Positions 1-49,456 of a DNA stretch of 49,456 bases are shown in pieces. Each line of letters starts with the position of its first letter. Within the stretch, counting starts at the first letter, position 1. Below the pieces are notes generated by a model. It was not told where the DNA came from, ran no database searches, and saw nothing but the letters and a program-made list of their open reading frames with translations. Position numbers and translations under genes: made by a program. The stretch is from positions 1 through 49,456 of the forward strand of contig PAZT01000029.1 of NCBI GenBank assembly GCA_002716165.1, given 5' to 3'. The DNA is from Deltaproteobacteria bacterium. Lineage in GTDB: Bacteria > SAR324 > NAC60-12.

Positions 1-212
1 AATGTACCGTTAAGCTTTAGTACATACTCATTGATTTCTGGGATTGAATTAGGGTAATGAAAAAGGTTAGATGCAACAATAAGTTCTGCATTCTGATCTA
101 GGCTAGTAAGGAAGATTTGTACTTTAACTGATCCACTGATAATCCACCATTCCTGATTGCTAACAAATGCTTTTTCCACATCCTCGTAAATGTGAAGAAA
201 ATCGGTTATCAT
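1..212 (-). CDS. hypothetical protein, N-terminal part only (ORF runs off the left edge)
   Basis: Own minus-strand translation from ATG at 212..210: MITDFLHIYEDVEKAFVSNQEWWIISGSVKVQIFLTSLDQNAELIVASNLFHYPNSIPEINEYVLKLNGT, still open at position 1. Not in the ORF track. No family recognised. Confidence 0.3.
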   Translation of the reverse strand, partial: MITDFLHIYEDVEKAFVSNQEWWIISGSVKVQIFLTSLDQNAELIVASNLFHYPNSIPEINEYVLKLNGT

Positions 213-311
213 GGCGCTATACTTGTTCAAGTATCCTCCATACTACTAAGGTATAATTGTTGGTCGGGAATACTTTACCCTTAAAAAATCCACAATTAAA
301 ATTTGGCAGAA

Positions 312-449
312 TTATTTTTTTTCGGGCAGATAATTAAGCAATTGTGCCGCTAACCCTGCAAAGAGAAAGGTCATCACTGCACCGGGAATAGTTGCAATGA
401 AAAGAATCCAAGGGTAAAGAAAGAGATAAAAAATTTGCTCAGAAATCAT
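312..449 (-). CDS. possible small hydrophobic membrane peptide (45 aa)
   Basis: Own translation: MISEQIFYLFLYPWILFIATIPGAVMTFLFAGLAAQLLNYLPEKK, stop TAA at 314..312. GGAG lies 5 nt upstream of the ATG (minus strand, 455..458 region). Below the ORF-track size cut-off. No family recognised. Confidence 0.3.
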   Translation of the reverse strand: MISEQIFYLFLYPWILFIATIPGAVMTFLFAGLAAQLLNYLPEKK

Positions 450-740
450 ATTACTCCATTTTTATCATATTTTTGTTGTAGTTTTTAAAAAGTTTTCATT
501 TCTTTGATTGCAAGTTTAATTGCAGAATAATATCATTATTAACAAATCTTTTCAGGAATTAGTCAATATATTTCTTATAATTTGATTTAATAAAAATTGT
601 ATTATTTAAAGGGTAGTGAAACAAATATGTCCATTATTCTAAATAAATACGTATAATTGGTTTCCATCAAAAACTAGCAATTTAAAGGCTTTGGGCTATA
701 TTTATTTTATTGACCTAACTTCTTAATTGAGCTTTAATTC

Positions 741-1712
741 ATGGCAGAAAAAGAAAATACTCAATTTTCTCCTGTACAGGATATATTTATTCCCAATATT
801 AAGATTATTGGAGTAGGGGGAGCGGGAGGTAATGTTGTTTCACAGATGGCAGAAGAAAATCTTGACCAGGTTGAAACCATTATTTGCAATACAGATATTA
901 AGGCCCTCAAGCGGAACAAATCTCACAAAAAAATAGAATTAGGTAGGCTACTGACTCGCGGTATGGGTGCAGGTGCACGACCGGAGGTAGGAGAAGGAGC
1001 TGCTGAAGAGAGCATTTCTGAAATTAGTGAAGCAGTTGAAGGTGCTAACATGGTTTTTATTGCTGCTGGTATGGGTGGTGGAACTGGTACTGGAGCTGCA
1101 CCCACCATTGCAAAGATGGCAATGGAAAAGCAAATTCTTACAGTCGGAATTGTAACAATTCCTTTTTCCTTTGAAGGTACCAAAAGAAGGGACTCTGGAT
1201 TGGCGGGAGTTGAACGTCTCAGAGAATTTACAGATACACTGCTTGTAATACCAAATGATAAACTTCTTGACGCTAGTACCCAGAATACCAGTTTTCTTGA
1301 GGCATTTAATATGGTCGACATGGTGCTTATTAATGCAATTAGGGGTATTACAATTCTTCTTAGTGGAGTAGGGGATATCAATGTTGATTTTGCAGATGTT
1401 CAGACGATTATGAAGGGCATGGGAAAAGCTGTGATCGGTCGAGGAAGAGCAAAAGGGAAAGACAGGGCAATCAACGCAGTAGAAGATGCCTTGCACGGTT
1501 CACTTATGGAAGATACTGATATACGTGGTGCAAAAGGAATTCTGGTGCATGTTAATGGGCCTAAAGACACCAGCGCCTATGAAATTCAGGAAGCAATGTC
1601 TCTTATAGAGGATATGGCTGATGAAGATGTTGAACTAATATGGGGTGCCACTTTCACTAAAACAGCAGGAGATGAGGTAACCATGACTGTGATTGCAACA
1701 GGATTAACCTGA
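741..1712 (+). CDS. ftsZ: FtsZ-family tubulin-like GTPase, core domain only (323 aa, no C-terminal linker or tail)
   Basis: GVGGAGGN and GGGTGTGAAP tubulin signature motifs. T7-loop NVDFADV. Ends ...TVIATGLT, where canonical FtsZ continues into a linker and a conserved C-terminal peptide. Confidence 0.88.
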   Translation: MAEKENTQFSPVQDIFIPNIKIIGVGGAGGNVVSQMAEENLDQVETIICNTDIKALKRNKSHKKIELGRLLTRGMGAGARPEVGEGAAEESISEISEAVEGANMVFIAAGMGGGTGTGAAPTIAKMAMEKQILTVGIVTIPFSFEGTKRRDSGLAGVERLREFTDTLLVIPNDKLLDASTQNTSFLEAFNMVDMVLINAIRGITILLSGVGDINVDFADVQTIMKGMGKAVIGRGRAKGKDRAINAVEDALHGSLMEDTDIRGAKGILVHVNGPKDTSAYEIQEAMSLIEDMADEDVELIWGATFTKTAGDEVTMTVIATGLT

Positions 1713-1760
1713 CTATAGCTCTCTGTATTTTTTTAAATTGAAAAATCCAGATGATTCAAG

Positions 1761-2471
1761 ATGAGCAGAAACCCGATCAAAATTTTTCGCACTGACAACG
1801 GTCCCTGCCCTTATCTTGAAAAAAGAAATTGGCAGAACATTTCTTTCCAGACAAGTAAAATTCCTCCAGAGGGATACACATCACTTTTAAATCAGGGTTT
1901 TCGAAGGAGTGGATTCACTATATACCACCCGGTTTGTTTCAGTTGCCAAGAATGCATTCCAATACGAATAGACGCGCTAAATTTCAATAAAAATAAGGGA
2001 CAGCGTCGTACTTGGAGAAAAAATACTGATCTTCGTGTTGAACATCAAAAACCTGAATTTAATAAAGAAGATTTTGCTCTTTACAGTCGTTATCAGAATG
2101 AGTGGCACAAAACAAAGGTAAAAATTAAGGAGCATGAGTATCTTGATTTTTTGATAGACTCACCAGTAACTACTGAAATTATGCGCTATTATTTAGAAGA
2201 TAAGCTGATCGGCCTAGGATGGGTAGATCGTCTTCCGAAACTTCTAAGTTCAGTTTATTTTGTTTTTGATCCGGATTATGTTTCTAGAAGAATGGGCGTT
2301 TTTTCTCTTCTTTATGAAATAGAATATGCTCGCAGGCTTGATTTAAGATGGTTATACTTGGGGTATTGGGTAAAAAGGTCAGCCAAGATGAATTACAAGG
2401 CAGATTTTCAACCAGCGGAGTTACTGAGTGATTCCAAATGGATTCCCTTCAATTCATACTCTTCAAAATAG
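1761..2471 (+). CDS. bpt: aspartate/glutamate leucyltransferase (bacterial arginyl-tRNA-protein transferase homologue, N-end rule)
   Basis: CPYL, GFRRSG, C..C..C...R and WLYLGYW...MNYK motifs typical of the ATE/Bpt family. Size is right at 236 aa. Confidence 0.85.
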   Translation: MSRNPIKIFRTDNGPCPYLEKRNWQNISFQTSKIPPEGYTSLLNQGFRRSGFTIYHPVCFSCQECIPIRIDALNFNKNKGQRRTWRKNTDLRVEHQKPEFNKEDFALYSRYQNEWHKTKVKIKEHEYLDFLIDSPVTTEIMRYYLEDKLIGLGWVDRLPKLLSSVYFVFDPDYVSRRMGVFSLLYEIEYARRLDLRWLYLGYWVKRSAKMNYKADFQPAELLSDSKWIPFNSYSSK

Positions 2472-2493
2472 TTATAAGTTTCGACAATAGAAA

Positions 2494-2982
2494 ATGAATA
2501 ATACCAGCAAGGGATTTACTCATATCAAAAAGAATGACTTGCCGAATATGGTTGACGTTTCAGACAAATCTGTTACCGAGCGTAAAGCTGTAGCTATGGC
2601 ACGTATTCATCTGGGAAATGAACTTGCGGAATTGCTAAAAGAGTTGGGAAGAACAAAAAAAGGACCAGTTCTTCAGACAGCAGTAATTGGAGGGATTCAG
2701 GGTGGTAAGCGTACGTCTGAACTTATACCTATGTGCCACCCAGTGCCACTATCCTCTATGAATGTGGATATTGAATTGGAAGGTGAGTATGCTTTAATAA
2801 AGGCAACAGCAAAAACCAAATCACGAACAGGAGTTGAAATGGAGGCTCTCACTGCTGTTTCAGTTGCTGCTTTAACATTTTATGATATGTGTAAGTCTGT
2901 TACAAAAAGTATGAAAATTGAGTGTGTATATCTGCTGGAAAAATCAGGGGGTAAATCTGGTGACTACCAGGTTAAAAAATGA
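2494..2982 (+). CDS. moaC: cyclic pyranopterin monophosphate synthase MoaC
   Basis: 162 aa. THI..........MVDVS.K..T.R.A.A, LIPMCHP and GVEMEALTA.SVAALT.YDM.K motifs. Confidence 0.93.
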   Translation: MNNTSKGFTHIKKNDLPNMVDVSDKSVTERKAVAMARIHLGNELAELLKELGRTKKGPVLQTAVIGGIQGGKRTSELIPMCHPVPLSSMNVDIELEGEYALIKATAKTKSRTGVEMEALTAVSVAALTFYDMCKSVTKSMKIECVYLLEKSGGKSGDYQVKK

Positions 2983-3011
2983 CGGCTAAAATAAATAATA
3001 ATAATTTTTAA

Positions 3012-3338
3012 TTAATTTTGGAAAGAAACAGGTTGCCCAAGGTTGTCTGAGAGCAAGTTTGCAAGACACGCGAAAAATTCTTGTTTTTCAGCTCTTGCGA
3101 ACCATATCTCCTGATCAGATAAAAACTGGAAATGCCATGCCCTTGAATTACCTGCGAGCCAGATTTCCTTAATTGCACGCTGAGTATTTATTACAACTTT
3201 TTTTCCACTACTTTCAAAGTTAAGTACAAGTTTGTCAGGAGTATGATCGTAGTCGATATAATCTTCGTAGTCGTCCAGTTTATCCTCTACTCTCTGAAAT
3301 AATTCCTCGGCTTTTTTTAAATATTCTTTATTTTCCAT
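3012..3338 (-). CDS. cyaY: iron donor protein CyaY (frataxin homologue)
   Basis: 108 aa, collinear with E. coli CyaY: acidic N-terminal helix (RVEDKLDDYEDYIDYD), VINTQ....IWLA.....HF, ending PVSFQN. Confidence 0.85.
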   Translation of the reverse strand: MENKEYLKKAEELFQRVEDKLDDYEDYIDYDHTPDKLVLNFESSGKKVVINTQRAIKEIWLAGNSRAWHFQFLSDQEIWFARAEKQEFFACLANLLSDNLGQPVSFQN

Positions 3339-3513
3339 CTTTTTTATTGCAGGCAGATTGAGATTGAGAAAAAATGTAAACTTATACGTATCCTATTACT
3401 TGTGGCTTGATAGTCAATACAAAAACCTTCTCTTTAAATTTGCGTTTTCGGCACTTTTGTTTTCAAAATAAGTATCTTTATCTTACTAAAATCAGCATTA
3501 ACCAAAAATTAAT

Positions 3514-6500
3514 ATGCAAATGAAATTTTTACTCAAATTAATTCTGTTTTTTTGTTTTTTAGCATTTGGTCCCTCTTCTGTAGTTGCTCAAGCACTTGAA
3601 ACCACTGATTCAAGATATCCTGAACGCAAGTACAGGAGATTTCTTCTTCCTAATAAAATGAAAGTTATGCTGATTTCAGATAAAACTTTGCAACGTGGGG
3701 CAGCTTCGATGACAGTCTCGGTGGGCTCAATGAGCGATCCTGATAACCGTTATGGTATGGCACATTTTTTAGAACACATGCTTTTTTTGGGAACAGAGAA
3801 ATACCCTGATGAGGGTAGCTACCAGAAGTTTGTCTCGATACATGATGGATTTAGCAATGCCTACACCGCAGATGACCGTACAAACTATCATTTTGAGATT
3901 GCATCAGATTATTTAGATGAAGGTCTGGACAGATTTTCCCAATTCTTCATAGGGCCGTTGTTTAATCAGGGACTGATTGAAAGAGAGCTTAAAGCTGTGA
4001 ATTCAGAACACTCCAAAAATATTCCTAACGATTACCGCAGAATAAGTCAGGTTAAACGTAAGGCTTTTGTGGAAAATCACCCTGCCAGAAATTTTGCTAC
4101 AGGTTCACTCGATACACTAGCAGAAGTTACAAGGAAAGAATTACTTACCTTTTATAATAATCATTATTCAAGCAACCGCATGATGCTTGCCGTTGCTGGG
4201 CCTCAAGATCTAGATATTCTTCAGAAATTAGTAGTCCCAAGATTTGCTTTAGTAAAAAACCTCAACTTAAATCAAATTAAGTTTTCATCTAAATATATGA
4301 ATTCAACTAATCTTTTTCGTCTAATGCAAGTCAAGACTATAAAGGACTCAAGATCCCTGACATTGATGTTTGCATTACCAAAAACACTTCATTATTACAA
4401 AAGTCAGCCACTGGGCATGCTCGGTTTTTTGCTTGGACATGAAGGCAAAGGGAGCTTGCTTTCTCTTCTAAAAAGAAAAAATTTTGCAACAGGACTTTCT
4501 GCAGGTGGTGGAGAGTCAAATAATTCATTTTCCAGTTTTGAAGTAAGAATTCAACTCACGCCAAAAGGTCTCAGCAATTATAAAAAAATTATCGAAAATG
4601 TTTTCCAATATCTTAGTCTACTTCGTAAAACAGGATTACCCCCTTATGTTTATGAAGAGGTAAAAAGAATGTCGAAGCTCGATTATAGGTTTTCTGAAAA
4701 ACCTGAAGGTACCTCTTTGGTCAATGTATTTTCAACATTGATGATGTACTATCCTTTTAGAACATTAGAAATTGATCCATACATTATTACAGATTTTAAA
4801 CCAAGGATATTTGACAATATTCTTTACAGTTTAAGTCCTAATAACATGCTCGCTATATTAGCTGCGCGTGACTTAAAAACAAGTATGAAGGAAGAGTTTT
4901 ATGGAGTTGAATATGACCTGACTTATACTAATCCTAAATTATTTAAGAAATGGCGAAATGCTAAAACTAATAATTTTCTTAAACTCCCAGAACCAAACAT
5001 TTTCCTGCCAGAGGTTCTTGATATTCTTCCTTACAAAGGTAGGATAAAGTTGACTCATCAAACTATGAAAGGACTCGAGCAGGAAGGTATAAGTAAAAAA
5101 TTGCTAAAAAAATTAGAATCGTCAAATGGAAAATTTTGGAGTTCTCTGGATGAATTGTTTAGTTATGTTGAAGCTTCTTCTGGAACAGAAAATTTAAACG
5201 ATCAACGTGAATTATTACGAAAACATGTAATTGGAGACCCTGAGGTTTTAAAGGATGATATGTATGGAAAAATCTGGTTCCAGCAGGATTTTCGTTTCGA
5301 AACTCCAAAAGCGTATCTGAAATTTAGAATAAACACACCTAAAGTATATTCTTCTCCTCGAAAAGCAGTATTATCCCAGCTTTATGTTGATGCCATTAGT
5401 GAAGGACTTAATGAATTTGGATATCCAGTTAGGCTGGCTGGATTGGAATATGGTATTAATGTGGACAAAAAAGGTATAATTCTTACTTTTAGTGGATATT
5501 CAGACAGAATACTTGAACTGATAAAAAAAGTTTCAGGTCTTTTAAAGGAAATAACTGTTGATAAAAAAACATTCAATACTCTCAGGGAGGTTCGAGGACG
5601 TCGTTATCAAAATTTTCATTTTAAGCAACCATTTCAGCAGGCATTTTATTATAGAAGCCTGTTACTCGAAGAGAGAAAATTCTCCATCATGGATTATGAA
5701 AAAGTGATTAAGAAAATAAGTTTGAATGATTTGAAAAAATTTGCAAAAAAAATTTATGATCAAATTTATATTGAGGGTCTTGCCTATGGTAATCTAAGCA
5801 GGGCTTCTGTAATAGAAGCCACTAGAGTTTTAAGAGAAAAACTTTCGGGCAAATCTTTGTCAAAAAAAGAGTTTTTTCACGAAAGTGTTTTACAGCTTCA
5901 AGTTGGTAAATCTCATTCTTTCACACGCAAAATGCATGTTGAAAACTCTGCGTTGGTTATGGAAAATCAGGTTGGACAAATAAGTCCTAAACTTCAAGGG
6001 GTATTACTTTTGATAGACAATCTGTTGCAACCTCAATTTTATAATGAACTCAGAACAGGACAACAACTGGGATACATTGTTAATTCAGGCATAACATTAT
6101 TGGATACAACTTTGGGTTTAATATTTATTGTTCAATCTGGTGAGTACAATACAGAAATTCTTGAAAAAAGGATCGATACTTTCCTTTTGAAATTTTTTAA
6201 TTCATTAAAGGAACTTTCAGATACAGAATTTTCCAAAATTAAAAAATCAGTTTTGCATAGCAAATTGTTGAAAAGAAATTCTATTTCTGGTGAGGCTGAA
6301 AGACTGTTTTCTATAGCCTTCGAACGAAACGCTGAATTTGATTTAAATAGTGAAAATATTAAAGCAATAGAACAACTTAAGATTGAGGATATTATTCAAG
6401 TTGTTGACACTTATTTTTTGCCTTCAAAACAACGTAGACTTATTTTAAGAATGAGTGGAAAAAATCATCACGAAGGTCAATCTGGAGGTGAACCTATAGC

Positions 6501-6555
6501 TTCAATCAGTGGATTCAAAAATCTTTATTCATGTCCTATAAATTGTCTTCCTTAA
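3514..6555 (+). CDS. secreted M16A zinc metallopeptidase (insulinase/pitrilysin-like)
   Basis: 1013 aa. N-terminal signal peptide (LILFFCFLAFGPSSVVAQA). Inverted zinc motif HFLEHMLFLGTEKYP (HxxEH) with downstream NAYT..D.T.Y. Confidence 0.9.
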   Translation: MQMKFLLKLILFFCFLAFGPSSVVAQALETTDSRYPERKYRRFLLPNKMKVMLISDKTLQRGAASMTVSVGSMSDPDNRYGMAHFLEHMLFLGTEKYPDEGSYQKFVSIHDGFSNAYTADDRTNYHFEIASDYLDEGLDRFSQFFIGPLFNQGLIERELKAVNSEHSKNIPNDYRRISQVKRKAFVENHPARNFATGSLDTLAEVTRKELLTFYNNHYSSNRMMLAVAGPQDLDILQKLVVPRFALVKNLNLNQIKFSSKYMNSTNLFRLMQVKTIKDSRSLTLMFALPKTLHYYKSQPLGMLGFLLGHEGKGSLLSLLKRKNFATGLSAGGGESNNSFSSFEVRIQLTPKGLSNYKKIIENVFQYLSLLRKTGLPPYVYEEVKRMSKLDYRFSEKPEGTSLVNVFSTLMMYYPFRTLEIDPYIITDFKPRIFDNILYSLSPNNMLAILAARDLKTSMKEEFYGVEYDLTYTNPKLFKKWRNAKTNNFLKLPEPNIFLPEVLDILPYKGRIKLTHQTMKGLEQEGISKKLLKKLESSNGKFWSSLDELFSYVEASSGTENLNDQRELLRKHVIGDPEVLKDDMYGKIWFQQDFRFETPKAYLKFRINTPKVYSSPRKAVLSQLYVDAISEGLNEFGYPVRLAGLEYGINVDKKGIILTFSGYSDRILELIKKVSGLLKEITVDKKTFNTLREVRGRRYQNFHFKQPFQQAFYYRSLLLEERKFSIMDYEKVIKKISLNDLKKFAKKIYDQIYIEGLAYGNLSRASVIEATRVLREKLSGKSLSKKEFFHESVLQLQVGKSHSFTRKMHVENSALVMENQVGQISPKLQGVLLLIDNLLQPQFYNELRTGQQLGYIVNSGITLLDTTLGLIFIVQSGEYNTEILEKRIDTFLLKFFNSLKELSDTEFSKIKKSVLHSKLLKRNSISGEAERLFSIAFERNAEFDLNSENIKAIEQLKIEDIIQVVDTYFLPSKQRRLILRMSGKNHHEGQSGGEPIASISGFKNLYSCPINCLP

Positions 6556-6722
6556 TCAACTATCAATAATGATTTTTATAGCAAAAAAATAAAAATTAAT
6601 TAAAAAGTTTCTACTAATTCATTTCCTGAAACATGGTCAATGAATCTTTAAGATAAGTAAGCGTGTAAAAGATTTTCTTTTGTGGTATGAACTTTGCGAG
6701 TACTTTTTTTGGATGGTAATGA

Positions 6723-7076
6723 TTGATTACAACATTAAAATATTTCAGGAGAATGAGTACTAAAAACAGAATTAACTTGGAAGTCGACCAGCATAGCCGT
6801 GTTGCGATTAAAGATGTTATAAGTCTGCTGAAGGGACTTCGAAGCGACGCTGTTATAAAGATCGTTCAGTCATCGGATTTGACTACTGAATCACATAAGT
6901 TAAATTCCAATGTAGAATTAGTTAAAAAGCCTCAGGATAATATTTCAACTCAGGACTCATTTAAAAAATCTCCATTAGTTAAAGGTAATACTATGTTGCC
7001 TCAAATTCGTGAATTGAACGAAATTGCTGGGCTACTTAGGAGCATGGATATGCAACAAACACAGACATCTTCCTAG
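6723..7076 (+). CDS. hypothetical protein (start uncertain: TTG at 6723 or ATG at 6753, MSTKN...)
   Basis: ORF only. No motif recognised. Its 3' end overlaps the converging gene by 4 nt. Confidence 0.35.
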   Translation: MITTLKYFRRMSTKNRINLEVDQHSRVAIKDVISLLKGLRSDAVIKIVQSSDLTTESHKLNSNVELVKKPQDNISTQDSFKKSPLVKGNTMLPQIRELNEIAGLLRSMDMQQTQTSS

Positions 7077-7696
7077 ATTATACCTAATTGTTTGAGCCGT
7101 TTCTTGTAGGAAATTATAGCATTTTGAGGAATTGATAGACCAGCTTCGCTTGCAGTGGCACTAATTTTTTTTGCAGAAGAGAATGGTTGTTCGCGCAAAA
7201 TTTCGAATAAAAAACTCAAACTCTCAGTATCAAGTTTGCTGTGAGGAGGTGTTGTAATTTGTTCAATTGTATTAATGCTGGTGTTATATGCACTAGCAAC
7301 TTCTCTCCAGTTATTTTCATCAAGAAGTTCAAGTATTTCCCTCTTTTCTACTTTACTTATTTGATTAAGCCCTCTTAGGACAGTTACACCACTTAGTTTG
7401 CACCATCTTTTTAATGTTATTTCTGTTACGCCTACTTCGGAGCAGATATCTTCTAAAGATTCTCCCGCTCCAATTCTGCCTACTAATAATTCACGTTCAT
7501 GATTAGTGAATTGGCGAATTTTTCTAGTCTTTGTTTGTTTATTATCTGATGCTAGTTTCCTATAAATAGATTTAACTTCAGAAATTTTTATACCAAATAT
7601 TTCTGCTACTTCATCAATATTTTTGCCCTTATCAAGTTCAATTGCGACTTGGATTGTCATTAGCTCTTGAATATTTTTATTTATTGATTTTGACAT
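7073..7696 (-). CDS. DNA-binding protein built from four tandem helix-turn-helix repeats
   Basis: Four HTH-like units: IDEVAEIFGIKISEVKSIYRKL, LEDICSEVGVTEITLKRWCKLSG, WREVASAYNTSINTIEQI and AKKISATASEAGLSIPQNAIISYKKRL. ATG at 7696 preferred over the TTG at 7711. Confidence 0.6.
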   Translation of the reverse strand: MSKSINKNIQELMTIQVAIELDKGKNIDEVAEIFGIKISEVKSIYRKLASDNKQTKTRKIRQFTNHERELLVGRIGAGESLEDICSEVGVTEITLKRWCKLSGVTVLRGLNQISKVEKREILELLDENNWREVASAYNTSINTIEQITTPPHSKLDTESLSFLFEILREQPFSSAKKISATASEAGLSIPQNAIISYKKRLKQLGII

Positions 7697-7772
7697 TATA
7701 AAAAGTCTCAAAATTAGAAAAAATTTTTAATTTGTAATGGTATCATTTAAATAAAATATTTTTTTATACATG

Positions 7773-7789
7773 GTCAAGACATTCTTGAC
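7773..7789. promoter_or_regulatory. perfect 7-3-7 inverted repeat (gtcaaga cat tcttgac) overlapping a TTGACA -35-like hexamer; candidate operator
   Basis: Read directly in the divergent intergenic region between the 4xHTH gene and the TerB-like gene. The left half is part of the 10-mer acatggtcaa, which recurs at 6631-6640. Confidence 0.3.
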
Positions 7790-7877
7790 AAGATGTGCTT
7801 CCTTTGCAATGCTGAAATTATATTTTGTATAAATACAGCTCATTAAAAAAATTAATTTGTTTTATGGAGTAAGATTT

Positions 7878-8360
7878 ATGAAGGAAAATTATAATTCGAT
7901 CATAGAATTTCGGATAATTCCAGAGTGTCTTGAAAAAATAAGCGAAGACGGTAAAGTTTGGTTAGCATTAGCAATATCAAATATCCTTATTTCTGATAAG
8001 GAACTTGCTCCAGAAGAGAAAGGTTACTTCAAAGACGCACTAATGATGGTTGAAAATGAAGACTTGCGGAAACAATTACTTGAAGCAATTGAAAACCGAG
8101 AAATTTTGGAAATGGTAGATTTGACTGAGGATCGAGAGTTTGCGGGGCATTTTTTCTTCTTTTTGGGGATGCTAATTGCTGCAGATGGAAAGATAAAAAA
8201 TTCTGAAGTAAAAATGCTTTCAATAATTTGTAGGAAGCTTGGTTTCCCTAAAGATTATTCAAAAATGGTGCTGAGTTGGGTTTCTGAATTGATAAAGCTC
8301 AATAATGATAGGAACAGGATAATTGAAAAACTTAAAGAATTAAAACCAGTATTTGTATAA
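7878..8360 (+). CDS. TerB-like (tellurite-resistance TerB / DjlA N-domain-like) protein
   Basis: LIAADGKIKNSEVKMLSIICRKLGF resembles the TerB-family A.ADG....E...L repeat. GGAG at 7866-7869 lies 8 nt before the ATG at 7878; the track ORF starts at a TTG at 7857. Confidence 0.45.
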   Translation: MKENYNSIIEFRIIPECLEKISEDGKVWLALAISNILISDKELAPEEKGYFKDALMMVENEDLRKQLLEAIENREILEMVDLTEDREFAGHFFFFLGMLIAADGKIKNSEVKMLSIICRKLGFPKDYSKMVLSWVSELIKLNNDRNRIIEKLKELKPVFV

Positions 8361-8410
8361 TTTTAAATATTTAAATTCGAAATAATTATAAATTTTCTAG
8401 TGAGTTTTTA

Positions 8411-9340
8411 ATGTCTCTTTTAATTTGTTTACCAAATAAATTTCAACCTCAATTATTAAGCAATGCCCTAAAATCGCTTGATTCTGAGTTACATATTGAA
8501 ATTGGTAAGGAGCATGTAAAAAATAATTCATCAGTAGAATTTGCTGTAGACTGGAAAAATCATGAGGGACACTTACTTAATTATCCAAATTTGAAAGCAA
8601 TTCTATCTTATAGCCATGGGGTAGATAATTTATTATCAAGTACTGAACTGCCGCAAGGGATACCCATTGCACGATTAAAAGATGAAACAATGGCAAAATT
8701 GATGAGTGAGTATTTACTGGCGGTTGTACTTCTCCATCGAAGACAATTACTTAATTATGCTAAAAATCCAGAATTCAGTAACTGGGGTACATCCAAATAT
8801 CATCCAGGTAACCAAATTGGAATTCTTGGTTTGGGTTATTTAGGACAGGCATCAGCAAAAATGTTTCTAAGAATGGGATTTGATGTCGCTGGATGGAGCA
8901 GAAGAATTAAGCAAATTGAAGGAATAAAGTGTTTTTCAGAAACCAAAAGTCTCTTAAAAATGCTCTCACAAACTGATTATCTAATCAATTTATTGCCTAA
9001 TACTTCTGACACGCTTGATTTTTTGAATTATCAAATCTTAAGTATGCTCAAAAGAGGTGCATATGTTATTAATGTCGGTCGTGGGAAAACACTTGTTGAT
9101 GAAGATCTGATTGAGTTACTGGATAGTGGTCATCTCTCTGGGGCCTGTCTTGATGTATTCCGGACTGAACCATTGCCTTTTAAACATAAATTTAGAAATC
9201 ACAACAAGATTCTTATAACACCACACAACTCTAGCATTACTCAAGCAGAGTTTGCTGCTCCACAAATCCTTGAAAATTATAGAAGAGCTATATCTGGGAA
9301 AAAACTTTTACACCTAGTTGACATGAAACATGGCTATTAA
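8411..9340 (+). CDS. ghrA: NAD(P)-dependent 2-hydroxyacid dehydrogenase, glyoxylate/hydroxypyruvate reductase A-like
   Basis: GILGLGYLGQ Rossmann motif, INLLPNT, ARG/GRG...D...L, LDVF..EPLP, ITPH. Collinear with E. coli GhrA through to the C-terminal ...GY. Confidence 0.82.
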   Translation: MSLLICLPNKFQPQLLSNALKSLDSELHIEIGKEHVKNNSSVEFAVDWKNHEGHLLNYPNLKAILSYSHGVDNLLSSTELPQGIPIARLKDETMAKLMSEYLLAVVLLHRRQLLNYAKNPEFSNWGTSKYHPGNQIGILGLGYLGQASAKMFLRMGFDVAGWSRRIKQIEGIKCFSETKSLLKMLSQTDYLINLLPNTSDTLDFLNYQILSMLKRGAYVINVGRGKTLVDEDLIELLDSGHLSGACLDVFRTEPLPFKHKFRNHNKILITPHNSSITQAEFAAPQILENYRRAISGKKLLHLVDMKHGY

Positions 9341-9343
9341 CTC

Positions 9344-10480
9344 ATGAACCTTTATTTAATGCCTGTTAACACTACAATATTTGTTCTGTTATTTACACTA
9401 GGGAGTTTTTTTTTGTTTTCCTGTGGTATGCGTACGGCACCTGTTTTTATTCCAGAAAAAAAATCAAAACAAACAATTTCAGATTTAAAAGTACAGCAGC
9501 GAGATAATCGTGTCCGCCTATCTTGGAAAATAAATCATAAAGAAAGAATTAACAGGCTCAAGATGCTTGATAAAGAAATAGAAGCGGGAGATTTTTTTCT
9601 CATTCATCGGATAATAACCAAGGTTAATTGCAGGAATTGTGAGCCAAGGGAATTACCTGATTTAAAAGTATTGGTCAAAGGAGACTCACTAATTCAATAT
9701 AGGAATCAAGTATTTTTTTATCTGCAGTTTCCTGAAACAGGCTTAAAAATTCATTCCTTCCAGATTAGTCACTTAGGCCCTGATGGAGAAATATTCTCAA
9801 AGTCAAAATCTGTAAGTTTGAGAAGGAGTAATGTTTTTCCGAAACTCCCTTTACCAGAACTGAAAATTGTTCAAATAGAAGATCAGAGTCAAATTTTAAG
9901 ATTTCCTTTTGGAAAAGTTGTACAGCGTAAAAAAATTGAGGTTTTAGACGGTCTTAAAATTGATCAATTGAACGAAGAAGAAAAAAAAAAGAAATCTGAA
10001 GTAAAAAATATAAAAATAGAGCCTCTAGCAGAATTTAAATTATATACTTTAAGAATTTCATGGTCTCAAACTTTAAATCATAGTTTGAAGGTTTTTACTG
10101 GAAAGGGAGATTATTTTGATGAAAAGAAATTATACCGAAATCATCTTTATCGCACATTAAATAGTGAAAATTGGCCGGAAACACCTATTAATACTAAATC
10201 TGTTTCTGACAATTATTTTTTGGACAAACTAAAAATGCAAATTAATGATGTAAGTCCGCCTCTTTTAGCAGATACTCACCCTGATATCTTACCACCAAGA
10301 ATCTCATTTTATATTGATTTATCAGTCAAATATGTAGATACTTGGCATTATAATCTGCGGTTAGTTGACCGTTTTGGGAATGAAAGTGATGCATCAGAAA
10401 GTGTCAGCTTTTATTGGCCAAAATCGGCTTTTTTTGCGAAAAATTATGGGAAAAAAAATTTAGTCCCCCACACTGATTGA
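9344..10480 (+). CDS. lipoprotein, hypothetical (possible Ig/FN3-like beta-sandwich repeats)
   Basis: Signal peptide with lipobox LFSCG. No catalytic motif. Contains an A10 tract at 9981-9990. Confidence 0.55.
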   Translation: MNLYLMPVNTTIFVLLFTLGSFFLFSCGMRTAPVFIPEKKSKQTISDLKVQQRDNRVRLSWKINHKERINRLKMLDKEIEAGDFFLIHRIITKVNCRNCEPRELPDLKVLVKGDSLIQYRNQVFFYLQFPETGLKIHSFQISHLGPDGEIFSKSKSVSLRRSNVFPKLPLPELKIVQIEDQSQILRFPFGKVVQRKKIEVLDGLKIDQLNEEEKKKKSEVKNIKIEPLAEFKLYTLRISWSQTLNHSLKVFTGKGDYFDEKKLYRNHLYRTLNSENWPETPINTKSVSDNYFLDKLKMQINDVSPPLLADTHPDILPPRISFYIDLSVKYVDTWHYNLRLVDRFGNESDASESVSFYWPKSAFFAKNYGKKNLVPHTD

Positions 10481-10483
10481 TCC

Positions 10484-12388
10484 GTGAAAAATATTTATTT
10501 TTTCTTAATTTTAATTTTAATAATACCTATTGCTGGTTGTAATGAAAACGGCAGGAATGCGCAGGAAATATTGCTCACTAACGAAAATGTTTACAGTTAT
10601 ATTGATCAGCAAAAAGAGATTGTTGACTCTGAACAGAGTAATGCATCAGCACATTATAATTTAGCAAGGTCATTTTATTTCATTAAAGAGTACGATAAAT
10701 CAGAACATCATGCTCGTAAAGCTACACGATTTGATCCACTTAATGCAGCTTATTACGAGCTCCTTGGGAGCCTTGCTTTTGTACTTGAGCGCTATGGCGA
10801 CGCCATCACAGAGTTAGCTACTTCGGTCAGAATTTCTCCTGAACGTGTTTCAGTTTATTTGAAACTAGCTGCAACATACGAAAAAATAGATGATTATGGT
10901 AGAGCTGTTTCATCTCTGGTTCAAGCACTTCAAATAGATAGGTATTATGTTGAAGCTCTTTACCGTCTATCTAGCATATATTTACGACAGAGGGAGTTTG
11001 AAGGCTCATTGCGTACACTTGAAACTTTACTGAAACTGGAGCCATTAAATAAAGAAGCTATGTTTATGAGAATTCAGACTTATTCTCTGCAGGGGAGCTA
11101 CTACTATGCGCAAACCTTGGCTGAAGAAATGCTGAATCAATTTCCTGATTATGCTCCAGTAAGGAGAGAGCTAGTCAGGATTAAATTTGCTCAGCACCAA
11201 TGGCCTGAAGCGCAGGCCATGCTGACCGAGCTAAAAACTAAAAACAAACTTTCTGTTGAAGATCAGCTTATTGAGGCTTATTTACTAATTCATCTTAAAA
11301 AGGAAAATGAAGCACGCAAGCGCTTTGAATCCATTATTAAGAATATGCCCAAAAATGTGGATGCTATAATGGGTTTAGCTGTTCAATTACTTCGTAAGGG
11401 ATTTTTGGATGACTCACTCAGCTGGCTTAATAAAGGACTAGAAATAAATCCTCATCAGGCTAAAGCCCATTATCTACGTGCATCAATATTATTTCGACAG
11501 GGTGATTATTTGCAGGGAGATCTTGCTATCGCACGAGCATTGGAATTAGATCCTGCCAATCCTTCATTCCAGCTTTTATTTTTGCGCAGACAACTTATGC
11601 AGGGAGAGTTGGCAGTGGTTGAAAAACAATTAAAGAGAATTCAGGAAAAGCATCCACTGAATACTGAGGCTTTGCTGCTTCAAGCAGATTTGTATAAAAA
11701 CCGAGGCAACACAGATGAATCGGAGAAATTACTTAGACAAGCAATTTTGGTACAGGATTCACCTTCTATTCATTTTTCCTTGGCAAGGGTTCTATTTCAG
11801 CAAAGTAAGTATAGATCGGTTTTGGAGGTTACAACGCCTTTGATGGATGTATTATCAGGTAATTGGGAAGTTATCTATTTGCATGCCTTGACATTAAGTC
11901 GTATAGAAAAATACGAAGAGGCTCTGAAGATAAGTCAGCCATTTTTAAATAGAAAAGAGAGCCAGGGTTATGCCCATAGGCTGGTGGGAGATTTACTGCG
12001 TTACAAAGGAAAAGAGGATGAATCACAAAAAATTTATCGTGAGGGACTCGAACAGTTTCCAGGCCACCTGTTTCTGGTGGATGGATTAAGTTCATCATTA
12101 ATGATTACTGAAAATTGGGTACAGCTTGAGGAACTTTTAGAAACTATTTTGGAACAAAGTCAGAGACTTGAAGGTAATCCTCCAATTCAGCTTATTTTTT
12201 TGGACAGATTGGCAGTTACATATGAGCGTCTGCAGAAGAGAGAGAAAAAACTTCAAATTTTGAGGGAATATCATCAAAATAATGATCCTCTGACAGCTGC
12301 ACAATTGAATTCTTTGGAGGAGCAACTTTTGTTCCCTTTTTCATTGCCTTCTCTTGAAAAATCCCTGTCTCCATTATTAATACCTTAA
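10484..12388 (+). CDS. TPR-repeat lipoprotein
   Basis: GTG start. Signal peptide with lipobox IAGC. Many degenerate 34-aa TPR units (A.Y.LA..Y....Y..A......A...P). Confidence 0.75.
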   Translation: MKNIYFFLILILIIPIAGCNENGRNAQEILLTNENVYSYIDQQKEIVDSEQSNASAHYNLARSFYFIKEYDKSEHHARKATRFDPLNAAYYELLGSLAFVLERYGDAITELATSVRISPERVSVYLKLAATYEKIDDYGRAVSSLVQALQIDRYYVEALYRLSSIYLRQREFEGSLRTLETLLKLEPLNKEAMFMRIQTYSLQGSYYYAQTLAEEMLNQFPDYAPVRRELVRIKFAQHQWPEAQAMLTELKTKNKLSVEDQLIEAYLLIHLKKENEARKRFESIIKNMPKNVDAIMGLAVQLLRKGFLDDSLSWLNKGLEINPHQAKAHYLRASILFRQGDYLQGDLAIARALELDPANPSFQLLFLRRQLMQGELAVVEKQLKRIQEKHPLNTEALLLQADLYKNRGNTDESEKLLRQAILVQDSPSIHFSLARVLFQQSKYRSVLEVTTPLMDVLSGNWEVIYLHALTLSRIEKYEEALKISQPFLNRKESQGYAHRLVGDLLRYKGKEDESQKIYREGLEQFPGHLFLVDGLSSSLMITENWVQLEELLETILEQSQRLEGNPPIQLIFLDRLAVTYERLQKREKKLQILREYHQNNDPLTAAQLNSLEEQLLFPFSLPSLEKSLSPLLIP

Positions 12389-12421
12389 GTTATAAATTAA
12401 AAATACTAAAAAATTTTTCAA

Positions 12422-15400
12422 ATGGTTGTTAAAAATAAAAAAAATAGAAGACAAACATCTGCCTTTCATGCTGCTGAAGTAATGTCGCACGATCTATCCT
12501 TGCTTAGAGGTAAGAAATTTTCTAATTATTTTGATGATTCAGAGGTACAAGGGCTATTACCATCTCATGATGTAGAAAAAGAGGTACAGCAATTAAAGAG
12601 AATTGATGTTGATTCATATATTCAAAGAGTTGTAAATCCCTCTGAATCAAAAAATAGACCTAGTGCACCAGAAATAATAAAGCAGTTAGGGAGTAAAATA
12701 ATTTCTGAGGAAACAGATGGACCTTTATATACAGCCGAAATTGAAATTATTATTTCAGATCAAACCCGCAGGCTGGGATTTATTGCCCAGAACCACAAAA
12801 TACAAAACGGTGTGTGGTATCCAGTCCATCATCGTAAAGCTGCAGAGCAAATACGGTTTTTTGCATCTCATAGTATTCCTTTGGTTACATTCATGGACAC
12901 ACCTGGAGCAGCTGCAGATGCAGAAGCAAATTTAGAAAATCAATCTCATAGTATTTCATTTTTGATTAGCGAGATGGCAAACTTGCAGCTCCCTGTTATC
13001 GGAATTGTCTTCGGAGGTGGTTTTAGTGGTGGTGCAATTCCTCTAGCTACAGCAAATATACTTCTTTCTGTCAGGGAGGGAGTATTTAACACAATTCATC
13101 CAAAAGGATTAAGCAATATTGCTCGTAAATATGATCTTTCATGGCAGGAGTCTGCAAAACATATAGGAGTTTCCGCATATGAACTCCAACATCAAGGATA
13201 TTTTGATGGAATTATAGACTACTCATATGATCAGCCTCAAAAAGTAAAAAATATTAGAGATGCTATTGTAGGTTCTGTTGAAGCTACAGAAAAAAACTCT
13301 TGCAAATTTTTGCATGAAAATGATTTCTTTTTCGATCATTATCGAGACAGTATCTATCACTATCTAAATCCGTCAAATCTATTAATTGAAAGTAACCGTG
13401 TGACAGATCGTTCACCTACAGGGACATTGAATATTTTTGGTGATGTTTACCGTTTCATGCGGTACCTGAAATTACGTCAGCGAATCGTAAGCCGTTCTAT
13501 TGATAGCTACTCGCGACTTAGTGCTCGTAAAACTCCAGTTGGGAAGTTACAGGAACGTTTAAAAACAGAAAGACAGGAAAAGTTTAAACAATGGTATAAG
13601 TCTCCATTGGAGGTTCGCTATCAGGAAAAACTTAATAAGCGGTATGAGCAATTTATAAGCTCAAGGGAGGATAGGGAAAAAGAACGAGGTAAATTTGTTG
13701 CTTTTTTTATTGGAGATCCCCGAGAGAATTATCAGAAATCCATAGATGATCTGACATTAGAAATTTTATTACATCTATATAATTATTGGATGGATAGTAC
13801 TTCGGAAAACCTTAAAGAATTAAATAAACAGCTTAGCAAATCAACTCTCCATGATCATCCACCTCATAATCCTGATTTGTTAGACTTACTGAGAACTACT
13901 GAAATATACCAAAGTTTTCAGATTAATTACCAAAATATACTTCTTTTCGATTTGCTTTACAATCAGGTAATTGAAGCGCTTCCAACTATAGCCAATGAGC
14001 TGAAAGGAACAAATCAAATTTCACAAAAATCTGTAGAACATCTTTTTGAAAAAACTGTTGAAGGTGCAATAAAAGAATTTGAAAAGAACTCTGTACAACA
14101 TGAAAGCAAAAACGTGAAATCACAGTTTTTCAAATGGCTCGCAAGTTTTATAGAGCGCAAGGACTGTGATGTTGTTTTGGGTACCATTAGCGAATGGAAA
14201 AAGGTCGTTTTTCCCAGAATGAGTCCACCACTTTTTGGGGTAGTAAGATATTATTTTTCCGGATTGCTCCCATCATTGTACGCAGCGCAACAGAAGAAGG
14301 GTCGTTTTCAGGGGAAAATAACACCACGCAACATAGGTATAAAAGATTTTTGGAACCGCTTGGATCAATCATATAAAGATCTTTTGATCCAGAATCTTTT
14401 GAGGGAATACAAACGCAACGTTATTACTCCTAAAAAAATTATAGATCATTTTTTCAAAGATTTTAAAGAGCTATATTCTGATAGGATAACTTCAAATCCT
14501 GTCAAGTTCCCAGGCTTCAGGGGGGCTATTGAAGATGCCTTACAAAATGGGGTTGTACCATGTGGAGTGATAACTGGATTGGGTACTTTTGCTGGGGAAG
14601 ATAATTCGGATTCTTCTAAAAATAAAGCTCCAAAATCAAAAAAAGTAAAAAGAGACTACCGAGTAGGACTAGTTATAAGTAACGTAGAGTTTCAAGCTGG
14701 TTCTTTCGATATGGCTAGCTGTGAAAAAGTTTGCAGACTGCTTGATGACTGTGCACGATTGAAATTGCCTGTTATATTTTTTATTTCTTCAGCAGGAATG
14801 CAAACCAAAGAAGGAGGGGGATCATTATTTTCCATGGCAGTTATAAATGAGCGCATTACGCGCTTTGTTAAAGATTTAGATCTTCCAGTAGTATGTTTTG
14901 GATTTCGTGACTGTACTGGAGGTGCTCAAGCAAGTTTTGTAACTCATCTGCTTGCCAAAACTTACTATTTTTCTGGTGCGCAAATACCCTTTGCTGGTCA
15001 GCTTGTAGTAGAAAGTCATCTGCCTGCGCATTCTACATTATCAAATTATTTGTCTAATAATCCAGGAACAATGGATGCACTAGTGAAAAATCCTTTTGAT
15101 AAGGGGATTGATAAAAAGCTGCATGAAATTGATCCTCAAATACCTGTTGCTCAATTTTCAGTAGAGGAGGTAATTTCTCGAGTTTTGTCCGGAGAGTACC
15201 AGATATCTGTTGAAGAAGAAGTTAAAGCATATTCTACGCAGGAAAATTTACATATAGGGGATATTAAACGTATTTTGATTCATGCTCGAGGATGTACTGC
15301 CACTAGGTTGATTCAAGGTTCACAAGTCGCTGGAATGGAAGTTGTGCTCGTGGCCTCTGATCCAGATATGGAAAGTTATCCAGCTACTTTACTCAATGAA

Positions 15401-17005
15401 AAAGATAACTTAGTATGCATTGGGGGTGAAACTCCACAAGACAGCTATTTAAATGGAATGAGCGTCATCAGAATTGCAGAGCAAGAGGAAGTCGACGCAA
15501 TTCATCCTGGAATTGGTTTTTTATCTGAGTCTCCTCATTATGCACGAATATGTCGTGAACATGGTTTTAATTTTGTAGGACCGCGTGCTGTAAATATGGA
15601 TAGAATGGGAAATAAGTCAAATGCTATCGCGACAGCAAAAAATTTAAACATACCTGTTGTTCCAGGCAGTGATGGGGCTTTGATGGATCCATCACATGCG
15701 ATGATAGTAGCTTCAGAAATTGGGTTCCCAGTTTTAATTAAAGCTGCACATGGAGGAGGGGGGAAAGGTATTGAGGTAGTTAAAGATCCAGACAAATTTC
15801 AATCTACTTTCACTCGAATGTCTCAGGAGGCTTTAAGTGCATTTGGTAACGGCGATTTGTATCTGGAAAAATACATTGGCTCAATGCGCCACTTGGAGGT
15901 TCAGATTATAAGGGATATGCATGGTAATTCAAAATTGTTTGGCATTCGTGATTGTTCAATTCAGCGGAACTATCAAAAACTTATTGAAGAAACAGCATCT
16001 GGAATTCCGAATAAAATTAGGGAGCAGGTATACCGTTTTTCAGAAAAATTAATTGCGGAAATTGATTACATTGGTGCAGGAACAGTAGAGTTTATTTATG
16101 ATTTGATAGAGAAGAAAGTATATTTTATGGAAATGAATACACGTCTTCAAGTTGAACATCCTGTCTCTGAGATGGTATCTGGAGTGGATTTGGTAAGTCA
16201 ACAATTTGAGGTTGCACAAGGTAGAAATATAAAAAATTTGGATTTTAAACTAAATGGACATGCTATAGAATTAAGAGTGATTGCTGAGAAAGTTGATCTA
16301 AATGATAATGGTGAATTATTATTTGTTCCAGATCCCGGTCATGTAACAGAAGTTTACTTTCCAGAAAAATCAAATGTGAGGGTTATTCAAACGATTTCTT
16401 CTGGATCAGTGGTATCCCCATTTTATGACAGCCTTGTTGCTCAAATAGTATGTTGGGGTAGATCACGAAGTGATGCCATCAATCGTTTAGTTGATTATTT
16501 AAAACGGGTTAGAATCCATGGAGTTTCAACAAACCTTGCTCTTAATCGTGCAATTTTGAAGGATGATATTTTTAAGAAGGGAAGTTTCAGTACTGGATTC
16601 CTTGCTGATTTCTTTAAGCGAATCAACTCTAAGAAACTCTTAAGTGAATCTCTTAGGGATTCCGGATCTTTAAATAAATCTGTAGATACTGAATCCATCA
16701 AACTTGAAGGATCAGATGAGCTAAAAGTACTTTCTCCTCAAATGGGAGGCTTCTATCGTGCTCCATCACAAGATGATGAACCGTTTGTAAGTGAAGGACA
16801 GGTCATTGATGTAAACGAAACACTTTGCCTAATTGAATCTATGAAAGTATTTACGGAATTAAAACTTGCAGACTATAAAAGTTCTGACGGCAATACTCTG
16901 TTTTCAGATGATGTAAAATATAAAGTCAAAAAAGTTATTGCAGAGGACAAAAACACTGTCAATCAAGGTGATTTGCTATTTGTTATGTTGCCTATTGTTG
17001 TCTAA
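12422..17005 (+). CDS. single-chain multidomain biotin-dependent acyl-CoA carboxylase (AccA-like, unknown insert, AccD-like, biotin carboxylase, BCCP)
   Basis: AccA-like: FMDTPGAAADAEAN...GGGFSGGA. AccD-like: GVITGLGTF...FISSAGMQTKEGGGSLFSMA...CTGGAQASF. ATP-grasp biotin carboxylase: GFPVLIKAAHGGGGKGI and EMNTRLQVEHPVSE. Biotinyl domain: CLIESMKVFTEL, with the Lys codon at 16844-16846. Confidence 0.9.
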   Translation: MVVKNKKNRRQTSAFHAAEVMSHDLSLLRGKKFSNYFDDSEVQGLLPSHDVEKEVQQLKRIDVDSYIQRVVNPSESKNRPSAPEIIKQLGSKIISEETDGPLYTAEIEIIISDQTRRLGFIAQNHKIQNGVWYPVHHRKAAEQIRFFASHSIPLVTFMDTPGAAADAEANLENQSHSISFLISEMANLQLPVIGIVFGGGFSGGAIPLATANILLSVREGVFNTIHPKGLSNIARKYDLSWQESAKHIGVSAYELQHQGYFDGIIDYSYDQPQKVKNIRDAIVGSVEATEKNSCKFLHENDFFFDHYRDSIYHYLNPSNLLIESNRVTDRSPTGTLNIFGDVYRFMRYLKLRQRIVSRSIDSYSRLSARKTPVGKLQERLKTERQEKFKQWYKSPLEVRYQEKLNKRYEQFISSREDREKERGKFVAFFIGDPRENYQKSIDDLTLEILLHLYNYWMDSTSENLKELNKQLSKSTLHDHPPHNPDLLDLLRTTEIYQSFQINYQNILLFDLLYNQVIEALPTIANELKGTNQISQKSVEHLFEKTVEGAIKEFEKNSVQHESKNVKSQFFKWLASFIERKDCDVVLGTISEWKKVVFPRMSPPLFGVVRYYFSGLLPSLYAAQQKKGRFQGKITPRNIGIKDFWNRLDQSYKDLLIQNLLREYKRNVITPKKIIDHFFKDFKELYSDRITSNPVKFPGFRGAIEDALQNGVVPCGVITGLGTFAGEDNSDSSKNKAPKSKKVKRDYRVGLVISNVEFQAGSFDMASCEKVCRLLDDCARLKLPVIFFISSAGMQTKEGGGSLFSMAVINERITRFVKDLDLPVVCFGFRDCTGGAQASFVTHLLAKTYYFSGAQIPFAGQLVVESHLPAHSTLSNYLSNNPGTMDALVKNPFDKGIDKKLHEIDPQIPVAQFSVEEVISRVLSGEYQISVEEEVKAYSTQENLHIGDIKRILIHARGCTATRLIQGSQVAGMEVVLVASDPDMESYPATLLNEKDNLVCIGGETPQDSYLNGMSVIRIAEQEEVDAIHPGIGFLSESPHYARICREHGFNFVGPRAVNMDRMGNKSNAIATAKNLNIPVVPGSDGALMDPSHAMIVASEIGFPVLIKAAHGGGGKGIEVVKDPDKFQSTFTRMSQEALSAFGNGDLYLEKYIGSMRHLEVQIIRDMHGNSKLFGIRDCSIQRNYQKLIEETASGIPNKIREQVYRFSEKLIAEIDYIGAGTVEFIYDLIEKKVYFMEMNTRLQVEHPVSEMVSGVDLVSQQFEVAQGRNIKNLDFKLNGHAIELRVIAEKVDLNDNGELLFVPDPGHVTEVYFPEKSNVRVIQTISSGSVVSPFYDSLVAQIVCWGRSRSDAINRLVDYLKRVRIHGVSTNLALNRAILKDDIFKKGSFSTGFLADFFKRINSKKLLSESLRDSGSLNKSVDTESIKLEGSDELKVLSPQMGGFYRAPSQDDEPFVSEGQVIDVNETLCLIESMKVFTELKLADYKSSDGNTLFSDDVKYKVKKVIAEDKNTVNQGDLLFVMLPIVV

Positions 17006-17021
17006 TTATCAGCAAATTATC

Positions 17022-18035
17022 ATGAGTCAGCTATTAGAAACTAATGCAAATAATCCTCCACTACCTAATGTTGGATTAGAAAAAATTCTTCATCCTGTCT
17101 CTTTAGAAATAGAGATTCTCGAGTCTCAGATAATCAGTGATATAAAAACTGATATTCCATTACTAAATAATGTTAATGAATATATTATTAGTTCTGGCGG
17201 CAAGCGTCTGCGTCCAACATTGGTTCTTTTAGGTGCTGAAATGTTTGAGGGGATTAATGAACAGGTAATTCAGGCTGCAAAGGTAATTGAATACTTACAT
17301 ACCGCAACACTTCTTCACGATGATGTAGTTGATGGGGCTGAAACTAGAAGATCGAAACAGGCAGCTTACAGAATTTGGGGAAATGAAGCAAGTGTTCTTT
17401 CTGGAGATTATCTTTTTGCAATGGCTTTTTACCTGCTTACCAAAATGCGAAACAAAGAAGTTTTGAGTTTGATGTCGGAAACAACTACGAGGATGGCACG
17501 TGGAGAATTATCACAGCTAACTAGTTCTTTTGGTGAAAGTGATGAAGAATATTTTGAAATAATCATAAACAAAACCGCATGTCTTTTCGCTGCTGCAATC
17601 AAAACAGGGGCATTATTGGGGGGTGGTTCATTAGATTCTGCAGGATCGCTTTATGAATATGGTATGTCTTTAGGTATTGCTTTCCAGATTGTAGATGATG
17701 CTCTAGACTATACTGATGAGCATAAAACTGGGAAACCAGTTGGAGGAGATTTGCAGGAACGAAAAATTACCTTACCTTTGAGGCATTTGTTAGAAACAGC
17801 TAATATCTCAGACAGGAGAAGACTGGACAATATTTTATCTAATCAAAAGATTGAAAAGCCTCAAATTGAGGAAGTAGTTAATATGATGAAAAATTATAAC
17901 TCCATCCAGCATACTCTGGAGTGCTCAAAAAACTATTCTCTTGAGGCTCAACGTAGCTTAAAAAAATTCCCAAGATCAAGTATGCGTCAAACTCTTTTTG
18001 AAATTGCTGATTTTGTTGTCTCAAGGCAAATATAA
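17022..18035 (+). CDS. ispB: all-trans polyprenyl (octaprenyl-type) diphosphate synthase
   Basis: First DDxxD motif LLHDDVVD and second motif FQIVDDALDY. GKRLRP motif. ATG at 17022 chosen because the track start at 16938 overlaps the carboxylase gene. Confidence 0.88.
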   Translation: MSQLLETNANNPPLPNVGLEKILHPVSLEIEILESQIISDIKTDIPLLNNVNEYIISSGGKRLRPTLVLLGAEMFEGINEQVIQAAKVIEYLHTATLLHDDVVDGAETRRSKQAAYRIWGNEASVLSGDYLFAMAFYLLTKMRNKEVLSLMSETTTRMARGELSQLTSSFGESDEEYFEIIINKTACLFAAAIKTGALLGGGSLDSAGSLYEYGMSLGIAFQIVDDALDYTDEHKTGKPVGGDLQERKITLPLRHLLETANISDRRRLDNILSNQKIEKPQIEEVVNMMKNYNSIQHTLECSKNYSLEAQRSLKKFPRSSMRQTLFEIADFVVSRQI

Positions 18036-18055
18036 ATTAGTTGGGAAATTATGCC

Positions 18056-18490
18056 CTATTTTTCCTCTTTTAAAACTGAGTGACGACTGTATAAGTCCCG
18101 CCACCGAATAGCCCGGCGAGAAGCCTCTCCAAGAGACACTAAAATATCCTGAATTTTAAGTGGTTTTTCAAAGAAATCATATGCACCTTCTTGCATACAT
18201 TGTATTACTCTAGGCAGGGTACTGTGCGATGTCATTACAAAAATCTGCATCAGGGAGTTCATTTTTTTTATTTCTACTAACAATTCTAATCCACTCATTT
18301 CGCCCATCATAATATCAGTTATCACAACGTGAAAAAAACTTCGCTGTAATGTATTAAGAGCCTCCTCAGCGCTTTTAGCAGTGTTTACGTGAAATCCTTC
18401 TTTCTCTAGTGATTGTCGGAGAACCAAAAGTATGTTTTCATCGTCATCAACAATCAAAATGCTTAATTTAGGTTCAGTTGCGTTTACCAT
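18056..18490 (-). CDS. single-domain response regulator (CheY-like receiver)
   Basis: ILIVDDDENI acidic pocket, phospho-acceptor context VITDIMMGEMSG, T/S (FVMTSH) and K (FFEKP) positions. No output domain. Confidence 0.85.
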   Translation of the reverse strand: MVNATEPKLSILIVDDDENILLVLRQSLEKEGFHVNTAKSAEEALNTLQRSFFHVVITDIMMGEMSGLELLVEIKKMNSLMQIFVMTSHSTLPRVIQCMQEGAYDFFEKPLKIQDILVSLGEASRRAIRWRDLYSRHSVLKEEK

Positions 18491-18511
18491 AGTGAGTTTA
18501 TCAGGTTAATA

Positions 18512-19354
18512 TTAGTTTACTACTTCTGTCAAAGATCTTAAAAATTCTATACGGTTGCGAGCTTTCATGGCAGCATTACCAATTAAAGCCGCGTCACAAG
18601 GAATATTCAAAATGCATTTAACATCTTCAGGAGAGTTAATACAACTGGCGCTGATCAAAAGTTTCCCTGGCTGTTTCTTCCATGATCTTAACTCAGAATA
18701 GCGTTCCCACCATTCTAAAATTACATTAATGCTACCTTTTTCGTAATTCTCATTAGGTTCTTCTGGAATTGATGCGATAGGTCTGTTATTTATCATCAAA
18801 ATATCTGGGTTAACACCAAGTACTTTTGGAAGTTCATTCTCAACAGAACATTCAACTACGGCATTAAGGCCAATATCTTCAGCTTCTGTTACAATTTTTG
18901 ATAATTCTGTTTGATTAAAATAATATGCTAAAATTAAAGCTGCACTTGCTCCACGTAACCGGCCTTCCAATAGTTGATAAGAATTAATTATGAACTCTTT
19001 ATGCAATAAGGGCAATTTTGTAACTTTTGAAACATTTTCAAGATTACTCAGGGAACCACCAAACCATGTTTGATCGGTTAAAACAGAAATTGCTTTTGCA
19101 CCTCCGTGTTCAAATTCTTTGATTAGAGTTTCAATTTCAAGTTTATTTACATTTATGCGTCCTGGTGCTCTGGCCTTTACTTCCACTATGAGTGAAATTG
19201 GCTCTCCTTGATTGCGGATTAGTCTTTTGCGAAAATCGGGAGCTTTTTCAAGATTATTAACTTCAGAGAGCAAATGATCTTTTTTTATTGTTTTTTGGCG
19301 ATTTAAAACCTCTTCTTGTTTTAATTCACGAAGTTTATCTAAAAAAGTTCTCAC
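18512..19354 (-). CDS. trpC: indole-3-glycerol-phosphate synthase-like (divergent TrpC)
   Basis: VEVKARAP (E.K), GAKAISVLTD..WFGGS, LLHKEFIINSYQL..GR..GA.A.LL, VECS and INNR motifs. Has an extra segment after INNR, and ASCI where ESGI is usual. Confidence 0.72.
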   Translation of the reverse strand: MRTFLDKLRELKQEEVLNRQKTIKKDHLLSEVNNLEKAPDFRKRLIRNQGEPISLIVEVKARAPGRINVNKLEIETLIKEFEHGGAKAISVLTDQTWFGGSLSNLENVSKVTKLPLLHKEFIINSYQLLEGRLRGASAALILAYYFNQTELSKIVTEAEDIGLNAVVECSVENELPKVLGVNPDILMINNRPIASIPEEPNENYEKGSINVILEWWERYSELRSWKKQPGKLLISASCINSPEDVKCILNIPCDAALIGNAAMKARNRIEFLRSLTEVVN

Positions 19355-19468
19355 AGGAATTCAATCAAATTAATCTTTTTAAAGTATCTTTTTCAGTGAG
19401 TGAGAAAAAAAATCACTCTTTTTAAACAACCAGCATGCCTTTGAACAACTTCCGATTCAAGCAAAATT

Positions 19469-19496
19469 TTGTCAATTCTTAAATTATTGTTATAAT
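19469..19496 (+). promoter_or_regulatory. near-consensus sigma70-type promoter (TTGTCA, 16 nt spacer, TATAAT) pointing at the two mini-genes
   Basis: Hexamers read directly at 19469-19474 and 19491-19496. Would give a leader of about 170 nt before the ATG at 19674. Confidence 0.35.
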
Positions 19497-19673
19497 TTTT
19501 GATCTAAATATTTAAAATGGTTTAAACAGTCTTTAACAAGCATTTTTTCAATTTATTAAAAAACAAAAAATTATTTGTGGTCTGTAACTTGCAGCATTAC
19601 TAATTAATGTCATTACAATACAAAAAATAATTTATTAATTAATTATAAAAATCAATTATTTAGGAGAACAATA

Positions 19674-19847
19674 ATGAGTGTTTCACGTGATCAAGTAAAT
19701 GATGCAATGGTTCGTTTTTTAGAACGTGGCGGTTCAATTCGACGCTACGAAAGAGTTGTAGGTGAGCCAATTTTAGGCAGTGATATATGGCTTACAGAAG
19801 ATACCATGGAGCTGATAGAAACTAATGACTCTGATTTCTGGGGCTAA
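19674..19847 (+). CDS. small acidic protein, 57 aa, paralogue A (unassigned family)
   Basis: Own translation: MSVSRDQVNDAMVRFLERGGSIRRYERVVGEPILGSDIWLTEDTMELIETNDSDFWG. AGGAG at 19662-19666, 7 nt before the ATG. Paralogous to the next ORF, with mainly synonymous differences in the conserved blocks. Confidence 0.65.
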   Translation: MSVSRDQVNDAMVRFLERGGSIRRYERVVGEPILGSDIWLTEDTMELIETNDSDFWG

Positions 19848-19942
19848 TTAATTTATACAAAACTTGCTATAAACTAAATCTGACAAATCAATAATCTTAT
19901 AGTTTAAAGTATTTCTTCAAAAGAGAAGAATCAGGAGTAAAA

Positions 19943-20101
19943 ATGGGTGTTTCCAGTGAAAAAATCAATGATGCAATGGCACGATTTATAATGAGCAGAT
20001 ACCAGCGTACAGTCCATGTACCTGATATGAGAAGTGGATTAGTATTCTCCCAGAATACCATGGAGCTTATTGAAACGCATGATTCTGATTTTCTGGGATA
20101 A
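19943..20101 (+). CDS. small acidic protein, 52 aa, paralogue B (unassigned family)
   Basis: Own translation: MGVSSEKINDAMARFIMSRYQRTVHVPDMRSGLVFSQNTMELIETHDSDFLG. AGGAG at 19933-19937, 5 nt before the ATG. Shares the VS...(V/I)NDAM.RF and TMELIET.DSDF.G blocks with paralogue A. Confidence 0.65.
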   Translation: MGVSSEKINDAMARFIMSRYQRTVHVPDMRSGLVFSQNTMELIETHDSDFLG

Positions 20102-20325
20102 GATTTCTTAAAAAGACCTTATTCTAAAATTCCATTACAATTTGTTTGGTTTGTAGTTGAAGTATGTAAATGATAAAACATTTTCCACTGTGAATTCATT
20201 ATATACTTACTATTAGCCAGAATCTTTAAAGCAGATGAAAATGTGTTTTTTCTTAGAATCATGACTTAATTTAAGAAATATAACTCGGCAAAGTTATCAC
20301 AAATTTTTTAGCCCTAAAAAATCTG

Positions 20326-22554
20326 TTAGACACTTCTCTGGGACTGTTCAAATAATTTCCAGCAAATAATAGGAATTTCTTTTAGTATGTCAGTATTATT
20401 GATGCTATAAACTTTTGCTTTTGTAAATGCTTGAGCGTTTTTTTTTCTAATTTTGCTCTTAATTATTTTTTCTCCTCCCCAAAAGTCTCCTTTTGAAATA
20501 AGATGCTTTTTTGAAGAGGTGTTACTTTGCATACCATTAAGCTCAATTTTACCTTCCTTAACTAACATTAGTCCATCATAAACTATTTTCTCACCTTTTG
20601 AGTAATTTTTGAGTGTCATATTTTGTGCAATTTGACTCTGAACCGGTGATGAAATTGATTCCCCAAATAACCAAGTTTGTTGAAGAAACTCGGTGATTTC
20701 ATGGGTTTTTTTAAGTTGTTCCATCAATTTGTTTCGATGTACAAACTCTTTGAACAAAATTTCTGGAATTCTTAATGTTTCAATGTGACTTAATGCACGG
20801 TATATCCCAGTACTTTTAAGGCCAAACAGAACTGCAAGGTCTCCTATAAGAGTTCCGCTTGATAACTGATAACTCGTTTTTTCTTCTGAAGAAAGGAATT
20901 CTGCAACACCGGTCAGCACTAGAAAGGCATGATCTGGGATTTCCTTATCCTTTAACAAAATTGTTCCGGGACTGACTAGCTCACGTTTGCAATTAAGCAG
21001 CATATGTATTTCACCTTCTTCAACGTTCGGATAATATCCCTTGAGGTAAGAACCTCCAAATTCAAGAGAATAATCTTCATGACCTTCAATTAAAACATCA
21101 GTGCTACCAAAAGTTACCCCACATCCAATTAACTGTTCTTCCTTTGATAGCTTATGGGCGGTGTGAGCTAATATGATTTTTTCTGATTTGTCATCCTTGA
21201 AATCATTAGCTTTGCCGTGAATAATTCCTCCCCCGATATCAATTTTCTTTACTTGGACCGGAAGTAGGTAATCTTTCCAGACCTTATTCTTTAATTTTTT
21301 GCTTATTCCTGGTTTTTTCTTATTTTCCTCGAGCATCTTATTAAGTACATCATGAGATGCTACATCCGCTAAATGTGCGTAAGTCGCATACCCGGTTTCC
21401 CAAAGTGTCCTGAAGAAGAGGATATTTGTTTCAACGGGATGAGGTGAATATACTGGCTTTACTTCAAGTCCATCAATATTGTTCCATTCATCAAACTCAA
21501 GGTCGCAAACATCGAAATATTCTGCAAATGTACTTTCCTCAATTGACATAAGTGAAGATAATTTTTTTGTCACTGAGGCACGCACCATTTGAGTGGAATA
21601 GTATTTAATTTTATGGTTTGTGTGGATAAGTGTGGTAAGTCCAGCAAAATGATCATCATGGGAGTGTGTATGAAAAATTCCTTCTACTTCATTTACATCA
21701 ACGCCAATGGCATTGAGTGTATGCGCAATGTTAGGGCCAACATCAATTAGAAAGATTTTCCCTTGAAAGCAAATAACACTTGCCATACAGGGACGATCAA
21801 TATCCCAGCCGTCCCCCTCTCCGGTATGGACCACTGAAAAATAATCACGCTTGAAATAATGATTTTCAAGTTGGTAGGGAGTCTCATAAGTTTCATTTTT
21901 AGCTAGATTCAGATCTATTTCAACAACCTCATCTTTATAAATAAATTCGTAACAGTTTATCCCCTTTCTTACTACTTTAACTCCGTTAATTACTTCTACA
22001 GGTTCATGATCAACAATTACTGAATGCAACAAATCGCTACTAGGTTTTATTTCTCCAAATGCAAAGAATAGCTTTATTCTCATCATCTCTTTTGCTTGCT
22101 CTCTAGGTAAGCCCGAGGCCATAATTTCTTCTAGACTCGTCAAACCATAATTGCCGCTATAAATGTAATTCATCTGAGCATTTACAACGTTTTCTTGTCC
22201 TATTAGTAGAGGTTTTACACCAGTATTATTTGGGTGATTTGGTAGGATCATACCTTGTCGGTAAAGCATCTGTAGTACTGGGAATTCTGCTAAATTTGCA
22301 AAGTCTCCTTTTTGAACACTAAGGTCTGAAAGAAGGATGGCATTAGGTCCCGTTTCATTAGTAATTTTGCCATGGGAATGGTGTTTTTGGTCTGATTCAG
22401 AATTGTTTTCTAATTCATAATCACGAATCTTACCTGCTTTCATCAAGTGTTTGACGCTGTCTGCTGGGCATCCACATAGTACAAACAATTCTGCTTCTGG
22501 AATCTCCAACCAGAAAACGCCAGTAGATATTTTCGTCTTAGAAATTTTTGACAT
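20326..22554 (-). CDS. metallo-beta-lactamase-fold hydrolase fused to C-terminal cyclic-nucleotide-binding domains (possible cNMP-regulated phosphodiesterase)
   Basis: 742 aa. HxHxDH motif FHTHSHDDHFAGL near codon 297. C-terminal third shows cNMP-binding beta-barrel features (GTLIGDLAVLFGLKSTGIYRAL...; GDFWGGEKII). N-terminal ~250 aa unassigned. Confidence 0.78.
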   Translation of the reverse strand: MSKISKTKISTGVFWLEIPEAELFVLCGCPADSVKHLMKAGKIRDYELENNSESDQKHHSHGKITNETGPNAILLSDLSVQKGDFANLAEFPVLQMLYRQGMILPNHPNNTGVKPLLIGQENVVNAQMNYIYSGNYGLTSLEEIMASGLPREQAKEMMRIKLFFAFGEIKPSSDLLHSVIVDHEPVEVINGVKVVRKGINCYEFIYKDEVVEIDLNLAKNETYETPYQLENHYFKRDYFSVVHTGEGDGWDIDRPCMASVICFQGKIFLIDVGPNIAHTLNAIGVDVNEVEGIFHTHSHDDHFAGLTTLIHTNHKIKYYSTQMVRASVTKKLSSLMSIEESTFAEYFDVCDLEFDEWNNIDGLEVKPVYSPHPVETNILFFRTLWETGYATYAHLADVASHDVLNKMLEENKKKPGISKKLKNKVWKDYLLPVQVKKIDIGGGIIHGKANDFKDDKSEKIILAHTAHKLSKEEQLIGCGVTFGSTDVLIEGHEDYSLEFGGSYLKGYYPNVEEGEIHMLLNCKRELVSPGTILLKDKEIPDHAFLVLTGVAEFLSSEEKTSYQLSSGTLIGDLAVLFGLKSTGIYRALSHIETLRIPEILFKEFVHRNKLMEQLKKTHEITEFLQQTWLFGESISSPVQSQIAQNMTLKNYSKGEKIVYDGLMLVKEGKIELNGMQSNTSSKKHLISKGDFWGGEKIIKSKIRKKNAQAFTKAKVYSINNTDILKEIPIICWKLFEQSQRSV

Positions 22555-22602
22555 TTAGATATTCAAAAAACACCCGTATTTTTATTTAAGTTTCAAACTG
22601 GA

Positions 22603-22848
22603 TTAACCTCCACTGACTGGAGGAATCAAGCAATATTCTTCACCATCTATAACTAAAGATGATTTTTCAATATATCTATCCCGATGAGCCAGCCGAGTTG
22701 ATTTTAATATTGGTTCAGCTTGAGGATAATTTTGAGACAGCAATTCAATAACCATCATGGCAGTGCATTCCTCAGGAATTTTTAGCGAAATTGGCTCATC
22801 AGAAATTATTTCTTGGAGCACAGCATAGCAGATCAACTTGATTTCCAC
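22603..22848 (-). CDS. moaD: MoaD/ThiS-family ubiquitin-like sulfur-carrier protein
   Basis: 81 aa. Ends DGEEYCLIPPVSGG, the canonical MoaD tail (DGDE.A..PPV.GG) with a di-glycine terminus. Confidence 0.8.
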   Translation of the reverse strand: MEIKLICYAVLQEIISDEPISLKIPEECTAMMVIELLSQNYPQAEPILKSTRLAHRDRYIEKSSLVIDGEEYCLIPPVSGG

Positions 22849-23130
22849 AAATCTATAAGATAATGAAAATTAAATGAAAAAAGAATATTTTCAATTTTAA
22901 TTTAAGCTTCTAATGCACTATTAAGAAACTTTATTTTAATACGATATGGCCTCATCTAAATCAGTAAAATAAGCACAACCAGTGAATAATTCAATATCAA
23001 TGGACCGGAGATTATAAAAACTGCTAAAGCAATTCTAAACTTTTGATAATTACATGAAAAACATTTTTTATTAAGCTTTTAAAGAAATAATAAAAATATT
23101 GTTCACAATAGAAGAATATTTCTAAGTCAG

Positions 23131-25608
23131 TCAATTTCTTAAGGTTGCCTGAAACTCATTTGCAAGACGCCTAACAATTTTTTCTCTTATCTTTCCTACT
23201 TCATCGTCTGTAAGTGTTCTGTCGGGTGCCTGAAAAGTAAGTGAGTAAGCCAGACTTTTTTTCCCCTTATCGACCTGTTCGCCTTCATATATATCAAAAA
23301 GAGTGGCTTTTTTAAGCAATGGGTTTCCTGTTTTAAGAATCACAGGTGTAATTTTCTCTAAAGGCATGCCTGCATCAACCACAATAGCCAGATCTTCAAA
23401 AATAGGTGTGTAATTTGAAATTGACTTCATCTGGTAATTTTCAATTCCAAACTTAATGATAAGATCAAGGTCTAGTTCTGCAATACAAACTGGTTGTTCA
23501 GGAAGATTAAAGGTTCCTCTTATTTTTGGATGTAATTCTCCTGCAAAACCTAAAACACTTCCATTTACCAATATATTGGCGCAGCGTCCAGGGTGACAAG
23601 GTAGCTCCCTTGATTTTTCCCAATCAACATCGTCTAAATGTAGTGATTTAAAAAAGTGTTCCAAAACACCCTTAAGGTCAAAGAAGTCATAGTTCCCTTT
23701 GTCCTGATTCAACCAGGAATTTGTATACCTTACTCCGCTCATTAATAAAGATAACCTTTGGGGTTCGTTCGGAAGAATGTTCCCTTTTTGTGGATGAAAA
23801 ACACTTCCAACTTCAAAAGTATTAACTCGGTCTAAAAATCTCAGGTTAGTGCGCGCAGTAATCAATGCCCCAGGCAGCAGAGAACGACGCAGGTGGCTAC
23901 GTTCCTGTGACAGAGGATTTTTAATGGGAACAAATGCATCAAGATCAGCATGTTTTTCCAATTGCAAATCTGCTTCCTCCGTAGGGTCCATAATGGAATA
24001 AGTAATGATTTCGTCCATACCAGAAGACACAAGAATATCTCTCAAGCGTTCTATTCCTTCCAAATTCTGATTTCCACGCTGGGGAGGAAGCTCATCTTTG
24101 ATTAGAGTTGGTGTGAGATTTTCAAATCCATATACTCTTACTATTTCTTCAACAAGATCTGCAGGAATACGAATATCCATACGATGGCTAGGAACAATTA
24201 TTTTTAATATTTTTTTTCCTGAAACTTTAAATTCTAAAGCATTTAAAATTTTTTTAATTTGCTCAACAGTAATATTTATTCCCAATAGACGTTCTACATA
24301 TTTTGGATTAATTTCAAGAGTTACTTCTTCTTTAGGGCTTGGATAAAGGTCACCAGCTATCTCTTCGAGAGTTCCTGAACCATATTCAACAATTAATTCT
24401 GCTGCCCTTAAAGCTGCCCGAAGGGTACCTTCTGGATCAACTTGTTTCCCAAACCTTTCACTTGCTTCTGTACGTAGTTTAAGAATCTGAGAAGTGCGTC
24501 GATTATTGAGAAATTCAAAATTAGCAGCTTCAAGCAAAATATTAGTAGTTTTATCAGTAACTTCTGAATTTTGCCCACCCATTACTCCAGCGATTCCTAA
24601 ATGGCCGACTTCGTCTGTAATCATCAGCATTTCGCTATCAAGTTTGCGTTCAACATTATCCAGTGTGATCATGGATTCGCCTTCTCTAGCGCGACGTATA
24701 GTAATCTTTGGTTTATCACCATTTGTTCTATTGATAAGCTTATCGTAATCGAAAGCATGTAAAGGTTGTCCCAGTTCCATCATCACATAATTAGTTATGT
24801 CAACAATATTATTGATTGGGCGCATTCCGAGACGTAAAAGTCTTTGTTGCATCCAGAATGGAGATGGAGAAATTTCAACGTTACGAATTAATAATGCTGA
24901 ATAGCGGGAACAGATATCTGAAGCATTGATTTCTAGATCAACAAAAGGTGGTTGTTCAAAGACTTTCAATTTTGATAAATCAGGCATAAAACTCTGGTTT
25001 AAATTTTCTTCTGTCATTGCTGCTATTTCTCGTCCTATTCCAAGAATGGAGAGTAAATGACTGAACCCACCTTTGATATCAAAATGCAATACTACATCAC
25101 CTAAATAATCTTTTAGCAAAGTGCCCATTGGCGCATCTTCAGGAAGAATTAGAATGCCTTCGTGGTTTTCACTGAGTCCTAATTCAAGTTCCGAGCAGAG
25201 CATTCCTTCTGATTCAATTCCTCTTATTTTGGCGGATTTAAGCTTTTTAAGAGGATGACCATCATTGTGAGCATCAAAAAGCATCGCTCCTGAAAGGGCT
25301 AGGGCTACTTTTGGAACTGGACTCGGTAGATTACCTTCCATTTGACTGATATTCGGTGCTCCGGTGACAATTGTAATGGGTTTGTCTGCACCAAATTCGA
25401 CATCTACCAGATTTAAATTATCTGCATTAGGATGCTTTCTAATCTCTCTGAGTTCTCCAACAACACAATATTCTCCCCAACTATCACCAATATTTTCTAT
25501 TGATTCAACTTCAAGTCCTGCCGTTGTAAGGCGATCTGCCAACTGGTCAGGTGTTATTTTAATTGAAACAAAATCCCTTATCCAACTTAGGGGAACTTGT
25601 ATTGCCAT
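23131..25608 (-). CDS. pheT: phenylalanine--tRNA ligase beta subunit
   Basis: 825 aa. N-terminal SWIRDF...tRNA-binding domain, B3/4, B5 and C-terminal anticodon-binding-like (FDIYEGE..) segments in the canonical order. Confidence 0.95.
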   Translation of the reverse strand: MAIQVPLSWIRDFVSIKITPDQLADRLTTAGLEVESIENIGDSWGEYCVVGELREIRKHPNADNLNLVDVEFGADKPITIVTGAPNISQMEGNLPSPVPKVALALSGAMLFDAHNDGHPLKKLKSAKIRGIESEGMLCSELELGLSENHEGILILPEDAPMGTLLKDYLGDVVLHFDIKGGFSHLLSILGIGREIAAMTEENLNQSFMPDLSKLKVFEQPPFVDLEINASDICSRYSALLIRNVEISPSPFWMQQRLLRLGMRPINNIVDITNYVMMELGQPLHAFDYDKLINRTNGDKPKITIRRAREGESMITLDNVERKLDSEMLMITDEVGHLGIAGVMGGQNSEVTDKTTNILLEAANFEFLNNRRTSQILKLRTEASERFGKQVDPEGTLRAALRAAELIVEYGSGTLEEIAGDLYPSPKEEVTLEINPKYVERLLGINITVEQIKKILNALEFKVSGKKILKIIVPSHRMDIRIPADLVEEIVRVYGFENLTPTLIKDELPPQRGNQNLEGIERLRDILVSSGMDEIITYSIMDPTEEADLQLEKHADLDAFVPIKNPLSQERSHLRRSLLPGALITARTNLRFLDRVNTFEVGSVFHPQKGNILPNEPQRLSLLMSGVRYTNSWLNQDKGNYDFFDLKGVLEHFFKSLHLDDVDWEKSRELPCHPGRCANILVNGSVLGFAGELHPKIRGTFNLPEQPVCIAELDLDLIIKFGIENYQMKSISNYTPIFEDLAIVVDAGMPLEKITPVILKTGNPLLKKATLFDIYEGEQVDKGKKSLAYSLTFQAPDRTLTDDEVGKIREKIVRRLANEFQATLRN

Positions 25609-25745
25609 GTTATTCTTGAATAGAGTAAGTGATTATTGAGAATCTTCTAATTTATTGAAAAAATTTTTTTTTCAGAATCAAATTTTTTATGAATAAATAA
25701 AAGATAATTCTCTGGAGAAATGAAGGGAAAAGCAAGACAGAACAG

Positions 25746-26168
25746 TTAACGAATTTGATTGCATTTCATTCTAATATCCTTGAATTGATAAGATTTACGT
25801 TTCCAAATTTCTTTAGAGCGTATTTTTTTTGATACATTCCCTTTTTCTTTGAGATTTTGGAGAAGCTTTCTTTCACCGGGACTGAGAGGTAGATTTGAAC
25901 GAAGTTTAACCCAAATGTTTTGGATAAGCAGTACTTCTTGTTCAAGGTTCATTTCGGGTCTTTTTTTTATTTTTCTTATTATTTTTTCTGCCTCAATTTT
26001 ACATTTTGTTTTTTTATAATGCTTCATAAACATACGGTCTGTGGCATATTCCTGTGATTCAGCAGAATTTCCTCCAGCAAGCAAAAATAATATTAAAATA
26101 GAGTAAAATTTTAAGCAGTAAAATAAGTTTATATTCCTATTCTTTTGTTGTTTTAAATTCTTGCCCAT
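25746..26168 (-). CDS. hypothetical secreted, lysine-rich protein
   Basis: ATG start. Hydrophobic signal-like segment FYSILILFLLAGGNSAES. No family recognised. Confidence 0.4.
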   Translation of the reverse strand: MGKNLKQQKNRNINLFYCLKFYSILILFLLAGGNSAESQEYATDRMFMKHYKKTKCKIEAEKIIRKIKKRPEMNLEQEVLLIQNIWVKLRSNLPLSPGERKLLQNLKEKGNVSKKIRSKEIWKRKSYQFKDIRMKCNQIR

Positions 26169-26397
26169 TATACTAGTTATTAAATTCTATTCATTTAATT
26201 CTTTCTCAAGTTTCTCAGATACTTGCCGATGTATAGTATAGTTTGATAAGTTTTTACCACATCTAACTTTCAAAAAGCAAATTTAACACCTTTAACTTTG
26301 GTTATATTTTTTCCTTTTGAAATAATTATTTTTTAGATTAAAAAAATGATTAAGTTTTTCACATACTTTTTATTTAATTCGGTGACAGGTTAAACAA

Positions 26398-26622
26398 ATG
26401 ACTCAAACAGAAAAATTATCAGAAAAATTTAGTAAAGCGGTAGGAGTTGATCTCAACAAACAATTTGAGCACCAAGTTTATGGTACTATAATGGAATTGA
26501 TAGATTCTCTAGAAAATAGATTAATTGATAACGAAACTAAAGTTGACTATGCAACGCATATATTTGCAAAAGCGCTCGACGAAATGGTAGATTATCTAGA
26601 GTCACCAAGATTGCTGAACTGA
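26398..26622 (+). CDS. hypothetical protein (74 aa, acidic, helical)
   Basis: ORF only. No motif recognised. Confidence 0.35.
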   Translation: MTQTEKLSEKFSKAVGVDLNKQFEHQVYGTIMELIDSLENRLIDNETKVDYATHIFAKALDEMVDYLESPRLLN

Positions 26623-27036
26623 AAATAATTTTATCTTAAGATAAGATTTATCTATCGAGGAGTTAAGGCAAATATTTGCTCGGGCTTTTATAATTTTAAT
26701 TTAAAGGATTCTTCCTAATAATTAAATGACCCATCCGTCATGTTTTTAGATCGGCTTCAATAATTTTTATCATTTTATTCTTTAATACATTCCTTTTATT
26801 TCTCTCTACACTAGTTTATCTTACTATATTTCCTATTCCCAAAGATCTTAAATATTTAACCTATTAAAATGAAGTATTTCTTTCTCTGAGAATTTAGTTT
26901 CCTTCAAGTAAAAATAGTTATGAGATTTAAAGAACAAATTTAAGATGGTTATGAAGTTACTTTTAAAAAAATCAAGACCCCAATGTTGAGTAAAAGATGA
27001 CTTATTATTTATGTTTTGTTTTATAAAATCTGAAGT

Positions 27037-27627
27037 TTAAAAAGAAAAACCTGCTAGAAAAAATGGGACTAAAGGAAGGAATCTTAGTTTATCTATACGC
27101 TCATCGGCATCTGTTTCAAAGCCATTGTCACTTTTAATTTCCTCACTTTCTTTGTTTTCATTGGAAAATGCAGGACCTGCACCCAATAAAATACTAATAT
27201 CATTATCGAAAAACCAACTATATCCCCCGATAGCACTCAATCCCCATCCAGAATAAGTGTATTTTGATCCATCGTCTGTTGTAATAATTGAATTACTATT
27301 GTTCAAAATGAAAACTATAAAATAAGAGTCACAATTTATACAATCAAATCCATACGCATAATTTAATCCATAAAAGTTTTTTTCAAGGGATTCAACATTG
27401 TTTACATTTATTCGTGTAGAAGGAATTTGAGCAAAATGCAATCCAACAGCATTTTGTGAGTCTAAATTATATGTCAATGCATTAGCAACTAAAGCAGATC
27501 TAAAAGCAAATCTTTTTTCATCATCAGATTGACCAAAAAGTGGAGATGTCATACAAAGAAAAAGTATGATTGAAAAATGATAATGTTTCATTTCACTCAA
27601 TAGTAGTAGTTTTGAATATATAATCAT
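27037..27627 (-). CDS. putative outer-membrane beta-barrel protein
   Basis: Signal peptide; the start is more likely the ATG at 27591 (MKHYHFSIILFLCMTSPLFGQS). Alternating aromatic/small residues. C-terminal ...LAGFSF ends in Phe, as in OMP beta-signals. Confidence 0.5.
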   Translation of the reverse strand: MIIYSKLLLLSEMKHYHFSIILFLCMTSPLFGQSDDEKRFAFRSALVANALTYNLDSQNAVGLHFAQIPSTRINVNNVESLEKNFYGLNYAYGFDCINCDSYFIVFILNNSNSIITTDDGSKYTYSGWGLSAIGGYSWFFDNDISILLGAGPAFSNENKESEEIKSDNGFETDADERIDKLRFLPLVPFFLAGFSF

Positions 27628-27871
27628 ATAAGATAGTTTAAAATAGAATGTATCACCAAAACCAAGTTCTTAAAACAAAATTTTATCAAAAATTATAATA
27701 TTTTTAGACGATATTTGATTTTTAAAAAGATGTGACCATTCATCATTTAAATTATGTCGTTTCTGAATTTTTCAATAGCCTTCAATTAAGCATCATAAAA
27801 ATATTTTTTTAGTCAGTAAGTGTGTGGGGATCTTTTTTTGGCATATAACAGAATGTTCCAAAATATGTAAG

Positions 27872-27961
27872 TGGCGGAGGGAGAGGGATTCGAACCCTCG
27901 GTACACTTTCGCATACGGCACATTAGCAATGTGCTGGTTTAAGCCACTCACCCACCCCTCC
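27872..27961 (-). tRNA. tRNA-Ser (anticodon GCU), class II with long variable arm, CCA encoded
   Basis: Hand-folded reverse complement: acceptor GGAGGGG/TCCCTCC, D-arm with GG, anticodon stem GCACA/TGTGC with loop TTGCTAA, long variable arm, T-arm GAGGG-TTCGAAT-CCCTC, discriminator G, CCA. Confidence 0.9.
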
Positions 27962-28267
27962 GGAAGAAACTGAGTATTCACAATTCCGTATGTTCAAAGT
28001 CGCTCAGACAGGATGTTAAGTTTAAGGAGTCAAGCTTACATTGTGTTTTAATTAATATATATTTGGCAAGTTTTTCTTTACAAATTGCTGATTTATTATT
28101 TAAATTTTTGTTTATTTAAAATGAGACTTTAATTTTTGATGATGATAAATGTTCTTTTACTTAGTTTGACTTGAGAGCAGTCCTAATTTTCTGCTAAAAT
28201 TAACTTAATTCTTTAATTTTCATCAGGTTTTTTTAACAATTTAATTATAATTATCAGGAGAAAAAAA

Positions 28268-28843
28268 TTGGACAAAAAAAAAGTGATTCAGGCTATGCAA
28301 ATGCTTCTAGAAGGATTGGGTCTGGATATGGAAGACAAGCATTTTCAAAAAACCCCGGAAAGGGCAGCAAAATCCTGGTCGGAAGAAATTTGCGCCGGAC
28401 TGGGTGAAAAGAAATTTCGTCTAACCACATTCCCCACTTCTGAAAATTATGAACCAAGCATGGTGGTACTTCAGCACATACCTGTCAAATCAGTTTGTGC
28501 CCATCATTTACTCCCATTCATTGGAGAAGCTACAGTAGCCTATATCCCCAACAAGATGCTTTGCGGAATTTCAAAGCTTTCAAGAATCGTAGATTATTTT
28601 TCCAGACGTCCACAGGTTCAGGAAGAGCTAACCAGTGATATTGCGAACTTCCTGCGAGAAAATCTTGATCCTCAAGGGGTTGGAGTTATTATCAAAGCTA
28701 CACACATGTGTATGGCAATGCGCGGGGTTAGTCACGATGGTGTGATGACAACCAGCAGTTTAAAAGGCTCATTTCTTAATGAAAGTAATGTGCGAGCTGA
28801 ATTTATGGCATTGGCAAATACAGAGAGTTTAGTAAAATTATAA
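28268..28843 (+). CDS. folE: GTP cyclohydrolase I (type 1)
   Basis: CAHHLLPF zinc/active-site motif. SRRPQVQEELT motif. TTG start supported by AGGAG at 28256-28260, 7 nt upstream. Confidence 0.92.
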   Translation: MDKKKVIQAMQMLLEGLGLDMEDKHFQKTPERAAKSWSEEICAGLGEKKFRLTTFPTSENYEPSMVVLQHIPVKSVCAHHLLPFIGEATVAYIPNKMLCGISKLSRIVDYFSRRPQVQEELTSDIANFLRENLDPQGVGVIIKATHMCMAMRGVSHDGVMTTSSLKGSFLNESNVRAEFMALANTESLVKL

Positions 28844-28925
28844 GATTAAGTTCCATTTCTTAACTCTTGAAAAAATTTTACTCCTAATTTAAATACCCAA
28901 TATTAGAGTTATATAGTAGAGCATT

Positions 28926-30230
28926 TTAAATAATTTGATTTCCTTTTTTAAGCTCCTGATAATGATTCAAAACTTTCTGGCGTGATCTCTGTGCGAGAGC
29001 TATTGCTTCTTTACGTAGATAATCATCATCTGGTTTCCAGTTTCGTGTGCGCAAACGATAAGGTCTCAACCCTAAATCGATGTCTTCATTTTTACAAAAT
29101 AATTCATCTATTTGAGGCCTTTTCACCCATGTATCCTTCAAGTTAATTTCTAGAGCGTAATACCAACTTGCAAAATTTTGTAATCGCTGATCTTCAAAAT
29201 ACCCAGCAGGTTTGAGAGATTCAACAAATTTTCTAAGTGCAGGATTTTGTTGAAATCTGTCATAATCTACTACATATAGGCTTTCTGAAAGAAACAGTGG
29301 AGCCCCATGTAGAAGAAGTCCCTTGGATTTAAGTGTGTTTCCTGTTTGCACAATTTCTAGACCAACACTACCCTTTTCAGCATTCATCAGAGTTTCTTCA
29401 ACATCGTCTACTGACTCGATGCGGAGCTGTGGGTATGCGGCCATCACGATACCACTGTAGCGACCTTTAACAAAAACATGGCGTCCGTGTTTTGATAGCG
29501 TTTCAAAATCAATTGGACTGCGTCGGCTTCCTCCTTTTTTTGAAATAAGAAAAAATCCAACCATATCCTGTACTTCCCCTCCAAAAACTTTGTTATAACT
29601 ACTTAGCATCGCTGAACCTGCAACACGAATACTAGTTGGTTTTTCCAACTGGTAGTTATACATGCCCCATTTAGTTACTTGGGTGGGATCACCCAAATAA
29701 TGCTGTGTCATGGAAAGAAGTTCATCCAGTCCAACAACCGTTAGATCAACTTCATCAAGCTTAATTAGAGATGATCCATTATGTGGTTCCTCACCCTCAA
29801 CACGTATTCGAGTTTTGCCAATTTGCCAGTCATAACCGAGGAAGCCTACTCGGTAAGGACGAAGTTTTCGTTTTCGATCCACAGAAATTGAAAAACATGA
29901 CGGCGCAGATTTTGAAATTTCTTGAAGAAAACCGAGAGCTTGCGAAAGGTCCGTAGTGCTTCTTCGCTTGCTTTCAGCCAGCACATTTAAAATTTTATCA
30001 ATTTCATCTCCATTGATCCCCATACTTTTCAAATTGTTAAGGAAATTATTCAACGTGCGACCCGTACGGGGGACTGCACATGTAAGGTCAAATGATGGTT
30101 TGAAATTTAATTTAGACAAAACTAAAATTTTTCGTAATTTTTCATACTTACTCTGTAGCAAATCAGAATTGCATCTTAGTGTAAATACCGAAGATAGCCT
30201 AAGTAATTGTAAAAAAGATTCTCGTATCAT
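28926..30230 (-). CDS. expanded HisG-like (ATP phosphoribosyltransferase fold) protein, function uncertain
   Basis: AVPRTGRTLNNFLNNLKSMGI resembles the HisG N-terminus (A.P.KGRL......L...GI). DLTVVGLDELL resembles D.GI.G.D.L.E. GLEIVQTGNTLKSKGL resembles the PRPP-loop IVD.V.TGNTL..NGL. Extra N-terminal, internal and ~100-aa C-terminal segments. Alternative TTG start at 30242. Confidence 0.5.
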   Translation of the reverse strand: MIRESFLQLLRLSSVFTLRCNSDLLQSKYEKLRKILVLSKLNFKPSFDLTCAVPRTGRTLNNFLNNLKSMGINGDEIDKILNVLAESKRRSTTDLSQALGFLQEISKSAPSCFSISVDRKRKLRPYRVGFLGYDWQIGKTRIRVEGEEPHNGSSLIKLDEVDLTVVGLDELLSMTQHYLGDPTQVTKWGMYNYQLEKPTSIRVAGSAMLSSYNKVFGGEVQDMVGFFLISKKGGSRRSPIDFETLSKHGRHVFVKGRYSGIVMAAYPQLRIESVDDVEETLMNAEKGSVGLEIVQTGNTLKSKGLLLHGAPLFLSESLYVVDYDRFQQNPALRKFVESLKPAGYFEDQRLQNFASWYYALEINLKDTWVKRPQIDELFCKNEDIDLGLRPYRLRTRNWKPDDDYLRKEAIALAQRSRQKVLNHYQELKKGNQII

Positions 30231-30525
30231 TGCTGAAAACAAACAAGATTTTTGTAATAATATTACCTGAAATAGTTAGAGAAAACCTGAAATAAATATA
30301 ATCTCAAACTGCAGAATATGACTGTAAGTTATCCCTCCCTTTTTGTAGGGTTCTATGTTGTCAGAGTAGGATTTTACTCTTGTTGATTTAATCTATAAAA
30401 TCTAAATTTCACATGTTTTAAAAGAAGTCGATTGTCTCAAGATTGAACCTTTTATTGCTGAATTGAGTATAAACTCCAAAAAATGAAATATGTTTAGTTC
30501 ATAAGCTTAAATAAAAGCCTGAATT

Positions 30526-31572
30526 ATGTTAGCGGAAAAAAACAAAAAATTTCTGAGAGATAATAAGTTAAAAAAATCCGATTCAGTAGGCGGAGAAAAC
30601 TTGAGTGAAAGAGTTTCTGTTGCTGAAGAACCTATTCTAGAGGGGGTATGGAAAATAAAATTTGAAGGAAAAGGTTCGGAATTATTTGGAATATTTATAG
30701 ATAATTTTTTCTTAAATTTGTTCACATTGGGAATATATTATCCTTGGGCAAAAGCCAAAAAGAATCGTTATTTTTACAGTTCCACATGCATTAACAATGG
30801 CTATTTTCAGTTCCACGGTAACGGAAAGGAAATGTTTTTTGGGCTTATAAAAGCTCTAGTGGTATTATTTTTTTTAAATTTTATCTACGAGGCATTTATT
30901 TTTGGTAAGGCTATGGATTGGAAACTGTTAATAGGTGGGATATTTTATTTTCTGTTTTTTTGGTTATTGATTGTAATTGCATCTATAGGAACTAAACGTT
31001 ACCGTATGAGCCGAACATCTTGGAGAGGTATACGATTTCGATTTGAAGGTACATTCAAAGAAATTACAATACTGATCGCAAAAGGCTGGCTGATTAACAT
31101 ACTCACTCTGGGACTTTATTATCCTTATTATCTTAACCAATTTCAGTCATATTGGACTTCAAGGAGCAGTTTTGGGAACATTGATTTTAACTATGACGGA
31201 CAAGGCAAGGATGTCTTTCAAATTTGGATCAAAGGAATACTGTTTTCTATAATCACTTTTGGCATATATTTATTCTGGCTAAAAGCGAATCTACATCGAT
31301 ATTTCTGGAAACATACCATGTACAGTGATACAAGAATTGTTTCAAATTTGTATGGTGGAATCTGGCTGAAAGAGTCATTGATTTATATTTTACAGGTTAT
31401 TTTTACATTTGGATTTGGCATGGCATGGGCGGAAGTACGCTACAAAAAGTTTTATCTAGAGACATTTAGGCTTGAAGGTAAAATTAATCTTACAGAAATA
31501 AAACAGTCTGAAGCAAGGTGGACCGGTGCGACAGGAGAAGGAATGGCAGATTTTTTTGATGTGGAAATGTGA
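30526..31572 (+). CDS. YjgN-family (DUF898) inner-membrane protein
   Basis: Repeated TLG(I/L)YYPW/Y motifs following TM helices: LGIYYPWAKAKKNRYF, LGLYYPYYLNQFQSYW and FGIYLFWLKANLHRYF. Confidence 0.8.
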   Translation: MLAEKNKKFLRDNKLKKSDSVGGENLSERVSVAEEPILEGVWKIKFEGKGSELFGIFIDNFFLNLFTLGIYYPWAKAKKNRYFYSSTCINNGYFQFHGNGKEMFFGLIKALVVLFFLNFIYEAFIFGKAMDWKLLIGGIFYFLFFWLLIVIASIGTKRYRMSRTSWRGIRFRFEGTFKEITILIAKGWLINILTLGLYYPYYLNQFQSYWTSRSSFGNIDFNYDGQGKDVFQIWIKGILFSIITFGIYLFWLKANLHRYFWKHTMYSDTRIVSNLYGGIWLKESLIYILQVIFTFGFGMAWAEVRYKKFYLETFRLEGKINLTEIKQSEARWTGATGEGMADFFDVEM

Positions 31573-31575
31573 TAT

Positions 31576-32625
31576 ATGGCTGTAAAAAGTAAGGGAAATT
31601 ATTTTGACGGTAAGTCAGCTGCTAGTCATAAGGTAGAAATTCAGCATGTCACTGAAGGTGTTTTGATAAAATTTGCTGATGGACGAATGCGCGTCTGGTG
31701 TAGTTGTGATTTTCGCCTGAAACAGGATCGTCCAAAAGGACCTATAAGATTAGAGTACGGAGAATTCACTCCAGAGATAATTGAAGTGGAAGATCTTTCA
31801 TTTCAGAGAGGGTTAAAAGAGAAGCTCTTCAAAAGACCGAAGTATTTGTCAAATTGGCTGACATTGCTAGCTGTGCTTATAATTCCCTCGATAATTTTTT
31901 GGTTTATCCCTTTAGCTTCGGGGTGGCTTGTTCACTTTGTGCCTGTTTCTGTTGAAAAACAGCTGGGTAATTACGTGGTCAATGAATTGTTCCCAGACCG
32001 CCGAATTTGTCAGTCAGATGAAGGCAGAAAATCATTGGATGAAATGGTTATGCGATTAACCGCTAAAGATTCTACGTACAATTTTAAGGTTGAAGTTGTT
32101 GATTCAGATTTGGTGAATGCATTTGCTTTACCGGGCGGAAACATTCTAATCTTCCGTGGCTTGCTTGAAAAAAATCCTTCAGCAGATGGACTTGCTGGGG
32201 TTCTGGCTCACGAGATGCAGCATGTTGCGCTCCGGCATGGGACATTAAACATACTTAGACAGATTGCTCTTTCAGGTATTTTCAAGCTTCTCTCTGGAGA
32301 AGCAGGATCTTTTGCCAAAACTTATTTTGATTGGGTGCACATTCTTTCAATCCTCAAATATACGCGTCAGCTTGAAGATGAAGCTGATACATCTGCCCTA
32401 ATGCTATTAGTGAAAAATAAGGTAGATCCTTCTGAAATGATAAAAATGTACCAGATTTTAAGTAAACATTCTTCTTCCTTACCGGAAGCAGTTTCATCTC
32501 ATCCTGACATTTCCTCTAGAATAGGAAGATTAAAATCTTTATTTCAGAATGAACCTGAATTTGAGAGCAATAATGTTCTTACGAAAAAAAAATGGGAATC
32601 TTTAAAGAAAATTTGTCAGATTTAA
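31576..32625 (+). CDS. M48-family zinc metallopeptidase with N-terminal soluble domain and TM anchor
   Basis: HEMQHVALRH (HExxH) preceded by NAFALPGG, with a downstream E..AD third-ligand region. Starts 3 nt after the DUF898 gene. Confidence 0.85.
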   Translation: MAVKSKGNYFDGKSAASHKVEIQHVTEGVLIKFADGRMRVWCSCDFRLKQDRPKGPIRLEYGEFTPEIIEVEDLSFQRGLKEKLFKRPKYLSNWLTLLAVLIIPSIIFWFIPLASGWLVHFVPVSVEKQLGNYVVNELFPDRRICQSDEGRKSLDEMVMRLTAKDSTYNFKVEVVDSDLVNAFALPGGNILIFRGLLEKNPSADGLAGVLAHEMQHVALRHGTLNILRQIALSGIFKLLSGEAGSFAKTYFDWVHILSILKYTRQLEDEADTSALMLLVKNKVDPSEMIKMYQILSKHSSSLPEAVSSHPDISSRIGRLKSLFQNEPEFESNNVLTKKKWESLKKICQI

Positions 32626-32734
32626 TATTTAATGTAAAAAATAATCAAATATCTAATTTATAATTTTACTTAAACATGGACTGTCATAGAGAAATTTTAA
32701 TCTGAAGAAAAGATTTTCCTGAGTATTTCAATTA

Positions 32735-34804
32735 TTAAGTAGCTTCTATAGCTTCAAGAACAATTTCTGCAACATCTTTGGTCTTGACGGTTTCGCTTTT
32801 ACCCTTTGCTGTAATTCCGTCACTTAACATAGTCATGCAAAATGGACATGCAGTTGCTACTGTGGATGCACCTGTATTTAATGCTTCCTCGGTGCGTGTT
32901 TCATTTATACGAGATCCAATTTTTTCTTCCATCCACATTCTTGAGCCACCGGCTCCACAACAAAAACTTTCAATGCCATGTCGTTTCATTTCAACTAGAG
33001 GTTCATTCCCAGAATTATTTAATAGCTTACGGGGGGATTCATATTCTTGGTTATAGCGACCAAGATAACAGGAATCGTGATATGTAACAGTGTCTTTGAG
33101 ATTACTTCCAAGCGGCAGTTTGTTTTCATCAACTAGTTTTTGAATGAATTGGGTATGATGAAACACTTCGTATTCACCTCCAAGCTGTGGATATTCATTT
33201 TTGATTGTATTCAGGCAGTGCGGACAAGAGGTAACAATTTTTTTGATGTTGTAGTTATTTAGTGTTTCCACATTTTCGCCTGCTAACATCTGAAATAGCA
33301 TTTCATTCCCCGAACGTCTAGCTAGGTCTCCTGTACATTTCTCTTCACTACCCAGTATGGCAAATTTTACTCCTGCTTTCTTGTAAAGTGTTGCAGTTGC
33401 TCGGGCAATTTTCTGGTTTCTACTATCATAAGAACCAGCACATCCGACCCACATCAAAACTTCAATTTCATCTGATGGCTCTTCATTTTCTCTGTTTCTA
33501 TCCGACATCAAAGGAATTTCCATCCCATTCGCCCAGTCTGCCCTTTGATCGAAGCCTATGCCCCATGGATTAAAGTTGCGCTCCAGTCCTTTAAAAGTAT
33601 TGGTCATTTCAGGAGGATAGTTCTCTTCCATCATGGTCTGGTTTTGGCGCATTGCGATAATTCTAGGAACATGTTCAATTGAAACAGGACAAGCCTCTTC
33701 GCAAGCTCGGCATGTTGTACATGCCCAAAGTGTATCTGGATGAATGATATCACCAACGAGAGTTTTTTCCTCTGCTGTTTTTCCTGTTGTGAAAAGTGTT
33801 CTTTCCTCATTTCGCAAGTGTTTCAGGAGAGACTGATTGAACCACTTTAAAGTGAGTGGTTTGTCAGTGACGTAAGTTGGACAGACATCATGGCAACGAC
33901 CACACTCTGTACATGAGAAGAGGTCTAGACCTTGTTTCCAGGTCAAGTGTTCCAACTTATTCACACCAATATTTCCTTCTTCCCACAATTTTTCATCCTC
34001 CAAATTTGTCAAAGGTGCAGGAGCATGAGGATAATCTAGAGAACCAAAAAAAATATTTGGCAATGCGGTTATTTCATGAAACTGCTTGGTGTTAATAAGC
34101 AAATTAAGGAAAATTAGCATTGCGGCAACATGTCCCCAGTAGCCAAAATAATAAAAGAATGCATTTCCTCCCTCTCCAAAAAAATTTAAAACCTTTGACA
34201 CGAGAAAGCTCACTGGAGCCCATTGCCATTCAGTTCCATATTCTGTGCTTTGAAAAAAATGAAGATTATGACCAAAATTTTCCACCAGATTATAACGAGC
34301 AGCATCAAACAGTATATCTGTGAGCATGATAGCGACTATGAAAAGTAAAACATAGATGCCCTCCCAGTTAAGTTCCAATCGCTCGGGTTTTGGCCAGATT
34401 CTTCGGTATAGAGCGACTAAAACCAAGGCGAGTACCAAGACTTCTGCAACGTTGTAAACAGAGATATAAATGAACCCAAGAATGGAGTCTGAACCAAGCA
34501 GTGGCAGATATTCTTGGAACCCAGTTAAAAAACCTTCCCCCATCAATGTAAGTTCTCGCACTCCTATAATTAGCGCTCCCCAGAAAATAAACGCATGCAT
34601 GATTCCTGAACCACGTTCTCTACTTCGCCCGATAAGCCTTTCCTGTCCGATCCCCATTTTTAGCAATCTGCCTATACGTCTTTTGATATCTTTAAATCGG
34701 CTTTCTGGTGCCATTTTTGTAAGAGCACCAAACTTGACGATGAGCTGCAAAGCTAAAATCCCCCAGGCAAAAAACATTACCAATGACATTAACCAAGGAT
34801 TCAT
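32735..34804 (-). CDS. membrane-anchored Fe-S oxidoreductase, DsrM/NarI-like TM domain fused to an HdrD/DsrK/GlpC-like domain
   Basis: N-terminal multi-TM region. Two 4Fe-4S motifs, CTECGRCHDVCP and CTTCRACEEACP. Two CCG-type Cys-rich repeats: WVGCAG...CPHC and HDSCYLGR...FCCGAGG. Confidence 0.85.
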   Translation of the reverse strand: MNPWLMSLVMFFAWGILALQLIVKFGALTKMAPESRFKDIKRRIGRLLKMGIGQERLIGRSRERGSGIMHAFIFWGALIIGVRELTLMGEGFLTGFQEYLPLLGSDSILGFIYISVYNVAEVLVLALVLVALYRRIWPKPERLELNWEGIYVLLFIVAIMLTDILFDAARYNLVENFGHNLHFFQSTEYGTEWQWAPVSFLVSKVLNFFGEGGNAFFYYFGYWGHVAAMLIFLNLLINTKQFHEITALPNIFFGSLDYPHAPAPLTNLEDEKLWEEGNIGVNKLEHLTWKQGLDLFSCTECGRCHDVCPTYVTDKPLTLKWFNQSLLKHLRNEERTLFTTGKTAEEKTLVGDIIHPDTLWACTTCRACEEACPVSIEHVPRIIAMRQNQTMMEENYPPEMTNTFKGLERNFNPWGIGFDQRADWANGMEIPLMSDRNRENEEPSDEIEVLMWVGCAGSYDSRNQKIARATATLYKKAGVKFAILGSEEKCTGDLARRSGNEMLFQMLAGENVETLNNYNIKKIVTSCPHCLNTIKNEYPQLGGEYEVFHHTQFIQKLVDENKLPLGSNLKDTVTYHDSCYLGRYNQEYESPRKLLNNSGNEPLVEMKRHGIESFCCGAGGSRMWMEEKIGSRINETRTEEALNTGASTVATACPFCMTMLSDGITAKGKSETVKTKDVAEIVLEAIEAT

Positions 34805-35151
34805 TATATTTTCTTTTTATTAAAAGTTACTGATGGAATAAAATGAAAATTATTAAAATGAGATAAAAATCAAATTGTAAATAATGCTATAATTTTATAA
34901 TTTCTTTAATTTTTGGGCAAGGTAAATACAATGCTTTTTTGTTTTGCAGTATATTAGATGTTTTTAAAAATCATATTTTGATCTCCTTAAGAAATTTGTC
35001 TTCGCATTTTTTAATAGAATATTTCATCTTTTTAAAGAGTAGGAATAAATGAATTATGCTTATACATTTTGTTCCAAAAGTAGGAAATATTGATATTATA
35101 TAATGAATTTATAATTGTAAAAAATAATTTTAATTGGTTTTTTAGGCAAAT

Positions 35152-36000
35152 ATGGAATTTTTTAAAAAAATATACTTTCTTCTCTTTTTAAAACTATTAT
35201 TCCTTTTTGGTTGTAGCACAGGCAAACTGTTTTATGACTATGGAGATGAAATGGTTTCCTGGCAGGTTGATAATTATTTTGACCTAACTATTAAGCAAGA
35301 AGAGTGGATTGAAGAGCGCATGAGAATGCATCTTAATTGGCATCGAAATAAAGAATTACCACGTTATAGGGACTTTTTGATTGAAATTCAGAACAAGTCT
35401 GGAGATGGTTTGACAATGAGTGAATTGGACGAAGGGTATGCAAGGCTTGATCAGAAAAGGATTATCATACTTGAGACTTTACTTTCTGACACAGCATTAT
35501 TTTTAGCAGAAATAAGTCCAGAGCAGATTAATACTCTTGAAAAAAAAATGATTGAAGATAATCAAGAAATGGAGGAAAATTTGGAATCTCCAGAAAAACT
35601 TTTCAGAGAGAGGAAGGAGAGTTTCTGGGAGCAAATGGAAGACTGGTTTGGGGATTTTAGTGTAGATCAGAAAGATGAGATTAATAGACTGCATTCAGAG
35701 TGGTTCTCAAGAACAAAAGATCCTTTGTTAGCCAGATTAGAAAGACGACGTGAATCGCAGTTACGGTTCTTAACTCAGTTGCGTTCATCTCAAGACAAGA
35801 CAGAACTTGAAAAATGGCTTCGTGTTTCAGTAATTAACTGGCAAGGAGAGCCTAATAAGGTTAAGCAAAAAAGAATACTTCGAAATAAAAAAAGGATTTT
35901 ACAAGTTGACAAGTTTTTAACAACTGAACAGCGTATGCATGCAGTTAGAGAATTAGATGAATGGATTGAAATTCTTGATAGCATAATTTTGGATAATTGA
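35152..36000 (+). CDS. lipoprotein, hypothetical (helical, acidic)
   Basis: Signal peptide with lipobox LFGCS. No catalytic motif recognised. Confidence 0.5.
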   Translation: MEFFKKIYFLLFLKLLFLFGCSTGKLFYDYGDEMVSWQVDNYFDLTIKQEEWIEERMRMHLNWHRNKELPRYRDFLIEIQNKSGDGLTMSELDEGYARLDQKRIIILETLLSDTALFLAEISPEQINTLEKKMIEDNQEMEENLESPEKLFRERKESFWEQMEDWFGDFSVDQKDEINRLHSEWFSRTKDPLLARLERRRESQLRFLTQLRSSQDKTELEKWLRVSVINWQGEPNKVKQKRILRNKKRILQVDKFLTTEQRMHAVRELDEWIEILDSIILDN

Positions 36001-36095
36001 TTGCTATTAAGAAAAAGATTGTCTAATCGAATCTTGAAATTAAGGTGATTTTGGGTTGTAATAATACTACTTTAAACCAACATCCAAAAAAAAAT

Positions 36096-37259
36096 ATGAG
36101 CGAAATGTTATTTACTTCAGAAAGCGTGACGGAAGGGCATCCAGACAAAATGTCTGACCAAATATCTGATGCCATTCTTGACGCATTAATTGAGCAGGAC
36201 CCTTTTAGTAGGGTGGCCTGTGAAACACTTGTTACAACGGGTATGGTAATAGTTGCAGGTGAAGTTACCTCAAAAGCAGTTATTGACATGCAGAAAATTG
36301 TAAGAAATACCATAGAACAAATTGGTTATGTTGACTCCAAAATGGGATTTGATTATAAAACATGTGCTGTTTTGATTAGCCTTGATAAACAGTCGCCTAA
36401 CATTGCCCAAGGAGTAAACGAAGGGGAAGGTTCTCACACAGAGCAAGGAGCTGGAGATCAAGGATTAATGTTTGGTTATGCATGCGAGGAAACTTCTGAA
36501 TTAATGCCTCTGCCTATTCAGTTAGCTCACAGGCTTACTGAGAGACTTACCGAAGTACGTAAGAAAGGGAAACTGGAGTACCTTCGTCCAGATGGTAAAT
36601 CACAGGTAACAGTACGCTATGTCGATGGTGAACCGATATCAGTTGAAGCAGTTGTAATAAGCACGCAGCATTCTGATGAGGTAAGTCAAGATAGGATTCG
36701 TGAGGATATTATTAAAAATGTTATCAAAGAAGTTATTCCCTCCAAATACTTGAATGGTTCCCCAAAATTTCATATCAATCCAACTGGGCTTTTTGTAATC
36801 GGTGGACCACAGGGAGATTGTGGATTGACAGGCAGAAAAATAATTGTTGACACATACGGAGGAATGGGAAGACATGGTGGTGGAGCATTTTCAGGCAAAG
36901 ACCCATCCAAGGTTGACCGCTCTGCTGCCTATGCGGCACGTCACGTGGCAAAGAACCTAGTTGCAGCAGGACTTGCATCAAGATGCGAGGTACAACTGGC
37001 TTATGCCATTGGAGTAGCTGAACCAGTCTCAGTCTCTGTTGATACATTCGGCACAGGCAAGATTGAAGAATCAAAAATAATAAATTTGATTCGTGATAAT
37101 TTTGAACTTAAGCCTGCAGGGCTGATCAGCTTTCTCAAACTAATGCGTCCAATCTATCAAAAAACTTCTGCATATGGTCATTTCGGAAGGGAAATTCCAG
37201 AGTTTACATGGGAAGCAAGGGATAAAGCTGATCAGATCAGAAAAAAGGCAGGATTGTAA
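36096..37259 (+). CDS. metK: S-adenosylmethionine synthetase
   Basis: [28 protein letters not shown] and DRSAAY motifs. ATG at 36096 gives the canonical N-terminus; the track start at 36045 is an upstream extension. Confidence 0.96.
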
Positions 37260-37262
37260 AAA

Positions 37263-37532
37263 ATGCTTAGTCAGGAGATTACGATCGTTAATCGTCTAGG
37301 GCTGCATGCCAGAGCTGCAGCTCAACTTGTGCGTATGGCAAATGAGTATCCTTGTGATATTAACCTTGATAAAGACGGACAAATCTCTAATGCCAAATCA
37401 GTGATGGAGGTATTAATGTTAGGGGCCACCTCTGGGACTTCCTTAAAAATTAGTGCTAATGGTGAAAAAGAGGATGAAGCTTTAAAGGCTATAATAGAAC
37501 TGTTTGAGGCTCGTTTTAATGAATTAGAATGA
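37263..37532 (+). CDS. ptsH: HPr-family phosphocarrier protein
   Basis: 89 aa. Active-site His context NRLGLHARAAA. Regulatory Ser context NAKSVMEVLMLG. Confidence 0.85.
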   Translation: MLSQEITIVNRLGLHARAAAQLVRMANEYPCDINLDKDGQISNAKSVMEVLMLGATSGTSLKISANGEKEDEALKAIIELFEARFNELE

Positions 37533-38374
37533 CGGAATCAATAAGCGGAACTACTGAAATTTTCGGATTAATAGGTGATCCGGTCGAACATTCACTTTCC
37601 CCACAAATGATGAATGCAGCTTTCTCTACTTATAAATTGGATGCTCGTTATATGGCTTTTAAGGTTAGAGTGGAAGATGTGTCTCTAGCGATTGGAGCAA
37701 TAAGGGCTTTGAATTTCGCTGGAGTAAACGTTACCTTACCTCATAAAAGCACAGTCATCCCATACTTAGATGAGGTAACTCCAATCGCTAAAAAGATTGG
37801 AGCTGTTAATACAATTAGCAATGTCAGAGGACATCTGAAGGGTACAAATACTGATTTTTCAGGATTTATACGTTCACTGAAAAAATTAAATTTTACTCCA
37901 AAAAACAAAGTGATCGCCATTCTTGGAGCAGGAGGTTCTGCAAGAGCATTGGTAGCCGGTCTTGCAGATGCAGGTGCTTCGCGTTTAATCATAAATAATA
38001 GAACTGCTGAAAGAGCCGAAAAATTAGTGAAAGAATTTTCACAATTTTTCCCAGAGACGAAACTCGAAGCAGTGACGTTGCAGACTATCAAAGAAACAAC
38101 TCTCGATTTACTGGTCAATACAACTACTGTAGGAATGTTTTCTTCTGGACTCCCGGTTGACATAATGGAATGTCGAGAAATAAGTATTCTGGCAGATTTA
38201 ATTTACAGTCCAAGAAAAACTTCTCTTATTAAGCAGGCTGAAAAAATGGGGATTCCTTCTCTTAATGGAATTGGTATGCTGCTCTACCAGGGTTGTGAGT
38301 CATTTACTTTCTGGACAGGTAAAAAGGCCCCGGAAGAAGCAATGCATAATAGGTTGCTAAGTTTAATTGATTGA
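37529..38374 (+). CDS. aroE: shikimate dehydrogenase
   Basis: GLIGDPVEHSLSP, NVTLPHK, GAVNT, GTNTD and GAGGSARA motifs. ATGA overlap with the HPr gene. Confidence 0.9.
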   Translation: MTESISGTTEIFGLIGDPVEHSLSPQMMNAAFSTYKLDARYMAFKVRVEDVSLAIGAIRALNFAGVNVTLPHKSTVIPYLDEVTPIAKKIGAVNTISNVRGHLKGTNTDFSGFIRSLKKLNFTPKNKVIAILGAGGSARALVAGLADAGASRLIINNRTAERAEKLVKEFSQFFPETKLEAVTLQTIKETTLDLLVNTTTVGMFSSGLPVDIMECREISILADLIYSPRKTSLIKQAEKMGIPSLNGIGMLLYQGCESFTFWTGKKAPEEAMHNRLLSLID

Positions 38375-38390
38375 TTTGATTATTTTTAAC

Positions 38391-39830
38391 ATGCAGATTC
38401 CGTTTGAATTTGATCCTCCTAAAAAAAAAGAAGACATAAATTTAAAATCTAAAGAATATGCTCTTGTTGAGTCAGAGGATAAAATTTCTTTACAGGTAAA
38501 TAAAGCTCTCACAGTAACTCAACTTACAAAACAGATTACATTTTTATTGGAGGGAGAGTTTCGTTCACTCATGGTTGAGGGCGAACTTTCTAACGTCAAA
38601 AAGGCTGCTTCAGGACATTGGTATTTAAGCCTGAAAGATGAAAATTCACAGATTCGTTGTGTAATTTTCAGAAATATTGCAGATAACCTAAGATTTGATC
38701 CTGAAGATGGTTTAGAAGTTTTGGTTAGGGGGCAATTATCGGTTTATCAGCAACGAGGTGAATATCAAATCAAGATTTCTTATATAGAGCCTAAAGGTTT
38801 AGGGGCACTGCAACTTGCATATGAACAGCTCAAATTAAGACTTGATGCAGAAGGATTGTTTGATCACAAACATAAGCGAGCTCTCCCATTTTTGCCGCGA
38901 AAAATTGGAATTATTACTTCACCAAAAGGCGCTGTAATTCATGATATGCTGACAGTTCTTACGCGTCGTTTTGAGGGTATACCAGTTTTGCTTTTCCCTT
39001 CACAGGTGCAGGGAGATTCTGCAGCAAAGATGCTGGTGGAAGGCATTCGTTATTTAAATAATCTTCGTGATGCGCAAAAGATTGACGTGTTGATTGTTGG
39101 AAGAGGTGGTGGTTCAATTGAAGATTTATGGGCTTTCAATGATGAAAATCTGGCTAGAGCTATTTTTTTATCAGAGATCCCAGTTATCTCCGCAGTGGGA
39201 CACGAAACTGATTTTACTATAGCTGATTTTGTTAGTGATGTAAGAGCTCCAACACCATCTTCGGCAATGGAATTAGCTGTTCCAAAAAAAATGGATTTGG
39301 AAAACACCTTGTGCCAAAAAGAGAAACGTCTTCATGACATAATTTTTAATTTGCTCGAAAATTTGAATGAACATGTTGAAGCAAAACGCCAGAGGTTGGC
39401 CTCTCCAACTTCAGTTGTTCAGCAGTATATTCAGCAGGTAGATTATCTAGATTCAAGGTTTAGTGAAAGGACCAGTAATCTTGTGGAAAATTATCAAAGC
39501 CTAATTAATGGTCTATCTGAAAAACTTTTGCTACTAAATCCGGAACGTGAACTTTTTTCACAAAAACATGGGATTGAAGTTTTAAATAGCCGTTTAAAGC
39601 TCGCAATCAGACATTTACATGAAAAGCTGGAAGATTCAGTTAAACGCCAAACTGATTTACTCAAGAGTCTCAGTCCACTTTCCGTGCTTCATAGGGGTTA
39701 CAGTGTTGCGGTTGATAAATCAGGTAATTTGTTGCGTTCAGTTAAAGATGTGCAGTCTGGTGAAAAATTAGAGGTTCGTCTAGAAGATGGTACGCTTAAA
39801 ACAAAAATTACATCAGTCAAACCTAAATAA
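38391..39830 (+). CDS. xseA: exodeoxyribonuclease VII large subunit
   Basis: N-terminal OB fold (V.GE.SN......GH.Y..LKD), RGGGS.EDLW.FN.E, SAVGHETD.T..D.V.D.RA.TPS, then a long C-terminal coiled coil. ATG at 38391 preferred over the TTG at 38367. Confidence 0.9.
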   Translation: MQIPFEFDPPKKKEDINLKSKEYALVESEDKISLQVNKALTVTQLTKQITFLLEGEFRSLMVEGELSNVKKAASGHWYLSLKDENSQIRCVIFRNIADNLRFDPEDGLEVLVRGQLSVYQQRGEYQIKISYIEPKGLGALQLAYEQLKLRLDAEGLFDHKHKRALPFLPRKIGIITSPKGAVIHDMLTVLTRRFEGIPVLLFPSQVQGDSAAKMLVEGIRYLNNLRDAQKIDVLIVGRGGGSIEDLWAFNDENLARAIFLSEIPVISAVGHETDFTIADFVSDVRAPTPSSAMELAVPKKMDLENTLCQKEKRLHDIIFNLLENLNEHVEAKRQRLASPTSVVQQYIQQVDYLDSRFSERTSNLVENYQSLINGLSEKLLLLNPERELFSQKHGIEVLNSRLKLAIRHLHEKLEDSVKRQTDLLKSLSPLSVLHRGYSVAVDKSGNLLRSVKDVQSGEKLEVRLEDGTLKTKITSVKPK

Positions 39831-39849
39831 AAAGCAGGAGTTTCAAGAA

Positions 39850-40623
39850 ATGGAAATAGTCACAATTCCTTGCCTTCAGGACAATTTTTCTTATTTGCTA
39901 ATATGCACAAAAACAGGAGAAGCAGCAGTTGTAGATCCATCTGAAGCTGATCCTATTAGAAAAGAAATAAAAAACCAAAATGTTAAATTAACAACAATTC
40001 TTAATACACATCATCATTGGGATCACGTGGGAGGTAATAAGGAACTGAAGTCTGATTATCCAGAAATTAAAATTTACGGTCACTCCAGCGACAAGGGCAG
40101 AATCCCAGAACAGACAGAGTTCTTGGAAGACGGAGATCATGTAATGTTTGGAAAGCAGTCAGGAGAATTTTTATACAATCCCGGACATACCTCAGGAGCT
40201 ATTACTTATTTGTTTGGAAATACCGCTTTTACTGGAGACACTTTGTTCGCCGCAGGTTGTGGAAGACTATTTGAAGGTACTTCGGATCAAATGTATAATT
40301 CACTGAACAACCTTATTGGTAAGCTGCCTGAAAACACTCAGCTTTACTTCGGACATGAATATACAGAAAACAATCTTCGTTTTGCCCTAAGTGTTGAAAC
40401 TGGCAATACAAAAATAAATAAGAAGTTGATTGATGTTAAGAGACTTTGTTCCTCTGGAAGTTTTTCAACCCCCACAACGATTGCCGACGAAAAACAGACA
40501 AATCCTTTTTTGCGATGCAACTCGGATGAAATTAAGAGAGTTGTGAAATTGATGGATCCAGAAAATGATCTCACTAAAAAGGAAGTCTTTCGAGCTTTGC
40601 GTGAACTGAAAGATGTTTTTTAA
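39850..40623 (+). CDS. gloB: hydroxyacylglutathione hydrolase (glyoxalase II)
   Basis: QDNFSYLL, THHHWDHVGGN, GHT.G, GDTLF..GCGR.FEG and NPFLR motifs. AGGAG 9 nt upstream of the ATG at 39850. Confidence 0.9.
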   Translation: MEIVTIPCLQDNFSYLLICTKTGEAAVVDPSEADPIRKEIKNQNVKLTTILNTHHHWDHVGGNKELKSDYPEIKIYGHSSDKGRIPEQTEFLEDGDHVMFGKQSGEFLYNPGHTSGAITYLFGNTAFTGDTLFAAGCGRLFEGTSDQMYNSLNNLIGKLPENTQLYFGHEYTENNLRFALSVETGNTKINKKLIDVKRLCSSGSFSTPTTIADEKQTNPFLRCNSDEIKRVVKLMDPENDLTKKEVFRALRELKDVF

Positions 40624-40626
40624 CTA

Positions 40627-41808
40627 ATGCAAAAACTCGATTTCACGGAAAAACATGCTTTAAGTGTTACTTGGCTTGGATTGTTTGCTAATCTTTTGCT
40701 AGCAATTGCCAAAGGTTTCATTGGTACCATCGCTAATTCATCTGCCTTAATTGCTGATGCAGGTCACTCTTTTTCAGATTTGCTTTCAGATATCGTAACG
40801 CTTTGGTCGGTTCGCATGGCTGGAATCCCAAAAGATGAGAACCATCCTTACGGACATGGTAAATTTGAAACGGTGGGCTCTTTCGTTGTGGCATTGATGC
40901 TCGTTTTTACCGGAATTGGTGTTGCATGGCATGTTTTAAATAAAATGGTCTCGTCGGAGGTCCCAGGAGCACCAGCACTTTGGATGGCCTTAATAGCAAT
41001 TGTTGTAAAGGAAGCTCTTTTTCATCTCACACGAATGGTCAGCAGACGCAGTGGGAGTCGAATATTATTGGCTAATGCATGGCATCATCGATCAGATGCA
41101 ATCTCTTCGGTGGCAGCACTTGTGGGTATAGCAGGAGCGCATTGGGGAATTCCCATGATGGATCCAATAGCTGGTGTGCTAGTGGCGGGTCTTATTGTAA
41201 AAGCAGGAATTGATATTGGTTATGAAAGTTTAAGGGAACTTACAGATGAAATACCGGAGGAAGAGGTCATAAGTGAACTGAATAAGATCCTCGCTGATGT
41301 AGATGGAGTTGATAATTATCATGAAATGCGTGCACGCAGGATGGGGCCTAACTTATTGGTTGATATGCACATTGAAGTTGACAGCATGATGAGTATTTCT
41401 GCAGCACATCAGGTGGCTGAAAGGGTTCGATTGAGAATCCTCGAGAATATTCCTGCTGTTAATGAGGTGTTGGTTCATGTTGATGCCGAGGATGATTTTG
41501 AAGATGAAGAAGGGGGAGACCCTTCTAAGGATATTATTCTAATGAGACCGCAAAGTGAAATAGAAGATGATTTAAAAAATATTCTCAACCAAATCCCAGA
41601 GATAATTGGAATAACTCATATATACTGCCACTATCTAAATCAGCAATTGAGTGTCCAAGTTAACATAATGCTTGATTCTGAAATGCGCATTGTTGATGCT
41701 CAGAAAATAGCATCGACAGCTAAGTTGAAAATTGAAGAGATAAAGGATATAAATGATGCAGACATTCACCTTGAATTAGATGATAATCCTGAAGTGTTGT
41801 ATAAGTAA
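40627..41808 (+). CDS. cation diffusion facilitator (CDF) transporter with duplicated C-terminal cytoplasmic domain
   Basis: ALIADAGHSFSDL (TM2 H/D site), HPYGHGK.E and AWHHRSDA (TM5 site). Canonical cytoplasmic domain at aa ~205-290, followed by a second similar unit at aa ~305-385. Confidence 0.88.
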   Translation: MQKLDFTEKHALSVTWLGLFANLLLAIAKGFIGTIANSSALIADAGHSFSDLLSDIVTLWSVRMAGIPKDENHPYGHGKFETVGSFVVALMLVFTGIGVAWHVLNKMVSSEVPGAPALWMALIAIVVKEALFHLTRMVSRRSGSRILLANAWHHRSDAISSVAALVGIAGAHWGIPMMDPIAGVLVAGLIVKAGIDIGYESLRELTDEIPEEEVISELNKILADVDGVDNYHEMRARRMGPNLLVDMHIEVDSMMSISAAHQVAERVRLRILENIPAVNEVLVHVDAEDDFEDEEGGDPSKDIILMRPQSEIEDDLKNILNQIPEIIGITHIYCHYLNQQLSVQVNIMLDSEMRIVDAQKIASTAKLKIEEIKDINDADIHLELDDNPEVLYK

Positions 41809-41844
41809 GTTTAAATTCTTACTGAATTTTTGTCAGATTGCTGT

Positions 41845-43470
41845 TCATCTTTGTAAGATAGAGTAAACCTGCAAAATTCTAATTAATCTGTATCTGCTCC
41901 GAGTTTCTACTTCGCCAAGGTAATTCAAATTCATTTTGAATCGATTATAAAAATCCTCCATTGCCCCTTGGCATTCCTGCAATTCGCATACGAAAATAGA
42001 TTTATCGCTTTTAACTTTTTCTATAGGGCTCCATAAATTTCTCTCAGACTTTTCAATGCTATGCGGCCATGGTCTGTTCGGTAAGTAAAAGGATAAAGCA
42101 CTGCTGAGCTGGTATTCCCTAGATACAATGTAAGAAATATGAGGAAATTCATTTTCAACCAACAAATTTTGAAGCTGTCTCCCTGTTATATCCCATTTGA
42201 GTATGCGTGTAAGTCGATCTGCTGAAAGATCCATTGCTGATTTTTGAATTAATTCATTATGTATCTGAAATTCCTCTGGAGTAAGTAAATCTTTCAAATG
42301 ACTGATATATTCATTTCTGCTGTAAAAGTGTTCATCAATTTTTTTTAACTTTGATATCGTTGTTTCAGTTAGTCCTTGCTGCTTTAAATATTTAAAATTT
42401 TTCAGTTTATGAGGCATCCAATCAATCAAGGGACTTATTGTGTGCATGAAAACAGTCCCTATAAGTGCTACATTGATCAAAAGTACTGTCGTAATTAAGA
42501 TGTAAATTGTTTTTTTCTTTACCTGAAAAAGAAGTTCATTACCAAGCAAGATTGCAATTCCAATATAAAATAGATTAGCCCAATGAGGGTCTGATATTGA
42601 ACCTTTCAAACTCATCAGTGTGAAAAAAAGAAGTGGAAAAATTGAAAGTACGGTTATGACAGACTCAGCCTGTTTGCCATCTTTCAGACGGTCCCTTAGC
42701 CACCATATTGATACAACACCATAAATAGCCCAAACAGGAGAAAAAAGAATCAGATGGCCTGTGGTAAAAGCTAATGTGTTTTCTCCAAAATCAGAACCAG
42801 TTGCTCCTTTTTCGAGCTGCCAGCGAAATGATATCCAGTCATGTTGAGCATTCCAGAGAATGACAGGAATAAAAATAATTAGTGATAAAATTCCGGAAAA
42901 ATATAACCATGGATTATTAATTTCCCTTCGAATATTGCTATAAATCAAAATATGCAAAAACAAACCTACATAAAAAAGAAGCATAATGTATTTTGATAGT
43001 GCTCCAAACCCTGCAAAAATTCCAATTAGAAGGAGCCATTTTTTTTCAGGTTGACTATGATAACGTATCAAAAGAAAAAGTGATATTATCCAGAAAATAA
43101 GGAAAGGCTGGGTGATATGAAGAAAAATGCTTCCAAGAGTGAAATAAGGCATGCTACATAAAATTAGTAGAGTCACAAGTGCCGCATTTCGTCCGTATAG
43201 AAAAAAAGTTCCTACGTAGATTAAGGTTAATATTGACAGGGTAAAAAGCTGTGATCCGATTTCAAGTATTGATTCAGAATGACCTCCAATCATTGTTATA
43301 ATCCTGATTAACCAGGCAATCATAGGAGGGTGTTCGTAATAAGACATGCTTAGGAAACGAGACCACACCCAATGGTCAAGCATGTCTGGATGAGGGTTCA
43401 AAAATTGATTTATAACATAAAAACTCAGGAAATGAACTGAGAGGACAGCTAGAGCTGGGGTGTGTTTCAC
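41845..43470 (-). CDS. ArnT/PMT-like (GT39/GT83-type) membrane glycosyltransferase
   Basis: About 11 or more TM helices. N-terminal loop DHWVWSRFLSMSYYEHPPMIAWLI is typical of the family. Soluble C-terminal ~170 aa. Confidence 0.72.
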   Translation of the reverse strand: MKHTPALAVLSVHFLSFYVINQFLNPHPDMLDHWVWSRFLSMSYYEHPPMIAWLIRIITMIGGHSESILEIGSQLFTLSILTLIYVGTFFLYGRNAALVTLLILCSMPYFTLGSIFLHITQPFLIFWIISLFLLIRYHSQPEKKWLLLIGIFAGFGALSKYIMLLFYVGLFLHILIYSNIRREINNPWLYFSGILSLIIFIPVILWNAQHDWISFRWQLEKGATGSDFGENTLAFTTGHLILFSPVWAIYGVVSIWWLRDRLKDGKQAESVITVLSIFPLLFFTLMSLKGSISDPHWANLFYIGIAILLGNELLFQVKKKTIYILITTVLLINVALIGTVFMHTISPLIDWMPHKLKNFKYLKQQGLTETTISKLKKIDEHFYSRNEYISHLKDLLTPEEFQIHNELIQKSAMDLSADRLTRILKWDITGRQLQNLLVENEFPHISYIVSREYQLSSALSFYLPNRPWPHSIEKSERNLWSPIEKVKSDKSIFVCELQECQGAMEDFYNRFKMNLNYLGEVETRSRYRLIRILQVYSILQR

Positions 43471-43521
43471 AGATTTAAAAATTTATGGGAATGGGTTTGA
43501 TTTTAAAAATCTGAAAAGGAG

Positions 43522-45660
43522 CTATGAAAAAACAATTGCTTTTAGATTAAGGTATCGAGAAGACCATGATGCCAGCTTATTGCAAAGCCATAATCGATTT
43601 CCACATTTTATCGGGTTTTCGTCCATCACCATAACATCTTCAAAAAAATTTGTAACAATGGGCTCTATTTTTTTTAACTGAATTAGATAATCTTCTGGAG
43701 TGAGAAGAAAATCTTGGTCTGCATTCAAAATAGGCTGTATTACTTTAAAAAGTTTTTTTTCATGATTTATTTCCAATTGAGTTTCATCAAGCTGTTTTGC
43801 AATTTTATTTGGATATTTGTTGCAAATATTTTCGGCTCTTACAATTGCCTCAACTGATCTTTTAAAAATTTCAGTTTCGAGATGATCTGAAAGATACTCT
43901 GCTAATTCTAACTGTTTAACAGGAAGTATGACATTTTCATAATTATTTTTTGAATTATGATTACCCTCCTTAATTTTTAAAATTGCGTCAATTAAATCAT
44001 AGCGGATTCCCTGCTCTCGGAAAAACCATCTTTGACGTTGCGTAAGGAACTCCAGTAATTCCCCCTTGAGCTTCATGTTATCAAGTTTTAAGGATTGTTG
44101 CTCTTCAAGAATAAGAATTGCTTTTTCAGTCAATTCTCCAAGATTGAGAGGGAGGCGTAAGCCAAGGATCAAATTGACTAACCCTTGAGCATTTCTTCTC
44201 AAGGCATAAGGATCTGCAGACCCTGAAGGAATCATTGCCAGAGAAAATGCAGTGGTAATCATGTCTAGCTTATCTCCAATTGATACAGGGACTGTTTCAG
44301 AATTTCTTGGTAGAGAGTCTTTGGCATTGCGGGGATAATAATGCTCTCTTATTCCTTGGCAGACTACATCCTCTTCATTTTTCAAGCGGGCATAGTTCTG
44401 ACCCATTACTCCCTGAAGTTCTGGGAACTCATAGACCATCCTTGTTCCTAGATCAAATTTGCTTAGTTCCGCAATTCGCAGGACATGATTTTGCTGAACC
44501 AATGAAAAATTTAATTTCTCGGAGATGAACTTGCTGAGATGAATTATTCGTTGAACTCTTTGAAGTTGTGAACCTCTTGATTGGAAAAAAACTACATTCT
44601 CAGATTTTTTATTGAACTCAACAAGAAGGTTCTTTTGGTCTTCCAGATAGAAAAAACGAGCATCACTTAGTCTTGCACGAAGAACTTTTGCATTGCCACG
44701 CCTAACTGTATCGATTGACTTGTTATCACCATTTCGAACAGTTACAAAATTTGGTAGTAGATTTTTCCCTTCTGACCCATTTTTCTTTTTGCTCCTAAAT
44801 ACTGGGAAGTAACGTTGATGAACCTCCATGCTTGTTATCAAAACTTCATCTGGCAGTTTTAGGAATTCTTTCTCAAAGTTTCCAATTAGAACTGTGGGCC
44901 ATTCTACTAAATTTGTGACTTCATTAAGCAGTGTTTCATCCAGTTTTATATAGCAATTATTCTTTTTTTCTAGTTTTCGGACCTGCGAAACTATGGCCTT
45001 ACGTCTTTTATCGAAATTGACAATAACTTTACGGTTGTTTAGGTGCTTTTCATAATCTGATGCATGTTTTATCTTGCTATATCCAGTACTCAAAAAACGA
45101 TGACCACGAGTTTTATCACCTGCAACAAGCATTTCTAGTTTTATCGGTATCACTTTAGTATTCCAGAGAGAGACAACCCAGCGGATAGGGCGAATACATC
45201 GAGTCTTGTAAGATCCCCAGCGCATATTTTTTGGAAAATTAAGTTCAGAAATCCATTGTTTTGCACTTTCCTGAAGTAGTTCAGGGACTGATTGTCCCGA
45301 CTCGTATTTTTGTAGAAATAGATATTCTTTCCCTTCGATTGTTTTTGTTCCCAGATTTTTTATGGGAATATTATTTTTCTTAGCAAAGCCTTCTGCTGCT
45401 TTAGTCCAGTTATTGTATACGTCTTTTGCAACTGAGACAGGGGGCCCCTTTAACTCTACCTTCCTATCATTTTCTTTTTCAGGGAGTCCTAAGATTTCAA
45501 TTGCAAGGCGTCTTGGAGAGGAATAATATTTAAGGTCATTGAAATTTAACTGGTGCTTTTCACAGGTTTTTTCTGCCGATAATTTTAACCGCTCAACTGC
45601 TGGTAATATCATCTGTGCCGGCATTTCTTCCATACCAATTTCAAGCAAATACGTATTCAC
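43522..45660 (-). CDS. glyS: glycine--tRNA ligase beta subunit
   Basis: N-terminal LLEIGMEEMPA (E. coli LVEIGTEELP) and collinear length. GTG at 45660, 7 nt after the glyQ stop, preferred over the track TTG at 45711, which overlaps glyQ. Confidence 0.92.
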   Translation of the reverse strand: MNTYLLEIGMEEMPAQMILPAVERLKLSAEKTCEKHQLNFNDLKYYSSPRRLAIEILGLPEKENDRKVELKGPPVSVAKDVYNNWTKAAEGFAKKNNIPIKNLGTKTIEGKEYLFLQKYESGQSVPELLQESAKQWISELNFPKNMRWGSYKTRCIRPIRWVVSLWNTKVIPIKLEMLVAGDKTRGHRFLSTGYSKIKHASDYEKHLNNRKVIVNFDKRRKAIVSQVRKLEKKNNCYIKLDETLLNEVTNLVEWPTVLIGNFEKEFLKLPDEVLITSMEVHQRYFPVFRSKKKNGSEGKNLLPNFVTVRNGDNKSIDTVRRGNAKVLRARLSDARFFYLEDQKNLLVEFNKKSENVVFFQSRGSQLQRVQRIIHLSKFISEKLNFSLVQQNHVLRIAELSKFDLGTRMVYEFPELQGVMGQNYARLKNEEDVVCQGIREHYYPRNAKDSLPRNSETVPVSIGDKLDMITTAFSLAMIPSGSADPYALRRNAQGLVNLILGLRLPLNLGELTEKAILILEEQQSLKLDNMKLKGELLEFLTQRQRWFFREQGIRYDLIDAILKIKEGNHNSKNNYENVILPVKQLELAEYLSDHLETEIFKRSVEAIVRAENICNKYPNKIAKQLDETQLEINHEKKLFKVIQPILNADQDFLLTPEDYLIQLKKIEPIVTNFFEDVMVMDENPIKCGNRLWLCNKLASWSSRYLNLKAIVFS

Positions 45661-45667
45661 GGAGATT

Positions 45668-46597
45668 TTATTGTTTTTCTGATTTAAGTTTGTATACCCA
45701 TTTTTGTGCAAGTTCTCGATCTTTCATGAGTGGAAAGGCCATCTTGCAGCGCTCTTCTAGGAATAATTTGGCTATAGATTGAGCAATGTTACGAACCCTA
45801 CCAATAAAAGATGCTCTTGCAGAGACACTAATTGCCCCTGCTGCATCAAGTTGATTAAATGTGTGTGAGCATTTAAGAACATAATCATATGCTGGAAATA
45901 CTAGTCTTTGCTCTAAAGCACGATTCGCTTCCTTTTCATAATCATTGAAGTGCCGAAAAAACAGTTCGGTATCAGCAACTTCAAATGTATATTTTGAATG
46001 TTCAAATTCTGGTTGCCTGAAAATGGCTGAGTAACTTACCCCTTTTGTGTATTCTAGATCAAAAACATTATCCACGTCTTGTAGGTACGTGGCGATTCTC
46101 TCAATACCATAGGTCAGTTCTGCTGATACAGGATGGCACTCTATACCTCCCACCTGTTGAAAATATGTGAACTGCGTTATCTCCATACCGTCAAGCCAGA
46201 TTTCCCAGCCAAGCCCCCAAGCCCCAAGAGTAGGAGCTTCCCAGTTGTCCTCAACAAATCTTATATCGTGATCAATAGGGTTTATGCCGATTGCTTGGAG
46301 TGATTCAAGATAAATTTCTTCTACATCATCTGGTGAAGGTTTCAAAATTACTTGGTATTGGTGATGTTGATATAGGCGGTTTGGATTTTCACCATAACGA
46401 CCGTCAGCTGGACGCCGAGATGGTTCAACATATGCTACATTCCATTCTTCTGGTCCCAGCGTTCTAAGGGAAGTCATCGGATTCATTGTTCCGGCTCCAG
46501 TTTCAACATCATACGGAGATGAAATTATGCAGCCCTTTTTGTGCCAGTACTCATTTAGTAGTATGATAATTTCTTGTATGGTATGTTGAGTCCTCAT
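45668..46597 (-). CDS. glyQ: glycine--tRNA ligase alpha subunit
   Basis: 309 aa, highly conserved: FQ.II..L..YW...GC......D.E.GAGT, RRP.DGRYG.NPNRL and [12 protein letters not shown]. Confidence 0.96.
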
Positions 46598-48393
46598 TCC
46601 AAAATTCCTGAATCAAATTTTAGTAATTTAAGATCTCTGAATAGAATTTTCTTGAGATTATTTTCGAGCCAACTCAGCGCAAGATTGTTTTTTTTTATTT
46701 GTATCAGCTTTAATTCCAATTTTGTCTTTTTCACAATTTCTTTCTGGTTCTTAAAGGCTTTTTCAGCATTTTTGCATTCTTGTTTAGTATCGATGCATAT
46801 TTTTTTTAGGTGTTTTAGGGCTCCAGGTTTGATAATTAAGGAACAGGGATTAAAATAGGAGCGAAAAATTTTGGATTTTAGTTGAACTAAGTCCTCAGAT
46901 TTCTGGATAGAAAATGGATTAAACCATAGCTTTCGCTCAACTTGAGTTAATTTAAAGTTCATTTCAGAAGCATCATTTTCATCTTCACAAAGTAGTAGAG
47001 CTCTTTGAAGCTTTATTTTGTGTGCGTTTTTTTCAGCATTTCCCCAATTTGTACTTGTAGACAAAGCATCACTCAGCAGTACCACAAGTGATTCTAATTT
47101 TTTAAGCACATCATATTCTTGAGAGTAAAGCAAATGATCTCTTTCTGCGTTCATGTTAATAGTTTCTGCAGCTTTTTCATTTTTCAACAATTTTTCCTTA
47201 AGATCCATTAGTTCAGTTTTCTGGAGTCTCAATGGTTTTTTTTTAATTTTTGATTCTATATCATTTAATAAAACAAATTGACTGAGTGGCTCAAGAATTA
47301 AGTCAAATTCTTTACTCCAGTCCAAGATTTGCCCTTCAAAATCAATGACTTTGCAGTCTTGGAGTTTTAGCAATACGTCAAAATCTTTCAGATAATCATC
47401 TTCAGGATTAATTTCTTCAACTGTGACTAATTTCACATTTCCAATTTCCTTTAATAATTTTGTCAATAAACTGTTAATAATGCTGTACTTGCATAAGCAT
47501 AAAATTTGTAGTGTGGACTTTTTAACTTTTACATTTTTCTTTTTATTAATTCCTACATTTTCTTTAAGCAATTCTAAAATTAAGCGCTTAAAAGGGGGAT
47601 TATTTAAAGAGCATTCATCAAGTTTTATAAGATGTCCAATACTCATTTTATCGAATGTGATGTTTTTTATTGAGTTAAAAGGAATGCCAGGAAAAAGATA
47701 ACAGCCTTTATTTTCTCGTAGAATTCCAACTACCTGTTTAGGGTCAGAAATCTTGCTTTGTTCTCTCAATATCATTTTAATTGAATTATCAGGCGATAAT
47801 TGATCCTGGTTAGTGTGAAATTTTCGGATATTATTAAAAGGTATTAAAGTATTTAAGGGAATTTCCTCTAGGTTATTTTTTAAAACTGAACCAGAATCAG
47901 AGATATATTCAATTGACTGAAAATATCCATTTAGCGCTATTCTTGGAAATCTTGGAATATGATGATTTAGAAGAAGTTCCTTTGAAGATATTTTGAACCG
48001 CATTTTATTGATCAACTCAAATATAGGATTTAAAGTTAAGATCGAATGGAGTTCATCCTCTATAGATTTTATTACCATAACAAGGTTAATCCCTTTGGTA
48101 GAATTAATCTGCAAATTATCCAGTAATTCAAGCCAATGTTTTGCTGATTCAAATTTTATGGGTGAAAAAAATAGCCAATCTGGATTGTGATTCAATATTT
48201 CACTGGAGATATTTTCTGAATCCTTTAACCAATTTTTTGTTTTAGCAGAATTTGAAACTTCATATAATTTGGTATTCAGTGGATGGGAAATATGTTTTTG
48301 TAGTTGACTAATTAGTATATTCCAGTCATCGCTTGAGAAGCCTAAGCCAAAAAGCTGCATTTCACGGATAAATTCAGACGGTTTGAGAGGCAA
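46594..48393 (-). CDS. hypothetical 599-aa protein, Lys/Leu/Asn-rich with predicted coiled-coil C-terminal third
   Basis: Long uninterrupted ORF. Its TGA overlaps the glyQ ATG (ATGA at 46597-46594). No motif recognised. Confidence 0.6.
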
Positions 48394-48515
48394 AATTTAA
48401 TATAAAAAAATGATATCATGCTTTATCAGTGAAGTAAATTTACTTGACTTCTAAAAGTTGAAAAAAGGGAATGAACAGTCTTTAAATCTATAAATCTATT
48501 TTTATAAATAATTAA

Positions 48516-49406
48516 GTGTATAATCAAAAAAAGGGAATATTTTTCGCTATGCTAGCTGTTCTTGGAGGAGGGATCTATTCTATTCCTTACCGTCTAAGTT
48601 TAGATACGGCAAATACTCTCACAGTAATTTGGGGGATATTTTTATGTGCATTTTTATTTTCTTTACCTGGAGCCTGGATAGCACGTCATCAAACAAAATA
48701 TTCTTGGAAGGTAGCAGGTCTTGCCTTAGTTACATCTGTTGCTGGAGTTATAGGAAATTATTCAATTTGTCAGGCACTAAATCTAGCGTCACCAACACTG
48801 ATGGTTTTGCTGATGAGAAGTGAAGTCATTATTGCAATGGTTCTTGGATGGATCTTTTTGAAAGAATTTGTAACAGTTCGTATATTTCTTGCGGTATTTT
48901 TGATCATTATTGGGATTTTTGTAATGAAGATAGATTCTCTCAGTTTTGAGATAAAAGAATGGTCAGCAATACTCTGGGCATTTTCTGCGGCATTTGGTTT
49001 CGCATCGATGCAGGTTCTTGCAAAAAGTATCATTCACGAAATCCATCCTCAGGTATTGAATATTTTTCGTTTGGCGATCGCACTTGCACTAATTTGGTGC
49101 GTTGAAGAAGTGAGAGTTGGAATTCCGTCATTGAACATTTCTGAATGGATTTGGATAGCAATGGCGGCCTTTTGTGGGCCATTTTTAGGGCGAGTGGCTT
49201 TTACTTATACATTACGATACCTCACTATTTCCAAGGCGAATATCTTTGTTTCTTTTGCCCCTGTTTTGACTCTCTTGTTTGAGTTTTTAGTTTTTGGTAC
49301 TCTTATCACTTGGTTTGAAACACTTGGGGGAGTAATCATGTTAGCAGCAATTATTTGGATTTTTATGCCGGGACTAAACACTAATGCCGAATCTGGTGAA
49401 AAATAA
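48516..49406 (+). CDS. EamA/DMT-superfamily transporter
   Basis: About ten TM helices in two similar halves, typical EamA repeat pattern. GTG start at 48516, or ATG at 48549. Confidence 0.82.
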   Translation: MYNQKKGIFFAMLAVLGGGIYSIPYRLSLDTANTLTVIWGIFLCAFLFSLPGAWIARHQTKYSWKVAGLALVTSVAGVIGNYSICQALNLASPTLMVLLMRSEVIIAMVLGWIFLKEFVTVRIFLAVFLIIIGIFVMKIDSLSFEIKEWSAILWAFSAAFGFASMQVLAKSIIHEIHPQVLNIFRLAIALALIWCVEEVRVGIPSLNISEWIWIAMAAFCGPFLGRVAFTYTLRYLTISKANIFVSFAPVLTLLFEFLVFGTLITWFETLGGVIMLAAIIWIFMPGLNTNAESGEK

Positions 49407-49456
49407 AATGATTATGTGCCAAATAATTTTTAATATATATTTAAAATAAAAAAAAA

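What the first reader, a model, noticed from the sequence alone, without database searches (positions are those of the whole stretch)
12422..17005. 1527-aa single-chain biotin carboxylase with inverted domain order and a ~400-aa unknown insert
**Domain reading (from the sequence)**
- aa ~100-290: AccA-like carboxyltransferase.
- aa ~290-690: no similarity I can recognise.
- aa ~690-900: AccD-like carboxyltransferase, without the Cys4 zinc ribbon of free-standing AccD.
- aa ~949-1400: biotin carboxylase.
- aa ~1440-1527: BCCP with an ESMKV biotinylation motif.

**Established knowledge**
- Typical bacterial ACC is made of four separate subunits (AccA/B/C/D).
- Eukaryotic ACC and the actinobacterial fused enzymes place BC-BCCP before the carboxyltransferase, with the beta-like half before the alpha-like half.

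**Why it stands out**
- Here the carboxyltransferase comes first, in alpha-then-beta order, and BC-BCCP comes last.
- The insert could be a scaffold analogous to the eukaryotic central domain, or a regulatory module.
- Substrate (acetyl-CoA or another acyl-CoA) cannot be told from the sequence.
Basis: partly seen in the sequence, partly recalled or inferred. Interest (0 to 1): 0.65.

Follow-up and report, generated by a model that had tools for sequence, protein, structure and literature searches.

The report
Single-chain bacterial acetyl-CoA carboxylase (AccS type)
The 1527-residue gene is real, but it is an ordinary SAR324 copy of a known single-polypeptide acetyl-CoA carboxylase (Shewanella AccS, also called AccADCB), whose structure, including the "unknown insert", has already been solved.

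Summary
The ORF at 12422..17005 (+) is intact and encodes 1527 aa.

It is not an artefact. More than 100 full-length homologues of 1500-1550 aa exist, in isolates, single-cell genomes and MAGs. Gene order around it is conserved across SAR324 contigs.

It is not a new architecture. The protein aligns end to end (aa 14-1525, 1446 bits) with PDB 9kkm/9w4a, "Acetyl-CoA carboxylase multifunctional enzyme AccADCB" of Shewanella oneidensis (AccS, SO_0840, 1517 aa). That enzyme is biotinylated in vivo. E. coli accABCD corrects the growth defect of a strain that under-expresses it. An AlphaFold model of aa 1-940 matches 9kkm_A at TM 0.80.

The insert is a conserved all-helical domain found only in this family. 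Its only structural match is 9kkm, not the eukaryotic central domain.

Catalytic and biotinylation motifs are invariant, so the best reading is a working acetyl-CoA carboxylase for fatty-acid synthesis.

Two modest additions: the family spans SAR324, PVC phyla, Acidobacteriota and Desulfuromonadales, wider than the literature I found states. No Pfam or NCBIfam model names it.

Interest is low.

The parts
12422..17005 (+). accS-type gene: single-chain acetyl-CoA carboxylase, 1527 aa plus stop codon
   Evidence: ORF list and translation. End-to-end match to PDB 9kkm_A AccADCB, aa 14-1525, 1446 bits.
12422..13297 (+). N-terminal helices plus the AccA-like carboxyltransferase half (aa 1-292; Pfam ACCA aa 123-292). 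Contains the invariant G-x-S-G-G-A-I-P-L-A loop at aa 200-209.
   Evidence: Pfam and NCBIfam. S. aureus AccA alignment. Invariant columns. Model matches AccA structures.
13298..14521 (+).
   Evidence: No Pfam or NCBIfam hit. About 30 invariant residues across 41 homologues. AF2 gives an all-alpha model with pLDDT 79. The only PDB fold match is 9kkm_A, E 1.3e-17. Only 97 hits among 1.84 billion representatives; the 17 long hits (>=1100 aa) are 1126-1639 aa, and in nearly all of them the matched stretch ends at about aa 610-850.
14522..15196 (+). AccD-like carboxyltransferase half (aa ~701-925) without a zinc ribbon. Motifs S-S-A-G-M-Q-T-K-E-G (aa 789-798) and T-G-G-A-Q-A-S-F (aa 832-839).
   Evidence: NCBIfam accD aa 747-891. 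2f9i_B aa 746-866. No CxxC motif. Invariant columns.
14585..14656 (+). Low-complexity loop rich in Ser and Lys (aa ~722-745), present in the window protein and six of its closest homologues in the alignment (66-92% identical). Predicted disordered.
   Evidence: Alignment A1 columns ~935-963. pLDDT below 50 at aa 729-740.
15263..16618 (+). Biotin carboxylase (ATP-grasp) domain, aa 948-1399. G-G-G-G-K-G at aa 1111-1116, E-M-N-T-R at aa 1237-1241, Q-V-E-H-P at aa 1243-1247.
   Evidence: Pfam and NCBIfam. PDB biotin carboxylases at E ~1e-100. Motifs invariant. E1245 aligns with the position mutated in 9kkm, E1238A.
16619..16726 (+). Linker rich in Ser, Leu, Lys and Glu between BC and BCCP (aa 1400-1435)
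   Evidence: Composition. Poorly conserved columns.
16727..17002 (+). BCCP (biotinyl) domain, aa 1436-1527
   Evidence: Pfam Biotin_lipoyl aa 1436-1481, and TIGR00531 BCCP.
16844..16846 (+). Codon of K1475, the predicted biotinylated lysine in E-S-M-K-V
   Evidence: Motif position. E1472, M1474 and K1475 are invariant in 30 homologues.
17023..18035 (+). Downstream polyprenyl synthetase gene. The likely ATG is 17 nt after the accS stop. It is context only, not part of the enzyme.
   Evidence: Sequence. Pfam polyprenyl_synt. Same neighbour in SAR324 loci.

Best explanation
The gene encodes the SAR324 orthologue of the AccS (AccADCB) type of acetyl-CoA carboxylase. This is one polypeptide that carries all four functions of the usual bacterial AccA/AccD/AccC/AccB enzyme.

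Proposed mechanism:
1. The biotin carboxylase domain (aa 948-1399) uses ATP and bicarbonate to carboxylate biotin. The biotin is attached to K1475 of the C-terminal BCCP domain.
2. A flexible linker (aa 1400-1435) lets BCCP swing to the carboxyltransferase site.
3. That site is formed by the AccA-like half (aa ~90-292) and the AccD-like half (aa ~701-925). There the carboxyl group is passed to acetyl-CoA, giving malonyl-CoA for fatty-acid synthesis.
4. The helical domain (aa ~293-700) joins the two carboxyltransferase halves. It most likely acts as a rigid brace and as part of the dimer architecture.

What is shown here: the domains, the conserved catalytic motifs, co-linearity with the Shewanella enzyme, and structural agreement with it.

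What is inferred: enzymatic activity, acetyl-CoA as the substrate, the dimeric state, and the role of the helical domain in this particular protein.
For: - **Co-linearity.** The protein matches S. oneidensis AccADCB (PDB 9kkm/9w4a, 1517 aa) over aa 14-1525 at 1446 bits. The C-terminal half alone gives E 6.5e-186.
- **Structure.** The AF2 model of aa 1-940 (pLDDT 84) superposes on 9kkm_A at TM 0.80 over 930 columns with 43% identity. The next hits are AccA and AccD of S. aureus, E. coli and Chloroflexus.
- **Motifs.** All expected motifs are present and invariant in 30-41 homologues:
  - GGGGKG, EMNTR and QVEHP in the BC domain.
  - M-K in the BCCP domain.
  - GxSGGAIPLA in the AccA-like half.
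  - GMQTKEG and TGGAQASF in the AccD-like half.
- **Function of the Shewanella orthologue.**
  - S. oneidensis has no homologue of AccABCD as a complex and keeps only one extra AccB homologue (PMC4793157).
  - AccS is a ~170 kDa biotinylated protein. Reduced AccS causes a growth defect that E. coli accA+accD+accBC corrects (PMC11602165).
- **Genuineness.** Full-length relatives occur in isolates, single-cell genomes and MAGs. Gene order is conserved around the gene in SAR324.
Against: - There is no biochemical evidence for the SAR324 protein. Identity to the characterised enzyme is only about 43-47%.
- Substrate specificity is inferred from orthology and from the AccA/AccD type of carboxyltransferase.
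- Position 791 in the AccD-like glycine motif is Ala here, where most homologues have Gly. This column varies (G/A/S) across the family and the adjacent G792 is invariant, so this is weak evidence against activity.
- I could not test whether this genome also has stand-alone accA/B/C/D. None lies in the 49-kb window.
- The paper describing 9kkm is not in the searchable library. The role of the helical domain therefore rests on the PDB title ('holoenzyme dimer') and on my models.
Confidence: 0.88

Rival explanations
1. The enzyme has the same architecture but acts on a different substrate. It would be a propionyl-CoA or other acyl-CoA carboxylase, used for anaplerosis or carbon assimilation in SAR324 rather than for fatty-acid synthesis.
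For: Substrate cannot be read from sequence with these tools. Automated source names vary: 'acetyl/propionyl-CoA carboxylase alpha subunit', 'ATP-grasp domain-containing protein'. All NCBIfam equivalog models score below their cut-offs.
Against: The carboxyltransferase halves are of the AccA/AccD type, not the PccB/12S type used by propionyl-, methylcrotonyl- and long-chain acyl-CoA carboxylases. The characterised orthologue is functionally replaced by E. coli ACC (PMC11602165). CT motifs are invariant between SAR324 and Shewanella-like sequences.
Confidence: 0.07
2. The ORF is an assembly or frameshift artefact that joins separate accA, accD and accBC genes.
For: None found. The window is probably metagenome-derived, and I could not check read coverage.
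Against: The same single ORF of 1500-1550 aa recurs in more than 100 protein clusters. It is also found in cultured Shewanella, Psychromonas and Paraglaciecola genomes and in SAR324 single-cell assemblies. The recombinant Shewanella protein has a solved structure as one chain. The junction regions are themselves conserved.
Confidence: 0.01
3. The protein is a degenerate or regulatory paralogue that no longer catalyses carboxylation. The real ACC would be encoded elsewhere in the genome.
For: The rest of the genome was not available. A791 replaces a usually conserved Gly.
Against: Every catalytic and biotinylation motif checked is intact. The gene is conserved at 65-94% identity, with conserved gene order, across SAR324 lineages. 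That implies purifying selection on the whole length.
Confidence: 0.04

Closest known systems
Shewanella oneidensis AccS (SO_0840, 'acetyl-CoA carboxylase multifunctional enzyme AccADCB'; PDB 9kkm, 9w4a)
   Same: Same domain order: AccA-like, helical central domain, AccD-like without zinc ribbon, BC, BCCP. Same length (1517 vs 1527 aa). Co-linear over aa 14-1525. Same catalytic motifs. The model superposes at TM 0.80.
   Different: Only about 43-47% identical and from a different phylum (SAR324 vs Gammaproteobacteria). It carries a short Ser/Lys-rich loop (aa ~722-745), which six of the closest homologues in the alignment also carry, and Ala at position 791. There is no divergent LysR-type accR gene next to it. 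It follows a TPR-protein gene on the same strand after a 33-bp gap and precedes a polyprenyl synthetase gene.
Heteromeric bacterial ACC (E. coli or S. aureus AccA, AccB, AccC, AccD)
   Same: Homologous catalytic modules and presumably the same two-step chemistry. The CT halves match AccA and AccD structures, and the BC domain matches AccC at E ~1e-94 to 1e-104.
   Different: Four functions sit in one chain. A ~400-aa helical domain lies between the alpha and beta halves. There is no Cys4 zinc ribbon. From my own knowledge, that ribbon in E. coli AccD is tied to nucleic-acid binding and autoregulation.
Eukaryotic ACC, and actinobacterial single-chain carboxylases (LCC of Mycobacterium avium; the multidomain ACC of Saccharopolyspora)
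   Same: Single-chain, multi-domain, biotin-dependent carboxylases with a non-catalytic region between catalytic modules (papers listed).
   Different: Their order is BC-BCCP-(central domain)-CT with the beta-like half before the alpha-like half, and their CT is of the 12S/PccB type. Here the order is CT(alpha)-helical-CT(beta)-BC-BCCP. The helical domain shows no detectable fold similarity to any other PDB entry, including eukaryotic ACC.

Membership tests
AccS / AccADCB single-chain acetyl-CoA carboxylase | Domain order AccA-like, central helical domain, AccD-like, BC, BCCP, all in one polypeptide of about 1500 aa | tested here: met
   Pfam and NCBIfam coordinates. Co-linear alignment to 9kkm_A over aa 14-1525.
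AccS / AccADCB single-chain acetyl-CoA carboxylase | Presence of the family-specific helical central domain | tested here: met
   Sequence aligns through this region to 9kkm_A. AF2 model of aa 290-700 hits only 9kkm_A (E 1.3e-17, TM 0.65). Invariant residues are shared with homologues.
AccS / AccADCB single-chain acetyl-CoA carboxylase | Intact BC, CT and biotinylation motifs | tested here: met
   GGGGKG 1111-1116, EMNTR 1237-1241, E1245, M1474-K1475, SGGAIPLA 202-209, GMQTKEG 792-798, TGGAQASF 832-839. E1245 aligns with the E1238A site of the deposited mutant.
AccS / AccADCB single-chain acetyl-CoA carboxylase | AccD-like half lacks the N-terminal Cys4 zinc ribbon | tested here: met
   No CxxC motif anywhere in the protein.
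AccS / AccADCB single-chain acetyl-CoA carboxylase | Replaces stand-alone accA/accC/accD in the genome, as in S. oneidensis (PMC4793157) | not testable with these tools
   Only a 49-kb window is available. It contains no other acc gene.
AccS / AccADCB single-chain acetyl-CoA carboxylase | Biotinylated in vivo and catalyses acetyl-CoA to malonyl-CoA | not testable with these tools
   Requires experiment. For the Shewanella orthologue the evidence is a streptavidin blot and complementation by E. coli acc genes (PMC11602165).
AccS / AccADCB single-chain acetyl-CoA carboxylase | Divergently transcribed LysR-type activator accR next to accS (a Shewanella-type locus feature, not a feature of the enzyme) | tested here: not met
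   Upstream genes lie on the same strand: 2-hydroxyacid dehydrogenase, an unknown 378-aa protein, and a TPR protein. No LysR-family hit was found among the window's ORFs of 100 aa or more that were scanned, i.e. all non-overlapping ones. This concerns regulation, not membership of the enzyme family.
Eukaryotic-type ACC / actinobacterial single-chain carboxylase (BC-BCCP-CT) | BC-BCCP N-terminal to a 12S/PccB-type CT with the beta-like half before the alpha-like half | tested here: not met
   The order is reversed, and the CT halves are best matched by AccA and AccD.

The most novel reading that the evidence does not exclude
The AccS architecture may be a widespread, probably ancient or repeatedly transferred, alternative form of bacterial ACC, rather than a curiosity of Shewanella and a few gammaproteobacterial genera. 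It would be the sole ACC in SAR324, Lentisphaerota/Kiritimatiellia, Planctomycetota, several Acidobacteriota orders and Desulfuromonadales. Its helical central domain has no relatives outside the family. Some Planctomycetota homologues carry an extra ~115-aa insertion in it. That domain might be a lineage-tunable regulatory or assembly module that replaces the lost zinc-ribbon autoregulation.
Probability: 0.35. Interest if true: 0.35.

Novelty: new member of a known kind. Interest (0 to 1): 0.15.

Why it matters
- **Annotation.** No Pfam or NCBIfam model reaches its cut-off for the whole protein, and none covers the central domain. Public records therefore call these proteins 'ATP-grasp domain-containing protein' or 'carbamoyl-phosphate synthase large subunit'. 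Metabolic reconstructions of SAR324 and PVC genomes could wrongly score ACC as absent or incomplete.
- **Otherwise.** This is a housekeeping enzyme of a known type.

Tried and rejected
- **Artefact hypothesis.** Rejected on recurrence of the ORF in independent assemblies and isolates, and on conserved gene order.
- **Eukaryotic central domain.** I looked for fold similarity between the insert and the eukaryotic ACC central domain or any other fold. Only 9kkm_A is significant. All other hits have E >= 0.75 and TM <= 0.18, and they are generic helical repeats.
- **Publication for 9kkm/9w4a.** I searched for it and for earlier reports of the family in SAR324 or PVC phyla. Nothing is held in the library. 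'AccADCB' occurs in one paper, only as a gene list.
- **Promoter and terminator scan.** Counts around the gene were no higher than in shuffled sequence, so nothing can be said about the transcription unit from consensus motifs.
- **Possible split forms.** Hits of 600-1000 aa to the insert are probably contig-end fragments. I did not examine them.


Full report
**Observation**

The window holds one uninterrupted ATG-started ORF at 12422..17005 on the + strand. It encodes 1527 aa and has no ambiguous bases.

| Region (aa) | Match |
|---|---|
| 123-292 | Pfam ACCA, E 1.4e-27 |
| 747-891 | NCBIfam accD model, E 9.6e-10 |
| 746-866 | S. aureus AccD (2f9i_B) |
| 948-1395 | Biotin_carb_N, CPSase_L_D2, Biotin_carb_C |
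| 1436-1481 | Biotin_lipoyl |
| ~293-700 | no Pfam or NCBIfam match |

- The motif E-S-M-K-V sits at aa 1472-1476.
- The protein has no CxxC motif, so the zinc ribbon of free-standing AccD is indeed missing.

**Is it an artefact?**

No.

- A search of 5.8 billion proteins returned more than 100 clusters of full-length homologues. They are 1500-1550 aa long, 46-92% identical and cover 97-100% of the query. Where named, they come from SAR324, Lambdaproteobacteria, Planctomycetes, Verrucomicrobia and Lentisphaerae.
- A scan of one genome per species found full-length copies in several groups:
  - SAR324 MAGs and single-cell genomes. The best is 94% identical (SAR324 isolate ALOHA_A2.5_126), which places the window in SAR324.
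  - Lentisphaerales, Kiritimatiellia and Planctomycetota.
  - Acidobacteriota: Bryobacterales, Vicinamibacterales, Holophagales and Thermoanaerobaculia.
  - Desulfuromonadales.
  - Cultured Gammaproteobacteria: Shewanella, Psychromonas, Motilimonas, Paraglaciecola and Arenicella.
- Gene order is kept in most of the closest SAR324 loci, complete in four of them. The order is 2-hydroxyacid dehydrogenase, unknown 378-aa protein, TPR protein, this gene, polyprenyl synthetase, response regulator, indole-3-glycerol-phosphate synthase.
- The junctions between domains are themselves conserved.

**What it is**

- Against PDB sequences the protein aligns from aa 14 to aa 1525 with chain 9kkm_A (also entry 9w4a). 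The score is 1446 bits with E = 0. The chain is "Acetyl-CoA carboxylase multifunctional enzyme AccADCB", 1517 aa.
- The N-terminal 950 aa alone give E 9e-242, and that alignment runs straight through the "unknown" region. The C-terminal 594 aa give E 6.5e-186.
- Foldseek identifies the entry as [quoted passage not shown], released 2025-11-19.
- This protein is AccS (SO_0840). [quoted passage not shown] It listed AccS as the only S. oneidensis match to E. coli AccA, AccC and AccD, with one additional AccB homologue (PMC4793157).
- A 2024 paper reports the following (PMC11602165):
  - AccS is a ~170 kDa biotinylated protein.
  - Lowering its expression (loss of the LysR-type activator AccR) causes a growth defect. 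Either accS or E. coli accA+accD+accBC corrects it.

**Structure checks**

- An AlphaFold2 model of aa 1-940, built with 40 homologues, has mean pLDDT 84 and pTM 0.83.
  - It superposes on 9kkm_A at TM 0.80 (normalised to the query) over 930 columns with 43% identity.
  - The next hits are AccA and AccD subunits of S. aureus, E. coli and Chloroflexus.
- A separate model of aa 290-700 is all-alpha, with 18 helices and pLDDT 79.
  - Its only significant PDB match is again 9kkm_A (E 1.3e-17, TM 0.65).
  - Every other hit has E >= 0.75 and TM <= 0.18, and is a generic helical repeat. No eukaryotic ACC central domain appears.
- Used as a query against 1.84 billion cluster representatives, the insert finds only 97 proteins.
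  - The 17 hits of at least 1100 aa are 1126-1639 aa long.
  - In nearly all of them the matched stretch ends at about aa 610-850, the position it holds here.
  - The shorter hits look like fragments.
- The insert is therefore a conserved, family-restricted helical domain. About 30 of its residues are invariant in 41 sequences, for example R344, R347, R352, W391, W456, E526, W592, K593, R599, W644 and D653.

**Catalytic competence**

All motifs below were checked in 30-41 homologues.

- **BC domain.** Invariant: G-G-G-G-K-G (aa 1111-1116), K1186, E-M-N-T-R (aa 1237-1241), Q-V-E-H-P (aa 1243-1247) and R1285.
  - E1245 aligns with the residue mutated in the deposited E1238A structure.
  - From my own knowledge, this position corresponds to E296 of E. 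coli biotin carboxylase.
- **BCCP.** E1472, M1474 and K1475 are invariant.
- **AccA-like half.** The loop G-x-S-G-G-A-I-P-L-A (aa 200-209) is invariant or nearly so.
- **AccD-like half.** G-M-Q-T-K-E-G (aa 792-798) and T-G-G-A-Q-A-S-F (aa 832-839) are invariant or nearly so.
  - From my own knowledge, these glycine loops correspond to the oxyanion-hole loops of E. coli carboxyltransferase.
- **Only deviation.** Ala is at position 791 where most homologues have Gly. That column varies (G/A/S) across the family, and the neighbouring G792 is invariant.

**Mechanism**

The best-supported reading is a working single-chain acetyl-CoA carboxylase.

1. The BC domain carboxylates the biotin on K1475.
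2. The Ser/Leu/Lys/Glu-rich linker (aa 1400-1435) lets BCCP reach the site between the AccA-like and AccD-like halves.
3. The carboxyl group is transferred to acetyl-CoA, giving malonyl-CoA.
4. The helical domain connects the two carboxyltransferase halves. It probably braces them and contributes to the dimer named in the PDB title.

- Shown here: domain content, motif conservation, and sequence and structure agreement.
- Inferred: activity, substrate, oligomeric state, and the role of the helical domain in the SAR324 protein.
- Because the zinc ribbon is lost, the AccD-type nucleic-acid-binding autoregulation known from E. coli (my own knowledge; see also PMC2831308, listed) cannot operate in the same way.

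**Context**

- The gene follows a TPR-protein gene after a 33-bp gap. A polyprenyl synthetase gene follows it, with a likely ATG 17 nt after the stop.
- There is no divergent LysR-type regulator like Shewanella accR, and no other acc gene among the window's ORFs of 100 aa or more that were scanned, i.e. all non-overlapping ones.
- The rest of the window is ordinary chromosomal housekeeping: ftsZ, moaC, pheT, folE, metK, aroE, xseA and glyQS.
- Consensus promoter and terminator scans were no better than shuffles.

**Rivals**

- A different acyl-CoA substrate cannot be strictly excluded. It is unlikely, because the carboxyltransferase is of the AccA/AccD type and the orthologue is replaceable by E. 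coli ACC.
- A degenerate paralogue is unlikely given intact motifs and strong conservation.
- An assembly artefact is excluded for practical purposes.

**Novelty and interest**

- The architecture is known. The window protein is a new, uncharacterised member in another phylum, about 43-47% identical to the characterised enzyme.
- Two modest points go beyond the literature I could read:
  - No Pfam or NCBIfam model names it or covers the central domain. Public names are therefore generic or wrong.
- I could not find the structure paper in the library, so these points may already be published.
- Interest is low.

Noticed in passing
window 19674..19847 (+) and 19943..20101 (+): Two tandem small ORFs (57 and 52 aa) are paralogues: 47% identical, with a shared 'INDAM.RF' motif near the N-terminus and a 'TMELIET.DSDF.G' C-terminus. 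They lie in the ~970-bp gap between the indole-3-glycerol-phosphate synthase gene and a 742-aa MBL-fold/cNMP-binding protein gene. The pair is conserved at the protein level in five of the six syntenic SAR324 loci (L001-L004, L013); in L006, which ends about 120 bp further on, only the first copy was found. They are likely real small genes of unknown function.
   Followed up: partly
alignment A1 columns ~545-668; proteins P0085 and P0120 (Planctomycetota-type homologues of 1620-1660 aa; also P0082, P0084, P0107): A subgroup of AccS homologues carries an extra insertion of about 115 aa inside the helical central domain. The domain therefore tolerates, or uses, lineage-specific elaboration.
   Followed up: no
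window 741..1712 (+): The FtsZ ORF is only 323 aa. It has the Tubulin/FtsZ GTPase domain and the FtsZ_C domain, and ends straight after the latter with no long C-terminal linker or tail. I did not check whether this is typical for SAR324.
   Followed up: no
window 9344..10480 (+), 28926..30242 (-), 46594..48393 (-): Three sizeable ORFs (378, 437 and 598 aa) have no Pfam match. The 378-aa one lies two genes upstream of accS, with the TPR-protein gene between them. It is conserved in SAR324 loci at only 24-72% identity.
   Followed up: no
window 20326..22554 (-): A 742-aa protein combines a metallo-beta-lactamase fold region (aa ~253-371) with a C-terminal cyclic-nucleotide-binding domain (aa 526-607). 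It is conserved in neighbouring SAR324 loci.
   Followed up: no
window 27872..27961 (-): tRNA-Ser(GCT) is the only RNA gene detected. It lies in the most AT-rich stretch of the window, GC 0.29 at 26001-28000.
   Followed up: no

Follow-up and report, generated by a model that had tools for sequence, protein, structure and literature searches.

Two tandem genes, A and B, encode a pair of small paralogous proteins that are best explained as σ54-controlled mini-proteins binding the β protrusion of RNA polymerase (RNAP), a reading to which we assign a probability of roughly 0.6. It draws on a similarity between the first 32 residues of A and the RNAP-binding domain (RBD) of SutA, a 105-residue protein of Pseudomonas aeruginosa (Pfam PF20661; NCBIfam NF041490; PDB 7f0r, 7xl3, 7xl4), and on a predicted σ54-dependent promoter upstream of A. 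To our knowledge, no characterised protein other than SutA uses the β-protrusion site. Throughout, the window refers to the whole stretch of DNA that was analysed (49,456 nucleotides).

Both genes lie on the plus strand, in a gap flanked by trpC (IGPS), which starts at 19354 on the minus strand, and by the stop codon of a 742-residue MBL-cNMP gene (minus strand, 20326). Gene A (19674–19847) encodes 57 amino acids and gene B (19943–20101) encodes 52; the spacer between them (19848–19942, plus strand, 95 nt) contains the Shine-Dalgarno sequence of B. Each gene has its own AGGAG, that of A at 19662–19666, 7 nt 5' of the ATG, and that of B at 19933–19937, 5 nt 5' of the ATG. An earlier, sequence-only reading had described both ORFs and their ribosome-binding sites, and its coordinates and translations were reproduced, as was the absence of Cys from both proteins. 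The tandem paralogy that it proposed is borne out by BLASTP, which aligns the two proteins over their full length with 27/57 identities (47%), one 5-residue gap and an E-value of 5e-18. The gap corresponds to five residues (ERGGS) that are missing from B, which thus lacks the Gly-Gly of A. In the C-terminal block (last 14 codons), a recount gave six synonymous codon differences against two replacements (N/H and W/L), in line with what had been stated. The Nei-Gojobori method yields Sd 6.5 and Nd 2.5 with pS 0.76, meaning that synonymous sites are saturated; the similarity between A and B has therefore been kept at the protein level and does not reflect recent gene conversion. The last two residues vary across members (WG, LG, CC, LS, or a stop after F), and a C-terminal Gly is common to many of them.

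Relatives with a conserved reading frame are found in related genomes. When one genome per GTDB species was considered, with loci screened by a profile scan of all six-frame ORFs, the family was present in 22 species, which are either SAR324 or MAGs whose labels are deltaproteobacterial or loosely assigned. Over A, the window is matched at 100% identity by a single-cell genome, AG-404-P05. Word-indexed searches of metagenome clusters (90% identity) gave about 99 A-like and about 45 B-like clusters; those that are named are 'hypothetical protein' entries of SAR324 cluster bacteria. Only 26 clusters were recovered when 1.84 billion representatives were searched exhaustively with a profile, so that the family can be considered narrow. 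The tandem arrangement also recurs: an A-type and a B-type gene, 75–98 nt apart, are found at 18 of 22 species loci, or in 19 species once the window's own is included, and across about 19 SAR324 species the chromosomal position of the pair is the same. In one further species, the contig terminates before B is reached. L024–L026, the three genomes that diverge most, have a single A-type gene where the others have the tandem; on this distribution, B is a lineage-specific duplicate that arose inside SAR324.

A and B are genuine protein-coding genes under purifying selection. Pairwise ω, from unsaturated comparisons, is 0.03–0.17 for A and 0.07–0.5 for B, in both cases well below 1. Conservation of A exceeds that of its housekeeping neighbours; in the L001-type genome, for example, identity to the window is 81% for A, compared with 65% for IGPS and 73% for the MBL protein. 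ORF boundaries, start codon, stop codon and Shine-Dalgarno sequence are kept across the 22 species. The spacer between A and B (75–98 nt in the 15 species aligned) is conserved only in its Shine-Dalgarno region. Neither A nor B has a match in PADLOC or PHROGs, and no relatives were detected among IMG/VR viral contigs; the family is thus neither defence-associated nor phage-borne. A phage origin, or a role as a toxin–antitoxin or defence component, is contradicted by these searches together with the neighbourhood data.

The pair had been described as belonging to an unassigned family. This no longer applies to A, whose residues 1–32 (19674–19769, plus strand) match the SutA RBD and comprise a helix (residues 5–17), Gly19-Gly20, a putative strand (residues 21–25) and VVGEP; B has no direct similarity to SutA. 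PF20661 (SutA-RBD) is the sole Pfam family match of A, with a score of 15.9 bits against a gathering cut-off of 29.3 bits. The same family matches 10 of the 14 close A-type members at E<=1 (best E 5.8e-6). Scores are higher for other A-family members, namely 26.0 bits for P0021 and 27.6, 28.3 and 30.7 bits for divergent members, of which only P0149 (30.7 bits) lies above the gathering cut-off. The NCBIfam equivalog model for SutA, NF041490, scores the window's A at 13.8 bits, below its cut-off of 145 bits. No alternative family for A or B emerged from NCBIfam, Pfam, PADLOC or PHROGs.

Profile comparisons point in the same direction. Among 177,635 PDB sequences, the best match to the A-type profile is the SutA chain 7f0r_G, at a weak E of 0.49, with RDALAKAMEEFLSRGGKVQEIE.NVVADP paired with RDQINEAMTRFLERGGSIRRYERVVGEP. 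Aligned by hhalign, the A family and the C-terminal half of Pseudomonas SutA give a probability of 93.1% (E 3.2e-7), the SutA alignment used being of low diversity (a padded SutA fragment search gave seven short Pseudomonas-type sequences). By BLASTP, A and SutA share 41% identity over 34 amino acids, and overall the match spans only about 28–34 residues of A. An HMM built from Pseudomonas SutA only was also run against 5,080 six-frame ORF segments from the window and 26 loci; the A-type ORFs were the top 27, scoring 6.5–18.3 bits with one from every source, and the next match scored 4.8 bits. On 4,000 composition-matched shuffles of A-family sequences, the same HMM reached a maximum of 8.2 bits. 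At the level of sequence profiles, the similarity is remote but specific, and A is very probably homologous to the SutA RBD.

The residues that matter for binding in SutA can be compared directly. Substitutions at K60, R64, L67, M71, F74, L75, G78, G79, V81 and I84 impair binding of SutA to the β protrusion (PMC9300723). Their counterparts in A, paired through the 7f0r_G alignment (chain numbering offset by four), are M1, R5, V8, M12, F15, L16, G19, G20, I22 and Y25, respectively; eight of the ten are identical or hydrophobic-conservative, in exact register. Within the A family, Gly19-Gly20 is invariant, and I8 and I22 show almost no variation. AlphaFold2 predicts helix 5–17 as the only confident element of A, with block-mean pLDDT values of 82 and 86 over residues 1–20 and an overall mean of 66. 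A Foldseek search of this model against the PDB gave no match (best E 5.1), as is to be expected because the model is short (57 residues), mostly disordered and of pLDDT 66.

Like SutA, A is small and mostly disordered with one confident helix; NMR of SutA has shown one helix flanked by flexible tails (10.1101/423384). The two proteins share the order helix, Gly-Gly, short strand and VVxxP (SutA 60–92 corresponding to A 1–32), and in both a long acidic, basic-free tail adjoins the binding segment. Beyond this, the architectures differ. A begins at the equivalent of K60 and lacks both the D/E-rich N-tail of SutA (23 acidic among 55 residues) and its wedge loop (residues 54–57). In SutA, N-tail and wedge loop are both required for activation, and ΔN SutA causes dose-dependent inhibition of transcription in vitro (PMC9300723; 10.1101/423384). 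The acidic module of A (residues 30–57; 19761–19844, plus strand; GEPILGSDIWLTEDTMELIETNDSDFWG) contains eight D/E and no K/R, and is placed C-terminally, on the opposite side of the binding segment. It is conserved in sequence, being present in all A-type members and partly in the B-type; a helix over residues 42–53 is predicted with low confidence (AlphaFold2). In contrast, the C-tail of SutA is basic (PPKKPDSKYGSRPI); A and SutA diverge after the common VV(A/G)(D/E)P, and SutA has no counterpart of the acidic module of A.

Further differences concern paralogy and host. A has a tandem paralogue without Gly-Gly, unlike SutA, and its family is found in SAR324, whereas SutA belongs to gammaproteobacterial orders; it has been reported only from Pseudomonadales, Alteromonadales and Oceanospirillales, and has been described as having no homology to other characterised proteins (PMC9300723; 10.1101/423384). 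Short homologues of SutA in which most of the N-tail or of the C-tail is missing do occur in nature (10.1101/423384). Like A, they have the central RNAP-binding segment without one of the tails; they are, however, gammaproteobacterial, and neither a conserved acidic C-terminal module nor tandem pairs have been described for them.

B is tied to SutA only via A. It has no PF20661 match, and comparison of the B family with SutA by hhalign gives a probability of 0.8%. In B, predicted with a reduced alignment, the N-terminal helix is continuous over residues 5–23. At the site that corresponds to SutA L67, the B family is variable. What B retains is N-x-A-M-A-R-F-L, R-Y and a C-terminal I-x-T-H-D-S-D-F-L-G. 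It is best regarded as a derived paralogue, which may act as a partner or a competitor or bind in a variant way.

Alignment of the regions upstream of A reveals a single conserved block, cTGGTCTGyAtATTGCAg, which corresponds in the window to TGGTCTGTAACTTGCA (19578–19593, plus strand), a σ54-type −24/−12 element with GG at 19579–19580 and GC at 19591–19592. It agrees with the consensus TGGCACG-N4-TTGCW at nine of 12 specified positions and has the exact GG/GC spacing. An exact TGG-N8-TTGC is found upstream of A in the window and in 22/22 species loci, at 78–83 nt from the ATG in 20 of these, at 44–49 nt in L024 and L025, and at 80 nt in the window. The minimal −24/−12 motif alone is not rare (seven in the window vs 4.6 expected). 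Information content is 1.78 bits per position in the element compared with 0.7–0.86 in its flanks; synonymous sites are near saturation between the compared species, yet the element is conserved. Transcription of A and B is probably σ54-dependent, with this element as the predicted promoter, and such a promoter suggests a signal-dependent layer of control. The promoters of sutA in P. aeruginosa are of the RpoD and RpoS/FliA types, and the putative RpoN sites there lack conservation (10.64898/2026.06.26.734693); A differs in having the −24/−12 element as the only conserved block upstream. The element was not among the features listed in the sequence-only reading.

Transcription is predicted to start around 19603–19606. 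The predicted 5' UTR of A (19604–19673, plus strand) contains a conserved block, TCAATTATTTAGGAG, in addition to the AGGAG of A; the TCAA..TA..GGAG pattern is conserved across 13 species, and no consensus secondary structure was found for this 5' UTR. The spacer between A and B contains neither a terminator nor a −24/−12 element, hence B is probably co-transcribed with A. No intrinsic terminator was detected after either gene. A candidate activator site, GCATGCC plus TTGAA-N10-TTCAA (19433–19460), is conserved in the closest clade only. The window holds no gene for an RNAP subunit, σ54 or an enhancer-binding protein. A σ70-like site at 19469–19496 (11/12 positions) was considered as the main promoter and rejected, as it is not conserved in other species; a match to Rfam P14 over 19300–20400 was sub-threshold (20 bits vs 45) and was likewise discarded.

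The gene order around the pair comprises fused acetyl-CoA carboxylase (ACC), polyprenyl synthase, a stand-alone receiver-domain protein (minus strand), IGPS (minus strand), A, B, MBL-cNMP (minus strand), a ThiS-like protein, DAG kinase and PheT. This region (ACC, polyprenyl synthase, IGPS, PheT) represents housekeeping synteny and not a functional cluster. IGPS is upstream in 19/19 species loci with the tandem pair, and the MBL-cNMP gene follows within about 0.5–2 kb downstream in 14 of the 19, that is, wherever the contig reaches. Wherever the upstream sequence is long enough, the receiver-domain gene is also conserved in the neighbourhood, L026 being the one exception. The spaces flanking A and B are prone to insertion: in other SAR324 species, an EamA transporter gene is found upstream, and PNP_UDP_1 together with HigB/HigA downstream, separating B from the MBL gene. 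The downstream flank retrieved for L024 and L025 showed no MBL gene, and L026 shows no match to any neighbouring gene of the window. The 22 conserved neighbourhoods contain no maturation, export or modification genes.

In the preferred reading, A and B would form a two-gene unit in SAR324, probably transcribed together from the σ54-dependent promoter. A, which is rather likely to bind RNAP, would dock through the amphipathic helix 5–17, the Gly19-Gly20 turn and strand 21–25 in a hydrophobic groove on the β protrusion of RNAP (the β1 domain), like residues 60–90 of SutA. When SutA is bound, the segment that follows the helix crosses the protrusion towards σ region 3.1, and the N-terminus extends into the gap between protrusion and lobe and into the main cleft (PMC9300723). 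Without an acidic N-tail and wedge loop, A could not open the β lobe in the manner of SutA. Its acidic module of 28 residues would instead emerge at the σ region 3.1/upstream-fork side of the protrusion, not in the cleft, and could modulate transcription initiation either by competing with promoter DNA or by contacting σ. A would then more likely be an inhibitor or a selectivity factor than a SutA-type activator. This specific role for the acidic module is put forward tentatively. B, having lost the Gly-Gly turn and kept the helix face and the C-terminal tip, could use the same surface in another geometry, or else work with A as its partner or against it.

Acidic segments that mimic DNA are known from other RNAP modulators, such as σ70 region 1.1, the C-terminal tail of the Firmicute δ subunit and phage T7 Gp2. 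They combine a flexible acidic segment with an RNAP-docking element, as is proposed for residues 30–57 of A. The analogy is functional only; the Pfam, PDB profile and Foldseek searches gave no sequence or fold relation between A and σ70 region 1.1, δ or Gp2.

Several other explanations need to be weighed against this one. That A and B are non-coding repeats or remnants of a larger disrupted gene is refuted by the conservation analysis, in which start, stop and Shine-Dalgarno sequence are kept in 22 species as stand-alone ORFs with ω well below 1. The one hint of such an origin was a match of a mixed A+B profile to a GAPDH chain (7jwk_A, E 0.023, 34 residues), which is judged to be due to chance: a single GAPDH among the many in the PDB was matched, none is found among the flanking ORFs, and the genes are conserved as stand-alone units. 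Precursors of ribosomally made peptides or secreted signals had been among the candidates of the sequence-only reading, and the small size, the tandem paralogy and the C-terminal Gly of many members would suit such a function. It is nevertheless very improbable, as conservation peaks in the N-terminal helix and extends over the full length, with no leader/core split, no hypervariable core, no Cys, and last two residues that vary; nor is there a conserved modifying enzyme, peptidase or exporter nearby. The other candidates named there, small regulators or adaptors, were in the right general direction. An accessory role for A and B, as subunits of the MoaD/ThiS-like plus MBL-cNMP operon or of the adjacent response regulator, is suggested by the recurrence of the MBL-cNMP gene downstream and of IGPS upstream, but is improbable. 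The convergent orientation had been described correctly, and it precludes a shared transcript; unrelated genes (PNP_UDP_1, HigB/HigA and EamA) intervene in many species, and the MBL gene or all of the window's neighbours are missing from the sampled context of L024–L026, in what is, as a whole, housekeeping synteny. A functional tie to this operon is thus not supported.

The most serious competitor is that A and B are small acidic adaptors or regulators of a non-RNAP partner, such as a σ/anti-σ factor, a response regulator or a protease adaptor, with the SutA-like helix-Gly-Gly either diverged with a changed partner or convergent. The part of the proteins that is most conserved between A and B is the C-terminal tip, I-E-T-x-D-S-D-F-L-G, which is absent from SutA and which B keeps, while Gly-Gly is not kept. 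Acidic-aromatic C-terminal docking tips exist elsewhere, for example in SSB, and the tip of A and B resembles them; the conserved receiver-domain neighbour would also fit. This explanation is considered unlikely overall, given the specificity of the SutA similarity (27 A ORFs first among 5,080 segments), the exact register of nine interface counterparts and the lack of any other family in the curated collections. Other observations temper the RNAP reading. The match to SutA is short, the window's A scores below both the Pfam and the NCBIfam thresholds, and the PDB match to SutA is weak, the GAPDH chain having scored better with the mixed profile. The N-tail that is strictly required for activation by SutA is absent, so that the function of A may differ or binding may have been lost. 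B, in turn, has neither SutA similarity nor the Gly-Gly whose substitution impairs binding in SutA.

SAR324 is an uncultured lineage of the dark ocean and ranks among the most abundant deep-ocean bacteria. A literature search retrieved no publication linking SutA to SAR324; co-mention of both words was unrelated. What is new here, as judged from sequence, is the same docking segment as in SutA, combined with another architecture, lineage, paralogue and promoter. If the RNAP reading is true, a conserved and far smaller relative of SutA in SAR324 widens the range of this regulatory principle, and A would represent a minimal binding domain that occurs naturally and has its acidic effector in another place. 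A more far-reaching synthesis, which is speculative and as a whole rather doubtful, would regard the β-protrusion groove as a regulatory docking site well beyond Gammaproteobacteria. SAR324 would possess a permuted, minimal two-protein version of it, in which A is a 57-residue anchor with a C-terminal acidic effector and B tunes or antagonises A; as both would be made only when a σ54 activator fires, one σ system would reprogramme the RNAP pool used by others.

In any case, the analysis provides a concrete functional proposal for a gene pair that annotation pipelines overlook or leave as hypothetical; of four contigs that are otherwise nearly identical, one had its B gene passed over by gene callers. 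In the protein collection, PF20661 has already been assigned automatically to some SAR324 members, so that the similarity has been latent there without being described.

Upstream of the 57-aa SutA-RBD-like mini-protein gene A (19674-19847, + strand), and 5′ of its σ54-type −24/−12 element (19578-19593), lies a candidate enhancer-binding-protein site (19433-19460). It pairs GCATGCC with an inverted repeat, TTGAA-N10-TTCAA, on its 3′ side; in the window it is situated ~120-145 nt from the −24/−12 element, which is the usual spacing for sites bound by enhancer-binding proteins. Among the loci of SAR324 relatives carrying an A-type gene, the site is kept in L005, L007 and L008 and is partial in L006 and L023; it is absent from the loci other than the window, L005-L008 and L023.

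The leader of A contains a conserved block, aTaTtTCAAttActTAGGAG (19650-19666), which occupies the same position in 13 loci (alignment A7). It is immediately 5′ of, and takes in, the Shine-Dalgarno sequence of A. Its TCAA and TA positions are invariant between species; the remaining leader has diverged, and no consensus fold for the block was found across the 13 loci. In several species among L009-L021, the leader also harbours an inverted repeat ~20-55 nt 3′ of the −24/−12 element, with examples including CCATTAA...TTAATGG and CACCTCATTTAT...ATAAATG.AGGTG. These repeats vary in sequence from clade to clade, were not seen in the window's clade, and may represent lineage-specific leader hairpins.

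At the other end of the gene, the final two residues of A are variable (WG, LG, CC or LS, including the family members P0003 and P0021). In L008 (4447-4620), the Trp codon has become TGA, and the protein stops at ...DSDF. The functional tip of A probably ends at this Phe.

The pair formed by A and its 52-aa paralogue B (19943-20101, + strand) is flanked on both sides by insertion points in other SAR324 species. In L001-L004, an EamA transporter (4978-5817) lies upstream of the pair, and a PNP_UDP_1 nucleoside phosphorylase together with a HigB/HigA toxin-antitoxin pair (6480-8058) lies downstream; the matching flanks in the window are 19355-19673 and 20102-20325, respectively. In one of these four otherwise near-identical contigs (L001), B was overlooked by gene callers.

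The neighbouring 742-aa gene (20326-22554, − strand), preceded by an 81-aa ThiS/MoaD-like gene, is kept across SAR324. Its product combines a cNMP-binding domain with a metallo-β-lactamase fold that also matches the Anti-Pycsar Apyc1 family, and may be a hydrolase that either is regulated by cyclic nucleotides or degrades them. The 438-aa ORF at 28926-30242 (− strand) matched no Pfam family at E ≤ 1e-5. The 1527-aa protein at 12422-17005 (+ strand), which unites carboxyltransferase domains (Carboxyl_trans, ACCA) with biotin carboxylase in a single chain, is a fused acyl-CoA carboxylase, with 75-99% identity between SAR324 loci.
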